From IMG/VR virus record IMGVR_UViG_3300037506_000165, positions 1 to 35,608 of that record: DNA of 35,608 nucleotides. One strand, given 5' to 3'. Source of the DNA: a virus. Taxonomy: Duplodnaviria > Caudoviricetes. Made by a program: the position numbers and the translations under genes. Every line of letters starts with the position of its first letter. Positions within the stretch are counted from its first letter, which is position 1. Below the pieces are notes generated by a model, which made no database searches, had not been told where the DNA came from, and worked only from the letters and a program-made list of their open reading frames with translations. Below, piece by piece: positions 1-35,608 of this stretch.

Positions 1-11
1 GAGTGTCCGCA

Positions 12-338
12 ATGCGCATCTACATCCTTATCGCAGCATGTATCTTCGCAGTTAGCAGCGCTTCGGCGCACGACGCCCAGGACAAGGCCGTCACAACACT
101 CAACACCTACGCGCGAAACTTGCTGGACGAGGCTGCTGCCGAGGGCCTACACGTCGTAGTCAACGACGACCCGCCACCGCAATGGGCCAACATCCAACTA
201 ACGCGCTACCAGAAAGCCAAGCTGCGCTACATCCGCACCAAGTACGCGGTCTACAACACACGTAACAAGCACCGCGAATCCGCAGAACTCGAAGCCATGC
301 TCACGCCTGCACAAAAGAAAGCTGTCGCCAACAAGTAG
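12..338 (+). CDS. hypothetical protein with N-terminal signal peptide
   Basis: ATG at 12 gives MRIYILIAACIFAVSSASAHDA (signal-peptide-like); an RBS (AAGGAG) is supplied only if the window end is joined to the start. Confidence 0.55.
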   Translation: MRIYILIAACIFAVSSASAHDAQDKAVTTLNTYARNLLDEAAAEGLHVVVNDDPPPQWANIQLTRYQKAKLRYIRTKYAVYNTRNKHRESAELEAMLTPAQKKAVANK

Positions 339-347
339 ATACCCAAA

Positions 348-649
348 TGCGGGCTGTGGGGTCGCGCACACCCCCCGTGACAAGGCGACACGGCAGGAGT
401 ACACTGACAGCCCGCAACTTCACAAACGCCCGCCCCTCAGCCCGCAGGTAGCAACACAAGCAAAGCAACACGAACCTGCGGGCTTCGGGGCGGGGGCATC
501 CATGCCGCGTCCTGCCGCCCATCCAGGGCGGCAATAGGGCATCCATGCCCATCTGGGGCATCCGTGACTACAAATAAGCTTCATTGTTGCCATCTCACGG
601 GCCTCGCACATTCACTGCCGCCTCGCACGGCATAGCCGCCTCGCACGGC
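348..649. repeat. structured intergenic region: nested inverted repeats, GGGCATCCATGCCC-type palindromes, GCCGCCTCGCACGGC direct repeat
   Basis: TGCGGGCTGT 348-357 pairs with ACAGCCCGCA 407-416; AGCCCGCAGGT 439-449 pairs with ACCTGCGGGCT 474-484; palindrome at 494-506 and 537-550; direct repeat at 617-631 and 635-649. Confidence 0.75.
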
Positions 650-716
650 CGCGCAAGAAATTGGATTTTTGAATTTTTCCGCGAACCCGAACTCGCCCGC
701 CCAAGGAGGAGAAACA

Positions 717-902
717 ATGAAAGCAACCCTACCAATTCCCTGGCCCGAAACGACCATAACAACCAAATCATTCCGTTGCGTCGTTTGCAACGGGTTGGGC
801 TTCACATTCCGCAGCAACACATGCAAGCCTTGCCCCGAATGCGAAAACCAAGGGTACGTCACTGAATACCACGCCGAACCACCAAGGACAACACGACAAT
901 GA
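717..902 (+). CDS. small zinc-finger protein (CxxCxGxG...CxxC, DnaJ-type repeat)
   Basis: AGGAGGAG RBS, CVVCNGLG...CPEC, ATGA overlap with next gene. Confidence 0.65.
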   Translation: MKATLPIPWPETTITTKSFRCVVCNGLGFTFRSNTCKPCPECENQGYVTEYHAEPPRTTRQ

Positions 903-1330
903 CAGCACAAATCCTGTCAATCAAGCAGCCGTACGCTTCATTCATCGTTCTGGGACTGAAAGAAATCGAAACCCGAACTTGGAAAACAGACTACCGAGGA
1001 CTTCTCTACATCCACGCCTCGGCTGCAATCGACTACCAAGCAATCCAATTGTGCTACATGGAACCATTCCGCAGCACGCTCAAGCCATTTTACCGCACTG
1101 CAAACGAATTACCACTAGGGGCAATCATTGGCCACACTGAACTCACCCAATGCTCACCCACAGAAAAAATACTCAAAAAATTAAATACCACAGAATTATT
1201 ATGCGGGAACTTCGCACCCGGACGTTTCGCATGGATACTCAAATGCCCACAACGCATTGTGCCCATTCCATGCAAAGGCAAACTCGGGATTTGGACAGCA
1301 CAAATCGCAGCAACCACACTGGCAGAGTAA
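899..1330 (+). CDS. ASCH domain protein
   Basis: LSIKQPYASFIVLGLKEIETRTW...YRGLLYIHAS and PIPCKGKLGIW are the ASCH signature. Confidence 0.9.
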   Translation: MTAQILSIKQPYASFIVLGLKEIETRTWKTDYRGLLYIHASAAIDYQAIQLCYMEPFRSTLKPFYRTANELPLGAIIGHTELTQCSPTEKILKKLNTTELLCGNFAPGRFAWILKCPQRIVPIPCKGKLGIWTAQIAATTLAE

Positions 1331-1339
1331 TGGTGAACC

Positions 1340-1825
1340 ATGATCTTTGACTTCATAACAATGATCGAGTACATAGCCCAAGACGCAATATTGGCTTTCG
1401 CAACAGCATGGAAGCACCGCAGGAGAGACAACAAAACCTCCATAAAAAACCCCACACTGCCAGGCGAGATCGACTTCACCATGCATACCTGGTGGGATTT
1501 TACGAACGGCTCATGCTGGGACCCCAAAGCTATCCCAGACCATGCAGCCACCATGATCGCGAAACACAACTACGACGCAGCTACGGCCCTCGTTGCACTA
1601 TACTACCACATGCGGGCAGCCGGCCGACTTGCGCCTAAAACAACAGACCTAACCATCGCCAGGCTTGTCAACCAAATCATGCAGGAGAATGCAAAATGCA
1701 AATGCAAGACTACCAACACCAAGCACAAGGATTCTTCAACCAAAACACCACAGACCCAAAGGCCCAAATCGCCAACTGGGCTTTGGGTCTCACCGGAGAA
1801 GCAGGCGAAGTCGCCGAACTTCTAA
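1340..1825 (+). CDS. hypothetical protein
   Basis: ORF directly after ASCH; 3' end overlaps MazG by ~130 nt. Confidence 0.45.
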   Translation: MIFDFITMIEYIAQDAILAFATAWKHRRRDNKTSIKNPTLPGEIDFTMHTWWDFTNGSCWDPKAIPDHAATMIAKHNYDAATALVALYYHMRAAGRLAPKTTDLTIARLVNQIMQENAKCKCKTTNTKHKDSSTKTPQTQRPKSPTGLWVSPEKQAKSPNF

Positions 1826-2331
1826 AAAAGCACTTGTTTCACAGCCGACCACTGGACCAAAGCGCACTGCTAAACGAACTCGGCGATGTCCTTTGGTACC
1901 TCACTGCGCTAGCCACAACTTTTGGCTTCACACTCACCGCTATCGCCCAGAACAACATTCACAAACTCAGTCAGCGATATCCTACACAAGCACCAAGCCG
2001 CAACCACGACAAGAGCACACAGATGACACTGAACATCAACGACATGGACCCTACAATGGTCTACGACCCTATTGAGAACCCAACACAATGCACTATTACA
2101 TCCACAGACAGCAACCTCCTTGGCACAACTCTAATCGCACACTACGGACTCAAGGCCATGTCGGAGGACTCAACCATACCCGAAAATACCAAAGAAAAAG
2201 CCGCCCTTTGCTTCTGCAATTTCCTGATTGCTCTCGCTGAACACGGAACTCCAACCATCAAAACACGAATCACGAACCTTATGTCTCTAATCATGCACCA
2301 ACTAGAGGAGCCCACATGTCCCACATCGTAA
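1696..2331 (+). CDS. MazG-like nucleoside triphosphate pyrophosphohydrolase with C-terminal extension
   Basis: ALGLTGEAGEVAELLKK...ELGDVLWYL...NIHKLSQRYP motifs; AGGAG upstream. Confidence 0.85.
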   Translation: MQMQDYQHQAQGFFNQNTTDPKAQIANWALGLTGEAGEVAELLKKHLFHSRPLDQSALLNELGDVLWYLTALATTFGFTLTAIAQNNIHKLSQRYPTQAPSRNHDKSTQMTLNINDMDPTMVYDPIENPTQCTITSTDSNLLGTTLIAHYGLKAMSEDSTIPENTKEKAALCFCNFLIALAEHGTPTIKTRITNLMSLIMHQLEEPTCPTS

Positions 2332-2801
2332 CCATTAACATCCAAATGCGTGAATTGGAAGCCATCAAAAGAGCCTGCGCTAGGCTCGGATGGACTTTCA
2401 AGGAGAACCAAAAAACCTACAACTGGTTTGGCGACTGGGTAGACGATTCACCGGTGCCGCGAGGACTCTTCGCGAGCGAACAGGAATACCAGGCCGTCCT
2501 CGCCATGGACCGAACCGAACGAAAGCAACACATGAACAACGTGCTAGGCAAATGTGAGCACGCCATAAGCGTCCCAGGATGCCAATACGAAATCGGACTC
2601 ATCAAACACGGCTCAGGCTACACACCAATCTGGGACTGGTACGAAATTGACCTGCACAATGCTTTGGGCTCCAACGCTGACCCACTCAAACAAGCCTACG
2701 CAGTCGAACGCGCCAAGATCGAAGCCCAACGATCAGGATACAGGGTCCACGAAAAACTTCTACCAAGCGGAGCTGTGCACCTAACAATCCAAGGTTACTA
2801 A
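2316..2801 (+). CDS. DUF1257 (Ycf35-like) family protein
   Basis: MSHIVTINIQMRELEAIKRACARLGW...LKQAYAVERAKIEAQRSGY; neighbours DUF2997 and AAA ATPase. Confidence 0.7.
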   Translation: MSHIVTINIQMRELEAIKRACARLGWTFKENQKTYNWFGDWVDDSPVPRGLFASEQEYQAVLAMDRTERKQHMNNVLGKCEHAISVPGCQYEIGLIKHGSGYTPIWDWYEIDLHNALGSNADPLKQAYAVERAKIEAQRSGYRVHEKLLPSGAVHLTIQGY

Positions 2802-2810
2802 GGAGACCAC

Positions 2811-2912
2811 ATGGAAGCCAATTACGCGCTACCCTTCACGCTAGGCGTAGTCACCGGCGCAGTTCTCACCGTCATCCTCCAAACCATTTGCAACCTAGGA
2901 GCACTACCATGA
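2811..2912 (+). CDS. 33-aa single-TM peptide
   Basis: AAGGAG RBS; MEANYALPFTLGVVTGAVLTVILQTICNLGALP; ATGA overlap with next ORF (below ORF-track cutoff). Confidence 0.55.
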   Translation: MEANYALPFTLGVVTGAVLTVILQTICNLGALP

Positions 2913-3127
2913 CTGACTACCAAATCCGCATCCTCAAGCTCAATGAACACCTCACACCAGAAGAGACAGCAGAAACTGCCGCCAAAATGCTCAATGAAGC
3001 CACCGGAGACGCAAATACGGCAGACATCTTCATCAACATGCTGGACGATGATATTGCCGACGAAATCGCCTTAGCATTCACGGAACTATCCCGCGACTTG
3101 GAGGCAAGCGATGAACAAGACGATTGA
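2909..3127 (+). CDS. small acidic hypothetical protein
   Basis: AGGAG RBS, translational coupling on both sides. Confidence 0.55.
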   Translation: MTDYQIRILKLNEHLTPEETAETAAKMLNEATGDANTADIFINMLDDDIADEIALAFTELSRDLEASDEQDD

Positions 3128-3299
3128 AATCACCGTGCACCCCAACGGCGAAACCGTCATCAAGCCTATCGGCTACACCGGACAATCATGCAAAGACGCT
3201 ACCAGGGCACTGGAACAAGCCCTGGGACTGAAAGTCAAAGAGCAAGAACTGCCCGAAATGCACCAAACCCAAACCACACACATTCAAGGGAGCGCCTAA
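3111..3299 (+). CDS. DUF2997 family protein
   Basis: IEITVHPNGETVIKPIGYTGQSCKDATRALEQALG pattern; GGAGG RBS. Confidence 0.8.
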   Translation: MNKTIEITVHPNGETVIKPIGYTGQSCKDATRALEQALGLKVKEQELPEMHQTQTTHIQGSA

Positions 3300-3739
3300 T
3301 GGCCACACGCAGCCTAACTGTAATGTACACGCAACACCGCGAAATTACCGTCATGTACAAACACTGGGACGGATCGCCTCACGTGTACGGCAAGCAACTT
3401 GCGGAATTCTTGCAAAACATGAAAATCGTTGACGGCATCGACAGCGACGCCCAAAACAGCCCATTTGTCGCCAATGGAGCCGAATGCCTTGCTGCTCGCA
3501 TTGTCGCACACTTCAAACAACCAAGGCCCGGCGACATCTACCTATATCCACCAAAGACGCGCTTTGTTGGCGAGGAATACTTGTACACAGTTCTCGCAGA
3601 ACCAAAAACACAAATCACCCTTGTCATATACGAAGCACGACCCTCAAAAAGGCATTACAACCGCTTGTTCACCGGATCGCCCCAACAAATCCTTCAACAA
3701 CTGCAAGGAAACACTCATGACCAGAAAACAACTCAGTGA
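3299..3739 (+). CDS. conserved phage hypothetical protein
   Basis: TAATG coupling; MATRS...MYKHWDG...ANGAECLAARIVAHFK resembles a recurrent phage family (recollection). Confidence 0.65.
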   Translation: MATRSLTVMYTQHREITVMYKHWDGSPHVYGKQLAEFLQNMKIVDGIDSDAQNSPFVANGAECLAARIVAHFKQPRPGDIYLYPPKTRFVGEEYLYTVLAEPKTQITLVIYEARPSKRHYNRLFTGSPQQILQQLQGNTHDQKTTQ

Positions 3740-5090
3740 ACTCATCCACGCCGGCTTCACTGGCATATGGATCGAAACGAGTGAACCGGAAGAAGCGGCC
3801 CGAGAAATTGCCTCTATCGCCCACAGCCACAACCTGACATTGGACACATGGCAATGCGTCAACACAGAGCCACCCATTGACGCCATTAACAAAGCCCGAG
3901 ACATCAAGCCGGCAATCCACTGCTACCTCAACTTGCACCGCTTTTTCGACAGCCCTTTCACAATTCAGGCGTTCTACAACGCCATTATCCAAGGCAAGTC
4001 TGAACGATGCTTTCACATCATCATTGCCCCAACCGTGCAAATACCCCTAGAACTGCAAAAACACATCATAGTAATCGAACACCAACTGCCCAATGCACAA
4101 GAACTGAACCAGATCGCCAAAGAGCTTACCAACAACACAGACGACGCACCAACGGAGATCATTGACGCAGCAGCGGGGTTGACACGATACGAAGCTGAAG
4201 GCGCGTTTGCACTATCACTCGTACGGCACAAGAAACTCAACCCGGACGCAATCTGGGAAATCAAAGCCAACACGGTCAAGAAAAGCAAAACGCTCACACT
4301 GCACCGAAACGGCGACTCATTCAAAAAAATCGGGGGCCTCAATGGACTCAAAGCTTTCTGCTTGCAAGCCATGGCATCCAAAACACAGTACGCCAAAGGA
4401 GTCTTGCTGCTTGGCGTACCAGGAACCGGCAAATCTGCTTTTGCGAAAGCCCTGGGCTCTGAATCCGGCCGCCCTACGCTCACGCTTGACCTCGGCGCAC
4501 TAATGGGGAGCCTTGTCGGACAAACGGAAGCCAATATCCGCCAGGCCCTCAAGATCGCCGACGCAATGCAACCATGCATCCTCTTTGTGGACGAAATCGA
4601 AAAAGCTCTCGCCGGATCGACAAGTTCATTCCAGGGCGACTCTGGAGTCAGTGCAAGAATGTTAGGCACACTGCTAACCTGGCTCAATGACCATCAAAGC
4701 AACGTCTTTTTCATCGGCACTTGCAACGACATCAGCAAACTACCAACCGAATTCACCAGGGCCGAGCGCTTTGACGCCGTGTGGTTCCTCGACTTGCCAA
4801 CCCCAACGCAACGAGAAGCCATATGGAACATCTACCTCCAAGGAAACGATGCTCAAAAGCCAGACGACACAAACTGGACAGGAGCCGAAATTGCTTCCTG
4901 CTGCCGCCTCGCTGCAATGCTAAACACCACATTGCAGCAGGCGGCGCAGTACGTCATTCCGGTAGCCGTCACAGCGGAAGGCCGCATCAATGACCTGCGG
5001 GACTGGGCCACAAACCGATGCCTGGACGCCGAAACTGGCCAAGTCTATAAACCAAACGCCTCCAAACACACCAGAAGGGTCTACAAATGA
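3717..5090 (+). CDS. AAA+ ATPase (Ycf46/SpoVK-like)
   Basis: Walker A GVPGTGKS, Walker B ILFVDEIEK, TCN sensor, RAERFD arginine finger. Confidence 0.9.
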   Translation: MTRKQLSELIHAGFTGIWIETSEPEEAAREIASIAHSHNLTLDTWQCVNTEPPIDAINKARDIKPAIHCYLNLHRFFDSPFTIQAFYNAIIQGKSERCFHIIIAPTVQIPLELQKHIIVIEHQLPNAQELNQIAKELTNNTDDAPTEIIDAAAGLTRYEAEGAFALSLVRHKKLNPDAIWEIKANTVKKSKTLTLHRNGDSFKKIGGLNGLKAFCLQAMASKTQYAKGVLLLGVPGTGKSAFAKALGSESGRPTLTLDLGALMGSLVGQTEANIRQALKIADAMQPCILFVDEIEKALAGSTSSFQGDSGVSARMLGTLLTWLNDHQSNVFFIGTCNDISKLPTEFTRAERFDAVWFLDLPTPTQREAIWNIYLQGNDAQKPDDTNWTGAEIASCCRLAAMLNTTLQQAAQYVIPVAVTAEGRINDLRDWATNRCLDAETGQVYKPNASKHTRRVYK

Positions 5091-5109
5091 ATCAGTCGCC
5101 ACCAAAAAG

Positions 5110-5262
5110 ATGCAAGCGCCCAAAGGATACATAACGCGCATTCAGGAGTACACTGCGCCCACAGGAGAACAGACCATCTTGCTAGAAATAACACTAATCA
5201 GCACAACAGATAAACGAACGAACTTGCCCCCAATAGCGCTCACCAAGCGCAACGCACACTGA
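5110..5262 (+). CDS. small hypothetical protein
   Basis: fills the gap between two genes; no motif. Confidence 0.3.
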   Translation: MQAPKGYITRIQEYTAPTGEQTILLEITLISTTDKRTNLPPIALTKRNAH

Positions 5263-5344
5263 ATCTACAACGTGCTCAGCACGATCCTTGGCAACACCAT
5301 GCTCTCACGACTTGAGCCGAAACCAAACTAACTCGGAGACAACC

Positions 5345-6256
5345 ATGTCAGTGCAACAACTCAAAACACAAATAACCGGCTGCCGGCTCTCCATAAACAA
5401 GCTAGGCTTAACACGCGCGCTCAACGGTGTGCAGGTCCACAAGGCTGCCGAAACATTCAAGGCGGAGCAGAAAATGCTTATAGCCAGAAAGAAGCTCCTT
5501 GACCCCAAGCACGAAGCTTACCAGAAAGTAACGCACATCATCAATGCAGCGACACAGACCTGGCGCTACTACACCATGCCCTACCCTGAGCCAGGACTGC
5601 GGCTTGCCCCCAAAGCTCACATCGAAGCACTAAACCAAGAACTCGCACAGTGCACAGAAAAGCTCCACATCGCCCTGAACGAACTACAACAGCACTACCA
5701 TGACATTCTCACCCAAGCCCAAACAAAACTCGGCACCCTCTTCAACCCACACGACTATCCCGAGAACATCAAAGCCCAATTCGCCATCACTTGGCAGTTT
5801 TGCAACGTCGAGCCGCCCATCGACCTGCAACAACTAACGCCCAACATCTACGAACAAGAGAAAGCCAAAGCTGAGGCCAAGCTTCAGGAAGCCATCGAAT
5901 TGACACAACAAGCCTTCGCCGCAGAACTGTCGCAACTCGTTTCACACTTGATCGACAAACTGACTCCAGGACCCGAAGGCGAGAAAAAAGTCTTTCGCGA
6001 CACAGCCATTACCAACCTCACCGACTTCATCCAGAGATTCAAAATGCTCAAATGCACAGAGAGCCCACAACTCGATGAGCTCATAGAGCAAGTAGCCGGC
6101 CTCACAAAAAACATCAGCCCCAAAGAGTTGCGCAAAGACGAGGCACTCAAAGAGCACCTAAAAACCCAAATGCAGCAACTAACCAACGCCCTGGAACCCA
6201 TGATCGCCAAGGCTCCAAGGAGGGCCATCACGATGGCTGAGGACGACCCAACATGA
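5345..6256 (+). CDS. helical protein, DUF3150-like
   Basis: GGAG RBS; ARKKLLDPKH...TMPYPEPGLRL...LGTLFNPHDYP...KVFRDTAITNLTDF; typical partner of the AAA/DUF1257/DUF2997 module (recollection). Confidence 0.6.
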   Translation: MSVQQLKTQITGCRLSINKLGLTRALNGVQVHKAAETFKAEQKMLIARKKLLDPKHEAYQKVTHIINAATQTWRYYTMPYPEPGLRLAPKAHIEALNQELAQCTEKLHIALNELQQHYHDILTQAQTKLGTLFNPHDYPENIKAQFAITWQFCNVEPPIDLQQLTPNIYEQEKAKAEAKLQEAIELTQQAFAAELSQLVSHLIDKLTPGPEGEKKVFRDTAITNLTDFIQRFKMLKCTESPQLDELIEQVAGLTKNISPKELRKDEALKEHLKTQMQQLTNALEPMIAKAPRRAITMAEDDPT

Positions 6257-6510
6257 ACCACTCGCGCCGAGAACAAAGAAGGCGACAATACCAAAAGGCC
6301 AGGCTGAAACTCATACGCCAACTCGGAGGCCAATGCAAACACTGCCGCAACGCTAGACCCAGCGACTTGCAATTTGACCACATTTTCGGAGATAGGGACT
6401 GGACTCCATCCGCCACTGCACGATGGGTGCGACTGGCGCGCTACAGACGAGAAGCAGCGCAGGGCCGAATACAACTGCTCTGCACAACTTGCAACAGGAG
6501 AAAACAATGA
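6253..6510 (+). CDS. HNH endonuclease
   Basis: LGGQCKHC...LQFDHI...LLCTTCNRRK. Confidence 0.8.
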   Translation: MNHSRREQRRRQYQKARLKLIRQLGGQCKHCRNARPSDLQFDHIFGDRDWTPSATARWVRLARYRREAAQGRIQLLCTTCNRRKQ

Positions 6511-7313
6511 ACAGCCCGCTCAAATGGCATGGCGGCAAACACTACATCGCCAAAAAGCTCTGGAAAATCGCACAACAAGCTCCACACACACACCGAGTCG
6601 AAGTCTACGGAGGAAGCCTGGCTTTCACTCTGGCAACTGAGCCCACAGGATACAGTGAAGTAGTCAACGACATCCATCAAGACTTGATGAACTTTTGGCG
6701 GGTGCTTCAGGACCCCTATCTCTTTGCACGATTCCACCGAAAAGCAACAGCAACACCATTCTGCCAAGCTTTCTGGATCGGAGCCGGCCACGACCTGTCG
6801 GACGCCAGATTGGAACCTTGGGAACGAGCATGGGCCTTCTTTGTCCGGTGCCGACAATCGCTGGCCGGCCGAATGAACAGCTTTGCACCATTATCAAAAA
6901 AAAGAACGCGCCAACAAATGAACGAGCAAGCCTCAGCATGGATTTCCGCTGTAGCCATGCTGCCCGAAGTGCACAAAAGACTACAAAGAGTTGTCATCCT
7001 CAACAAGCCAGACCTGGAAGTCTTGCACAGCGAAGATGACATGCACACCTTATTCTACTTAGACCCACCCTATCTCCCAGAAACTCGCAACGCTCCAACA
7101 GTCTATCAAAACGAAATGACAAAAGAAAACCACATTAATATGCTGGCCGTAATCACACACTTCAAAGCCAAAATCATGCTCTCGGGATACGATAACGACC
7201 TGTACAATCTAGCCCTGGCTGGGTGGAAGAAGCACACATTCCAACTCCCGAACAACGCAAGCCACAGCATACAAAAGCCACGCAAAACAGAATGCGTATG
7301 GACCAACTTCTGA
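6507..7313 (+). CDS. DNA adenine methyltransferase (Dam/D12 class)
   Basis: SPLKWHGGK, EVYGGS, VVNDI, FYLDPPY catalytic motif, ECVWTNF. Confidence 0.92.
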   Translation: MNSPLKWHGGKHYIAKKLWKIAQQAPHTHRVEVYGGSLAFTLATEPTGYSEVVNDIHQDLMNFWRVLQDPYLFARFHRKATATPFCQAFWIGAGHDLSDARLEPWERAWAFFVRCRQSLAGRMNSFAPLSKKRTRQQMNEQASAWISAVAMLPEVHKRLQRVVILNKPDLEVLHSEDDMHTLFYLDPPYLPETRNAPTVYQNEMTKENHINMLAVITHFKAKIMLSGYDNDLYNLALAGWKKHTFQLPNNASHSIQKPRKTECVWTNF

Positions 7314-7321
7314 GGAGAGCT

Positions 7322-7534
7322 ATGCCAAGCATCAGCATTGAAGAACTGACGCCAGAACAACGGAAAAACCTCCAAGTAAAAATGCCAAGACAGCACAGCT
7401 TCACCAAAGAAGATGTGCACTCTTGGGCATTTCGAATCCTCGCAGCCATGCACAAACTCAACCAAGAGCAGCGCAGGCGAGTCTTGCAGCACGCACTCAA
7501 AGTCAATCGCCTATCAGTAAGGGAACACAAATGA
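7322..7534 (+). CDS. small hypothetical protein
   Basis: GAGGAG RBS, ATGA overlap downstream. Confidence 0.6.
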   Translation: MPSISIEELTPEQRKNLQVKMPRQHSFTKEDVHSWAFRILAAMHKLNQEQRRRVLQHALKVNRLSVREHK

Positions 7535-7794
7535 ATCTCTACGTTCACCCCAACGGAACAATCCGCTGCCTATACAGCGAAACCTTAAACCTATCAAAGC
7601 TCGGGTACCTCACCATCCAGCGGGCCAGCAACGTGGAATACAAACCAGACCCAGCTACACCAACACACAGCTGGCACGTGGACCTAACGCCAATCGGCAT
7701 ACCCATAATCTCATCAGGGTTCCCTTGTCGATCCAAAGCGCTGCAATGCGAGACGGAACAACTGGAATTCATCCTCTCACAGGAGAAGCTATGA
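7531..7794 (+). CDS. small conserved protein of the AAA/DUF1257 module
   Basis: GTIRCLYSETLNLSKLGYLTIQRASNVE...WHVDLTPIG...RSKALQCE pattern. Confidence 0.65.
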   Translation: MNLYVHPNGTIRCLYSETLNLSKLGYLTIQRASNVEYKPDPATPTHSWHVDLTPIGIPIISSGFPCRSKALQCETEQLEFILSQEKL

Positions 7795-8084
7795 AGCTAA
7801 TGTACCACAGCACTACGCTGCCACGAGTCAACGCCATTGTCGAGCCACACGACAGAACGGCAGTCGTCAAAAAGAAAAACCTGGCCTACAAGCTCATCAT
7901 TGAATCACCCAACAGAAAAGGCCAACTAGCAGTCCACATGACGCCGATGCAACTCATCTGCATCTTCGAAATGCTCTACTCAGTCGTCCTTCAGGAGAAG
8001 CTATGCATCCCGCACTCCGAGCAGCCCTTGACGCCATACCGACCGACCTCGAGCCCATCGACCAGCACACAGCACGCGGCCTGA
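7791..8084 (+). CDS. hypothetical protein
   Basis: CAGGAGAAGCTATG start context, identical to that of the next gene. Confidence 0.5.
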   Translation: MKLMYHSTTLPRVNAIVEPHDRTAVVKKKNLAYKLIIESPNRKGQLAVHMTPMQLICIFEMLYSVVLQEKLCIPHSEQPLTPYRPTSSPSTSTQHAA

Positions 8085-9034
8085 TGATCGGATACCACAA
8101 ACGATGGTGCACCAATCACCCTTGGACCAGCGAAGCCATCGAAACTACCTTCATTGTGCCCATTTACAACCCAGACACCGGCAGGCAGTCGCGTTACGCC
8201 CCCCACGCCGGCAAAATGGACAACATTGCTACAGGGCCGCCGGGCAGAGTGTTGGTCGAACACAAAACATGCAGCGAGGATATCACTGCCCCAGACGCCC
8301 CATACTGGCGACGCCTGGCCATCGACAGCCAAATCAGCCAGTACATGCTCGCCGCATGGCAAAAAGGCATCAAAATCACTACATGCCTCTACGATGTCAT
8401 CCGCAAACCATGCATTGCGCCCAAAAAGCTCGGGCTCAAAGACGCCGCCAAAGTGCTCAACCAAGACACGTACCTCGGTCAGCGCATCAGCCCAGAAACG
8501 CACCACGACTTCTACCATGACACCGAAAAGCGCGAAACGCCAGAAATGTTCGGCATCAGGCTGGCCCAAGACTGCCAAACGCGACCCGAATGGTATTTTC
8601 AAAGGCGGTTGATCCAAAGAACAGAAAAAGACCTTGTCGAAACCGCCTCTCAACTCTGGAACACCGTCAAGGAGATCAAGAATGCAGACAAACTCAAGCA
8701 ATTCCGACGCAACGACGAAGCCTGCTTCGCCTGGGGCCGGCCATGCGAATACTTCGACCTCTGCACCGGAGTCTCCGACCCAAGAAGATGGCCCAAAAAC
8801 CCAAAGCGGCACCCAGAACTTGAAATCGCAGACGACCAAACAGCCATCACCCACTCAGCCCTCACAACGTACGCCACATGCCCCAAGAAATACGAGTACC
8901 GCTACATCGAAGGCTTCCAGTCAGAGCCAAGCCAAGCCCTCACCTTCGGCACCGATATGCACGCAGCTATCGCGGCCTGGTGGCACACCATTGACCAAGC
9001 TCGTCGCCATCAAGCCCAACAAACGAGTGCCTAA
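8003..9034 (+). CDS. PD-(D/E)XK (Cas4/AddB-like) exonuclease, apparently circularly permuted
   Basis: GKMD...VEHKT, Q..QY, C-x5-C-x5-C cluster; the HSALTTYATCPKKY...FGTDMH block is C-terminal. Confidence 0.85.
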   Translation: MHPALRAALDAIPTDLEPIDQHTARGLMIGYHKRWCTNHPWTSEAIETTFIVPIYNPDTGRQSRYAPHAGKMDNIATGPPGRVLVEHKTCSEDITAPDAPYWRRLAIDSQISQYMLAAWQKGIKITTCLYDVIRKPCIAPKKLGLKDAAKVLNQDTYLGQRISPETHHDFYHDTEKRETPEMFGIRLAQDCQTRPEWYFQRRLIQRTEKDLVETASQLWNTVKEIKNADKLKQFRRNDEACFAWGRPCEYFDLCTGVSDPRRWPKNPKRHPELEIADDQTAITHSALTTYATCPKKYEYRYIEGFQSEPSQALTFGTDMHAAIAAWWHTIDQARRHQAQQTSA

Positions 9035-9818
9035 CCATATCGTGCTCTACACGGTACCTGGGTGGGGCAAAACCTCATTCGCGGCCCAGGCAGACAAAGT
9101 CCTCTTCTTCATGTCACGAGGCGAAACTGGATTGCTCACCTTGTCGCAACATGACCAGATCCCAGAAACCCCTTTCATGCAATTTCAAGACGGGCACAAC
9201 CTTGTTCCTGACGCCCGATCTTGGCAGCAGGTTCTTCAAGCCATTGATGCACTGCTCCATCAAGACCACGACTATAAATGGATTGCCTTCGACACCCTCA
9301 ATGGAATAGAAAGGCTGTGCCACGAACATGTATGCCAAAAGGAATTTGCTGGCAATTGGGGCGAAAACGGCTTTGCTGCCTACCAGCGAGGCTACGACAT
9401 CTCCATCGCCTACTGGCTCGAATTCCTCAACTTGCTCAACAAGCTGCGCGACGAGCGTGGCATCGGCACCATAAGCCTTTGCCACGTCGCCAACAAAACC
9501 ATCAAAAACCCGCTCGGGGCCGACTACGACAGCTTCTTGCCTGACATGCACCTGAAAACATGGGCCAAAACGTCAGGCTGGGCTGACATCATCTTATTCG
9601 GTCGCTTCGAACTCGAAGTACTCCAAGCCAAGACTGACGCCACCAAGAAAGGCAAGGCCCGCGGAGGCAAAAACCGCATCATCTACACCACACACTGCGC
9701 TGGCTGGGATGCCAAAAACCGTCACGGCTTGCCTGACTACATCCTAATAAGCAACGAATCGGCAGCCCAAGCATGGCAAGACTTCAAAGACGCCTTTTCT
9801 AACAAGGAGAACGCATGA
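8991..9818 (+). CDS. AAA_24 / Sak4-like ATPase (single-strand annealing)
   Basis: VPGWGKTS, IAFDTLNGIE, YQRGY, WADIILF, WDAKNRHGLP; start uncertain (TTG 8991 or GTG 9027). Confidence 0.85.
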   Translation: MTKLVAIKPNKRVPNHIVLYTVPGWGKTSFAAQADKVLFFMSRGETGLLTLSQHDQIPETPFMQFQDGHNLVPDARSWQQVLQAIDALLHQDHDYKWIAFDTLNGIERLCHEHVCQKEFAGNWGENGFAAYQRGYDISIAYWLEFLNLLNKLRDERGIGTISLCHVANKTIKNPLGADYDSFLPDMHLKTWAKTSGWADIILFGRFELEVLQAKTDATKKGKARGGKNRIIYTTHCAGWDAKNRHGLPDYILISNESAAQAWQDFKDAFSNKENA

Positions 9819-10309
9819 AAACGTATCTGCCTGGCAAGTATCGCTGCAAGGTGACCGAGCAAAGCTTCACCAAAGCCAAGACTGGAACCCACCAGTTCGA
9901 ACTGCGCTTTGTCCCCGAAGGGCGATACAACGATCAGACTGGAGAACTGGAAGCCTGTGCGGCTGACGAACGCACAATCTTCAGGCCAATCACCGAAAAG
10001 ACAGTCGATGGCATTTTCCAGGACCTTGACAAGCTCTTTGGTTACACAGACACGACTTTCAGCCGCCTGGACCCGGGTCACCAGGAGTGCTTTTCGTTGG
10101 TCGGAATGGAGTTCGACGCTCAACTCGACTACGAAACCTGGAACCAAAAAGAGCGCGAACGCTGGCGATGGCTCGCAGGCAACGGCCGACCCCAAGGCCA
10201 ACTCCTCGACAGCGACGACATCCGCAAGTTGGACACCATGTTCGCGCGCAACAAGAAGCCAAACGGCAAGCAAACGAACACCAAACGAGCCGCCAAGGCT
10301 CCGTTCTAA
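9815..10309 (+). CDS. SSB-like protein (DUF669-like)
   Basis: LPGKYRCKV...KAKTG N-terminus, C-terminal PF, position right after Sak4. Confidence 0.65.
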   Translation: MKTYLPGKYRCKVTEQSFTKAKTGTHQFELRFVPEGRYNDQTGELEACAADERTIFRPITEKTVDGIFQDLDKLFGYTDTTFSRLDPGHQECFSLVGMEFDAQLDYETWNQKERERWRWLAGNGRPQGQLLDSDDIRKLDTMFARNKKPNGKQTNTKRAAKAPF

Positions 10310-10393
10310 CATCGACCTCTTCTCTGCCAGCCGGCCAGCATCTGCAAAGGACAGCAGGGCTGGCCGGCCCAATTACCCAAGCGAGGACAACTG

Positions 10394-10987
10394 ATGCGCA
10401 TTTATTTCGTCGGAGCGCACGCTACTGGCAAAACAACCCTGGCCAAGCACATTGCTCGCAAATACGACTTGCAACTCATTACCGAAGCTGCGCGCCAGGT
10501 GCTTGCCGAGGAAGAAGCAACACTCGACAAGATACGCACAGACCAGGATCGTGCAAATCGGTTTCAAAAGACAATCTTCCTCAAGCAGCTTGCCAAAGAA
10601 ATCCAGGCAAATGACAACTTCGTATCAGATCGAGCCTTCGATTTCATGGCTTACGCCGCTGAACACTCCACGTGCGCAGCAGCAATTCATGCTCAAGCCT
10701 GGAAGTCGTACCTCGACAAACTGCGAGACCCAAGAGCCCTCATCTTCTTCGTCAGGCCACACAAACACCTGAGACACCACGACGGCGTTCGCACCGACCT
10801 CTCCTGGGCCGCCATCTGCCGGATCGACGGAATGATTCAATACATCCTAGAAGCTGGCCGACTGCGCTACTACCCTGTCGCCGAGAAAAGTCTGCGTAAC
10901 CGCCTTCGCCTCTGCGAAAACGTCATCAATCTGGCATTCAGGAGACACCATAAACCAGAAGGAGTCGTTCCGTTTCAAGTCGCCTAA
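10394..10987 (+). CDS. P-loop nucleotide kinase-like protein (AAA_28/NadR-type)
   Basis: GAHATGKTT, ITEAAR, VSDRAFDFMAY. Confidence 0.8.
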   Translation: MRIYFVGAHATGKTTLAKHIARKYDLQLITEAARQVLAEEEATLDKIRTDQDRANRFQKTIFLKQLAKEIQANDNFVSDRAFDFMAYAAEHSTCAAAIHAQAWKSYLDKLRDPRALIFFVRPHKHLRHHDGVRTDLSWAAICRIDGMIQYILEAGRLRYYPVAEKSLRNRLRLCENVINLAFRRHHKPEGVVPFQVA

Positions 10988-11010
10988 CCAACAAACATGG
11001 AGAACAAGCA

Positions 11011-11349
11011 ATGAAAACCAAGGCACAACAGAAAAGGCGAAAGCCCTACTGGCCCCACGTGATTCGTCAAGCCGCACAGCGCAAAAAGCAAAGGAAACCA
11101 GCCTTCACCTCCAAACAAAAACGCTTGGCAAAAGCATGGCTATCATGCGCATGTGGCAAACTCGACAAACGAATCCCAAAAGAATTGGACGGCGCTCCAA
11201 AAGATTGCCGCCTCTTCAGCTTGGGTATCGACTTCGCTATGGCCGTAGCGCGAGACAATCCGCAAGGCGCGCTAGACTTGCTACGTAAAATCCAAAAGCG
11301 CGAGGCCGAACTTCTAAAGGAGCTCGGCAACAAGCCGAAGGCCACCTAA
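11011..11349 (+). CDS. basic hypothetical protein
   Basis: GGAG RBS; no recognised domain. Confidence 0.55.
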   Translation: MKTKAQQKRRKPYWPHVIRQAAQRKKQRKPAFTSKQKRLAKAWLSCACGKLDKRIPKELDGAPKDCRLFSLGIDFAMAVARDNPQGALDLLRKIQKREAELLKELGNKPKAT

Positions 11350-11493
11350 AGCGCAGTACTACCACTTTGCTACCACTACGCCCAAGCTCCGCACTGCATT
11401 TTCGACTACACTCACTCACCACAACGTTCGCTATTGCAAACATCCTCGACTTGCTGTAAGCTGTGACGCATAACCAACATCGCGTCCAGCCGC

Positions 11494-11552
11494 ACCCAAA
11501 GCTGAGCGGTTTCCTAAACCGGCTGTCGCAGGTTCGAATCCTGCTGTGGGTA
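11494..11552 (+). mobile_element. tRNA-Arg(CCT) 3' fragment, probable attP core
   Basis: CGGT-TTCCTAA-ACCG anticodon arm, GCAGG-TTCGAAT-CCTGC T-arm, no D-arm; ~110 nt upstream of the integrase. Confidence 0.8.
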
Positions 11553-11659
11553 GTTCGCAAGTCGAGCGCTGACCGCAAGATGCGGACCCGCAAGGTGCGG
11601 CGCAGCTGCAAGCCAAAAGTGGTAGGCTACCACCCAGGCTTGTGCAGGGAGCCACACCA

Positions 11660-12811
11660 ATGCCAAGAATACCAAAGCTTCGCCGCCACGCCACCGGACA
11701 AGCGCACGCCAGAATAGGCGGCAAGGATTACTACTTCGGAGTGTGGCCAGAAGGCAAAAAGACCCCACCCGAAGCGGCGCGCGTCAGGTACGAAGCAATC
11801 CTCGCCGAGTGGCTCTCGTGTGGTCGGAGCTTCGCCGGCCACACGAATCTCACCATCACACAACTGATCGCCGAATACTGGCTCTGGGCTGCGAAGCGAT
11901 ACGAAACATCTCCTACCGAACTGCGAGACATCAAGCACGCACTACCCGAGTTGCGGCACCTTTACAGCCACGCCAGCGCATACAAGTTCAGCCTGACCCA
12001 CCTAGAACAAGTCCGCTACGCCATGATTCAACGCGGCCTAAAACGAATAGTCATCAATCACAGAATTGACAAGATCAAAAGACTGTTCAAATGGGCTGCA
12101 AGCCGAAAGCTCATTCCCCAAAACGTCTGGCACGACATCAGCCTGCTCGAAAGCCTCAAACCAGGCCAATCCAAAGCAAAAGAATCGCAGCCTATCGGGC
12201 CTCCGGACCCAAACGCTGTGACGGCTGCGCTCCGCTACGTGAGCCCTCAAGTCGCAGCCATGATCCAACTCCAAAGATGGACGGGCATGAGGCCCGGCGA
12301 GGTCTGCAAAATGCAAAAACACCTCATCGACATCACGGTCCAGCCATGGACCTACCGCATCCACTTCAAACGCAAGCTTCGCACCATCCCGCTGGGGCCT
12401 AAAGCAACATTTCTCCTCTCTCACTGGATGAACGAGAATCACTCACTGAGAGACTATCTCTTTTCTCCGAGGGAAGCCGAGCAGATCAGAAGATCTCTGC
12501 AAGCCGCGAGACGAACCCACGCCAGACGCAAGTCCACCATACAGCTTCGCGTGAGACGTAGGGAGCCAGGACCAAAGTACACAGTCGCATCCTATGCCCG
12601 AGCCATTGCCAGGGCGTGCCGCAAGGCAGGCGTCAAGCACTGGCATCCCCACCAGCTGCGCCACGAAATGGCAACACGCATCCAGCTAGCCGTCGCAGAA
12701 AGCCTTGCTGCTGCACAAGCAGTCCTCGAACACACCAGCCCGCAAGTCACGCAGATTTACGCACACGCCAGCAACAACATTGCAGCTGCACTGGTAGCCA
12801 AGCACGGGTAA
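11660..12811 (+). CDS. int: tyrosine recombinase/integrase
   Basis: TGMRPGE (Arg), HQLRH, LEH, TQIY (Tyr). Confidence 0.93.
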   Translation: MPRIPKLRRHATGQAHARIGGKDYYFGVWPEGKKTPPEAARVRYEAILAEWLSCGRSFAGHTNLTITQLIAEYWLWAAKRYETSPTELRDIKHALPELRHLYSHASAYKFSLTHLEQVRYAMIQRGLKRIVINHRIDKIKRLFKWAASRKLIPQNVWHDISLLESLKPGQSKAKESQPIGPPDPNAVTAALRYVSPQVAAMIQLQRWTGMRPGEVCKMQKHLIDITVQPWTYRIHFKRKLRTIPLGPKATFLLSHWMNENHSLRDYLFSPREAEQIRRSLQAARRTHARRKSTIQLRVRRREPGPKYTVASYARAIARACRKAGVKHWHPHQLRHEMATRIQLAVAESLAAAQAVLEHTSPQVTQIYAHASNNIAAALVAKHG

Positions 12812-12846
12812 CGACGCAACTCAGCTGCCCCAGCTGAGTTACGTCG
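12812..12846 (+). terminator. stem-loop after integrase
   Basis: CGACGcAACTCAGCTG-CCC-CAGCTGAGTTaCGTCG; no U-tract on +. Confidence 0.5.
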
Positions 12847-12903
12847 AATCTGCGAAAAAACCTTGACAGCTACGGTATTATCTCACTCCGCCACATTTTT
12901 GAC

Positions 12904-12932
12904 TTGAAACACATACTGAACATGGGTACAGT
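12904..12932 (+). promoter_or_regulatory. candidate sigma70-type promoter for DUF1580-helicase operon
   Basis: TTGAAA-17 nt-TACAGT. Confidence 0.35.
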
Positions 12933-12991
12933 TAGGCAAATGCAGGCATCTGGCTTTTGGCTAACATTAGATACACGAAGGGAGGCTTGCC

Positions 12992-13285
12992 GTGCAAGAG
13001 TTGCCAAACGACAACGAGTTGATTCCGCTCTCCGAGGCCGCCAAATACTTCCCAGGTCGCACAGAGTCGCGCCGGGTCTGCCTCCACACACTGTACAGGT
13101 GGATCAAAAAAGGCGTTCGCGGAGTTCGCCTGAGAGTGCAGGTCGTCGGCTACCGCCAATACTGCACTACCAGAAAGTGGATTCGCGAGTTCACTGAAGC
13201 GACCAACAAAGAACACCCAATCGCGACCAGACCACACCTGCCGCACCACAAAGCCGACGAAATCCTAACTGAATCAGGTATCTAA
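12992..13285 (+). CDS. DUF1580 HTH protein (excisionase-like)
   Basis: LIPLSEAAKYFP...TLYRWIKKGVRGVRL...TTRKWIREF; GGGAGG RBS, GTG start. Confidence 0.8.
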   Translation: MQELPNDNELIPLSEAAKYFPGRTESRRVCLHTLYRWIKKGVRGVRLRVQVVGYRQYCTTRKWIREFTEATNKEHPIATRPHLPHHKADEILTESGI

Positions 13286-13288
13286 CAC

Positions 13289-14413
13289 ATGACCACAGCA
13301 GCACCAAAAGAGCGCCCGCGCATCTTGCGCATGAACAAGATACCAACCAAGCCCATCCACTTTCTATGGAAACCATGGATTCCTCTCGGCAAGATAACAG
13401 TCGTAGACGGCGACCCCGACCTAGGCAAGTCAACCATGCTGCTCGACATTGCAGCCAGGCTCAGCACGAACGGGCTAATGCCGGACGGATTCCAGGGGCC
13501 AACGGGAGCAACTGTACTTCTGTCAGCTGAAGATGGAGCCCATGACACCATAAAGCCGAGGCTCATGACGGCAGGAGCCGACCTAGCCAAGATCGTCGCC
13601 ATCACCGAAGTACATGGCGACCACTACACTCGACCCATCCGCCTGCCGGCCGACCTTAAGATCGTCCTCAAAGCCATCATGGCAACACAAGCCAAGCTGC
13701 TAATCATAGACCCGCTCATGGCATACCTTGACGGCGTAGACGCCGTGAAGGACCAAGAAGTACGATACGCCTTGCACCTCTTCAGTAAGCTAGCTGAACG
13801 TACTGGCGCAGCCATCATCTTGCTGCGGCACCTGAACAAGGCCAGCGGAACCAAAGCCATCTATCGCGGCGGTGGAAGCATTGGCATCATCGGGGCGGCC
13901 CGATCTGGCATCCTAGTAGCCAAAAGCCCAGACAACCCAGAACAACGCATCCTGGCGTGCTCTAAGAACAACTTGGCCAAAACACCCCCCTCCCTGACAT
14001 TCGAACTGGTACCAACGCCAGACGGACCATGTCGCGTCTTTTGGGCAGGCCAAACCGCCATCACGGCCAATGAACTGCTGTGCGCAGAAAACGACCACGA
14101 AGATAAACCTGCCATAGACGAAGCCGCCGAATTCCTCACGCAACTGCTGGCTCAAGGCCCAATGTCGTCCAAGGCGATTTACTCCCAGGCCAAGAGCGCA
14201 GGGATCGCCGAAAAGACTCTGCACCGCGCCAAGAAGAAGCTGGGAGTCAAAGCCCTCAAAGACACACAACCAAACGGGGCATGGGTCTGGCAGTTGCAAC
14301 CAGAAGATGGCCAAGCCCCCCTGCCATGCGGACCTTGGCCACCTTCGCCAATAAAAGGATCAGACGGAACCGCAACTCCCTGCGAACCAACACCTTCGGA
14401 ATACGCAGCGTAG
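13289..14413 (+). CDS. AAA_25 RepA-like replicative helicase
   Basis: GDPDLGKS, LSAEDG, LIIDPL, LRHLNK, GSIGIIGAAR, KNNLA. Confidence 0.88.
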   Translation: MTTAAPKERPRILRMNKIPTKPIHFLWKPWIPLGKITVVDGDPDLGKSTMLLDIAARLSTNGLMPDGFQGPTGATVLLSAEDGAHDTIKPRLMTAGADLAKIVAITEVHGDHYTRPIRLPADLKIVLKAIMATQAKLLIIDPLMAYLDGVDAVKDQEVRYALHLFSKLAERTGAAIILLRHLNKASGTKAIYRGGGSIGIIGAARSGILVAKSPDNPEQRILACSKNNLAKTPPSLTFELVPTPDGPCRVFWAGQTAITANELLCAENDHEDKPAIDEAAEFLTQLLAQGPMSSKAIYSQAKSAGIAEKTLHRAKKKLGVKALKDTQPNGAWVWQLQPEDGQAPLPCGPWPPSPIKGSDGTATPCEPTPSEYAA

Positions 14414-14620
14414 CTGGTCATACTTGGCCACCTTCAATGACCAGCTTCGAAGCACACGGCGAAGGTGGCCAGCGAAGCTGGTCAAGCCTGACCAGCTTCG
14501 CTGCATACCGCAAAACTATACCACACTTCAACTTGCAACTGTAGCGACTCCAAAATCGCCGAAGATAGCCAAGAACACCGTGCAAGAGACGCGCGGCCAC
14601 CTTCGTGCACAGGAGCACCA

Positions 14621-15016
14621 ATGAACAAACGCAGCCACCGCCTATTTATCCGGCGAACGCTTAACGTCTGGCACACCCAGAAGCGCAAGCCTGGCCCACT
14701 CGGATCACAACTCACACTAGACCAGCTTCGTGGCATGGTAAAGGCGCAACAACAATGCCCTTACTGCTACACCGTCATCACGCCGCGCAACTTCAGCATG
14801 GACCATCGAGTACCACTAAGCAGAGGGGGCTTACACGACATCGCAAACGTAACGATTTGCTGCAAGGCGTGCAACACGGCTAAAGGGCAACTGACAGACC
14901 AAGAATACGCCAAGCTCCTGCACTTTCTCTGCACCAACTACATCCAGGCAGCACAGCGCGACATCTTGGCCCGACTCAAAGCTGGGGCTCGGCGATTCAT
15001 GAGAAAGGCTGCGTAA
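14621..15016 (+). CDS. HNH endonuclease
   Basis: CPYC...DHRVPLSRGGLHDIANVTICCKACNTAKG. Confidence 0.9.
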   Translation: MNKRSHRLFIRRTLNVWHTQKRKPGPLGSQLTLDQLRGMVKAQQQCPYCYTVITPRNFSMDHRVPLSRGGLHDIANVTICCKACNTAKGQLTDQEYAKLLHFLCTNYIQAAQRDILARLKAGARRFMRKAA

Positions 15017-15018
15017 CT

Positions 15019-15546
15019 ATGAAGAAGCTCACCCCCGACCAACAAAAGCTCGCCGCCAGCGGAATACACCTCGCCACAGCTCTGGCCTGTAAGTTCGTCA
15101 AGAAGCTCACAGACAAATCTAACGAACAAGAATACCACTCGGCAGCACAACTAGCCCTATGTCACGCAGCACTCTCATACGACCCAAGCCTCGGAAGCCT
15201 CTGGACGACATACGCCTACAAGGTCATCCAGAACGCGCTAATGCGCACACACCGAAACCTCAAACCCAAGGGATTCAGGCACAACAAAGACAGTAATCAG
15301 CCCCCAGTAATCCTCCGTCGCAGCCAGGAACACCTCGACGAAATCCCAGACCCCAGAACCGCGCATCCACAAATAGACGAAACACTAGAAGGACTGCGCG
15401 ACTCAACCAAACAAATCCTAACCGACCACATCCTGGGCGGCCGATCTTGCCGGCAAATTGCACGAGACTGCCAGGCCAACCCAAGCGCCATACGAAACAA
15501 AATCACCAGGGCGCTCACCAAACTCCGCCGACAACTTGCCGCATGA
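15019..15546 (+). CDS. sigma-70 family sigma factor
   Basis: region 2 (AALSYDPSLGSLWTTYAYKVI) and region 4 HTH (GRSCRQIA...RALTKLR). Confidence 0.8.
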   Translation: MKKLTPDQQKLAASGIHLATALACKFVKKLTDKSNEQEYHSAAQLALCHAALSYDPSLGSLWTTYAYKVIQNALMRTHRNLKPKGFRHNKDSNQPPVILRRSQEHLDEIPDPRTAHPQIDETLEGLRDSTKQILTDHILGGRSCRQIARDCQANPSAIRNKITRALTKLRRQLAA

Positions 15547-16859
15547 AATCCCCAACCATTCTCAGCTACGCACTGGACCCATCACTCATCATGAGGGCGA
15601 TGGGAAAGAAGCCAGACCCGTGGCAAAAAGCAGTCTTGAACGAAAAAGAACACCTATTGCTCAACTGTCACAGACAGGCCGGCAAAAGCACCATCATCGG
15701 CGTCAAGGCTTGTCACCGAGCCGTTTTCTTCCCCAAGTCAACAGTCGTCATCATCAGCAAGACCCAACGTCAAGCCGGAGAGTCCTTCCGCAAGTTCCTG
15801 GACGCATACTATGCCATTGGCGCACCCGTCGCCATGACGCACGACTCGCAACTCTTCTGCGAGCTAGAAAACAAAAGCCGCGTCATATCCCTGCCAGGAC
15901 GAGAGGACACCATTCGCGGCTACAGCGCCGTAGACCTTCTAATCATCGACGAGGCTTCGCGCGTCCCCGACTTCCTCTACGCCGCAGTCAGACCTATGGT
16001 CGCCATCTCGCGTGGCCAAATCGCTTGCCTCAGCACCCCATTCGGTCAACGCGGATTCTTTTGGCGCGAATGGAAGCGCACCGATCACTGGAAACGCATC
16101 CAGGTATCCGCAGACCAATGCCCACGGTTTACCAAGGAATACCTAGAAGCCGAAAGGCTAGCTCTTGGTGACAATGCCTTCGCACAAGAGTACATGTGTT
16201 CCTTTGTAGCCATTGAAGGGCTCGTCTATCCAAACTTCAAGCGCTGCCTCATTGACACATGGCCAGATCCAAAGGGCCGCAAGATCGGCGGAATTGACTG
16301 GGGCTGGAGGAACCCCTTTGCCGCCGTCTGGGGCATTCACGACCAGGACACAGACATCCTCTACATCCAGGCCGAGCGATACGCATCCACGCGCCCACTA
16401 GCCGAACACCGCGACGCCCTCAAGAAAGTTGGCGGCACATGGTACGCAGACCCTTCGGGGCCAACAGAAATCGCTGAATTCCGCGCAGCTGGCATCAGTG
16501 TATTCAAGGGCAACAACGCCCTCGAAGCCGGCATAGCCGCAGTTACGGCCCGAATCGACAGCGACCGCCTCAAAATCTACGCACCAAACTGCCCCAACGT
16601 CATTGACGAGGGAGAGACATACCGATACCCAGATCGGCGCGAGTACCACCCAGAGCCAACAAAGCCAATCGACGAACACAATCACGCCTGGAGCGCAATA
16701 CGCTACCTCATTAGCAAGCTCGATGTCCACTTCATGGCTCGCTACCGATTTAGAGAAGAGCTTGCCCAGCCACTCCTACCAAGGCTGCAACCGCAACAGC
16801 ACCCAGCCGAGCGCATTGGCCCAGACTTCAACGACCCCAACATCTGGACAACTGTCTAA
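15543..16859 (+). CDS. terL: terminase large subunit
   Basis: HRQAGKST, LIIDEAS, STPFG, GIDWG RNase H-like domain, DEHNHA. Confidence 0.93.
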   Translation: MKSPTILSYALDPSLIMRAMGKKPDPWQKAVLNEKEHLLLNCHRQAGKSTIIGVKACHRAVFFPKSTVVIISKTQRQAGESFRKFLDAYYAIGAPVAMTHDSQLFCELENKSRVISLPGREDTIRGYSAVDLLIIDEASRVPDFLYAAVRPMVAISRGQIACLSTPFGQRGFFWREWKRTDHWKRIQVSADQCPRFTKEYLEAERLALGDNAFAQEYMCSFVAIEGLVYPNFKRCLIDTWPDPKGRKIGGIDWGWRNPFAAVWGIHDQDTDILYIQAERYASTRPLAEHRDALKKVGGTWYADPSGPTEIAEFRAAGISVFKGNNALEAGIAAVTARIDSDRLKIYAPNCPNVIDEGETYRYPDRREYHPEPTKPIDEHNHAWSAIRYLISKLDVHFMARYRFREELAQPLLPRLQPQQHPAERIGPDFNDPNIWTTV

Positions 16860-18247
16860 TGACACTCAAAACCATCTTGCATCGCCTTGCCAAATGGGTC
16901 GCCGCCAAGACCACACAAGGCTCCTTCGGCTCCGGCATCAGCACACCCATAGACGCATATGGACGTCACCGCGCACCTACTCAGGTCGAACTGATAGCTC
17001 AACTCAAGAACACAGCTTACACCTGCGCAACCATCAACGCCCAGGTCTGCGCCACCTTTCCGCCCAAGCTCTACGTAGCAACCGCAACAGGACAGCGCAA
17101 AACGCGACTCGCCACACGCGCCTTGCGCGCCTCAGAGCTTGAGCGCCTGCGCCAAAACAAGAACATTCAGCAATACATCGCCAAGGCTCACACAGTCGAG
17201 GAAGTGACCGAGCACCCAATGCTCGACATGTTCCGCAACAACTTTGACTTGTGGGAACTCACCACGCTATACCAGGAGTCCGTGGGCTCAGCCTATTGGC
17301 TTTTGGAGTACAACGACCTCGGTGTGCCACACAACGCCTGGATTCTGCCGGCATACATGGTCACACCCAAGCGCGAGGACGGCAGCACGCGCGTTATCGA
17401 CTACTTCGAGTACACAAAAGGGACACGCACAGAAAAATTCGGGACCCACGAAATCATCTACTTCCGCTACCCAGACCCAAAGGACCCATACCGAAGCGGA
17501 CTCTCGCCAGTACGAGCAACCTACGAAAACATCGCAATGGCCAGCGAATATTTGGCATTCAAGCGAACAATGTGGGACAACGCTGGGATGCCAAGCGTGC
17601 TAATCAGTCCACACGACGGCTGTGGACCCGACGAGCGCCAAAGGCTTGAAGAAAAATGGCGACAACTCTTCCACCGAGGCGGCCGAACCGGCGGCGCTAT
17701 GGTTGCCGAATACCAAATGCACGTGGACATTCTCAGCCACAGCATGGGCGACCTTGCCGCTTTGGCCGAGTACGGCGCAACAACCAAGGACATTTGCAAC
17801 GCCTTCCACGTCCCAATTAGCTTTTTGACCAGCGAAACCAATCTCGCCAACTTGCAAGCCGCGCGCGAGCAGCACCGCAGCATGGCGATCAAGCCGAGAA
17901 TCTTGCGCCGCGACGACACCATCAATCGACAACTCGTTCCCTTGTTCGATGACTCAGGACGGCTATTTGTGGTCAGTCCGGACCCAGTACCCGACAACGA
18001 AGAGTTGCGCCTGAAAAAGATGGACCTCGAATTGCGCCTCGGCAAAAAAGCCATCAACGAATGGCGCGAGCTGGACGGCGAGCCGCCAGTCGAATGGGGA
18101 GACAAGCCGTGGCTCCCAGGGCATTGGATTCCCACAGACAAGGCCCGAGCCAACGTACAAATCGTGCTGATTGACAACCAAGACAAGCCCAACCCTGGCC
18201 TTGACGCATCTCCATCCATCGACCAACAGCCAAAGGATGAACAATGA
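16859..18247 (+). CDS. portal protein (HK97 type)
   Basis: GSAYW, EIIYFRYPDP..YRSGLSP, ICNAFHVP, INEWRELDG; position after terL. Confidence 0.9.
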   Translation: MTLKTILHRLAKWVAAKTTQGSFGSGISTPIDAYGRHRAPTQVELIAQLKNTAYTCATINAQVCATFPPKLYVATATGQRKTRLATRALRASELERLRQNKNIQQYIAKAHTVEEVTEHPMLDMFRNNFDLWELTTLYQESVGSAYWLLEYNDLGVPHNAWILPAYMVTPKREDGSTRVIDYFEYTKGTRTEKFGTHEIIYFRYPDPKDPYRSGLSPVRATYENIAMASEYLAFKRTMWDNAGMPSVLISPHDGCGPDERQRLEEKWRQLFHRGGRTGGAMVAEYQMHVDILSHSMGDLAALAEYGATTKDICNAFHVPISFLTSETNLANLQAAREQHRSMAIKPRILRRDDTINRQLVPLFDDSGRLFVVSPDPVPDNEELRLKKMDLELRLGKKAINEWRELDGEPPVEWGDKPWLPGHWIPTDKARANVQIVLIDNQDKPNPGLDASPSIDQQPKDEQ

Positions 18248-19077
18248 AATGGCATCAAGACTTCGGCCCAGTCGAGGGGCCGCTTGGCTTCCCAATGCTC
18301 GACAAACAAGCCCAGGCCATCGACCAGCTTCTCAAAACGCTCCCAAAGGATGAGGCATTTCGCTACCGCAAATCTGCCCAATTCAAGCTCACAGAGCTAA
18401 TGACCGGCGAGCGCACCGACGTAAGCTGGATCAGCACGCAAGACGTAGACCGAGTCGGCGACGTAGTCATAGCCGCCGGCATGGATGACTCGCACTACCG
18501 ACTCAACCCGCTTGTCACACTCGGCCACGAATACGACACAATGCCTGTCGGAAAAAGCCAATGGCGCAAGCGCGACAAGGATGGATCGCTTGTAGGAGTC
18601 AAGGCCAAAACGGTCTACCCCAAGAGACCCGACGACTGGCCTGGCGAAGAGTGGGACCCGGACTACGCATGGTCGCTCGTCAAGGCTGACCTTCTGCGCG
18701 GCAAATCCATCGGTTTTCTCCCCCTCGAAGTCCACAGTCCAAAACCAGAGGAGATCAAAAAGAATCCAGAATGGGCCAACGCCACACTCATTATCGACAA
18801 ATGGCTCCTCTTGGAGTACGCCTGTTGCTTCCTGCCAATCCAGCAACACGCCGTGGTCATTGAGGTTGGCAAGGCTGCCCTGCCGCCAAAAGCTCTACAC
18901 ATGGTCGCGAAAGGCTACAACCTCAACATAGAACAGCTTGTGCAGCAACACATCGGGTTCACCACAATCGAAGCCGTCCAAGAGGCCATTCAGCGACGAC
19001 TAATGCAAATCGACTTCGCTGCCATCACCGAATCAGCCATCAGTACAGCCGTAAATCGCGCCAAAGGCCGAGTATAA
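18244..19077 (+). CDS. prohead protease (HK97 type)
   Basis: ISTQDVDRVGDVV, NPLVTLGH, SIGF, LLEY; between portal and capsid. Confidence 0.8.
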   Translation: MKWHQDFGPVEGPLGFPMLDKQAQAIDQLLKTLPKDEAFRYRKSAQFKLTELMTGERTDVSWISTQDVDRVGDVVIAAGMDDSHYRLNPLVTLGHEYDTMPVGKSQWRKRDKDGSLVGVKAKTVYPKRPDDWPGEEWDPDYAWSLVKADLLRGKSIGFLPLEVHSPKPEEIKKNPEWANATLIIDKWLLLEYACCFLPIQQHAVVIEVGKAALPPKALHMVAKGYNLNIEQLVQQHIGFTTIEAVQEAIQRRLMQIDFAAITESAISTAVNRAKGRV

Positions 19078-19196
19078 CCAATTAGAGCCGATCCACATCA
19101 GGCGGGCCAAGGCGGACTCCAAGCCGCTCACCCGCTCACGTCGAGACGGACCACCACACATCACACATCCCACAACCGCACAGGAACACTCTAACC

Positions 19197-20525
19197 ATGT
19201 TCGTGCAACTCCTGAAAGACCACTTGGGTCAAAAGGCTGGCGCGCGCGTAGACGTTGACGAGCCGGTCGCCAAGACCCTGATGGAGCAAGGCATCGCCAA
19301 AGAGTTGGCTGCCAACCCGTTGGAGGAATTGGTCGCCAAGTCGATGGAAGGCATTCTTGCCAGCCTCCACAAAACCCTCGAAGCGAATCTCGAACACCAA
19401 CTGAAAGAATTCGCCAAAGCCCAGACTTGCTCCCGCAAAGGAGCCGCCGAGCGCATCTTTGGACACCGAGACGCAGACGCAAACCCCAAGGGCAACACCT
19501 TTGGCAAGTTTTTGCTAGCCGTTCGTCTTGGCGACCATAAAGCCTTGGAGGGCATGGGAGCTAAGTACGTCGAGTGGAACGACGTGCCAGCCGAATACAA
19601 GTCCACACTGGTCACCCAAGAAGGCACACTGGGAGGCTACGCCGTTCCGGATGAACACTACCAGGACATCTTGTCGCTGGTCATTGAAAAAACTGTCGTA
19701 CGCAAGCGAGCCCTGGTTATTCCGATGAGCGGCCGCACCTTAAAGGTGCCCATCGTCGATCACGCAACCGCTCCGGCCTCTGGCGATACTGCCTACCTGG
19801 GCGGCATGACAATGACTTGGACCGAAGAAGGCGCAGCCGCAACCGAGGACAACCCGCTCCTTGAGCAGATCGACCTCACCAACTACGAACTTCTCGGCTA
19901 CGTGCCGGCCAGCAACACCTTGCAGCAGGACTTCAAGGGCCTAGAAAGCTTCTTGAAGCGACTCTTTGCTGACGGTATTGCCTGGTACGAGGATCGCGCC
20001 TTCCTCCGTGGCGACGGCGTCGGCAAGCCATTGGGCGCCCAAAGCTGGACTGGATTCATCTCTGTCACCCGAAGCGCAGCCAGCGCATTTGCTCTGGCTG
20101 ATTACGCTGGCGTCCTGGCGCGTTGGCTTGGCGAATACAACGCCAGGCATTCCTGTTGGGTCGCTCACCCCACGGTGCTTGCCAAGCTGTATCAACTGGT
20201 GGCCACCAACAGCATCCCGCTCTTCATTGACAATGTGCGCGACAAGCCTGGCGCGATGCTTGGAGGTTTGCCGCTAGAAATCAGCGAAAAAGTCCCGGCG
20301 CTCAACACTGCTGGCGACATCGGAGTCTACGACTTCAGCAAGTACCTGATCGGTGATCGGCAGCAATACGAAGTCGCCTTCAGCCGAGACTTCCTGTTCA
20401 ACAAGAACCAGACCGCATGGCGCGTGGTTGACCGCGTTGGTGGGCTCCCCTGGATGCGCGACAAGTTCACGCTATCCGATGCCACTAATACGCTCGGCCC
20501 GTTCGTCGGACTCGCCGCCGGATAA
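19197..20525 (+). CDS. major capsid protein (HK97 fold)
   Basis: GGYAVP, WTEEG, FLRGDGVGKPLG, LGGLP, DFSKYLIGDR, FNKNQTAWR. Confidence 0.93.
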   Translation: MFVQLLKDHLGQKAGARVDVDEPVAKTLMEQGIAKELAANPLEELVAKSMEGILASLHKTLEANLEHQLKEFAKAQTCSRKGAAERIFGHRDADANPKGNTFGKFLLAVRLGDHKALEGMGAKYVEWNDVPAEYKSTLVTQEGTLGGYAVPDEHYQDILSLVIEKTVVRKRALVIPMSGRTLKVPIVDHATAPASGDTAYLGGMTMTWTEEGAAATEDNPLLEQIDLTNYELLGYVPASNTLQQDFKGLESFLKRLFADGIAWYEDRAFLRGDGVGKPLGAQSWTGFISVTRSAASAFALADYAGVLARWLGEYNARHSCWVAHPTVLAKLYQLVATNSIPLFIDNVRDKPGAMLGGLPLEISEKVPALNTAGDIGVYDFSKYLIGDRQQYEVAFSRDFLFNKNQTAWRVVDRVGGLPWMRDKFTLSDATNTLGPFVGLAAG

Positions 20526-20559
20526 CAACGATACACCTCTTTTGTCGCAGCCGTGAATA

Positions 20560-20584
20560 GGGGGCTGAGCCAAGCTCAGCCCCC
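20560..20584 (+). terminator. GC-rich stem-loop after capsid gene
   Basis: GGGGGCTGAGC-CAA-GCTCAGCCCCC. Confidence 0.5.
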
Positions 20585-20599
20585 GGCGCTGAGAGCAAA

Positions 20600-20782
20600 A
20601 TGACCTACTTCAAAGCTTGGTGCCGATGTCCCGTGTGCAACAAACTCCACATGGCGTACACCACCAAAAACACTCCGCGACTCAGCGGAGGCAGTTACAG
20701 CCTGCCGTGTGAAAAGCACTGCAATCATCGGCCAAACAAGCCAACCAGTACACAACCATCCCTTTTCAACTCCAAGGAATAA
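20600..20782 (+). CDS. small Cys-rich hypothetical protein
   Basis: CRCPVC...CEKHC; inserted in the head operon. Confidence 0.35.
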   Translation: MTYFKAWCRCPVCNKLHMAYTTKNTPRLSGGSYSLPCEKHCNHRPNKPTSTQPSLFNSKE

Positions 20783-20785
20783 CCC

Positions 20786-21220
20786 ATGCAGTGGCTCCAT
20801 GAACAGATCGGCGTCGTCGCAACCATTGACGCCAAGGACCAGAACAACCAGTCTGGCGTCTTGAGCGACGCCATCGACATGTCCAAGTTCCGTCAGATTC
20901 TGGCCATCCTGAACTGCGGAAACGTGGACAACGCATTCGACATGAAGCTTCAGGCTTCCGCGACTGCCGGCGGCTCTTACGCGGACATCACCGGCAAAGC
21001 CATCACGCAGCTTGCGGCCCACGCCACCAACAACGACGGCAAGATAGTCGCGATCGCGCTCAAGCAGGAAGAAATGCCTGCCGGCAAGCAGTTCGTCAAG
21101 GTCAGTCTGACTGTGGGCAACGGAACAGCGAACCCGTGCGCAGTCATCGTGCTCGGCGAAGCAGTCTATGCGCCGGCCACAAATCATGACTTAGCCGACG
21201 TAGCAGAGATCATCAAGTAG
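20786..21220 (+). CDS. probable head decoration/cement protein
   Basis: AAGGA RBS; IDMSKF...KLQASATAGGSYADITGKAI beta-rich pattern after capsid gene. Confidence 0.65.
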   Translation: MQWLHEQIGVVATIDAKDQNNQSGVLSDAIDMSKFRQILAILNCGNVDNAFDMKLQASATAGGSYADITGKAITQLAAHATNNDGKIVAIALKQEEMPAGKQFVKVSLTVGNGTANPCAVIVLGEAVYAPATNHDLADVAEIIK

Positions 21221-21233
21221 CTTCAAGCCACAT

Positions 21234-21255
21234 GGGCCTGGCGCACGCCAGGCCC
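21234..21255 (+). terminator. intrinsic terminator-like hairpin
   Basis: GGGCCTGGCG-CA-CGCCAGGCCC followed by CCTTT. Confidence 0.45.
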
Positions 21256-21272
21256 CCTTTGGTTGCACACTT

Positions 21273-22157
21273 ATGGCTGACCTCATCACCGCCGCGTACG
21301 CCAAGCGACGCATCAATAAGACCACTTTCACCTCGGGCGAAGATACGCTCATCAACGAGCTACTGGCCGCCTGCTCGAAGCAAATACGCAAATTCTGCCG
21401 CAGAGAGTTCGATAACCAGCAATTCGACCAACTGTACAACGGAACTGGGCACCGCCGGCTCATGCTGCACGAATGCCCCATAATCTCAATAGCCCGAGTC
21501 GCCAGCGGCCCAACAGACGTACTGAAGGTTACCAACACCGCCAGCGCCAACCAGCGCGCAACCGTCGCTGTCACCAGCACAGGCTTGACGTTGGTGCGTG
21601 TTGCATCCGCAGTCACAACCACTAACACGTTGGCATTTGCCGATTCAGACAAGAACACCATTGGCGAATTGGCGACCGCCATCACGGCACTTGGAAACGG
21701 CTGGAGCGGAACAGCGGTCAGCGGATATTCAGACTGGCCCAGCGCTGACCTCAAAGCAATCCAGGGCGCTTTCAACGCCAAAGACGCCACGGTTGGACTG
21801 AAGATTCACGTCACAGAATTATCAAGCTATGAAATTGAAGCTGACGCCGGTTTCTTGATTCGCAGCGCACCAGGCCAGAACCCATTCATCCCGCCATACG
21901 ACGACTTGATCTGGACGCCAGGCTACCACAACTACCGCGTCATATACAACGCCGGCTTCGCAACGGTACCGGAAATCATCCAAGAGGCTTGTGCAGAATG
22001 GGTAGCAGCACTTTTTTGGCAATCCAAGCGCGACCCTGGGGCCACCAAGACAAGCACATCGTATCCCTCACAGCCAACGACCCTCCCAACGCTCGGAATG
22101 CCTGAGCAAATCAGGCAGATGATCGAGCCGTACATCAACCCAAGGCTGCAACTGTAG
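21273..22157 (+). CDS. head-tail adaptor (gp6/gp15-like) with large central insertion
   Basis: LITAAYAK...EDTLINELLAACSKQIRKFCRREF...YNAGFATVPEIIQEAC. Confidence 0.8.
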   Translation: MADLITAAYAKRRINKTTFTSGEDTLINELLAACSKQIRKFCRREFDNQQFDQLYNGTGHRRLMLHECPIISIARVASGPTDVLKVTNTASANQRATVAVTSTGLTLVRVASAVTTTNTLAFADSDKNTIGELATAITALGNGWSGTAVSGYSDWPSADLKAIQGAFNAKDATVGLKIHVTELSSYEIEADAGFLIRSAPGQNPFIPPYDDLIWTPGYHNYRVIYNAGFATVPEIIQEACAEWVAALFWQSKRDPGATKTSTSYPSQPTTLPTLGMPEQIRQMIEPYINPRLQL

Positions 22158-22158
22158 C

Positions 22159-22512
22159 ATGTTCGAACCGAACACCACCTGTGACATCTACCGAACTGGC
22201 ACCGCGCCGCCAGCGTCGCCAGCCGTATCGGGTGTCCAAATCCTACTCATTTCAGACTTCGAGCGTGGACAAGAAAAAGATGGCACAAAATGGAGCCATT
22301 ACATGCTCTGTGCACTCGACACGGACGTGCGAGACGATTGGGACGAAGGAACGCCGTCGCTAACCAACGACACGGTATGGATTCCAGATAAAGACGGCGT
22401 TGAGTACCGAGTTCAGTTCGTGACGCAACTGTACCGAGGTACTCCGGACGAGCAAAAGAAAGTCTACCTGGCCCGCGCAGGAGTCACGTGGCCGAAAAAC
22501 GACGGGCTGTAA
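22159..22512 (+). CDS. probable head-closure (stopper) protein
   Basis: NTTCDIYR, DVRD, EYRVQFV; size and position after adaptor. Confidence 0.55.
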   Translation: MFEPNTTCDIYRTGTAPPASPAVSGVQILLISDFERGQEKDGTKWSHYMLCALDTDVRDDWDEGTPSLTNDTVWIPDKDGVEYRVQFVTQLYRGTPDEQKKVYLARAGVTWPKNDGL

Positions 22513-22513
22513 C

Positions 22514-22744
22514 ATGGACCTTCCAAACACCAAAAGCGAAGCTCAATCAGTGGTCGCCCTTTGCTCCGTCATAGGGCTGACCCTGGTAACCGCCGCCTCC
22601 CTGGTGGCCGACAGAGCCAACGGCACATCCAGCGAAGTGACTACCATGCTAGCAGGAGGGCTGATTTCGCTCTGCTCGACTGGAGCAAGTTGGTTATTCC
22701 GAAACGAAAACGGAAAACACACACCCACCAAGCCAGAAGCGTAA
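22514..22744 (+). CDS. small two-TM membrane protein (holin-like)
   Basis: two hydrophobic segments, charged C-tail, precedes amidase-like gene. Confidence 0.5.
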   Translation: MDLPNTKSEAQSVVALCSVIGLTLVTAASLVADRANGTSSEVTTMLAGGLISLCSTGASWLFRNENGKHTPTKPEA

Positions 22745-22851
22745 AGCAGACCTACTGGACGCACCGCCGACTCACGCCTCACCACGCACGTCTTTTTGTA
22801 CCTTCTGGCCACAAGGCCCCGCCCTGAGCCGCACAGGGCGGGGCACACGCC

Positions 22852-23406
22852 ATGAACAGACTTCCGCTCCTCAAGCCTGGCGACATCATTCTCCTCCACT
22901 CCGACAGCTGGATGGGCAGAGTGATCCGCTGGTTCGAAGCCAAGCAAACAGGACACGCGCGTGTCCAGCACGCCGCAATGGCTCTTGGCGGACTTATGCG
23001 ACAACCAGCCGTGCTTGAAGCCCTGGCCACCGTCCGGCGCACACCTCTATCACGATACACAGATCAGCAAATCATCATCTACCGACACAAGCATCTGCCA
23101 AAAGCAGCCAGATGCGAAATTGCTCTCGAAGCCGTAACGCGCCAAGGCGAGCCATATGCCGTCCTCAAGCTCTTGTTGCTGGCCGCAGACGCCTTAACGG
23201 GAACCACATTCTTCAGCCGCACATTCAAGATCACCAAGCTCATGGTGTGCTCAAACGTCATTGCCTGGGCTTACGAGCGAGTGCTTGGCTTCCAACCGTT
23301 CAACTTGCCCTGGCAGAGCGTAACACCAGACCACATAGACGACACTTGCTCACGCAACCCAGAAGATTGGGAATGCCTCTACGACTCCATCGAGGAGAAC
23401 ACATGA
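22852..23406 (+). CDS. permuted papain-like NlpC/P60 amidase (YiiX/YebB-like)
   Basis: LKPGDIIL, QHAAM (His) before GEPY and VCSNVIAWAY (Cys). Confidence 0.8.
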   Translation: MNRLPLLKPGDIILLHSDSWMGRVIRWFEAKQTGHARVQHAAMALGGLMRQPAVLEALATVRRTPLSRYTDQQIIIYRHKHLPKAARCEIALEAVTRQGEPYAVLKLLLLAADALTGTTFFSRTFKITKLMVCSNVIAWAYERVLGFQPFNLPWQSVTPDHIDDTCSRNPEDWECLYDSIEENT

Positions 23407-24494
23407 TTCACGCCTTCGCGCTGCTTACAGCCATCACCTTCGCTTGACCACCAAGCCAGCAGAGCCCAGTTGGGCCAAATCCGACGCCAGGCACGGCAGC
23501 CAGCCACGCCACCGTTCAGGTCATCATAACGTCGCAGAGCGGAGCGCAGGGAGGCGGTTCTGGCGTAGTGGTTGCCGTCAAGCCATCGGACAAAACTCCT
23601 GGCAACTTTACGGCCTACATTCTCACGTGCCGACACGTCGTCATGGACGAGGACTCACGAACACACCAATCAAACATCACCGTCAAATTCCCAAACAACA
23701 ACCACACTACGGCTGACATCTTCCGAACCACAAGCATCTCGGAGCCAGTAGACCTGGCTATCATCGTAACAACGATCAACTGGTCGCAGCCAACAGCCAA
23801 GCTGGCAGACAGTGAAGCGCAGACAGGCGAACCTGTATTCTGCGTCGGCTATCCAGGGCTAATCGGCCCAAAGCTTCGCAACGGTGTCAGCCGAGGCTAC
23901 GCTGGGGCAATCAGTAATCCGCCAGCAGTGCCGCGCAACAGCAATGAATTCGCACTGGCCTGCGAACCAGGAGACAGCGGTGCCGGAGTCTGGCGCACAT
24001 CATCTGGATATTTGGTCGGCATCGTTTGGGGCGGCGAACCAATCAACATCACGTACGCCGTCACACTAGCCGACATCAGGGCGTTTTGCGAATACACAGG
24101 CTGCCCGTGCCCAAAGAACCCAACCAGGCCGCCCGCTGACCTGCCACGGTTCCCGCCTGAGCCAGGCCCCCAAGGGCCTCCTGGCCCACCAGGACCTCCT
24201 GGCAGAGACGCCGAGCCTCCACCAATCAGCGCGGCTGGCCATATCGTCACAGGCGTGCTCACCGGCAGCGCATTCCCAATCATCTTTGGATTGGGACAGC
24301 TTGGTGCCTGGCTTTGGCGTCGCCGCCGGCCAGGCGAAGCCCTACCGATTCCAGTGCCGCCCGTACAAGCGCCACCAGGAGACCCGCTCGAAAACGCGCT
24401 GACCGAACTCAGTAAGCGCTTCGACTCAATCCAGAAAGTCTCAGCCATAGTGCACCAAATCGCAGCCAAGCTGCCCAAGCCAAACGCGCAATAG
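23403..24494 (+). CDS. secreted trypsin-like serine protease with collagen repeat and TM anchor; in-frame TGA at codon 15
   Basis: LTCRHV, DLAI, PGDSG triad; GSGVVV lies upstream of the track start in the same frame; GAGGAG RBS at 23403; TGA 23445-23447. Confidence 0.8.
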
Positions 24495-24562
24495 ATTCCG
24501 CCGCGGGCCCGCCACAAGCAGCACTGCGGGCCTGCGGCGCCTACAACTCTGACGAGGATAGC

Positions 24563-24757
24563 ATGAGGGAACGCAAGAAACCCAAGCCGGCCTTCCGAGT
24601 CTGCCTTGTCTTGCAGCAGCAAGACGAAGCTGGACGATTTCAGCACTTGGCCATCAAGAGGATCGGCAAAGGATACGCAACGCAAGAAGAGGCCCAGGCG
24701 GCTTTCGACGCCACTCTGGCGCAACTAAAGCTACCCGCAACCACGGTCCCAGAATGA
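24563..24757 (+). CDS. hypothetical protein
   Basis: GAGGA RBS, ATGA overlap. Confidence 0.55.
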   Translation: MRERKKPKPAFRVCLVLQQQDEAGRFQHLAIKRIGKGYATQEEAQAAFDATLAQLKLPATTVPE

Positions 24758-25110
24758 TCGCTTGGCTAGCCAACATCGCGACTTCCATCGCTAGCGCATT
24801 GCAAGCGCACAGGAAGCCCAAAGCCAAACGCTCTCCGCGTTGGCCGCAACTGAGAGCGGAGCACCTCAGATTAGAGCCTTACTGCCAAGCTTGCGGCAGA
24901 GCCAACCATTTGAGCGTGCACCACGTCGAGCCTGTGCACGTTGCGCCCGACAAAGAGCTTGACTCGAACAACCTCATTACTCTGTGCGAAGGGCCGGTTT
25001 TCAACTGCCACCTGTTTTTCGGACACCTCGGCAACTGGAAAAGCTGGAACCCAACTGTCAGGAAAGACGCCTGGTATTGGAAAACCAAGGTATGCACACG
25101 ACTGAAATAA
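24754..25110 (+). CDS. HNH endonuclease (gp74-like)
   Basis: RWPQLRAEHL...CQAC...VHHVEP...NLITLC...CH. Confidence 0.85.
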   Translation: MIAWLANIATSIASALQAHRKPKAKRSPRWPQLRAEHLRLEPYCQACGRANHLSVHHVEPVHVAPDKELDSNNLITLCEGPVFNCHLFFGHLGNWKSWNPTVRKDAWYWKTKVCTRLK

Positions 25111-25844
25111 AGAGCATCTATCTGGCAGGCCCAATGCGAGGAAAGCCAGAGTTCAATTTTCCGGCGTTCAACGAAGCCGCCGCCAACCTGCGAAGCAAAG
25201 GGTACGCAGTATTCAATCCAGCCGAGCGAGATGTTATTGAGGACGGATTCGACCCTCGCAAAGACCAGCCCAAGTCGCTGGCCCATTACATGCAACACGA
25301 CTTACCGGCCGTCTGTGGCTCCGACTGCATAGTAGTGCTGCCTGGCTGGCAACAGTCACAAGGCGCAACCTTGGAAGTTCATGTTGCGAAAGCGCTAGGA
25401 CTTCCCGTACTGAAATACCCAGACTTGGAGCCTGAAGCCGAAGAGACAATCGTCACCAACAAAGACACGGGCGGAGCTAAGGCTGCCAAGTCGGCCCGAT
25501 TCGACTTGCTTCCCTGGGACATCCTCGAAGAGGACGCCAAACTCTACTGCGAAGGTGCCAAAAAGTACGCAGAGAGAAATTGGGAGCGAGGCTATGCATG
25601 GAGCTTGAGCTTTGCAGCAGCCATCAGGCACATGACGGCTTTCTGGCAGCGCCGCGAGTCTCTCGATCCTGAGACTCGGAGACACCACCTGGCTTCAGCA
25701 AGATTCCACCTTGCAGCGCTCATGAGGTTTGAGCGCGATTTCCCCTGGCTTGACGACAGACCAAAACCACAAGGAGCGACCAATGGAAGCAGTGACATTC
25801 ACATATCTCATCGGCCAAGTGGTCCGTTTAGCCAAGAGCCTTGA
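25092..25844 (+). CDS. DUF4406 (nucleoside deoxyribosyltransferase-like) fused to dATP/dGTP diphosphohydrolase (DUF5664-like)
   Basis: IYLAGPMRG..FNFPAF...LPGWQQSQGATLE; then RFDLLP...GAKKYAERNWERG...DPETRRHHLA. Confidence 0.85.
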   Translation: MHTTEIKSIYLAGPMRGKPEFNFPAFNEAAANLRSKGYAVFNPAERDVIEDGFDPRKDQPKSLAHYMQHDLPAVCGSDCIVVLPGWQQSQGATLEVHVAKALGLPVLKYPDLEPEAEETIVTNKDTGGAKAAKSARFDLLPWDILEEDAKLYCEGAKKYAERNWERGYAWSLSFAAAIRHMTAFWQRRESLDPETRRHHLASARFHLAALMRFERDFPWLDDRPKPQGATNGSSDIHISHRPSGPFSQEP

Positions 25845-25974
25845 AGAAGGCGAGATCGTGGCTCAGGCCCGCTACAGCTACATGGAGCCTCACTACTTAG
25901 TGCGCTACAAAGACAGCACCGGCTCACAACGAGAAGTTTGGTGGTGCGAAAGCGCAATCACTTCTGTCCCATAA
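25783..25974 (+). CDS. small SH3-like beta-barrel protein (paralog 1)
   Basis: AAGGAG RBS; FTYLIGQVV...GEIV...YLVRY...WWCESAI. Confidence 0.7.
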   Translation: MEAVTFTYLIGQVVRLAKSLEEGEIVAQARYSYMEPHYLVRYKDSTGSQREVWWCESAITSVP

Positions 25975-25986
25975 CAGGAGCACACA

Positions 25987-26178
25987 ATGGACGATCCGTT
26001 CCAATTCCAGATCAATCAGTGGGTGCGCTACCTGGCGGCGCAAGACGAAGGTCAGGTCATTGACCGCTATGAGGACCTAACGGACGGCACGCGATGGTAC
26101 ATTGTGCATTTCACCGATGCCGCTGGGCAGTCCTACGAAGCCGAACACAAAGAAGATGAATTGGAGGCAGTAGAGTAA
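25987..26178 (+). CDS. small SH3-like protein (paralog 2)
   Basis: AGGAG RBS; MDDPFQFQINQWV...GQVIDR...YIVHF...EDELE. Confidence 0.7.
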   Translation: MDDPFQFQINQWVRYLAAQDEGQVIDRYEDLTDGTRWYIVHFTDAAGQSYEAEHKEDELEAVE

Positions 26179-26357
26179 TGGATGACCCCTTTATCTTCTC
26201 CATTGGCGAAGAAGTGAGCATCATTCCGCTCATCAACACTGGAACCGTCATCGACAGGCGCGAAACGCTTGAAGGTGTGCGCGAGTACCTTGTGCACTAC
26301 ACGGTCAACGAAGAAATACATGACGAATGGTTTCCCGAGGACCAACTGGAGCGATGA
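26178..26357 (+). CDS. small SH3-like protein (paralog 3, 59 aa, not in ORF track)
   Basis: MDDPFIFSIGEEVSIIPLINTGTVIDRRETLEGVREYLVHYTVNEEIHDEWFPEDQLER; TAATG and ATGA coupling. Confidence 0.75.
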   Translation: MDDPFIFSIGEEVSIIPLINTGTVIDRRETLEGVREYLVHYTVNEEIHDEWFPEDQLER

Positions 26358-27340
26358 GAAGCCCAGCTGCGCAAGTGATACACGAACTCTTGGAGCGATG
26401 CCCAGACGCGCCTGCGCTAACCATCGCCAAGCGAGCGTACGCCAAGTGGCCGCGCCTGTGGCCCAACCTTGAGGCTTGTCGCACAATGGTGCGAGAGAAA
26501 CTAGGGGTGCACGGCGAGAGTCACCGCAAATACGCCACACATCCACGCAAGCCCAGACGGGCCGGCGAAATCCCTGAGCCGCTCAAGCATTTTGCTGCGC
26601 CGTGGGACAGCATTCGGGTAGCCGGCCCCCTCAGGGCGCTAGTGCTCTCTGATATTCACGCTCCGTATCACGACCACCGCGCCATCCACTTGGCTCTGAA
26701 GTACGGAAGCGACCGCAAGGCTAACCTGATCCTGCTAAACGGAGACACTTTCGACTTCTACGGAATCAGTTGGTGGCAACGAGACCCGAGACAGAGAGAC
26801 TTCCCCAAAGAAGTACAGATAGGCCGACAACTACTGGAAGCCATTCGCGACCAGTTCCCCAGGGCCAGAATCATCTTCAAGGAAGGAAACCACGAAGAGC
26901 GCTACGTCTCCAACATGCGCACCAATGCCCCAGACTTCCTGGGTATTGACGACTTTGAGCTACGCAGCGTGTTTCGCTTCGACCGGCTGCACATCGAGCA
27001 TGTCGGCGACAAGAGACCAATCAAGCTCGGCAAGCTCAACGTGATTCATGGCCACGAGTACCGCGTCGCCGTGCAAAACCCAGTAAGCCCGGCGCGGTTC
27101 TTCTTCCTGCGCGGCCAATGCCACTGCCTTGGCGGACACTTCCATCATACGAGCCAGTTCAGCCACAAAAATATCGAGGGTCACGTCATCAGCACGTGGT
27201 CTACCGGCTGCCTGTGTGACTTGAACCCCGATTACCGCCCACTCAACAACTTCAATCACGGATTTGCTTTTGTCGAGATCACAAGCAGCGGCGCGTTTAC
27301 CGTAGACAACCTGCGAATCATAGACGGCGAGGTTTGGTAA
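26354..27340 (+). CDS. calcineurin-like metallophosphoesterase
   Basis: SDIH, NGDTFD, GNHE, HGHE, GHFH motifs. Confidence 0.9.
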   Translation: MRSPAAQVIHELLERCPDAPALTIAKRAYAKWPRLWPNLEACRTMVREKLGVHGESHRKYATHPRKPRRAGEIPEPLKHFAAPWDSIRVAGPLRALVLSDIHAPYHDHRAIHLALKYGSDRKANLILLNGDTFDFYGISWWQRDPRQRDFPKEVQIGRQLLEAIRDQFPRARIIFKEGNHEERYVSNMRTNAPDFLGIDDFELRSVFRFDRLHIEHVGDKRPIKLGKLNVIHGHEYRVAVQNPVSPARFFFLRGQCHCLGGHFHHTSQFSHKNIEGHVISTWSTGCLCDLNPDYRPLNNFNHGFAFVEITSSGAFTVDNLRIIDGEVW

Positions 27341-27879
27341 TGTCCGTACGCAACCGCATCAAAGAGCATCGCACCGTCAAGGCCAAAGACTTGAAGCCCC
27401 ACCCGCTCAACTGGCGGATGCACCCAGAGCGCCAAAAGAAAGCCATGAAGGCAATGCTCAAGGACGTAGGATTCGCTCGCTCCGTCACGGCTTATGAAGA
27501 TCCCGAAACCAAAGAGCTAATCTTGATCGACGGCCACCTTCGCACCGAGCTTGACCCCGAGGCCGAAGTCGTAGTGGAAGTGCTGGATGTCACGCCCGAC
27601 GAAGCCAAGAAGCTGCTTCTCACTATGGACCCGCTGTCCATGCTAGCCTCAACCGACCAAGGCAAGCGCGATGCGCTCTTCCAATCCATTGAGCAGGCCA
27701 ACAAGGAAGCCGAAAAGGTCCTGAAAAGTCTCATGCCGTCCAATTCGCTGGCACACCTTGAACCAGACACTACCCGCCGGTATCATGTCCTGGTGACATG
27801 CACAGACGAAAAACACCAACTTCAGCTACTGAAGCAGTTCCAAGCCCTGGGCATGGAATGCAAAGCCATCCTCTCGTAA
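27340..27879 (+). CDS. ParB/Srx N-terminal domain protein
   Basis: LKPHPLNWRMH...VGF...LIDGHLR. Confidence 0.8.
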   Translation: MSVRNRIKEHRTVKAKDLKPHPLNWRMHPERQKKAMKAMLKDVGFARSVTAYEDPETKELILIDGHLRTELDPEAEVVVEVLDVTPDEAKKLLLTMDPLSMLASTDQGKRDALFQSIEQANKEAEKVLKSLMPSNSLAHLEPDTTRRYHVLVTCTDEKHQLQLLKQFQALGMECKAILS

Positions 27880-27984
27880 CGACGATAGAGGAGTTGGTGC
27901 GACGCAATTTCCACCTGCCCCTTTGGCTTTCCTGGCCGCTCCTCTTCCCAGCAATCCTCATCATCTTGGCTTACGACACATATC

Positions 27985-29100
27985 ATGCCGTCAAAAACCA
28001 TAGAAATCGCCTGCGACATCGCAAGAACGCCGCGAGTCCTGCAAATTGAAGGCATGTTTGACGTGCCGCCCAGCGCGAGGCAAGTGCTCCGCTGGGAAGT
28101 CGATCTGCCGATTGACAACGAGCCGTGGCACATTGGCCTTATCGTTGGACCATCAGGCTCCGGCAAAAGCACAGTCGCGCGGCAGCTATTCGGGCCTTAC
28201 TTGCGAGACGAGCAGAGCTACCAATGGTCAGACACCGAATCTATTGTGGACGGCTTCCCCGAGGATATGCCGACGCATGACCTGGTTGCATTGCTAAGCT
28301 CCATTGGATTCAGCAGCCCGCCAAGCTGGCTTCGGCCTTTCAATAAACTCAGCAAGGGCGAGCAATTCCGCGTGACGGTGGCGCGAATGCTCGCCGAGAA
28401 TCTGCCTCTTGTGGCGTGCGACGAGTTCACGAGCACCGTGGACCGCACGGTGGCGCAAATCTCCAGCGCGGCAATAGCCAAAACCATTCGGCGTCAAGGC
28501 AAGCGCCTGATCGCCATTACCTGCCACGAAGATATTGAAGAGTGGCTACAGCCAGACTGGATGTACAGGCCAAGCGCGAATCAGTTCGCAAGGAGGTCTC
28601 TTCGGCAAAGACCAGCCGTCGAGTTGGAAGTTCACCGCGTCACTGCTGAGGCATGGCCACTCTTTCGTCACCATCACTATCTAGACACCGAACTGCACCC
28701 CATGAGCCAATGCTACATGGCGACATGGAGAGGCAGGCCAGTAGCCTTCTCCTCGTGGCTGAGCTTGATGCTTCGCAGCCGACTGGGATCAGCAAGACGA
28801 GAGCACCGCACTGTCTGTTTGCCTGACTACCAGGGCATCGGCATCGGCAACGCGCTGTCCGACTTCTGCGCCAGCATCCACAAGGCTATGGGGCACAGAG
28901 CCACGTCTACAACATCACACCCAGCCATGATCGCATCCAGGATGCGGTCGCCAAACTGGAAGATGACACGGCCGCCCACGATCGGGCGAAGCTCCAAAAG
29001 CTCGCACTCAAAGCTCAAGCACTCAACCACGCGCATGACGGCCGGCTTCGAGTACGTCGGGCCGTCGGCCTCAACCGAACACGCAAGGGCTCTGTCATGA
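27985..29100 (+). CDS. ABC-type ATPase fused to GNAT acetyltransferase
   Basis: GPSGSGKS, LSKGE, DEFTSTVDR; FRHHHYL, RTVCLPDYQGIGIG. Confidence 0.88.
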   Translation: MPSKTIEIACDIARTPRVLQIEGMFDVPPSARQVLRWEVDLPIDNEPWHIGLIVGPSGSGKSTVARQLFGPYLRDEQSYQWSDTESIVDGFPEDMPTHDLVALLSSIGFSSPPSWLRPFNKLSKGEQFRVTVARMLAENLPLVACDEFTSTVDRTVAQISSAAIAKTIRRQGKRLIAITCHEDIEEWLQPDWMYRPSANQFARRSLRQRPAVELEVHRVTAEAWPLFRHHHYLDTELHPMSQCYMATWRGRPVAFSSWLSLMLRSRLGSARREHRTVCLPDYQGIGIGNALSDFCASIHKAMGHRATSTTSHPAMIASRMRSPNWKMTRPPTIGRSSKSSHSKLKHSTTRMTAGFEYVGPSASTEHARALS

Positions 29101-29573
29101 AGAAAGGCAAGTTCACTGCGGAGGTGCAGGACCGCATCATTGCCGCACTGCAAAGCGGAGCGTTTCTGCACGTTGCAGCCGAAGCAGCCGGAGTCCACCG
29201 TAGCACCATTTGGAACTGGATGAACAGCCCAGGGCGGCGCTACCGCGCCTTTCAGGCGCGAGTCCGTGAAGCCATTGCGCACGCCAGGCTGACAGCCGAA
29301 ATCACCGTATTCAAGGCTGACCCCAAGTTTTGGCTCCGATGCGGCCCAGGCAGGCAACGCTACGACGAGGATGGCCGGCTTGTCGAGGGCTGGACGGAAG
29401 CCGTCAACCCAGAGCAAAAAGAAACACAGCAGGTGAACATCCTGATGTCGCCAGAGTGGGAGGCGATCCGCCTGGCGCTGGAGACAGCACTACACGACAA
29501 CCCAGAAGCATTACAAAAGGTCACGCAAGCCTTGCTGGCCGTCAAGCACCCACCCAAAGCCATCACGGAGTAA
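29097..29573 (+). CDS. HTH protein, terminase small subunit-like
   Basis: FTAEVQDRIIAALQSG...AAEAAGVHRSTIWNWM followed by helical region. Confidence 0.6.
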   Translation: MKKGKFTAEVQDRIIAALQSGAFLHVAAEAAGVHRSTIWNWMNSPGRRYRAFQARVREAIAHARLTAEITVFKADPKFWLRCGPGRQRYDEDGRLVEGWTEAVNPEQKETQQVNILMSPEWEAIRLALETALHDNPEALQKVTQALLAVKHPPKAITE

Positions 29574-29575
29574 CC

Positions 29576-29734
29576 ATGCGGCATTCCAAAGGCAAACGAG
29601 TAGGCTACATCAGACCAACCAAGAGCGCCGGCTTCAAGAAGCGCACGAAGCGGCGCGTGCCAAGCTACACTGACAGCCAGGACCCGCCTCCAAGCAGCAA
29701 TCCAAGCTTACCCCTGAAGCTTAGTGGACGATAG
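29576..29734 (+). CDS. small basic peptide
   Basis: GGAG RBS; MRHSKGKRVGYIRPTKSAGFKKRTKRR. Confidence 0.35.
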   Translation: MRHSKGKRVGYIRPTKSAGFKKRTKRRVPSYTDSQDPPPSSNPSLPLKLSGR

Positions 29735-30039
29735 CGTAGAATCCAACACACGTCGTCGATCAGCTTTGCAAGGCACCAATTCGCGTGACAGGGCCTACTA
29801 TCTATAGGTACCTCGATAGGAACAGTTTCTGAACACCTTTCCTTTGTTCGGGAATTTGCGATATGGTATATAGTCCATCTCACTGTGCGATGGATCGTGT
29901 TGCAGTCGGATGATGCGCTCACCTTCCGCCATTCACGGCGATATGTGCGGTGATCGGCACGGCGGTTGTGCCGGTTAATGCGCCACCGGTCGGCCGTGTT
30001 ATCGCCCCAGTAAGGCGTCAGGCTGGCCCGCCAAGGCAC
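29665..30039 (-). CDS. possible minus-strand hypothetical protein
   Basis: open frame from a GTG; local strand composition appears reversed relative to + genes; no motif. Confidence 0.25.
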   Translation of the reverse strand: MPWRASLTPYWGDNTADRWRINRHNRRADHRTYRREWRKVSASSDCNTIHRTVRWTIYHIANSRTKERCSETVPIEVPIDSRPCHANWCLAKLIDDVCWILRYRPLSFRGKLGLLLGGGSWLSV

Positions 30040-30120
30040 GATCTCGCCCAAGGGTGACCAACGAGGCCATAATGCGGTTGTGCGGTCCTTGGCGCTGGCT
30101 TGGCGCAGTTGTGCGGCTAT

Positions 30121-30650
30121 TGGCGCTCGGCCCCCCTGTCGGGGGGGGTAAAGAAAAAGAAACCACCACAACCCGACAGCAGCGTGTGGGGTTCTGGCGC
30201 TCAGCCCCAAACCTGCGGTTTGGGGAAAAGAAAGGCCCACGACCGACTGGCCTGCGCTGCGCTGCGGCCGGCCTGGACACACATGTGCGGTGTCTAGCGC
30301 TCGGCCCCCAACCTGCGGTTGGGGGAAAGAGAAACCACAACACCCATCATCCATCCAGCGCATGCGCGGTGCGTAGCGCTGTGGCGCAAATGGGCTGCTA
30401 TTGGCGCTCGGACCCACACCTGCGGTGTGGGGAAGAAGAAAAACCAACGCCCGACTGGCCTGCGCTGCGCTGCGGCCGGCCCGTGCTGCGGTTGTGCGGT
30501 TCTAGCGCCTCAGGCCCGCCCCTCGCCTCCGCCCTGAAGGGCGGAGGACTCGCGGGCGGGTTGCTGCCCTGTCCTAGCGCTCAGTCAGTGCGCCGCGCCC
30601 CGAATTACCGGCCCCTCGCCTCCGCCCTGGCGGGCGGAGGGCTCGGGGCC
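30121..30650. repeat. array of T(A/G)GCGCTC(A/G)G + hairpin + A-rich tract units
   Basis: motif at 30121, 30195, 30295, 30402, 30503 (variant), 30575; 31-nt exact repeat at 30243 and 30451. Confidence 0.85.
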
Positions 30651-31087
30651 GGCGCATCCATGCCCAGCTTGACAGTGCACCCCCTCGCTGCGGGCGTCCA
30701 TGCCCTGCGCTCGGGGGATATAGGCCCGTCCCTGACAATACACCCCGGCGCACGTGTACGGCAACTGACGCGCTGATACCCCCCTTCGGGGGGCTACTTG
30801 CGGTCCCCTCGTGATACTGCAATGACCCTGTCTTTTGAAACGTCACACGCCCCGCTCGCCCCGCCCCTCCGCCCTAGCCCCCAGACGCCCTTACTGCCTG
30901 GCACTAACGCTTAGAACGTCGCGCCCTGGGCGATTGGGGGCGGGCTGCGGGGACGGGGCTTCGCGGGCGGCGGCCGAGGCCGTGAAGGACCAAGGCGCAT
31001 GATTGCGTGGCTACTAAATGGTGGCGCAAAATTGCGAAATGTGAAAATGGCAAATGGGGCAATGGGCGACTGGGGGCGACAGGAGGG

Positions 31088-31558
31088 CTAGGCGTCACAG
31101 GGGCGTGCACCCCGCCGCGACGGAAGAGCGCCCAAAAGTCCGCGAAGGCAGCAGGCACCCACTCGCGCCAAGCCCCGAGCCGAGTGAGCCAGCCGGCATC
31201 GAAAGGCCGAGCACGGGCAAGCGGACCTCAAACGCGCCAGGACGGCAGGTCAGGACGGAGCGGACGAGCGACAGGCCCCCAGAAGAAGCTCACCATGCCA
31301 CAGCGCCAGGCCGAGACGCAGCCAGCACGCACCTCAGGCCGGAGTCCGAGCACAGATCAGCACGGGCTTACACGAGGCAGCCCAGAACAGGTACGCGCAC
31401 TCGCCAGCCTCACGAGCGAACATCGGCACACCCCTGGCGCAACCGGCACAGACACGCCGGCAGCCCCATACCCAGGAGCCGGCAGGCACGCGCGAGCCAG
31501 CGGAGCGAATGGGGACCGAGGCAGGACACACGAGCCGACCAGCGACGACAGGAGCCAT
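31088..31558 (-). pseudogene. frameshifted mirror copy of the SLOG-like gene
   Basis: same GGAGGTGTGTTATG start and GACGCCTAG end as 31992-32444; the ATG frame stops at 31334. Confidence 0.75.
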
Positions 31559-31611
31559 AACACACCTCCACAAGAAAACACAGGCCCAAAACACACACGC
31601 CCCCACGCACC

Positions 31612-31617
31612 ATTATA
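31612..31617 (-). promoter_or_regulatory. TATAAT -10 box present only in the degenerate arm
   Basis: + strand ATTATA; matching position of the intact arm (31938-31943) reads TGTGCG; no good -35. Confidence 0.5.
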
Positions 31618-31991
31618 CCGGCCCGCAATGGTGCTTCCGGATTTCGCGGCTCCAATAGCACATGTAAGCCCGGCCCCAGCAGCGGCATGAGCGGTCGTGG
31701 CCCAGCCCCTCGACGCCGGCCCAGCCCAAGCCACTAGCGCTCAGTCGGGCCTGGGCGGGGATGAGAAAAAATAACAAAAATAAAACCCCGCCCAGGCCCT
31801 TTGTCACCAACGCTGCGGGGCTGGGCCGGCGTCGGGGCTGGGCAACAACAGAATCCCATGGGCGCTCATGCCGCTGCTGGGGCCGGGCTTACAGGGTCCA
31901 GTGGCCGCGAAATCCGTGCTCCACCATTGCGGGCCGGTGTGCGTGGGTCGTGGCGTGTGTGTTTTGGGCCTGTTTTCTTGGGAGGTGTGTT

Positions 31992-32444
31992 ATGGCTCTC
32001 GTCGCTGTGGTCGGCTCGCGTGCCCTGCCTCGGTCCTTCGCTCCGGCTGTCTCGCGGGCCTGCCGGCTCCTGGATGGGGCTGGCCGTCGTGTCTGTACCG
32101 GTTGCGCCAAGGGTGCCGATGCGTTCGCTCGTGAGGCCGGCGTGCGCGTGGACCTGTTCTCGGCTGCCTCGCGTAAGCCCGCTGATCTCCGTGCTCGGAC
32201 TGCCGGCCTGGTGCGTGCGGTGGCTGCGTCCGGGCCTGGCGCTGGCGTGGTGTGCTTCTTCTGGGGGCCTCGCTCGCCTGGCTCCGTCCTGACCTGCCGC
32301 CTGGCGCTTGAGGCCGGCTTGCCCGTGCTCGGCTTCGATGCGAACGGCTGGCTCCCTCGGCTCGGCGATGGCGAGTGGGTGCCCGCTGCCTCCGCTGGCT
32401 TCTGGTCGCTCTTCCGTCGCTGGGTGCCCGCCCCTGACGCCTAG
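31992..32444 (+). CDS. adenine-minimised SLOG/DprA-like Rossmann-fold protein
   Basis: GGAGG RBS; VAVVGSR, TGCAKGAD, LRART, SPGS...A...GLPV match SLOG motifs and the gene at 34375. Confidence 0.8.
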   Translation: MALVAVVGSRALPRSFAPAVSRACRLLDGAGRRVCTGCAKGADAFAREAGVRVDLFSAASRKPADLRARTAGLVRAVAASGPGAGVVCFFWGPRSPGSVLTCRLALEAGLPVLGFDANGWLPRLGDGEWVPAASAGFWSLFRRWVPAPDA

Positions 32445-32517
32445 CCCTCCTGTCGCCCATTCGCCCATCGCCCATTCGCCCTTTTCACTATTTCACACTC
32501 TTGCACAGGAGCTTGTT

Positions 32518-32769
32518 ATGAAACTCGTGGCGCACTGCAAGAAAGAGCGATATGACGTGTATATTGGACACCCCAGCATTTGGGGCAACCCGTTTATTAT
32601 TGGCAGGGACGGCACAAGAGAAGAGGTAATCGCGAAATATAGGGCATGGATCATGCAGCAGCCAGAACTATTGAAGCGAGTCAAAGAGCTGAAAGGCAAG
32701 GTGCTGGGATGTTGGTGCGCGCCACAGGCGTGCCATGGAGATGTATTAGTGGAGTTAGCGAATGAATGA
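32518..32769 (+). CDS. DUF4326 domain protein
   Basis: CAGGAG RBS; DVYIG.PSIWGNPF...REEVIAKY...LKGKVLGCWCAPQACHGDVL. Confidence 0.9.
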   Translation: MKLVAHCKKERYDVYIGHPSIWGNPFIIGRDGTREEVIAKYRAWIMQQPELLKRVKELKGKVLGCWCAPQACHGDVLVELANE

Positions 32770-32772
32770 TAA

Positions 32773-32840
32773 GCGCAATTTCGGCCCAAATCAATGAGGG
32801 CCGAAATTGCTTAGGTTTTGAATGAAAGGAGTGAAAGATG
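32773..32840 (+). repeat. hairpin + RBS cassette leader, copy 1
   Basis: GCAATTTCGGCCC-N10-GGGCCGAAATTGC-TTAGGTTTT..ATGAAAGGAGTGAA..ATG. Confidence 0.85.
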
Positions 32841-33197
32841 AACGTATTTGTGTTTGGATCGAACACTGAAGGTAGGCATGGCAAAGGTGCAGCGCTTGAA
32901 GCAAGAATGAAACACGGAGCCATCTACGGCCAAGCAGAAGGACGACAAGGCGATAGCTACGCAATCCCCACAAAGGAGCTGCGCAGCTGGATGCCGCCCG
33001 TTACACTGCAAGACATCGATCGCGCCGTTCAGAAGTTCCTCCTCTATGCTAAACAACACCCAAGCACCGAATTCATCCTAACGCCCATAGGCTGCGGCCT
33101 TGCAGGATTCAAGCCCGAACAAATTGCTCCAATGTTTCACGATGCCCCACCCAACGTCAAGCTGCCCAATGAATTCCTGAAGATACTCAGTAAGTAG
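32838..33197 (+). CDS. macro-domain-like phage protein (A1S_2505-like)
   Basis: VFVFGSNTEGRHGKGAA...SYAIPTK...TPIGCGLAG. Confidence 0.85.
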   Translation: MNVFVFGSNTEGRHGKGAALEARMKHGAIYGQAEGRQGDSYAIPTKELRSWMPPVTLQDIDRAVQKFLLYAKQHPSTEFILTPIGCGLAGFKPEQIAPMFHDAPPNVKLPNEFLKILSK

Positions 33198-33198
33198 G

Positions 33199-33266
33199 GC
33201 GCGATTTCGGCCCAGAAAAATGAGGGCCGAAATCGCTTAGGTTTTAAATGAAAGGAGTGAACAATG
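33199..33266 (+). repeat. hairpin + RBS cassette leader, copy 2
   Basis: GCGATTTCGGCCC-N10-GGGCCGAAATCGC-TTAGGTTTT..ATGAAAGGAGTGAA..ATG. Confidence 0.85.
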
Positions 33267-33446
33267 AACAAGTTTAGAACGTCTAGAACAGCCTTGATGG
33301 AAGTAAATGAAGAAACGTGGAACAGACTGATGAATAGAAACAGCGGGCTAGGAGAGCCAGCACACGCTCTAGTGTGGCAAGACGAAGAATTTGACTATCG
33401 CGACAAAGAGTTGCCGCGATTTGACAACAAGAGGAGTGCACGATGA
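33264..33446 (+). CDS. small hypothetical protein
   Basis: AAAGGAG RBS from the repeated leader; ATGA overlap. Confidence 0.55.
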   Translation: MNKFRTSRTALMEVNEETWNRLMNRNSGLGEPAHALVWQDEEFDYRDKELPRFDNKRSAR

Positions 33447-33688
33447 ATCCAACTGTGAAGCCGATCAGCATTCAGCTAATCCCAGGACTGCAAGTCATCC
33501 CGTGGACAGGCGTCGCGTGGGCTGGACCGCTGCAACTGGTCCAAGACCTGGGACAAAACTACTGGCTCGTCCAATACTGCTCCACTGGACGCAAAGCCAA
33601 GCTGCGCATACAACCAGGATCACTCATAGCTACCACACAAGGCTACAGGCCCTGGATGTGGCACGCAATTGCCATCCACGGCGCTTGA
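33443..33688 (+). CDS. hypothetical protein
   Basis: GAGGAG RBS. Confidence 0.55.
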   Translation: MNPTVKPISIQLIPGLQVIPWTGVAWAGPLQLVQDLGQNYWLVQYCSTGRKAKLRIQPGSLIATTQGYRPWMWHAIAIHGA

Positions 33689-33764
33689 ATAGATGCTTTT
33701 GAATGTGAACAATCGATGCAGAAAGTGTATGCATCGAGTCATCTTTTCCAGAAGGGAGTGTACC

Positions 33765-34307
33765 ATGTCTGCTGAACCATTCACCGCGCAAGACGAAGCC
33801 GAAGCTGCCCCGCTGTACCCAACGGGCACCTACAAGGCCGTCGTCCTGGAACACGGCTTCTCGCGAGCCGACAGAGGTAACGGCACGCCGCAGCTTTACA
33901 TCATCGTGCAGCTGCAAAGCAAGGTCATCAATGGCGACACTCAGCCCGTGGACGCCGTCAACAAAACCATCTACAAGCCCATCACCAAGCAAACCGCCAC
34001 TTACCTACTCAGCGACCTCAACCGCCTCTTTGCTTTCCCACACCGCCAGTTCGGCCCACTCTTGACCTTCGAGCTAGCAGGCAAGCCGCTCACCGTCTAC
34101 TGCAAACACACGGACCGCATGCGCCGAGACCAAAATGGCGAATACACCATCGTCGTCGGCAAGCGCGAAGAATGGAACTGGTCCATCCCTGGCCCAGTCT
34201 CAATAGCCGCGCACGAAGTCCAGGCGCTAGACGCTGAGCTTGGCCTGGCCCCAGCCGAGCCCAAGAAGCCGACTAAGCGCGCCAAAGCAATGGCTGCTGA
34301 CTTGTAG
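33765..34307 (+). CDS. second SSB-like (DUF669-like) protein, paralog of 9815-10309
   Basis: YPTGTYKAVV, TIYKPITKQT, DLNRLF, REEWNW align with the first copy; GGGAG RBS. Confidence 0.7.
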   Translation: MSAEPFTAQDEAEAAPLYPTGTYKAVVLEHGFSRADRGNGTPQLYIIVQLQSKVINGDTQPVDAVNKTIYKPITKQTATYLLSDLNRLFAFPHRQFGPLLTFELAGKPLTVYCKHTDRMRRDQNGEYTIVVGKREEWNWSIPGPVSIAAHEVQALDAELGLAPAEPKKPTKRAKAMAADL

Positions 34308-34320
34308 TCCTTTCTGATCT

Positions 34321-34355
34321 GCGGCGCGTCGCTGTTTCCGGCAGCGACGCACCGC
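34321..34355 (+). terminator. stem-loop
   Basis: GCGGcGCGTCGCTG...CAGCGACGCaCCGC. Confidence 0.45.
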
Positions 34356-34374
34356 AACAATGGAGGTGTGTGTA

Positions 34375-35358
34375 ATGAAAACAACAGTGCTATTCACCGA
34401 GCAAAGTGCCCACATATTCACCTGTCGCACCTGCCTCAAGCGCCGCAAAAAGGCACAACGGCGCAAGACGCAGTATCCTATCAAGCCAACCAAGCTCGCC
34501 GTTGTCGGCTCCAGGGCCTACCCGAACTTGGAACTTGTCGAGGAGTTTATCGCTTCTCTGCCGCCCCACATTGACACCATCGTATCGGGCGGGGCCGCAG
34601 GAGTAGACACTACCGCTGAGATCGCCGCCAGGGCTCGCGGATTGAACGTCATCACCATTCGCCCAAACTGGAAAGCATTCGGACGGTACGCCGGCTTCGC
34701 ACGCAACGCGCTAATCGTCAAAGAAGCCCACAAGGTCATCGCATTCTGGGACACCGAAAGCAAAGGCACGCTCCACACGATCCACCTCGCACAAAAGGTC
34801 AACAAGCTACACCGCGTCATCGGGCCCGACGGCGAGACTGTCACCGAAATACCCAAAGAAGCCCTTTCAGAACAAGAAAAACAACAGGTCAGCCGCATAA
34901 CCCACGCCAGTCTGGCAAAAATGACCATGCTCTTCGGCGAATTCCAAGGACTGCCTTTTGACCAGGTGCCGCTTACCTACCTGGACTGGCTGTGCAACCA
35001 AGAATGGTTCACCGGCAAAGCTCGCATCTACACCGAAATGTACCTCTCGCATCCCACCATCCAGCGCGAGTTGGAGCAAGAACGCATCGAAGCTGCACAA
35101 AACAAGGGCTGGGTCAAACACCGCTTCGGGTTCCACTACGTATCAAACTGGACCGAGATAGCCGAAGATGAGGGCTGGCAAGCCTTCACAAGTCAACCAC
35201 CGCCAGCCAGGCAGACAAACCCACACCCAGACCCAGACTGGAAAGAACTGCGATACCTCAACCCGGCCGAACGCGACGCTTCAAGGCAAGCAGTAACCGT
35301 CTACCTGGCACTGATCGCCAAGCAAGACGTCCAAAACCACGTGGGCGCCTACATCTGA
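34375..35358 (+). CDS. SLOG family (YspA/DUF2493-like) protein with DUF3820-like domain
   Basis: LAVVGSR, IVSGGAAGVD, RNALIV, AFWDTESKGT; later MLFGEFQG...VPLTYLDWL. Confidence 0.85.
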   Translation: MKTTVLFTEQSAHIFTCRTCLKRRKKAQRRKTQYPIKPTKLAVVGSRAYPNLELVEEFIASLPPHIDTIVSGGAAGVDTTAEIAARARGLNVITIRPNWKAFGRYAGFARNALIVKEAHKVIAFWDTESKGTLHTIHLAQKVNKLHRVIGPDGETVTEIPKEALSEQEKQQVSRITHASLAKMTMLFGEFQGLPFDQVPLTYLDWLCNQEWFTGKARIYTEMYLSHPTIQRELEQERIEAAQNKGWVKHRFGFHYVSNWTEIAEDEGWQAFTSQPPPARQTNPHPDPDWKELRYLNPAERDASRQAVTVYLALIAKQDVQNHVGAYI

Positions 35359-35373
35359 CACACCCCCTGGAAA

Positions 35374-35408
35374 GGGCGGCTGGCAAGCCTTGTGCTTGTC
35401 AGCCGCCC
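35374..35408 (+). terminator. stem-loop
   Basis: GGGCGGCTGGCAAGC...GCTTGTCAGCCGCCC. Confidence 0.45.
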
Positions 35409-35422
35409 AATAGGATGCAATT

Positions 35423-35608
35423 ATGAAAAACCTACTCGTCGCTACCGCAGCAGCCACACTTTACCTCATCGCCTACGCGATCCTCATGCCGCACTACTGC
35501 TACGACCAGCGCACCGCTGTCCTCACAGCCAGCATCATAGCCCTCTTGGCCTACCTGGCCCTCAATAGTGGCCCTCGTTCGCGATTCTTTCAACCAACAA
35601 AAAGGAGT
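35423..35608 (+). CDS. small two-TM membrane protein, runs off the window end
   Basis: MKNLLVATAAATLYLIAYAILM...TAVLTASIIALLAYLAL. Confidence 0.5.
   Translation, partial: MKNLLVATAAATLYLIAYAILMPHYCYDQRTAVLTASIIALLAYLALNSGPRSRFFQPTKRS

What the first reader, a model, noticed from the sequence alone, without database searches (positions are those of the whole stretch)
15543..24494. Full HK97-type head and neck but no tail genes in an apparently complete genome
Seen: terL-portal-protease-capsid-decoration-adaptor-stopper is followed directly by holin-like, amidase and protease genes. No tail tube, terminator, sheath, tape measure, baseplate or fibre ORF is recognisable, and no unassigned long ORF remains. 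Known: capsid-forming PICIs encode head modules and take tails from helper phages, and RcGTA DNA enters via competence machinery including DprA. Inference: a large capsid-forming satellite or tailless element. Entry as ssDNA through host uptake machinery would also explain the fold-back promoter, hairpin arrays, second SSB and DprA-like gene.
Basis: partly seen in the sequence, partly recalled or inferred. Interest (0 to 1): 0.85.

Follow-up and report, generated by a model that had tools for sequence, protein, structure and literature searches.

The report
Phage-sized tail-less capsid-forming mobile element
A 35.6-kb virus-like element, likely from Gemmataceae bacteria, encodes a full DNA-packaging head and neck but no recognisable tail; dozens of relatives lack tails too, so it most likely borrows tails from other phages, or possibly enters cells without one.

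Summary
The anatomy is confirmed. TerL, portal, protease, HK97 capsid, a siphovirus-type adaptor and a stopper are present; no tail gene is found. Completeness is likely but unproven: the record is classed linear (CheckV 34%). However, it holds an attP-like tRNA fragment, its ends overlap by 4 nt, and a collinear 27-kb relative spans the break without tail genes.

Tail absence is clade-wide. Of 135 adaptor-bearing loci, 20 carry a tail-completion gene and 69 carry this stopper family; none carries both. Tail-less adaptors form one clade, and the stopper is under purifying selection.

Best reading (0.45): a cf-PICI-like tail pirate of independent origin, likely in Gemmataceae, phage-sized and self-replicating. 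It fails the cf-PICI definition on size and gene order. Main rival (0.25): tail-free entry. No helper with a matching stopper was found, and a 1.48-kb fold-back looks selected to pair as a single strand. The 'DprA' genes are SLOG domains only.

This scan found the cassette family before, as integrase-less planctomycete chromosomal islands. New here is the mobile, excised, phage-sized form.

The parts
15543..16859 (+). terminase large subunit
   Evidence: phrog_7579 E 1.6e-53, PF03237
16859..18247 (+). HK97-type portal
   Evidence: PF04860 E 2.8e-31
18244..19077 (+). likely prohead protease
   Evidence: weak hit to N-terminal part of phrog_617; same position in 90 loci
19197..20525 (+). HK97 major capsid protein
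   Evidence: PF05065 E 6.7e-43
20786..21220 (+). conserved post-capsid protein, probable decoration (label positional)
   Evidence: phrog_28483/5707 unknown function; family in 92 loci
21273..22157 (+). head-tail adaptor, gp6/Ad1 fold with beta insertion
   Evidence: phrog_442; model; Z 10.8 Mycofy1, 10.2 DT57C, 9.8 HK97 gp6, 9.4 RcGTA
22159..22512 (+). stopper (Hc1 fold), clade-specific family
   Evidence: XkdH E 0.0022; Z 9.2 XkdH, 8.8 RcGTA stopper
22514..22744 (+). small hydrophobic, holin-like protein (inferred)
   Evidence: no holin family hit; 58% identical homologue in L001
22852..23406 (+). permuted papain-like YaeF/YiiX C92 enzyme
   Evidence: Atlas TM 0.80; phrog_1128
23403..24494 (+). 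trypsin-like protease with signal-like N-terminus, interrupted by an in-frame TGA at codon 15
   Evidence: PF13365; translation
24754..25110 (+). HNH endonuclease
   Evidence: PF01844
27340..29100 (+). ParB-like gene and ABC-ATPase/acetyltransferase gene that close the late module across the family
29097..29573 (+). terminase small subunit, last gene of the late module
   Evidence: phrog_4102 E 1e-8
11494..11552 (+). 3' tRNA fragment (anticodon arm reading CCT, and T arm) just before the integrase; attP-like
   Evidence: RF00005 26.1 bits, below gathering score, D arm missing; no full tRNA
11660..12811 (+). tyrosine integrase
   Evidence: PF00589
12992..15546 (+). DUF1580 protein, primase/helicase-like ATPase, HNH, sigma-like factor
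8003..10309 (+). exonuclease, Sak4 recombinase, SSB-like gene
   Evidence: paralogue of 33765 gene
31026..32504 (.). 1.48-kb imperfect fold-back: intact A-poor SLOG gene 31992-32444 in the right arm, frameshifted inverted copy in the left arm
33765..35358 (+). second DUF669-like SSB gene and SLOG (YAcAr) gene

Best explanation
This is an integrase-carrying mobile element, likely of Gemmataceae, that encodes its own replication genes, terminase, HK97 head, adaptor and stopper but no tail, and most likely completes its particles with tails made by an unidentified siphovirus, as capsid-forming PICIs do. Shown: the gene set, the folds of adaptor and stopper, the clade-wide lack of tail genes, one adaptor clade, purifying selection. 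Inferred: excision at the tRNA attP, packaging into a full-size head (35.6 kb fits no reduced capsid), release of closed tail-less heads, docking of a foreign tail on the stopper ring, and second stopper copies widening the range of usable tails. It likely arose by one loss of the tail operon from a temperate siphovirus, separately from known cf-PICIs, and kept phage-like autonomy; small chromosomal cassettes are likely its grounded descendants.
For: The neck is the siphovirus docking set, Ad1 plus Hc1. In cf-PICIs adaptor and connector set tail choice and tail-less capsids are released (10.1101/2025.02.11.637232, passages). Tail-completion gene and this stopper exclude each other: 20 and 69 of 135 loci, 0 both; 9 and 11 of 50 more records, 0 both. 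In 40 of 115 loci without the completion gene, the adaptor-to-ParB gap is 54-6179 bp (median about 2 kb), largest ORF 531 aa. Controls: neck/tail hits in 9 of 10 distant loci, tape measure in 7. 34 tail-less adaptors form one side of a branch, SH-aLRT 98, against 21 tailed. Stopper dN/dS median 0.18 (13 non-independent pairs). Tail-less capsids fall into three groups among tailed phages, and tailed G067 sits inside the window's capsid group, which suggests gene exchange with tailed phages.
Against: No tailed phage with this stopper family was found (18 loci, 0 of 9 completion-positive records, 0). The nearest tailed stopper family aligns at only 19% identity, probability 61%. The element is as large as complete tailed relatives (G056, 35.5 kb) and has recombination, methylase, nucleotide and sigma genes, unlike 14-kb cf-PICIs. 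Nine stopper copies carry long extensions, and a few intact-looking loci lack a stopper (e.g. L092, L030). Host genomes could not be searched for tails. PHROG missed most tail genes of G067, so profile negatives alone are not proof.
Confidence: 0.45

Rival explanations
1. Autonomous tail-less virus: the derived stopper ring, sometimes doubled or extended, is the terminal cap. The head is taken up or opens at the planctomycete envelope, and DNA would reach the cytoplasm through host uptake machinery as a single strand, with early genes read from a folded template strand.
For: Stopper family is large and self-contained (682 clusters at E 0.001) yet unmatched in tailed phages. 21 of 68 loci have two copies, 9 copies are extended, one with a glycine-rich domain. 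Fibre, collar, lectin and Ig-like genes occur in relatives. Fold-back: 586 matches, 49 mismatches, 40 short indels; pairs that are G-T on the minus strand outnumber those on the plus strand 19 to 4, p 0.003. The minus strand is the template, as for plasmid Frpo promoters (PMC11541004, passages). The A-poor SLOG gene recurs in G003.
Against: The window has no recognisable receptor-binding, pilot or ejection protein. No long fold-back was found in other loci of 6 kb or more. An RNA hairpin would explain the bias equally. The SLOG genes are not full DprA. No tail-less HK97 phage of bacteria turned up in searches.
Confidence: 0.25
2. Tail supplied in trans by a fixed partner: an unlinked tail operon in the host chromosome or a second segment, or hitch-hiking on a helper virion as MiniFlayer does.
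For: The family's modules do split: capsid-to-TerS blocks sit without portal or TerL among host-like genes in L095, L099, L114. MiniFlayer precedent (PMC10690885, passages).
Against: No tail-only partner was seen; the window has no fibre gene; host genomes were not searchable here.
Confidence: 0.15
3. The contig is a fragment of an ordinary siphovirus whose tail operon lies in the unassembled gap.
For: Linear, CheckV 34%; depth falls to 3-5 at both ends and no contig bridges them.
Against: Both ends lie among early genes. A 4-nt overlap restores a ribosome-binding motif 8 nt before the first ATG. G003 and G020 run through the equivalent stretch with no tail hit. The clade lacks tails.
Confidence: 0.08
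4. Defective prophage lineage that no longer makes infective particles.
For: Premature stop in the protease gene; some relatives' capsid matches contain stops (4 of 48).
Against: attP-like excised arrangement; intact head and neck; dN/dS medians 0.18-0.29; one adaptor clade with deep divergence.
Confidence: 0.07

Closest known systems
Capsid-forming PICIs (cf-PICI; PMC10085698 and 10.1101/2025.02.11.637232, passages read)
   Same: Integrase, primase, HNH, TerS, TerL, portal, protease, HK97 capsid, adaptor and connector; no tail.
   Different: 35.6 kb against a median of 14 kb (elements over 30 kb were discarded in that survey); TerS far from TerL; recombination, methylase, nucleotide and sigma genes; a holin-like gene; likely Planctomycetota host (term absent from PMC10085698); own adaptor and stopper families with no match in 50,697 phage or 72,556 plasmid records (adaptor).
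MulchRoom and MiniFlayer satellites of Streptomyces phages (PMC10690885, passages read)
   Same: Independent capsid-forming satellites; MulchRoom has an integrase and uses its helper's tail.
   Different: 15-17 kb, terminal repeats, no primase; MiniFlayer has a fibre gene that the window lacks.
RcGTA (PMC10883770, passages read)
   Same: Adaptor and stopper folds match RcGTA neck proteins; proposed as a model for uptake-assisted entry.
   Different: RcGTA has a head-tail cluster, cannot propagate itself, and uses host DprA/ComEC; this element has integrase and replication genes.
Putative Gemmata phage BHS, MF098554 (PMC5707555, passages and supplement search)
   Same: A 27-kb contig from a virus fraction with Gemmata-like terminase and capsid genes.
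   Different: Described as a partial lambda-like siphovirus with a tape-measure gene. The record is not held here, so its membership of this family and that annotation were not tested.
Uncultured tailed relatives (e.g. G067, G056, loci L057/L058/L064)
   Same: Related capsid or adaptor; G067 shares the capsid group and a paired gene family found after the stopper in relatives.
   Different: They carry completion, terminator, chaperone or tape-measure genes and a different stopper.

Membership tests
cf-PICI | integrase, primase-replicase, HNH | tested here: met
cf-PICI | TerS, TerL, portal, protease, capsid | tested here: met
   protease hit weak
cf-PICI | head-tail adaptor and connector | tested here: met
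cf-PICI | no tail genes | tested here: met
   subject to the unclosed ends
cf-PICI | no holin | tested here: inconclusive
   76-aa hydrophobic gene after the stopper, no family hit
cf-PICI | AlpA/MerR/Stl regulator after the integrase | tested here: inconclusive
   DUF1580 protein in that place
cf-PICI | compact size (median 14 kb, under 30 kb) | tested here: not met
   35.6 kb; definition
cf-PICI | conserved compact order with the packaging genes together | tested here: not met
   TerS at 29097, TerL at 15543, early region between them on the circle; TerS also ends the module in relatives
cf-PICI | induced by a helper and uses its tails | not testable with these tools
   needs culture
Podovirus-type virion | large nozzle and ejection-protein genes | tested here: not met
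   only unassigned frame over 300 aa is a 303-aa early-region protein
Podovirus-type virion | P22 gp4/T7-type adaptor | tested here: inconclusive
   podovirus adaptors listed at Z 6.9 or less, sipho/myo types at 8.8-10.8; a Hc1 stopper follows
Siphovirus (complete) | completion protein, terminator, tube, tape measure, baseplate | tested here: not met
   controls positive
Gene transfer agent | no integrase or own replication | tested here: not met
   integrase, attP-like site and primase present
Gene transfer agent | packages random host DNA | not testable with these tools
   needs particle sequencing
DprA | full-length match to the DprA model | tested here: not met
   only model positions 45-103 of 212 matched; YAcAr SLOG passes its cut-off

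The most novel reading that the evidence does not exclude
A whole lineage of HK97-type bacterial viruses in Gemmataceae gave up the tail for good. The stopper ring became the terminal organ, and the genome enters through the host's own uptake route as a single strand that is transcribed from a folded template. These would be the first helper-free tail-less Caudoviricetes of bacteria.
Probability: 0.22. Interest if true: 0.93.

Novelty: new variant of a known kind. Interest (0 to 1): 0.7.

Why it matters
Tailed-phage doctrine holds that an HK97 head needs a tail, and known tail pirates are small satellites. Here a phage-sized, self-replicating element lacks a tail, along with a large clade (682 stopper clusters at 50% identity). 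If it pirates tails, tail piracy extends to a new phylum and to elements that otherwise look like full phages; such genomes would be routinely misfiled as incomplete (CheckV 34% here). If it needs no tail, it is a new mode of phage entry. It also supplies the likely mobile parent of the tail-less cassettes this scan found in planctomycete chromosomes, which makes the route from phage to satellite to domesticated capsid testable.

Tried and rejected
Direct proof of circularity: contigs of the one holding run cover 22-35590 with small holes and none passes either end; the run may be the source, so it is not independent. No RNA holder listed. No record of this family classed as having terminal repeats was found: the three such records among 100 checked are G041 and G056, which carry tail-completion genes, and G089, which was found through another gene and has no match to this stopper. 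Depth against GC was not significant (rho 0.35, p 0.24), so the depth taper is unexplained. Gemmataceae whole genomes could not be reached: the one genome scan gave an unrelated Bacteroidetes hit, and metagenome loci have no held genome. Adaptor search in phage and plasmid records: no match. AAA-gene scan found nothing. The ABC/GNAT scan covered 9 of 64 parts and mostly gave other phages. Podovirus reading rejected. The 303-aa helical ORF as a tape measure rejected: it lies in the early operon beside the AAA ATPase in all three close relatives, and has homologues in 41 viral loci; its fold was not modelled. Competence-DprA reading weakened. Rfam gave only the tRNA fragment and a chance hit. 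Literature searches listed no description of a tail-less capsid element in Planctomycetota; subscription papers and preprint supplements were not visible. No complex prediction was run.
Full report
1. The observation. The window is a whole IMG/VR record, classed linear, CheckV 34%. Nearly all genes lie on the plus strand. PHROG and Pfam scans of 65 ORFs give TerL, portal, capsid and adaptor at the stated places and no tail hit; 25 further proteins add none. The adaptor model (pLDDT 90.5) matches siphovirus and myovirus adaptors best: Mycofy1 Z 10.8 (162 aligned, rmsd 4.1), DT57C 10.2, HK97 gp6 9.8, RcGTA 9.4. Podovirus adaptors score 6.9 or less. The 117-aa gene after it has no family hit, but its profile finds PBSX XkdH (E 0.0022). 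Its model (pLDDT 91.2) matches stoppers: XkdH Z 9.2 (80 aligned, rmsd 3.4), RcGTA 8.8, Milano 8.7. Of 15 frames of 300 aa or more, 14 are assigned; the last is a 303-aa early-region protein. So the neck ends at the stopper, and no ORF is left for a tape measure or nozzle.

2. Is the record complete? Not proven. No contig of the holding run passes either end, and depth falls from 10.7 to 3-5 at the ends (that run may be the source). Four things favour a near-closed circle. (a) A tRNA fragment lacking the D arm lies directly before the integrase, mid-contig, as in an attP site. (b) The last four bases equal the first four. Read across, they place a GGAG motif 8 nt before the first ATG; 28 of 53 window genes have such a motif at 6-8 nt. 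(c) Both ends lie among early genes. (d) G003 (26.9 kb) shares 22 of 53 window genes in nearly the same circular order. It begins at the A-poor SLOG gene (35% identity) and ends after TerS, so it runs through the window's break. It has a 41-nt, 95% end match, though in a homopolymer-rich stretch. G020, a provirus, also runs from stopper through the early genes to the integrase with no tail hit; its long unknown ORF is an RHS protein on the other strand.

3. The relatives. The adaptor has 496 homologues; five of the best 120 are named Gemmataceae, and none of the 120 is named to another taxon. The stopper gives two more. The host is therefore likely, not shown. I fetched 160 adaptor loci, called genes with my own codon model and clustered them. 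After removing duplicates, 135 loci remain. Twenty carry a tail-completion gene, all with distant adaptors (157 bits or less). Of the other 115, 69 carry this stopper family; no locus has both. Many are short: 54 of the 115 have 1.5 kb or more downstream and 42 have 3 kb or more. Forty reach the ParB-like gene within 54-6179 bp, with no ORF over 531 aa in between. I scanned 146 of 176 picked representative proteins, dropping 30 that were mostly opposite-strand, host-like or short. None hit tube, tape measure, terminator, completion or sheath; three hit fibre or collar domains. The same scan found neck or tail genes in 9 of 10 distant loci. In 50 further records the split was 9 against 11, with no overlap. 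One caution: PHROG missed most tail genes of tailed G067, so the short gaps matter more than the negative scans.

4. History. In a quick maximum-likelihood tree of 55 chosen adaptors, the 34 tail-less ones form one side of a branch (SH-aLRT 98); the root is not known. Capsid trees need three changes, and tailed G067 falls inside the window's capsid group. One tail loss followed by capsid exchange with tailed phages is the simplest reading (inference). Pairwise dN/dS medians are 0.18 (stopper, 13 pairs), 0.28 (adaptor), 0.29 (capsid) and 0.25 (portal); pairs are not independent. The stopper profile finds 682 clusters at 50% identity. It is related to the stopper of tailed sister phages at only 19% identity.

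5. How it most likely works. Ad1 plus Hc1 is the surface on which siphovirus tails dock (established knowledge). In cf-PICIs these two genes decide which tail is used, and tail-less capsids are released (10.1101/2025.02.11.637232, passages). MulchRoom shows that this lifestyle has arisen separately (PMC10690885, passages). I therefore favour tail piracy (0.45). The element works like a cf-PICI but is not one by the published definition: it is 35.6 kb against a 14-kb median, and TerS is parted from TerL (PMC10085698, passages).

The case against piracy is real. No tailed phage with a matching stopper was found. The element looks as autonomous as a phage. Stoppers are doubled in 21 of 68 loci and extended in nine copies. 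The fold-back at 31026-32504 is not a neutrally decaying duplicate: indels are as common as substitutions, and wobble pairs favour the minus strand 19 to 4 (p 0.003). That strand is the template for the early genes, as with plasmid single-strand promoters (PMC11541004, passages). An RNA hairpin fits equally, and no other locus showed such a fold-back. The 'DprA' genes are SLOG domains only, and RcGTA's DprA and ComEC are host genes (PMC10883770, passages). Tail-free entry gets 0.25, a fixed partner 0.15, a fragment 0.08, a dead lineage 0.07.

6. Novelty. Searches listed no account of such elements in Planctomycetota. I also read part 1 of 2 of PMC12772148 and PMC12822802 and passages of PMC12673574. 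PMC5707555 reports a 27-kb putative Gemmata phage as a partial siphovirus with a tape-measure gene (passages; supplement search empty); the record is not held, so this is untested. Preprint supplements were closed and could list such elements. Four earlier notes of this scan describe the same kind of cassette as integrase-less chromosomal islands; these are leads, and I confirmed only the general pattern, in metagenome contigs. The new point here is the integrase-bearing, phage-sized form. Verdict: new variant of a known kind, interest 0.7.

Noticed in passing
window 31026-32504: 1.48-kb fold-back with about as many short indels (40, mostly 2 nt) as substitutions (49). The left arm carries the complement of a TATAAT box that the right arm lacks. 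Pairing of the minus strand is favoured.
   Followed up: partly
window 31992-32444; L177 6150-6719; L166 about 12900-13400: Base-depleted early genes: an A-poor SLOG gene in the window and G003, and a C-poor stretch over the DUF4326-like gene in G020. From recall, not from a call: T-poor or G-poor template strands could escape DarT-type enzymes that modify single-stranded DNA.
   Followed up: partly
window 23445-23447: In-frame TGA at codon 15 of the trypsin-like gene, right after a signal-like peptide; the run's contig shows the same letters. Nonsense change or read-through.
   Followed up: partly
L092, L095, L098, L099, L107, L112, L114, L116: Subgroup with a different capsid but the same neck. 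In L095, L099 and L114 the capsid-to-TerS block lies among host-like genes without portal or TerL, which suggests a split, domesticated system.
   Followed up: partly
L309 (G052), L310 (G054): Small viral contigs in which TerS is followed within 3-4 kb by SSB, primase or recombinase genes and TerL, with no integrase between them; possible plasmid-like small members. Their tail status is not shown.
   Followed up: partly
window 2316-6256: DUF1257, DUF2997, AAA ATPase and a 303-aa helical protein form a block shared by the four large members; function untested.
   Followed up: partly
L165/L166 (G020): Provirus record holds an RHS-repeat protein and a GmrSD-AlbA gene; its ParB-GNAT-TerS block is inverted.
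   Followed up: no
window 14391-14507 and 30068-30780: Hairpin with direct repeats after the primase gene (possible origin) and repeated hairpin units after TerS.
   Followed up: no
window 32773-32843 and 33199-33269: Two 89% identical terminator-plus-ribosome-site units flanking an early gene, like a cassette boundary.
   Followed up: no

What the first reader, a model, noticed from the sequence alone, without database searches (positions are those of the whole stretch)
31036..32494. Whole-gene fold-back with a split promoter, possibly expressed only from single-stranded DNA
Seen: the intact SLOG gene and its ~200-nt leader are mirrored by a bulged, frameshifted copy around a 14-bp GC stem with an A-rich loop. 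TATAAT occurs only in the degenerate arm (minus strand, 31612-31617, ~54 nt before its ATG); the intact arm has TGTGCG there. Known: sigma70 reads the -10 on the non-template strand, and Frpo-type promoters form by ssDNA folding. Inference: when the minus strand folds back, the degenerate arm becomes the non-template strand with a pre-melted TATAAT and the intact arm becomes the T-poor template. In dsDNA the intact gene lacks this -10. The 'pseudogene' would be a scaffold strand, its bulges limiting recombination. A whole-gene version of Frpo in a capsid-encoding element is not something I recognise.
Basis: partly seen in the sequence, partly recalled or inferred. Interest (0 to 1): 0.92.

Follow-up and report, generated by a model that had tools for sequence, protein, structure and literature searches.

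The report
Whole-gene fold-back with split promoter
An uncultured phage carries a non-coding, regularly bulged mirror copy of a whole gene right beside that gene, with the key promoter box present only in the mirror, so the gene is likely switched on only when one DNA strand is left single and folds back on itself.

Summary
The 1.48-kb fold-back is real. Arms 31026-31760 and 31786-32504 match at 631 of 777 columns, and short-read unitigs reproduce both exactly. It does not look like neutral decay: mismatches favour folding of the template (minus) strand (G.T wobbles 18 to 2), no perfect stem in the gene exceeds 19 bp, and 9 of 10 template bulges lie 7-9 bp after a mirror bulge. The record's only TATAAT sits bulged out in the mirror, and the plus strand has no TAnnnT for 2.1 kb upstream. 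The gene is a DprA-like SLOG protein of an adenine-poor family. Of 65 dereplicated relatives, 22 have a 150-390-nt upstream hairpin of Frpo design (0 of 71 downstream controls). Against: none of 84 relative loci has a whole-gene mirror (one other has a partial one), there is no -35 at normal spacing, and no source of single-stranded DNA is shown. Best reading: an Frpo-like single-strand promoter extended over its gene. This scan noted kilobase mirrors of early genes in other phages, and the adenine-poor family, before; I found neither in print.

The parts
31026..31760 (-). Non-coding mirror arm: read on the minus strand it copies the leader, the gene and the 60-nt trailer, with 29 extra and 16 missing stretches, 22 of the 45 being 2 nt; predicted non-template partner strand in the fold
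31612..31617 (-). TATAAT, the only one in the record; five of its six bases lie in a 6-nt bulge of the predicted fold; no -35 at 15-19 bp
31747..31799 (.). Tip: 14-bp GC stem (31747-31760 / 31786-31799) closing a 25-nt loop, A-rich on plus and T-rich on minus
31786..31991 (+). 206-nt leader of the intact arm; broken -10 position 31938-31943; predicted start site near 31944-31945 (inferred from sigma-70 spacing); 4-nt template-side bulge 31948-31951; ribosome-binding site GGAGG 31981-31985
   Evidence: start site is inference
31992..32444 (+). Intact 150-aa SLOG-fold gene, nearest DprA; adenine 21 of 453 nt, none at 151 third codon positions
31999..32345 (.). Nine paired-bulge modules of the fold: a 2-3 nt mirror-side bulge, 7-9 bp, then a 1-3 nt template-side bulge
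32445..32504 (+). Mirrored 60-nt trailer; pairing stops a few bases before the ribosome-binding site of the next gene, where adenine content returns to about 30%
32518..35608 (+). Unmirrored downstream small genes (DUF4326, phrog_2072, a second SLOG of YAcAr/DprA type and others), possibly the same early operon
   Evidence: operon is inference

Best explanation
The element is a 1.48-kb imperfect inverted repeat that likely works as a single-strand-activated switch: an Frpo-like split promoter whose stem has been extended over the whole gene. Shown: the mirror, its strand bias, its patterned bulges and the position of TATAAT. Predicted: once the minus strand is unpaired it snaps back, the mirror becomes the non-template strand with the -10 already flipped out, and host RNA polymerase starts near 31944 and copies the intact arm inside a duplex that can displace the RNA. 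Inferred: in ordinary double-stranded DNA the gene is off twice over, because it has no -10 of its own and any read-through RNA from the left would carry the mirror and bury the ribosome-binding site. Inferred: short stems (19 bp at most in the gene) keep the repeat stable, and the paired bulges give the non-template strand slack just before each extra template base, within one transcription bubble. Least certain: where the single strand comes from. I favour 5'-to-3' exonuclease resection from a break or genome end on the left, which would leave exactly this strand; the product would be a DprA-like protein made when the DNA is under attack.
For: Strand bias: transitions that give G.T on the minus strand 18, on the plus strand 2 (p=4e-4); G-containing mismatches 34 to 10; predicted fold -810.6 against -770.1 kcal/mol. 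Unlike simple decay: 29 indel events to 26 substitutions in the gene, with a net gain in the mirror, and substitutions at codon positions 10/9/7; longest perfect stem in the gene 19 bp against 32 expected, P=0.004. Paired bulges: 9 of 10 in the direction of transcription, 1 of 10 in reverse; 0 of 20,000 permutations reach it even when any 3-bp window is allowed; 8 of 9 under two other scoring schemes. The promoter itself shows the same module (6-nt mirror bulge, 9 bp, 4-nt template bulge). Pairing ends at the next gene's ribosome-binding site. Family: hairpins of 100 nt or more within 1.2 kb upstream in 22 of 65 dereplicated relatives, 0 of 71 downstream and 1 of 49 far-upstream controls; the template strand folds better in 24 of 25 hairpins and 11 of 11 sequence families; a -35/-10 pair lies on the upstream arm's template strand in 17 of 25, against 6, 3 and 2 for the other three readings. 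L074 has a 370-nt hairpin reaching about 40 codons into the gene. Frpo-type stem-loops drive transcription from single-stranded DNA in vivo (PMC9849209, PMC12672017, passages).
Against: No whole-gene mirror in 84 of 84 family loci with at least 1 kb upstream (best score 38 against 506 here), nor in 14 loci related through the neighbouring ABC/GNAT gene, which also lack the SLOG gene. So co-evolution of the arms could not be tested. No -35 at normal spacing, whereas relatives' hairpins often have one. Counted by sequence family the promoter asymmetry is weak: 6 of 11 against 4, 2 and 2. The leader part alone has no strand preference (-230.0 against -229.1). C>T and A>G on one strand also fit deamination of an exposed strand or adenine avoidance. 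RNA parameters prefer the same strand, so DNA and RNA folding are not told apart. No relaxase in the record, which is a linear fragment estimated 34% complete, so neither a genome end nor a single-stranded stage is shown. The hairpin controls are mostly coding DNA while the test region is partly intergenic.
Confidence: 0.55

Rival explanations
1. The fold acts at the RNA level: either a minus-strand transcript forms a long G.U-rich rod, or plus-strand read-through RNA carries the mirror as a built-in antisense that silences the gene.
For: RNA parameters also give a very stable rod, minus strand preferred (-1328.5 against -1267.7). The mirror pairs with the ribosome-binding site and start codon. 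A 9-of-12 promoter-like site on the minus strand lies at 32794-32766.
Against: That site is at chance level (2 found, 1.6 expected). No Rfam match at E 0.1. The plus-strand version is the disfavoured fold. It does not explain a lone TATAAT in a bulge or the Frpo-like hairpins of relatives.
Confidence: 0.15
2. The fold is mainly a DNA-protection or self-priming device: a resected 3' tail snaps back, hides from single-strand nucleases and primes re-synthesis at the foot of the stem; transcription is secondary.
For: Polarity fits: the mirror lies 3' of the template on the minus strand. The region follows a 1.45-kb non-coding stretch of repeats after the small terminase gene. Frpo also primes DNA synthesis (title of Masai and Arai 1997 as listed; paper not read). 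Relatives sit upstream of single-strand annealing and repair genes.
Against: Protection would not need an exact match to one gene's limits, nor a -10 box. A genome end here is not shown.
Confidence: 0.15
3. A decaying inverted duplication with no function; TATAAT and the bulge pattern are by-products of slippage and strand-biased mutation.
For: Unique among 84 family loci. Many 2-nt indels lie in dinucleotide runs. C>T and A>G are the usual deamination changes.
Against: Indels outnumber substitutions with a net gain in the copy; opposite bulges are fixed 7-9 bp apart in one order; stems are capped; the copy ends at the next gene; relatives have split hairpins in the same place.
Confidence: 0.12
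4. Assembly or sequencing artefact.
For: Single contig from possibly one sample; unitig depth is 13.8 over the left arm and about 7 over the loop and right arm.
Against: Short-read unitigs reproduce both arms letter for letter; chimeras or fold-back reads give exact copies or random errors, not an 81%-alike copy with ordered bulges.
Confidence: 0.03

Closest known systems
Frpo1/Frpo2 of plasmid F and ssi1-3 of ColIb-P9/pESBL (class 1), and class 2 and 3 single-strand promoters (PMC9849209, PMC12672017, 10.1101/2023.02.15.528439; passages read)
   Same: A stem-loop of the template strand is predicted to rebuild a sigma-70 promoter that the double-stranded form does not offer to the gene; it heads a run of small early or establishment-type genes.
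   Different: Those are intergenic stem-loops (mined with 300-nt windows in PMC12672017) on conjugative plasmids, with -35 and -10. Here the stem is about 730 bp, contains the whole coding sequence, has no -35 at normal spacing, no DNA similarity to 72,556 plasmids, and lies in a capsid-, portal- and terminase-encoding record without a relaxase.
DprA / SLOG superfamily (Pfam PF02481; PDB 3maj, 4ljk, 3uqz)
   Same: Predicted model (pLDDT 94) matches DprA at Z 13.1, rmsd 2.7 over 131 residues; PHROG 768 DprA-like at E 1e-4.
   Different: Only 150 aa, the Rossmann core alone; below the Pfam cut-off; other SLOG proteins (TM1055, Moco carrier) tie within 1 Z unit, so DNA binding is not shown. Viral SLOG domains are also proposed to act on ADP-ribose signals (PMC9503650, passages). 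Written almost without adenine.
Kilobase mirrors of first early genes in other phages
   Same: A non-coding mirror upstream of an early gene, template-strand bias, a mismatched -10.
   Different: Other genes and phage groups; the notes report co-evolving arms, which I could not test here or check there; the summaries shown do not mention paired bulges.

Membership tests
Frpo/ssi single-strand promoters | [quoted passage not shown] | tested here: met
   Predicted only: -810.6 kcal/mol, minus strand favoured
Frpo/ssi single-strand promoters | -10 box supplied by the opposite arm and absent from the gene's own strand | tested here: met
Frpo/ssi single-strand promoters | -35 box at about 17 bp from the -10 | tested here: not met
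   best 2 of 6 at spacers 15-19
Frpo/ssi single-strand promoters | Sequence similarity to class 1 Frpo/ssi | tested here: not met
   blastn of 31540-32010 against 72,556 plasmids, no match at E 0.01
Frpo/ssi single-strand promoters | Intergenic hairpin, not including the coding sequence | tested here: not met
   stem spans leader, 453-nt gene and trailer
Frpo/ssi single-strand promoters | Lies in the leading region of a conjugative element | tested here: inconclusive
   no relaxase family in 44 ORFs or in two whole-record searches, but the record is a fragment estimated 34% complete
Frpo/ssi single-strand promoters | Active on single-stranded and not on double-stranded DNA | not testable with these tools
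   needs in vitro transcription or infection RNA; no RNA holder listed
DprA (PF02481) | SLOG/Rossmann core fold | tested here: met
DprA (PF02481) | Pfam score above the curated cut-off | tested here: not met
   21 bits against 29.6, 50 residues matched
DprA (PF02481) | Binds single-stranded DNA and loads RecA (recalled) | not testable with these tools
   no assay; SLOG folds with other functions tie
Integron attC site | Short bottom-strand hairpin with extrahelical bases on one arm (recalled) | tested here: not met
   bulges alternate between both arms over 1.48 kb

The most novel reading that the evidence does not exclude
Double-stranded DNA phages use whole-gene snap-back folds as damage sensors: when a host nuclease strips one strand, the survivor folds into a gene-long duplex with a ready-melted promoter and bulge pairs sized to the transcription bubble, so that a protective protein is made only from DNA under attack. 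The same logic would explain the adenine-poor SLOG family as genes built to be read from single-stranded templates, including on plasmids with no known relaxase.
Probability: 0.3. Interest if true: 0.9.

Novelty: new variant of a known kind. Interest (0 to 1): 0.72.

Why it matters
Single-strand promoters have been shown on conjugative plasmids, where the DNA enters as one strand. A gene-long version in a head-packaging phage would mean that phages meet, and exploit, a single-stranded state that nobody has described for them. It gives a direct test on a 1.5-kb template. It also offers a handle on the unexplained adenine-poor SLOG genes: a third of relatives with enough flank sit behind template-strand hairpins, so the thymine-poor strand is probably a strand that is read while single.

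Tried and rejected
Close relatives: the protein found only itself in the word-indexed search and nothing in viral contigs or cultured phages; capsid relatives are fragments without the gene; a second pattern scan found 0; no DNA match to phages. No RNA holder listed, which says nothing on expression. A second laying at 80% likeness showed no variant strain to test arm co-variation. Evenness of indel spacing alone: P=0.035, but 0.46 once a minimum spacing is allowed, so rejected; the longest-stem test and the paired-bulge test replaced it. Restriction-site avoidance: 15 of 26 four-base palindromes stay paired against 58% of all 4-mers, rejected. Pairing beyond 31026/32504: none. TTGCGG at 31927 is used as -35 in relatives but lies only 5 bp before TATAAT here, so it was not counted. 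Relaxase or secretion genes near relatives: none among 142 of 181 ORFs from 21 loci and 87 of 112 ORFs from seven longer regions. L179 was dropped from the hairpin set as low-complexity; four hairpins (L052, L074, L099, L101) were added by hand; 10 of 175 pattern loci were dropped as non-family. The Atlas search with the SLOG protein did not complete. Circularity: the ends overlap by 4 nt and would join a ribosome-binding site to a start codon, but the record is classed linear and 34% complete, so left open.

Full report
Setting. The record encodes terminase, portal, HK97-type capsid, a head-tail adaptor and an integrase. It is a linear virus record estimated 34% complete. The integrase's nearest clusters are mostly Planctomycetota, so that host is likely but not shown. 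The fold-back follows 1.45 kb of non-coding repeats after the small terminase gene and heads a run of small plus-strand genes.

Observation. The arms are 31026-31760 and 31786-32504, with 631 matches, 46 mismatches and 100 gap columns, closed by a 14-bp stem and a 25-nt loop. The right arm holds a 206-nt leader, the intact 150-aa gene and a 60-nt trailer. The left arm has stops in all three frames. Pairing ends just before the next gene's ribosome-binding site and does not continue outward. Unitigs of one short-read run reproduce both arms with no differences. That run may be the source sample, so this excludes assembler and long-read errors but is not an independent isolate. Depth is 13.8 on the unitig with the left arm and about 7 to the right; I cannot explain this.

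Signs of selection on the fold. Of 20 transitions between the arms, 18 give G.T pairs on the minus strand and 2 on the plus strand; G-containing mismatches are 34 to 10. The predicted DNA fold is -810.6 against -770.1 kcal/mol. The bias lies in the gene part; the leader alone has none. It could also come from strand-biased deamination or adenine avoidance. In the gene there are 29 indel events to 26 substitutions, with a net gain in the mirror and no excess at third codon positions; from general knowledge, dead bacterial copies show far fewer indels than substitutions and lose sequence. The longest perfect stem in the gene is 19 bp against 32 expected (P=0.004); the longest overall is 31 bp, in the leader. 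New here: 9 of 10 template-side bulges follow a mirror-side bulge by 7-9 bp in the direction of transcription, 1 of 10 in reverse, and 0 of 20,000 permutations match this even with any window allowed. The promoter has the same layout. The RNA:DNA hybrid of bacterial polymerase is 8-9 bp (recalled), so I suggest slack in the non-template strand before each extra template base; this is inference only.

Promoter. TATAAT is unique in the record and five of its bases fall in a 6-nt bulge. The plus strand has no TAnnnT from 29870 to 31995, so the gene has no sigma-70 -10 of its own nearby. No -35 lies at 15-19 bp (best 2 of 6). A pre-melted -10 may not need one, but this departs from the Frpo model.

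The gene. AlphaFold gives a confident SLOG fold nearest DprA, with other SLOG proteins tied. It has 21 adenines in 453 nt and none at third positions, against 23-34% in 15 other ORFs. The profile search found 149 relatives, none above about 57% identity over the matched stretch. The T-poor template is therefore a family trait, as earlier notes of this scan said.

Relatives. None of 84 family loci with at least 1 kb upstream has a whole-gene mirror. However, 22 of 65 dereplicated loci have a hairpin of 100 nt or more within 1.2 kb upstream, against 0 of 71 downstream and 1 of 49 far-upstream controls (controls are more often coding). In 25 hairpins (21 from that set after dropping L179, 4 added by hand) the template strand folds better in 24, and a -35/-10 pair lies on the upstream arm's template strand in 17, against 6, 3 and 2 for the other readings; by sequence family it is 6 against 4, 2 and 2 of 11. 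In L101 the box is TATAAT, in L052, L099 and L174 TATCAT, broken in the gene-side arm. L074 has a 370-nt hairpin that reaches about 40 codons into the gene. So there is a range from 150-250-nt promoter hairpins, through a partial mirror, to this whole-gene mirror. Neighbours of these loci include Gp157 (5 of 21 loci), PolB-like exonuclease (3), Rad52, AAA_24, SSB, ParA and UvrD, with no relaxase among the 142 of 181 ORFs scanned or in longer regions. Four plasmids with the gene are typed non-mobilizable. Of two read whole, the Methylocaldum one has the hairpin beside its adenine-poor island and the Nitrosococcus one does not.

Mechanism. Shown: the anatomy and the statistics above. Predicted: the minus strand folds, presents the -10 and is transcribed from about 31944. 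Inferred: silence in double-stranded DNA, reinforced by self-pairing of any read-through RNA; a gene-long partner strand that displaces the transcript; short stems that keep the repeat stable. Guessed: the single strand arises by resection from the left, whose polarity fits; entry as one strand (transfer in trans or transformation) and replication intermediates also fit. I put the model at 0.55.

Known systems and novelty. It works like Frpo but fails three membership features (no -35, no sequence likeness, coding sequence inside the stem). Read as passages: PMC9849209, PMC12672017, PMC13478746, 10.1101/2023.02.15.528439, PMC9503650; of 10.64898/2026.01.09.698686 the abstract, introduction and start of results. 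Masai and Arai 1997 was not read. I did not open supplements or see figures, so the exact bubble geometry of Frpo was not compared, and supplements of these papers could hold longer hairpins. Eight searches of an open-access library showed no whole-gene mirror or phage single-strand promoter of this kind, judged from listings and abstracts. This scan's own notes describe kilobase mirrors of early genes in at least three other phage genomes; these are unchecked leads, but they suggest a recurring device and not a one-off. Verdict: new variant of a known kind, interest 0.72.

Noticed in passing
window:32773-32843 and 33199-33269: Two 89%-alike 71-nt units, each a 13-bp hairpin followed by a ribosome-binding site; the first carries TTGATT-17-TATCAT on the minus strand of its left arm, like a miniature split promoter. 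Further GC hairpins precede the genes at 33765, 34375 and 35423.
   Followed up: partly
window:29574-31025: 1.45 kb without a recognised gene after the small terminase, with several families of repeats (a GCGCTC core followed by a short hairpin and an A-run); the same core recurs near the tip of the fold at about 31735. Possible packaging or origin region.
   Followed up: partly
window:1-14 and 35599-35608: The two ends overlap by 4 nt and, if joined, would put a ribosome-binding site before the first ORF's ATG; the record is nevertheless classed linear and 34% complete.
   Followed up: partly
window:30452-31692 against 31664-33899: Unitig depth halves from 13.8 to about 7 at the tip of the fold and falls to 3 at the record's end. 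Unexplained.
   Followed up: partly
window:14391-14507: A 106-nt nest of overlapping inverted and direct repeats just after the AAA_25 gene; possible origin.
   Followed up: no
L200 (NC_007483.1) 2832-4129; L201 (NZ_OX458334.1) 7576-8816: Complete plasmids of cultured bacteria with no annotated relaxase carry the adenine-poor SLOG module upstream of Gp157 and other small genes; in L201 the gene is unannotated and has a 230-nt hairpin upstream. A culturable test case.
   Followed up: partly
L077, about 2100-2550 nt downstream of the motif; weaker in L186: A second island, thymine-free on the gene's strand, i.e. adenine-free on the opposite strand; not a mirror of the gene.
   Followed up: no
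L159 (hairpin 337 nt upstream of the motif): A 380-nt hairpin with many 1-3 nt bulges in a Chloroflexi bin, upstream of a partial SLOG match and a Rad52-family gene.
   Followed up: partly
family-wide: Relatives with a detected hairpin have more adenine (median 4.3%) than those without (1.4%, p=0.02); several of the most adenine-free loci have ordinary -35/-10 matches directly upstream on their own strand.
   Followed up: partly

Follow-up and report, generated by a model that had tools for sequence, protein, structure and literature searches.

The window, that is, the whole 35.6-kb stretch of DNA that was analysed, is a tailed-phage fragment about 34% complete, which carries integrase, terminase, portal and capsid genes as well as genes for a PD-(D/E)XK exonuclease and a Sak4-like annealase, all of its recognised genes being directed rightward. 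The features of the locus under study, where an adenine-minimised gene lies in one arm of a long imperfect fold-back, are collected in Table 1.

Table 1. Coordinates of the adenine-minimised gene, the fold-back and neighbouring features in the window.
Feature	Position	Strand	Remarks
Terminase small subunit-like gene (terS)	29097..29573	+	phrog_4102; marks the likely genome-end (pac) neighbourhood
Gene-free block with repeated small GC hairpins and three CATCCATG-like motifs	30068..30970	.	Between terS and fold-back; candidate single-strand or packaging signal
Fold-back left arm: inverted copy of leader and gene	31030..31760	-	~80% identical; alignment
Frameshifted gene copy	31088..31558	-	471 nt, 83% identical, 24 A, internal stops; alignment
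TATAAT (-10 consensus), copy arm only	31612..31617	-	Unpaired versus gene-arm 31938-31943; bulge/bubble on folded bottom strand
Fold-back loop	31761..31785	.	25 nt, A/T-rich; inverted-repeat analysis
Fold-back right arm: leader, gene, 3' tail	31786..32500	+	A-poor from 31927
Shine-Dalgarno GGAGG	31981..31985	+	6 nt before ATG of the A-minimised gene; sequence
A-minimised gene, 150-aa DprA-like SLOG protein (P0001)	31992..32444	+	Sequence, structure model
DUF4326 gene	32518..32769	+	PF14216, E 3e-28; ordinary A content
Macro-like gene	32838..33197	+	Weak Macro and DarG matches; ordinary A content
Second SLOG gene (YspA/DprA-like)	34375..35358	+	28.5% A

The A-minimised gene has 453 nt, with 160 C, 166 G, 106 T and only 21 A (4.6%), exactly the adenine count that a preliminary description of this DNA had given. 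The complete set of A-bearing codons is one ATG, seven Asp, three Thr, two Lys (AAG), three Glu (GAG), one Asn and the TAG stop. None of the 151 third codon positions holds A, and checking codon by codon confirmed the earlier statement that all 21 are forced by the protein. It also holds that Ile, Gln, His and Tyr are absent from the product, and the segment 32200-32291 (92 nt), already described as A-free, proved to be the longest such run in the window. The per-gene adenine content, whose computation had been suggested, is 23-34% in the 28 other tabulated ORFs of the window. For the same protein, 61 A would be expected under the codon usage of 25 window genes, the 117 four-fold sites of the gene have no A, and the chance of finding a minimum-A codon at every position is about 10^-22; the purge of adenine is real and goes far beyond chance. 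As many as 13 of the 21 adenines sit in a GA context, which is also that of the gene's own Shine-Dalgarno, and GANA is absent from the gene. The predicted structure of the message alone is ordinary (-245 versus -247 ± 9 for shuffles). The preliminary description falls short of the locus in one respect: the A-poor tract already begins before the ORF, and the gene makes up the right arm of an imperfect, 1.5-kb fold-back.

Concerning the fold-back, its predicted DNA fold reaches -811 kcal/mol for the bottom strand versus -770 for the top one. The bulges of the gene copy are periodic, have 2-3 nt and consist mostly of TG, GT or GA. The copy differs from the gene by 26 substitutions and 29 indels, three of the substitutions falling at an A of the gene and five at an A of the copy, and this untranslated copy has gained eight new A. 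The template/variable pair (TR/VR) of a diversity-generating retroelement was considered and rejected, as the repeat is inverted and its differences are not concentrated at adenines. Both arms and the loop are present, with zero substituted bases, in another, independent assembly, whose sample may be the same. The unitig depth halves across 30452-33500 (left arm 13.8, loop 6.7, right arm 7.1), which may be due to library bias at the hairpin, to a genome end or to a mixed population. The suggestion that homologs might also sit in gene-length fold-backs failed, given that an inverted gene copy was found in 0 of 72 loci with at least 1.3 kb upstream (loci including the best 80 of 141 metagenome matches). 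The gene-length fold-back is seen on one contig and hence offers no covariation evidence.

The mismatches of the fold-back look selected. The longest perfect run within the gene pairing is 19 bp, versus 32 by random placement (P 0.005), and 17 of the 29 indels between the arms have a length of 2 nt. In the copy arm, 16 bulges of 2-3 nt occur every ~31 bp with a spacing CV of 0.25, a regularity reached by 0 of 5000 random sets, the spacings being mostly 26-28 and 36-38 bp. Moreover, a gene-arm bulge follows 7-9 bp after 9 of these 16 bulges (0 of 20000 random), and this relation holds under four alignment settings. Helical (10.5-bp) phasing of the bulges was rejected (P 0.99). Substitutions yielding G.T pairs favour the bottom (template) strand over the top one by 17 to 2 (P 0.0007), a bias that may represent selection on pairing or deamination of the exposed bottom strand, and that may only mirror the genome-wide strand asymmetry; the bias is absent in the short hairpins of the relatives (bottom 36, top 40). 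In the window, the coding-strand four-fold sites have 26% A, 12% T, 43% C and 19% G, which makes the template strand rich in G+T, the outcome expected if an exposed strand is deaminated. This asymmetry (A>T and C>G on the coding strand) is window-wide and is the reverse of the usual leading-strand pattern.

Several other features surround the locus. The stretch 30068-30520, just downstream of terS, contains four to six repeats of ~100 nt, each made of a GC hairpin, whose short loop is always the same, and a tail rich in A, and a search of the block 30450-31030 against plasmids gave no meaningful match. Clusters like those of CATCCATG are found in about 4 of 39 relatives. A second gene-free block (400-680), with small hairpins, tandem repeats and three CATCCATG/CATCCGTG motifs, resembles the 30450-31000 block and precedes early-type genes (ASCH, MazG-like, DUF1257, DUF2997 and AAA ATPase). 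Downstream of the fold-back, 32773-32843 and 33199-33269 are 71-nt direct repeats, 89% alike, each with a 36-nt hairpin followed by a Shine-Dalgarno and placed before successive genes. No relaxase or rolling-circle initiator was found in the window fragment (34% complete). The second SLOG gene is an internal control, since its adenine content indicates that the SLOG fold does not need an A-poor gene. An early setting, with a role in counter-defence, is made plausible by the DUF4326, macro-like and YspA-SLOG neighbours and by the ssDNA-promoter-like hairpin that 17 of 34 homolog loci have where the tract starts.

The SLOG motifs and DprA-like fold proposed beforehand for the encoded protein were corroborated by AlphaFold, Foldseek, Z scores and the family profile. 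The AlphaFold model of P0001 (pLDDT 97) is a SLOG domain whose best structural match is 3maj (Z 13.2, rmsd 2.9 Å over 131 residues), with Z 12.6 for 4ljk and with 8zva and 4ljk as top Foldseek matches. The best matches are DprA proteins and ShosA, other SLOG folds lying within 1-2 Z units, and the family profile matches the DprA structure 3uqz by sequence (E 2e-10). P0001 itself gives 20.7 bits with PF02481, below the Pfam gathering threshold of 29.6, and 20 of 40 family members match this profile at E <= 0.01. PF10686 (YAcAr/YspA) gave no match for P0001 at E <= 0.1 and none among the 40 members at E <= 0.01. The motifs GSR, G-x-D, R and S-G-S align with DprA; R10, R69 and G97 align with its GTR, RNR and SGS motifs, and the Asn position is occupied by Thr. 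According to the available text of PMC3950713, the ssDNA pocket of HpDprA is formed by R52, Y108, K137, F140, R143, N144 and G164. P0001 is a short form without the middle segment that carries other DNA-contacting DprA residues. It is a DprA-like SLOG domain by its model and is not filed here as DprA, because it falls below the Pfam cut-off and part of the DNA-contacting segment is missing. As predicted from the structure, it may work like a DprA-type binder of nucleotides or ssDNA. The protein has no C-terminal Q-x-x-LF tail; this tail, which we take to resemble a sliding-clamp motif, is present in many relatives (25/51).

A full HMMER search returned 148 relatives, and a word-index protein search returned P0001 only. 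The 116 loci used comprise 5 of 6 plasmid matches, 16 viral and 15 genome loci, and the best 80 of 141 metagenome matches; one more viral locus turned out to repeat a contig of this set. With these metagenome loci included, the relatives form 58 clusters at 75% identity with a median of 1.7% A, which answers positively the question of whether the homologous genes are also A-free; 47 of 58 clusters have <=5% A and 55 have <=10%, a share that is overstated, as the search seeds were A-poor members. The window gene, with its ATG and GGAGG, is laxer than most of them, 47/58 clusters having less A. In the relatives, the A-poor tract extends upstream by 150-1000 nt and takes in one to three further ORFs. 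In the set with the best 80 of 141 metagenome matches, A stays at 0.5-0.8% up to a point 30 nt before the stop, whereas the first 30 nt past the stop have 21% (36 clusters), GGGGG, an A-free Shine-Dalgarno, is combined with GTG at 14 of 23 initiation sites, and the A-requiring residues among 101 proteins of <=230 aa make up <10% in 44 and >=25% in 24. TGA stops are avoided (11/68 versus 43/105), four-fold A is purged most after G (0.04 of background, versus 0.10-0.16), G, T and C take the place of purged A without distinction, and most of the remaining A belongs to stops and to codons for conserved Asp and Gln. Some operons of 2-4 ORFs and 1.1-1.7 kb have A almost only in their stops (L005:5037-6300, L027:1-1700 and L015:4990-6730). 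The upstream ORFs of the A-free operons belong to two conserved families of small proteins without an assigned role, one of them with 223 matches. The partner ORF encodes a small alpha/beta domain (pLDDT 84, best Z 6.2) with no Pfam, PHROG or PADLOC match, and it is absent in front of the window gene. Some relatives, P0012 and P0023, were judged by eye to be fused to DUF4326-like domains.

At the start of the A-poor tract, a hairpin above the 95th percentile of 105 control positions was found in 17 of the 34 clusters whose loci have enough flank (best 80 of 141 metagenome matches); the other 17 have no such hairpin, and several of those found differ in shape. The reverse complement of the left arm has the better promoter score in 12 of the 17 hairpin loci, with hand-set score weights, and seven relatives (L005, L011, L074, L077, L083, L089 and L096) combine a TTG-type -35 with a one-arm -10-like hexamer. 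Near-perfect inverted repeats of 30-35 bp, with a shape unlike that of the promoter-like hairpins, lie at the tract start in L017:4920-5120 and L090:650-720. In the flanks of the relatives, GC skew is negative in 28/41 and AT skew positive in 35/41, so that the template strand is G+T-rich, and the first downstream gene is co-oriented in 37/42 clusters, with DUF932 and Gp157 as recurrent genes (both counts with the best 80 of 141 metagenome matches). A neighbour family present in five loci (L041:161-2062) matches weakly a eukaryotic-type RdRP, to be compared with phage single-subunit RNA polymerases. All six plasmid matches were typed as non-mobilizable, and no relaxase or type IV secretion genes are annotated in the almost full records of the four complete plasmids L118-L121, whose annotation is incomplete. 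These plasmids share a YdjM-like and ATPase module, and two of them carry a FimT-like pilin gene, which raises the possibility of spread by transformation or transduction.

Searches for closer relatives were negative: the annotated phage collection held no match to P0001, and neither did the viral scans with P0001, the short-form alignment and the shared leader motif; the terS scan returned one unrelated locus, without an A-poor tract, and no close relative of the phage; and Rfam has no family at the locus. In the full-text literature that was searched, which holds few subscription papers, no A-free bacterial genes, DprA-like family of this kind or whole-gene ssDNA hairpin were found described, although the supplements of leading-region papers may list the proteins, and the label 'droplet hairpin', for DprA-linked hairpins, had no literature match.

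Regarding promoter-like elements, the TATAAT of the copy arm lies ~50 nt upstream of the start codon when positions are counted in hairpin register. A consensus -35 is missing at 16-18 nt from it, and the promoter scan gave no full promoter there. A 7-bp palindrome flanks the TATAAT in the copy arm only (window 31609-31633); it could act as an operator, keeping the leftward promoter silent while the DNA is double-stranded.

The observed adenine purge, fold-back, regular bulges, one-arm TATAAT, SLOG fold and family-wide A-free operons could be connected as follows. The fold-back would likely form when the template (bottom) strand is single-stranded at entry, and, once folded, this strand would offer the host RNA polymerase a gene that is duplex for a time and whose -10 element is open. 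The bottom strand might be exposed most simply by 5'-3' resection of the genome end beside terS, the phage encoding a PD-(D/E)XK exonuclease and a Sak4-like annealase. In double-stranded DNA the gene arm, without a -10, would be silent; on the folded bottom strand, the copy would supply the TATAAT non-template strand and the RNA could be displaced, which resembles Frpo-type promoters, but with a stem that spans the whole gene. The bulges would hold the perfect helices under 20 bp, thereby limiting recombination of the arms, cruciform extrusion and attack by hairpin nucleases. Avoidance of A would let the mRNA escape CmdT-type ADP-ribosylation or A-cutting RNases, and the product may bind ssDNA or an adenine nucleotide derivative via its DprA-type pocket, helping the element to become established. 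The single-stranded read-out of the gene is, on balance, slightly favoured. The full explanation, a whole-gene fold-back read from single-stranded entry DNA together with a message shielded from adenine-directed attack, is tentative and receives a rough probability of 35%. Its most extended form is doubtful: there the gene would be readable as a duplex only while the invading DNA is single-stranded, the scrambled copy would be its non-template strand, the staggered-bulge unit may dock the encoded DprA-like protein, the three-letter message would be untouchable by adenine-directed defence, and the whole would be an extension of ssDNA promoters to an entire gene in phages, acting also as an end-resection sensor within a widespread class of A-free operons.

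The preliminary description had proposed selection for an A-free mRNA or a T-free template, and this is supported, because the purge is shared by the homologs, has its border at the stop codon and spares only those A that cannot be avoided. Between the two, the evidence leans to a pressure on the message, of the CmdT kind, because the border is at the stop codon, the Shine-Dalgarno is rewritten, TGA and silent-site GA are avoided, the untranslated copy regained A, and the silent sites stay at zero though the template would be paired. CmdT is reported to target GA in single-stranded RNA, leaving double-stranded RNA unmodified (PMC11618068, in its available part). A GA-specific enemy should punish GA most, yet GA holds most of the adenines left in the gene, which counts against the CmdT step. 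CpG decay could account for the excess of residual A that follows C, and control of read-through for the preference for TAG. With the same single-stranded read-out, the purge could instead shield the template, the T-free strand escaping DarT-like thymine lesions and the whole-gene hairpin being a second hiding of template T. The tract starting at an ssDNA-type hairpin with the leader included, GA (template TC) as the most purged context, a gene without GANA that is laxer than most relatives while protected by its hairpin, the macro-like gene with its weak DarG match downstream, and the Q-x-x-LF ends of relatives, which point to work on DNA, would all suit this explanation. DarT is reported to modify the second T of TNTC in single-stranded but not double-stranded DNA (PMC5179494). 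This requirement weakens the simple DarT reading, because A is purged in all contexts and the purge persists, third positions being at zero, though the template would be paired and mutation runs toward A; the absence of GANA is expected from so few A. Shielding of the template is unlikely. An escape of the T-free template from DprA coating is a weak idea, HpDprA binding dC like dT (PMC3950713, available text).

The operon could also have been written for transcription under an ATP drain, as imposed by an ATP nucleosidase or deaminase defence, each A being an equal elongation cost. The context-independent purge from leader to last stop, the GTG starts and the A-free Shine-Dalgarno agree with it, but the GA, AC and TGA context effects are not predicted, and an A-free message gains little, as translation requires ATP for tRNA charging; we regard this as quite unlikely, even though characterised SLOG enzymes act on adenine nucleotides (PMC9503650, as far as its available text goes). 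It is improbable that the fold-back acts in RNA, where rightward read-through would pair the copy arm with the message, silenced or stored as bulged dsRNA ignored by RNase III and single-strand-specific toxins. Read-through from terS would indeed cross both arms, as all window genes run rightward, the helices are under 20 bp and CmdT spares double-stranded RNA; however, the wobble pairs favour the other strand, the tract start of the relatives is a promoter-like hairpin rather than an antisense arm, and the TATAAT of the copy is left unexplained. Very improbable is a mutational loss, by which an adenine-specific mutator (a DGR-like reverse transcriptase or a deaminase) would have erased A wherever the protein tolerates it, as the survival of A mainly in stops and conserved Asp and Gln codons might suggest: the border is the stop codon and not a terminator, lost A becomes G, T and C alike, no reverse transcriptase appeared among 41 recurrent neighbour-cluster representatives or the scanned window ORFs, and the arms differ by indels and C/T changes that are not A-specific. 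It is hardly probable that only the A-poor gene matters, the left arm being an artefact of assembly or an inverted duplication in neutral decay; the single contig and the unequal unitig depth between arms would fit, but the independent assembly (maybe of the same sample) has both arms and the loop, and evenly spaced, paired 2-nt bulges are unlike neutral decay. Further causes were discarded as well: a weak RNA:DNA hybrid, as G at four-fold sites is not avoided; restriction avoidance, as G/C-only palindromes remain (22 four-base sites in the gene); and, by reasoning, primase-site avoidance, as priming within the operon would leave the upstream hairpin intact. Avoidance of UV dimers is unlikely, AA being kept in Lys codons and TAA stops.

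The removal of one base from whole operons, and of nine amino acids from folded proteins, points to a strong and common adenine- or thymine-directed pressure at the entry of mobile DNA. The fold-back may be regarded as a natural design for transient expression from ssDNA, and also for long imperfect palindromes that remain stable; in laboratory strains, A-free cassettes might be used as expression units that resist defence. Furthermore, plasmids for which no transfer system is annotated are flagged by the A-free family as possibly spreading via a single-stranded stage. The A-free operons are a widespread class for which no description was found in the literature searched, and what is new in the window is the fold-back, regularly bulged and spanning the whole gene.

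Frpo-type promoters are described as folding in ssDNA and being silent in duplex (PMC11541004, PMC12672017, available parts). Like them and the related ssi elements (see also 10.64898/2026.01.09.698686), an imperfect template-strand hairpin would here rebuild promoter elements, with co-oriented early genes downstream in most clusters of relatives. A long imperfect template-strand hairpin upstream of a gene is present in the window and in half of the relatives (17/34), whereas -35 and -10 boxes in the stem occur together in seven relatives and the window has TATAAT without a consensus -35. The Frpo/ssi hairpins, as far as described in those sources, are intergenic, upstream of genes in conjugative leading regions, while that of the window includes the whole coding sequence; their carriers also differ, being here a tailed-phage contig and, for relatives, four complete plasmids without an annotated relaxase. 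Base exclusion is not mentioned in the available portions of the Frpo papers (PMC11541004, PMC12672017). By analogy, the design would be new in placing a whole gene in an ssDNA-type hairpin that works like an ssDNA promoter system. With DprA/Smf (PF02481) and the defence antitoxin ShosA, P0001 shares the SLOG fold and the aligned GSR, G-x-D, R and S-G-S motifs, but it is a stand-alone 150-aa domain in a mobile-element context, has Thr/Ser at the N144 position, and about ten amino acids suffice in many of its relatives. Viral clusters of YspA-like SLOG, Macro and DUF4326 genes have been proposed to counter NAD+/ADP-ribose defences (PMC9503650, available text). The same kinds of genes lie directly downstream of P0001, which nevertheless matches PF02481 and not PF10686, and these neighbours are ordinary in A.

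Avoidance of target sites is well known, as in ACA-less messages under MazF or the avoidance of restriction sites, and biosynthetic genes are known to spare their cognate element or amino acid. Motif depletion has also been described in leading regions (10.1101/2025.04.03.647016, available part). The likeness lies in the loss, from a sequence, of whatever an enemy or a shortage would act on; here, however, a whole base is lost from one strand of an operon, at the cost of nine amino acids, ATG and the standard Shine-Dalgarno.
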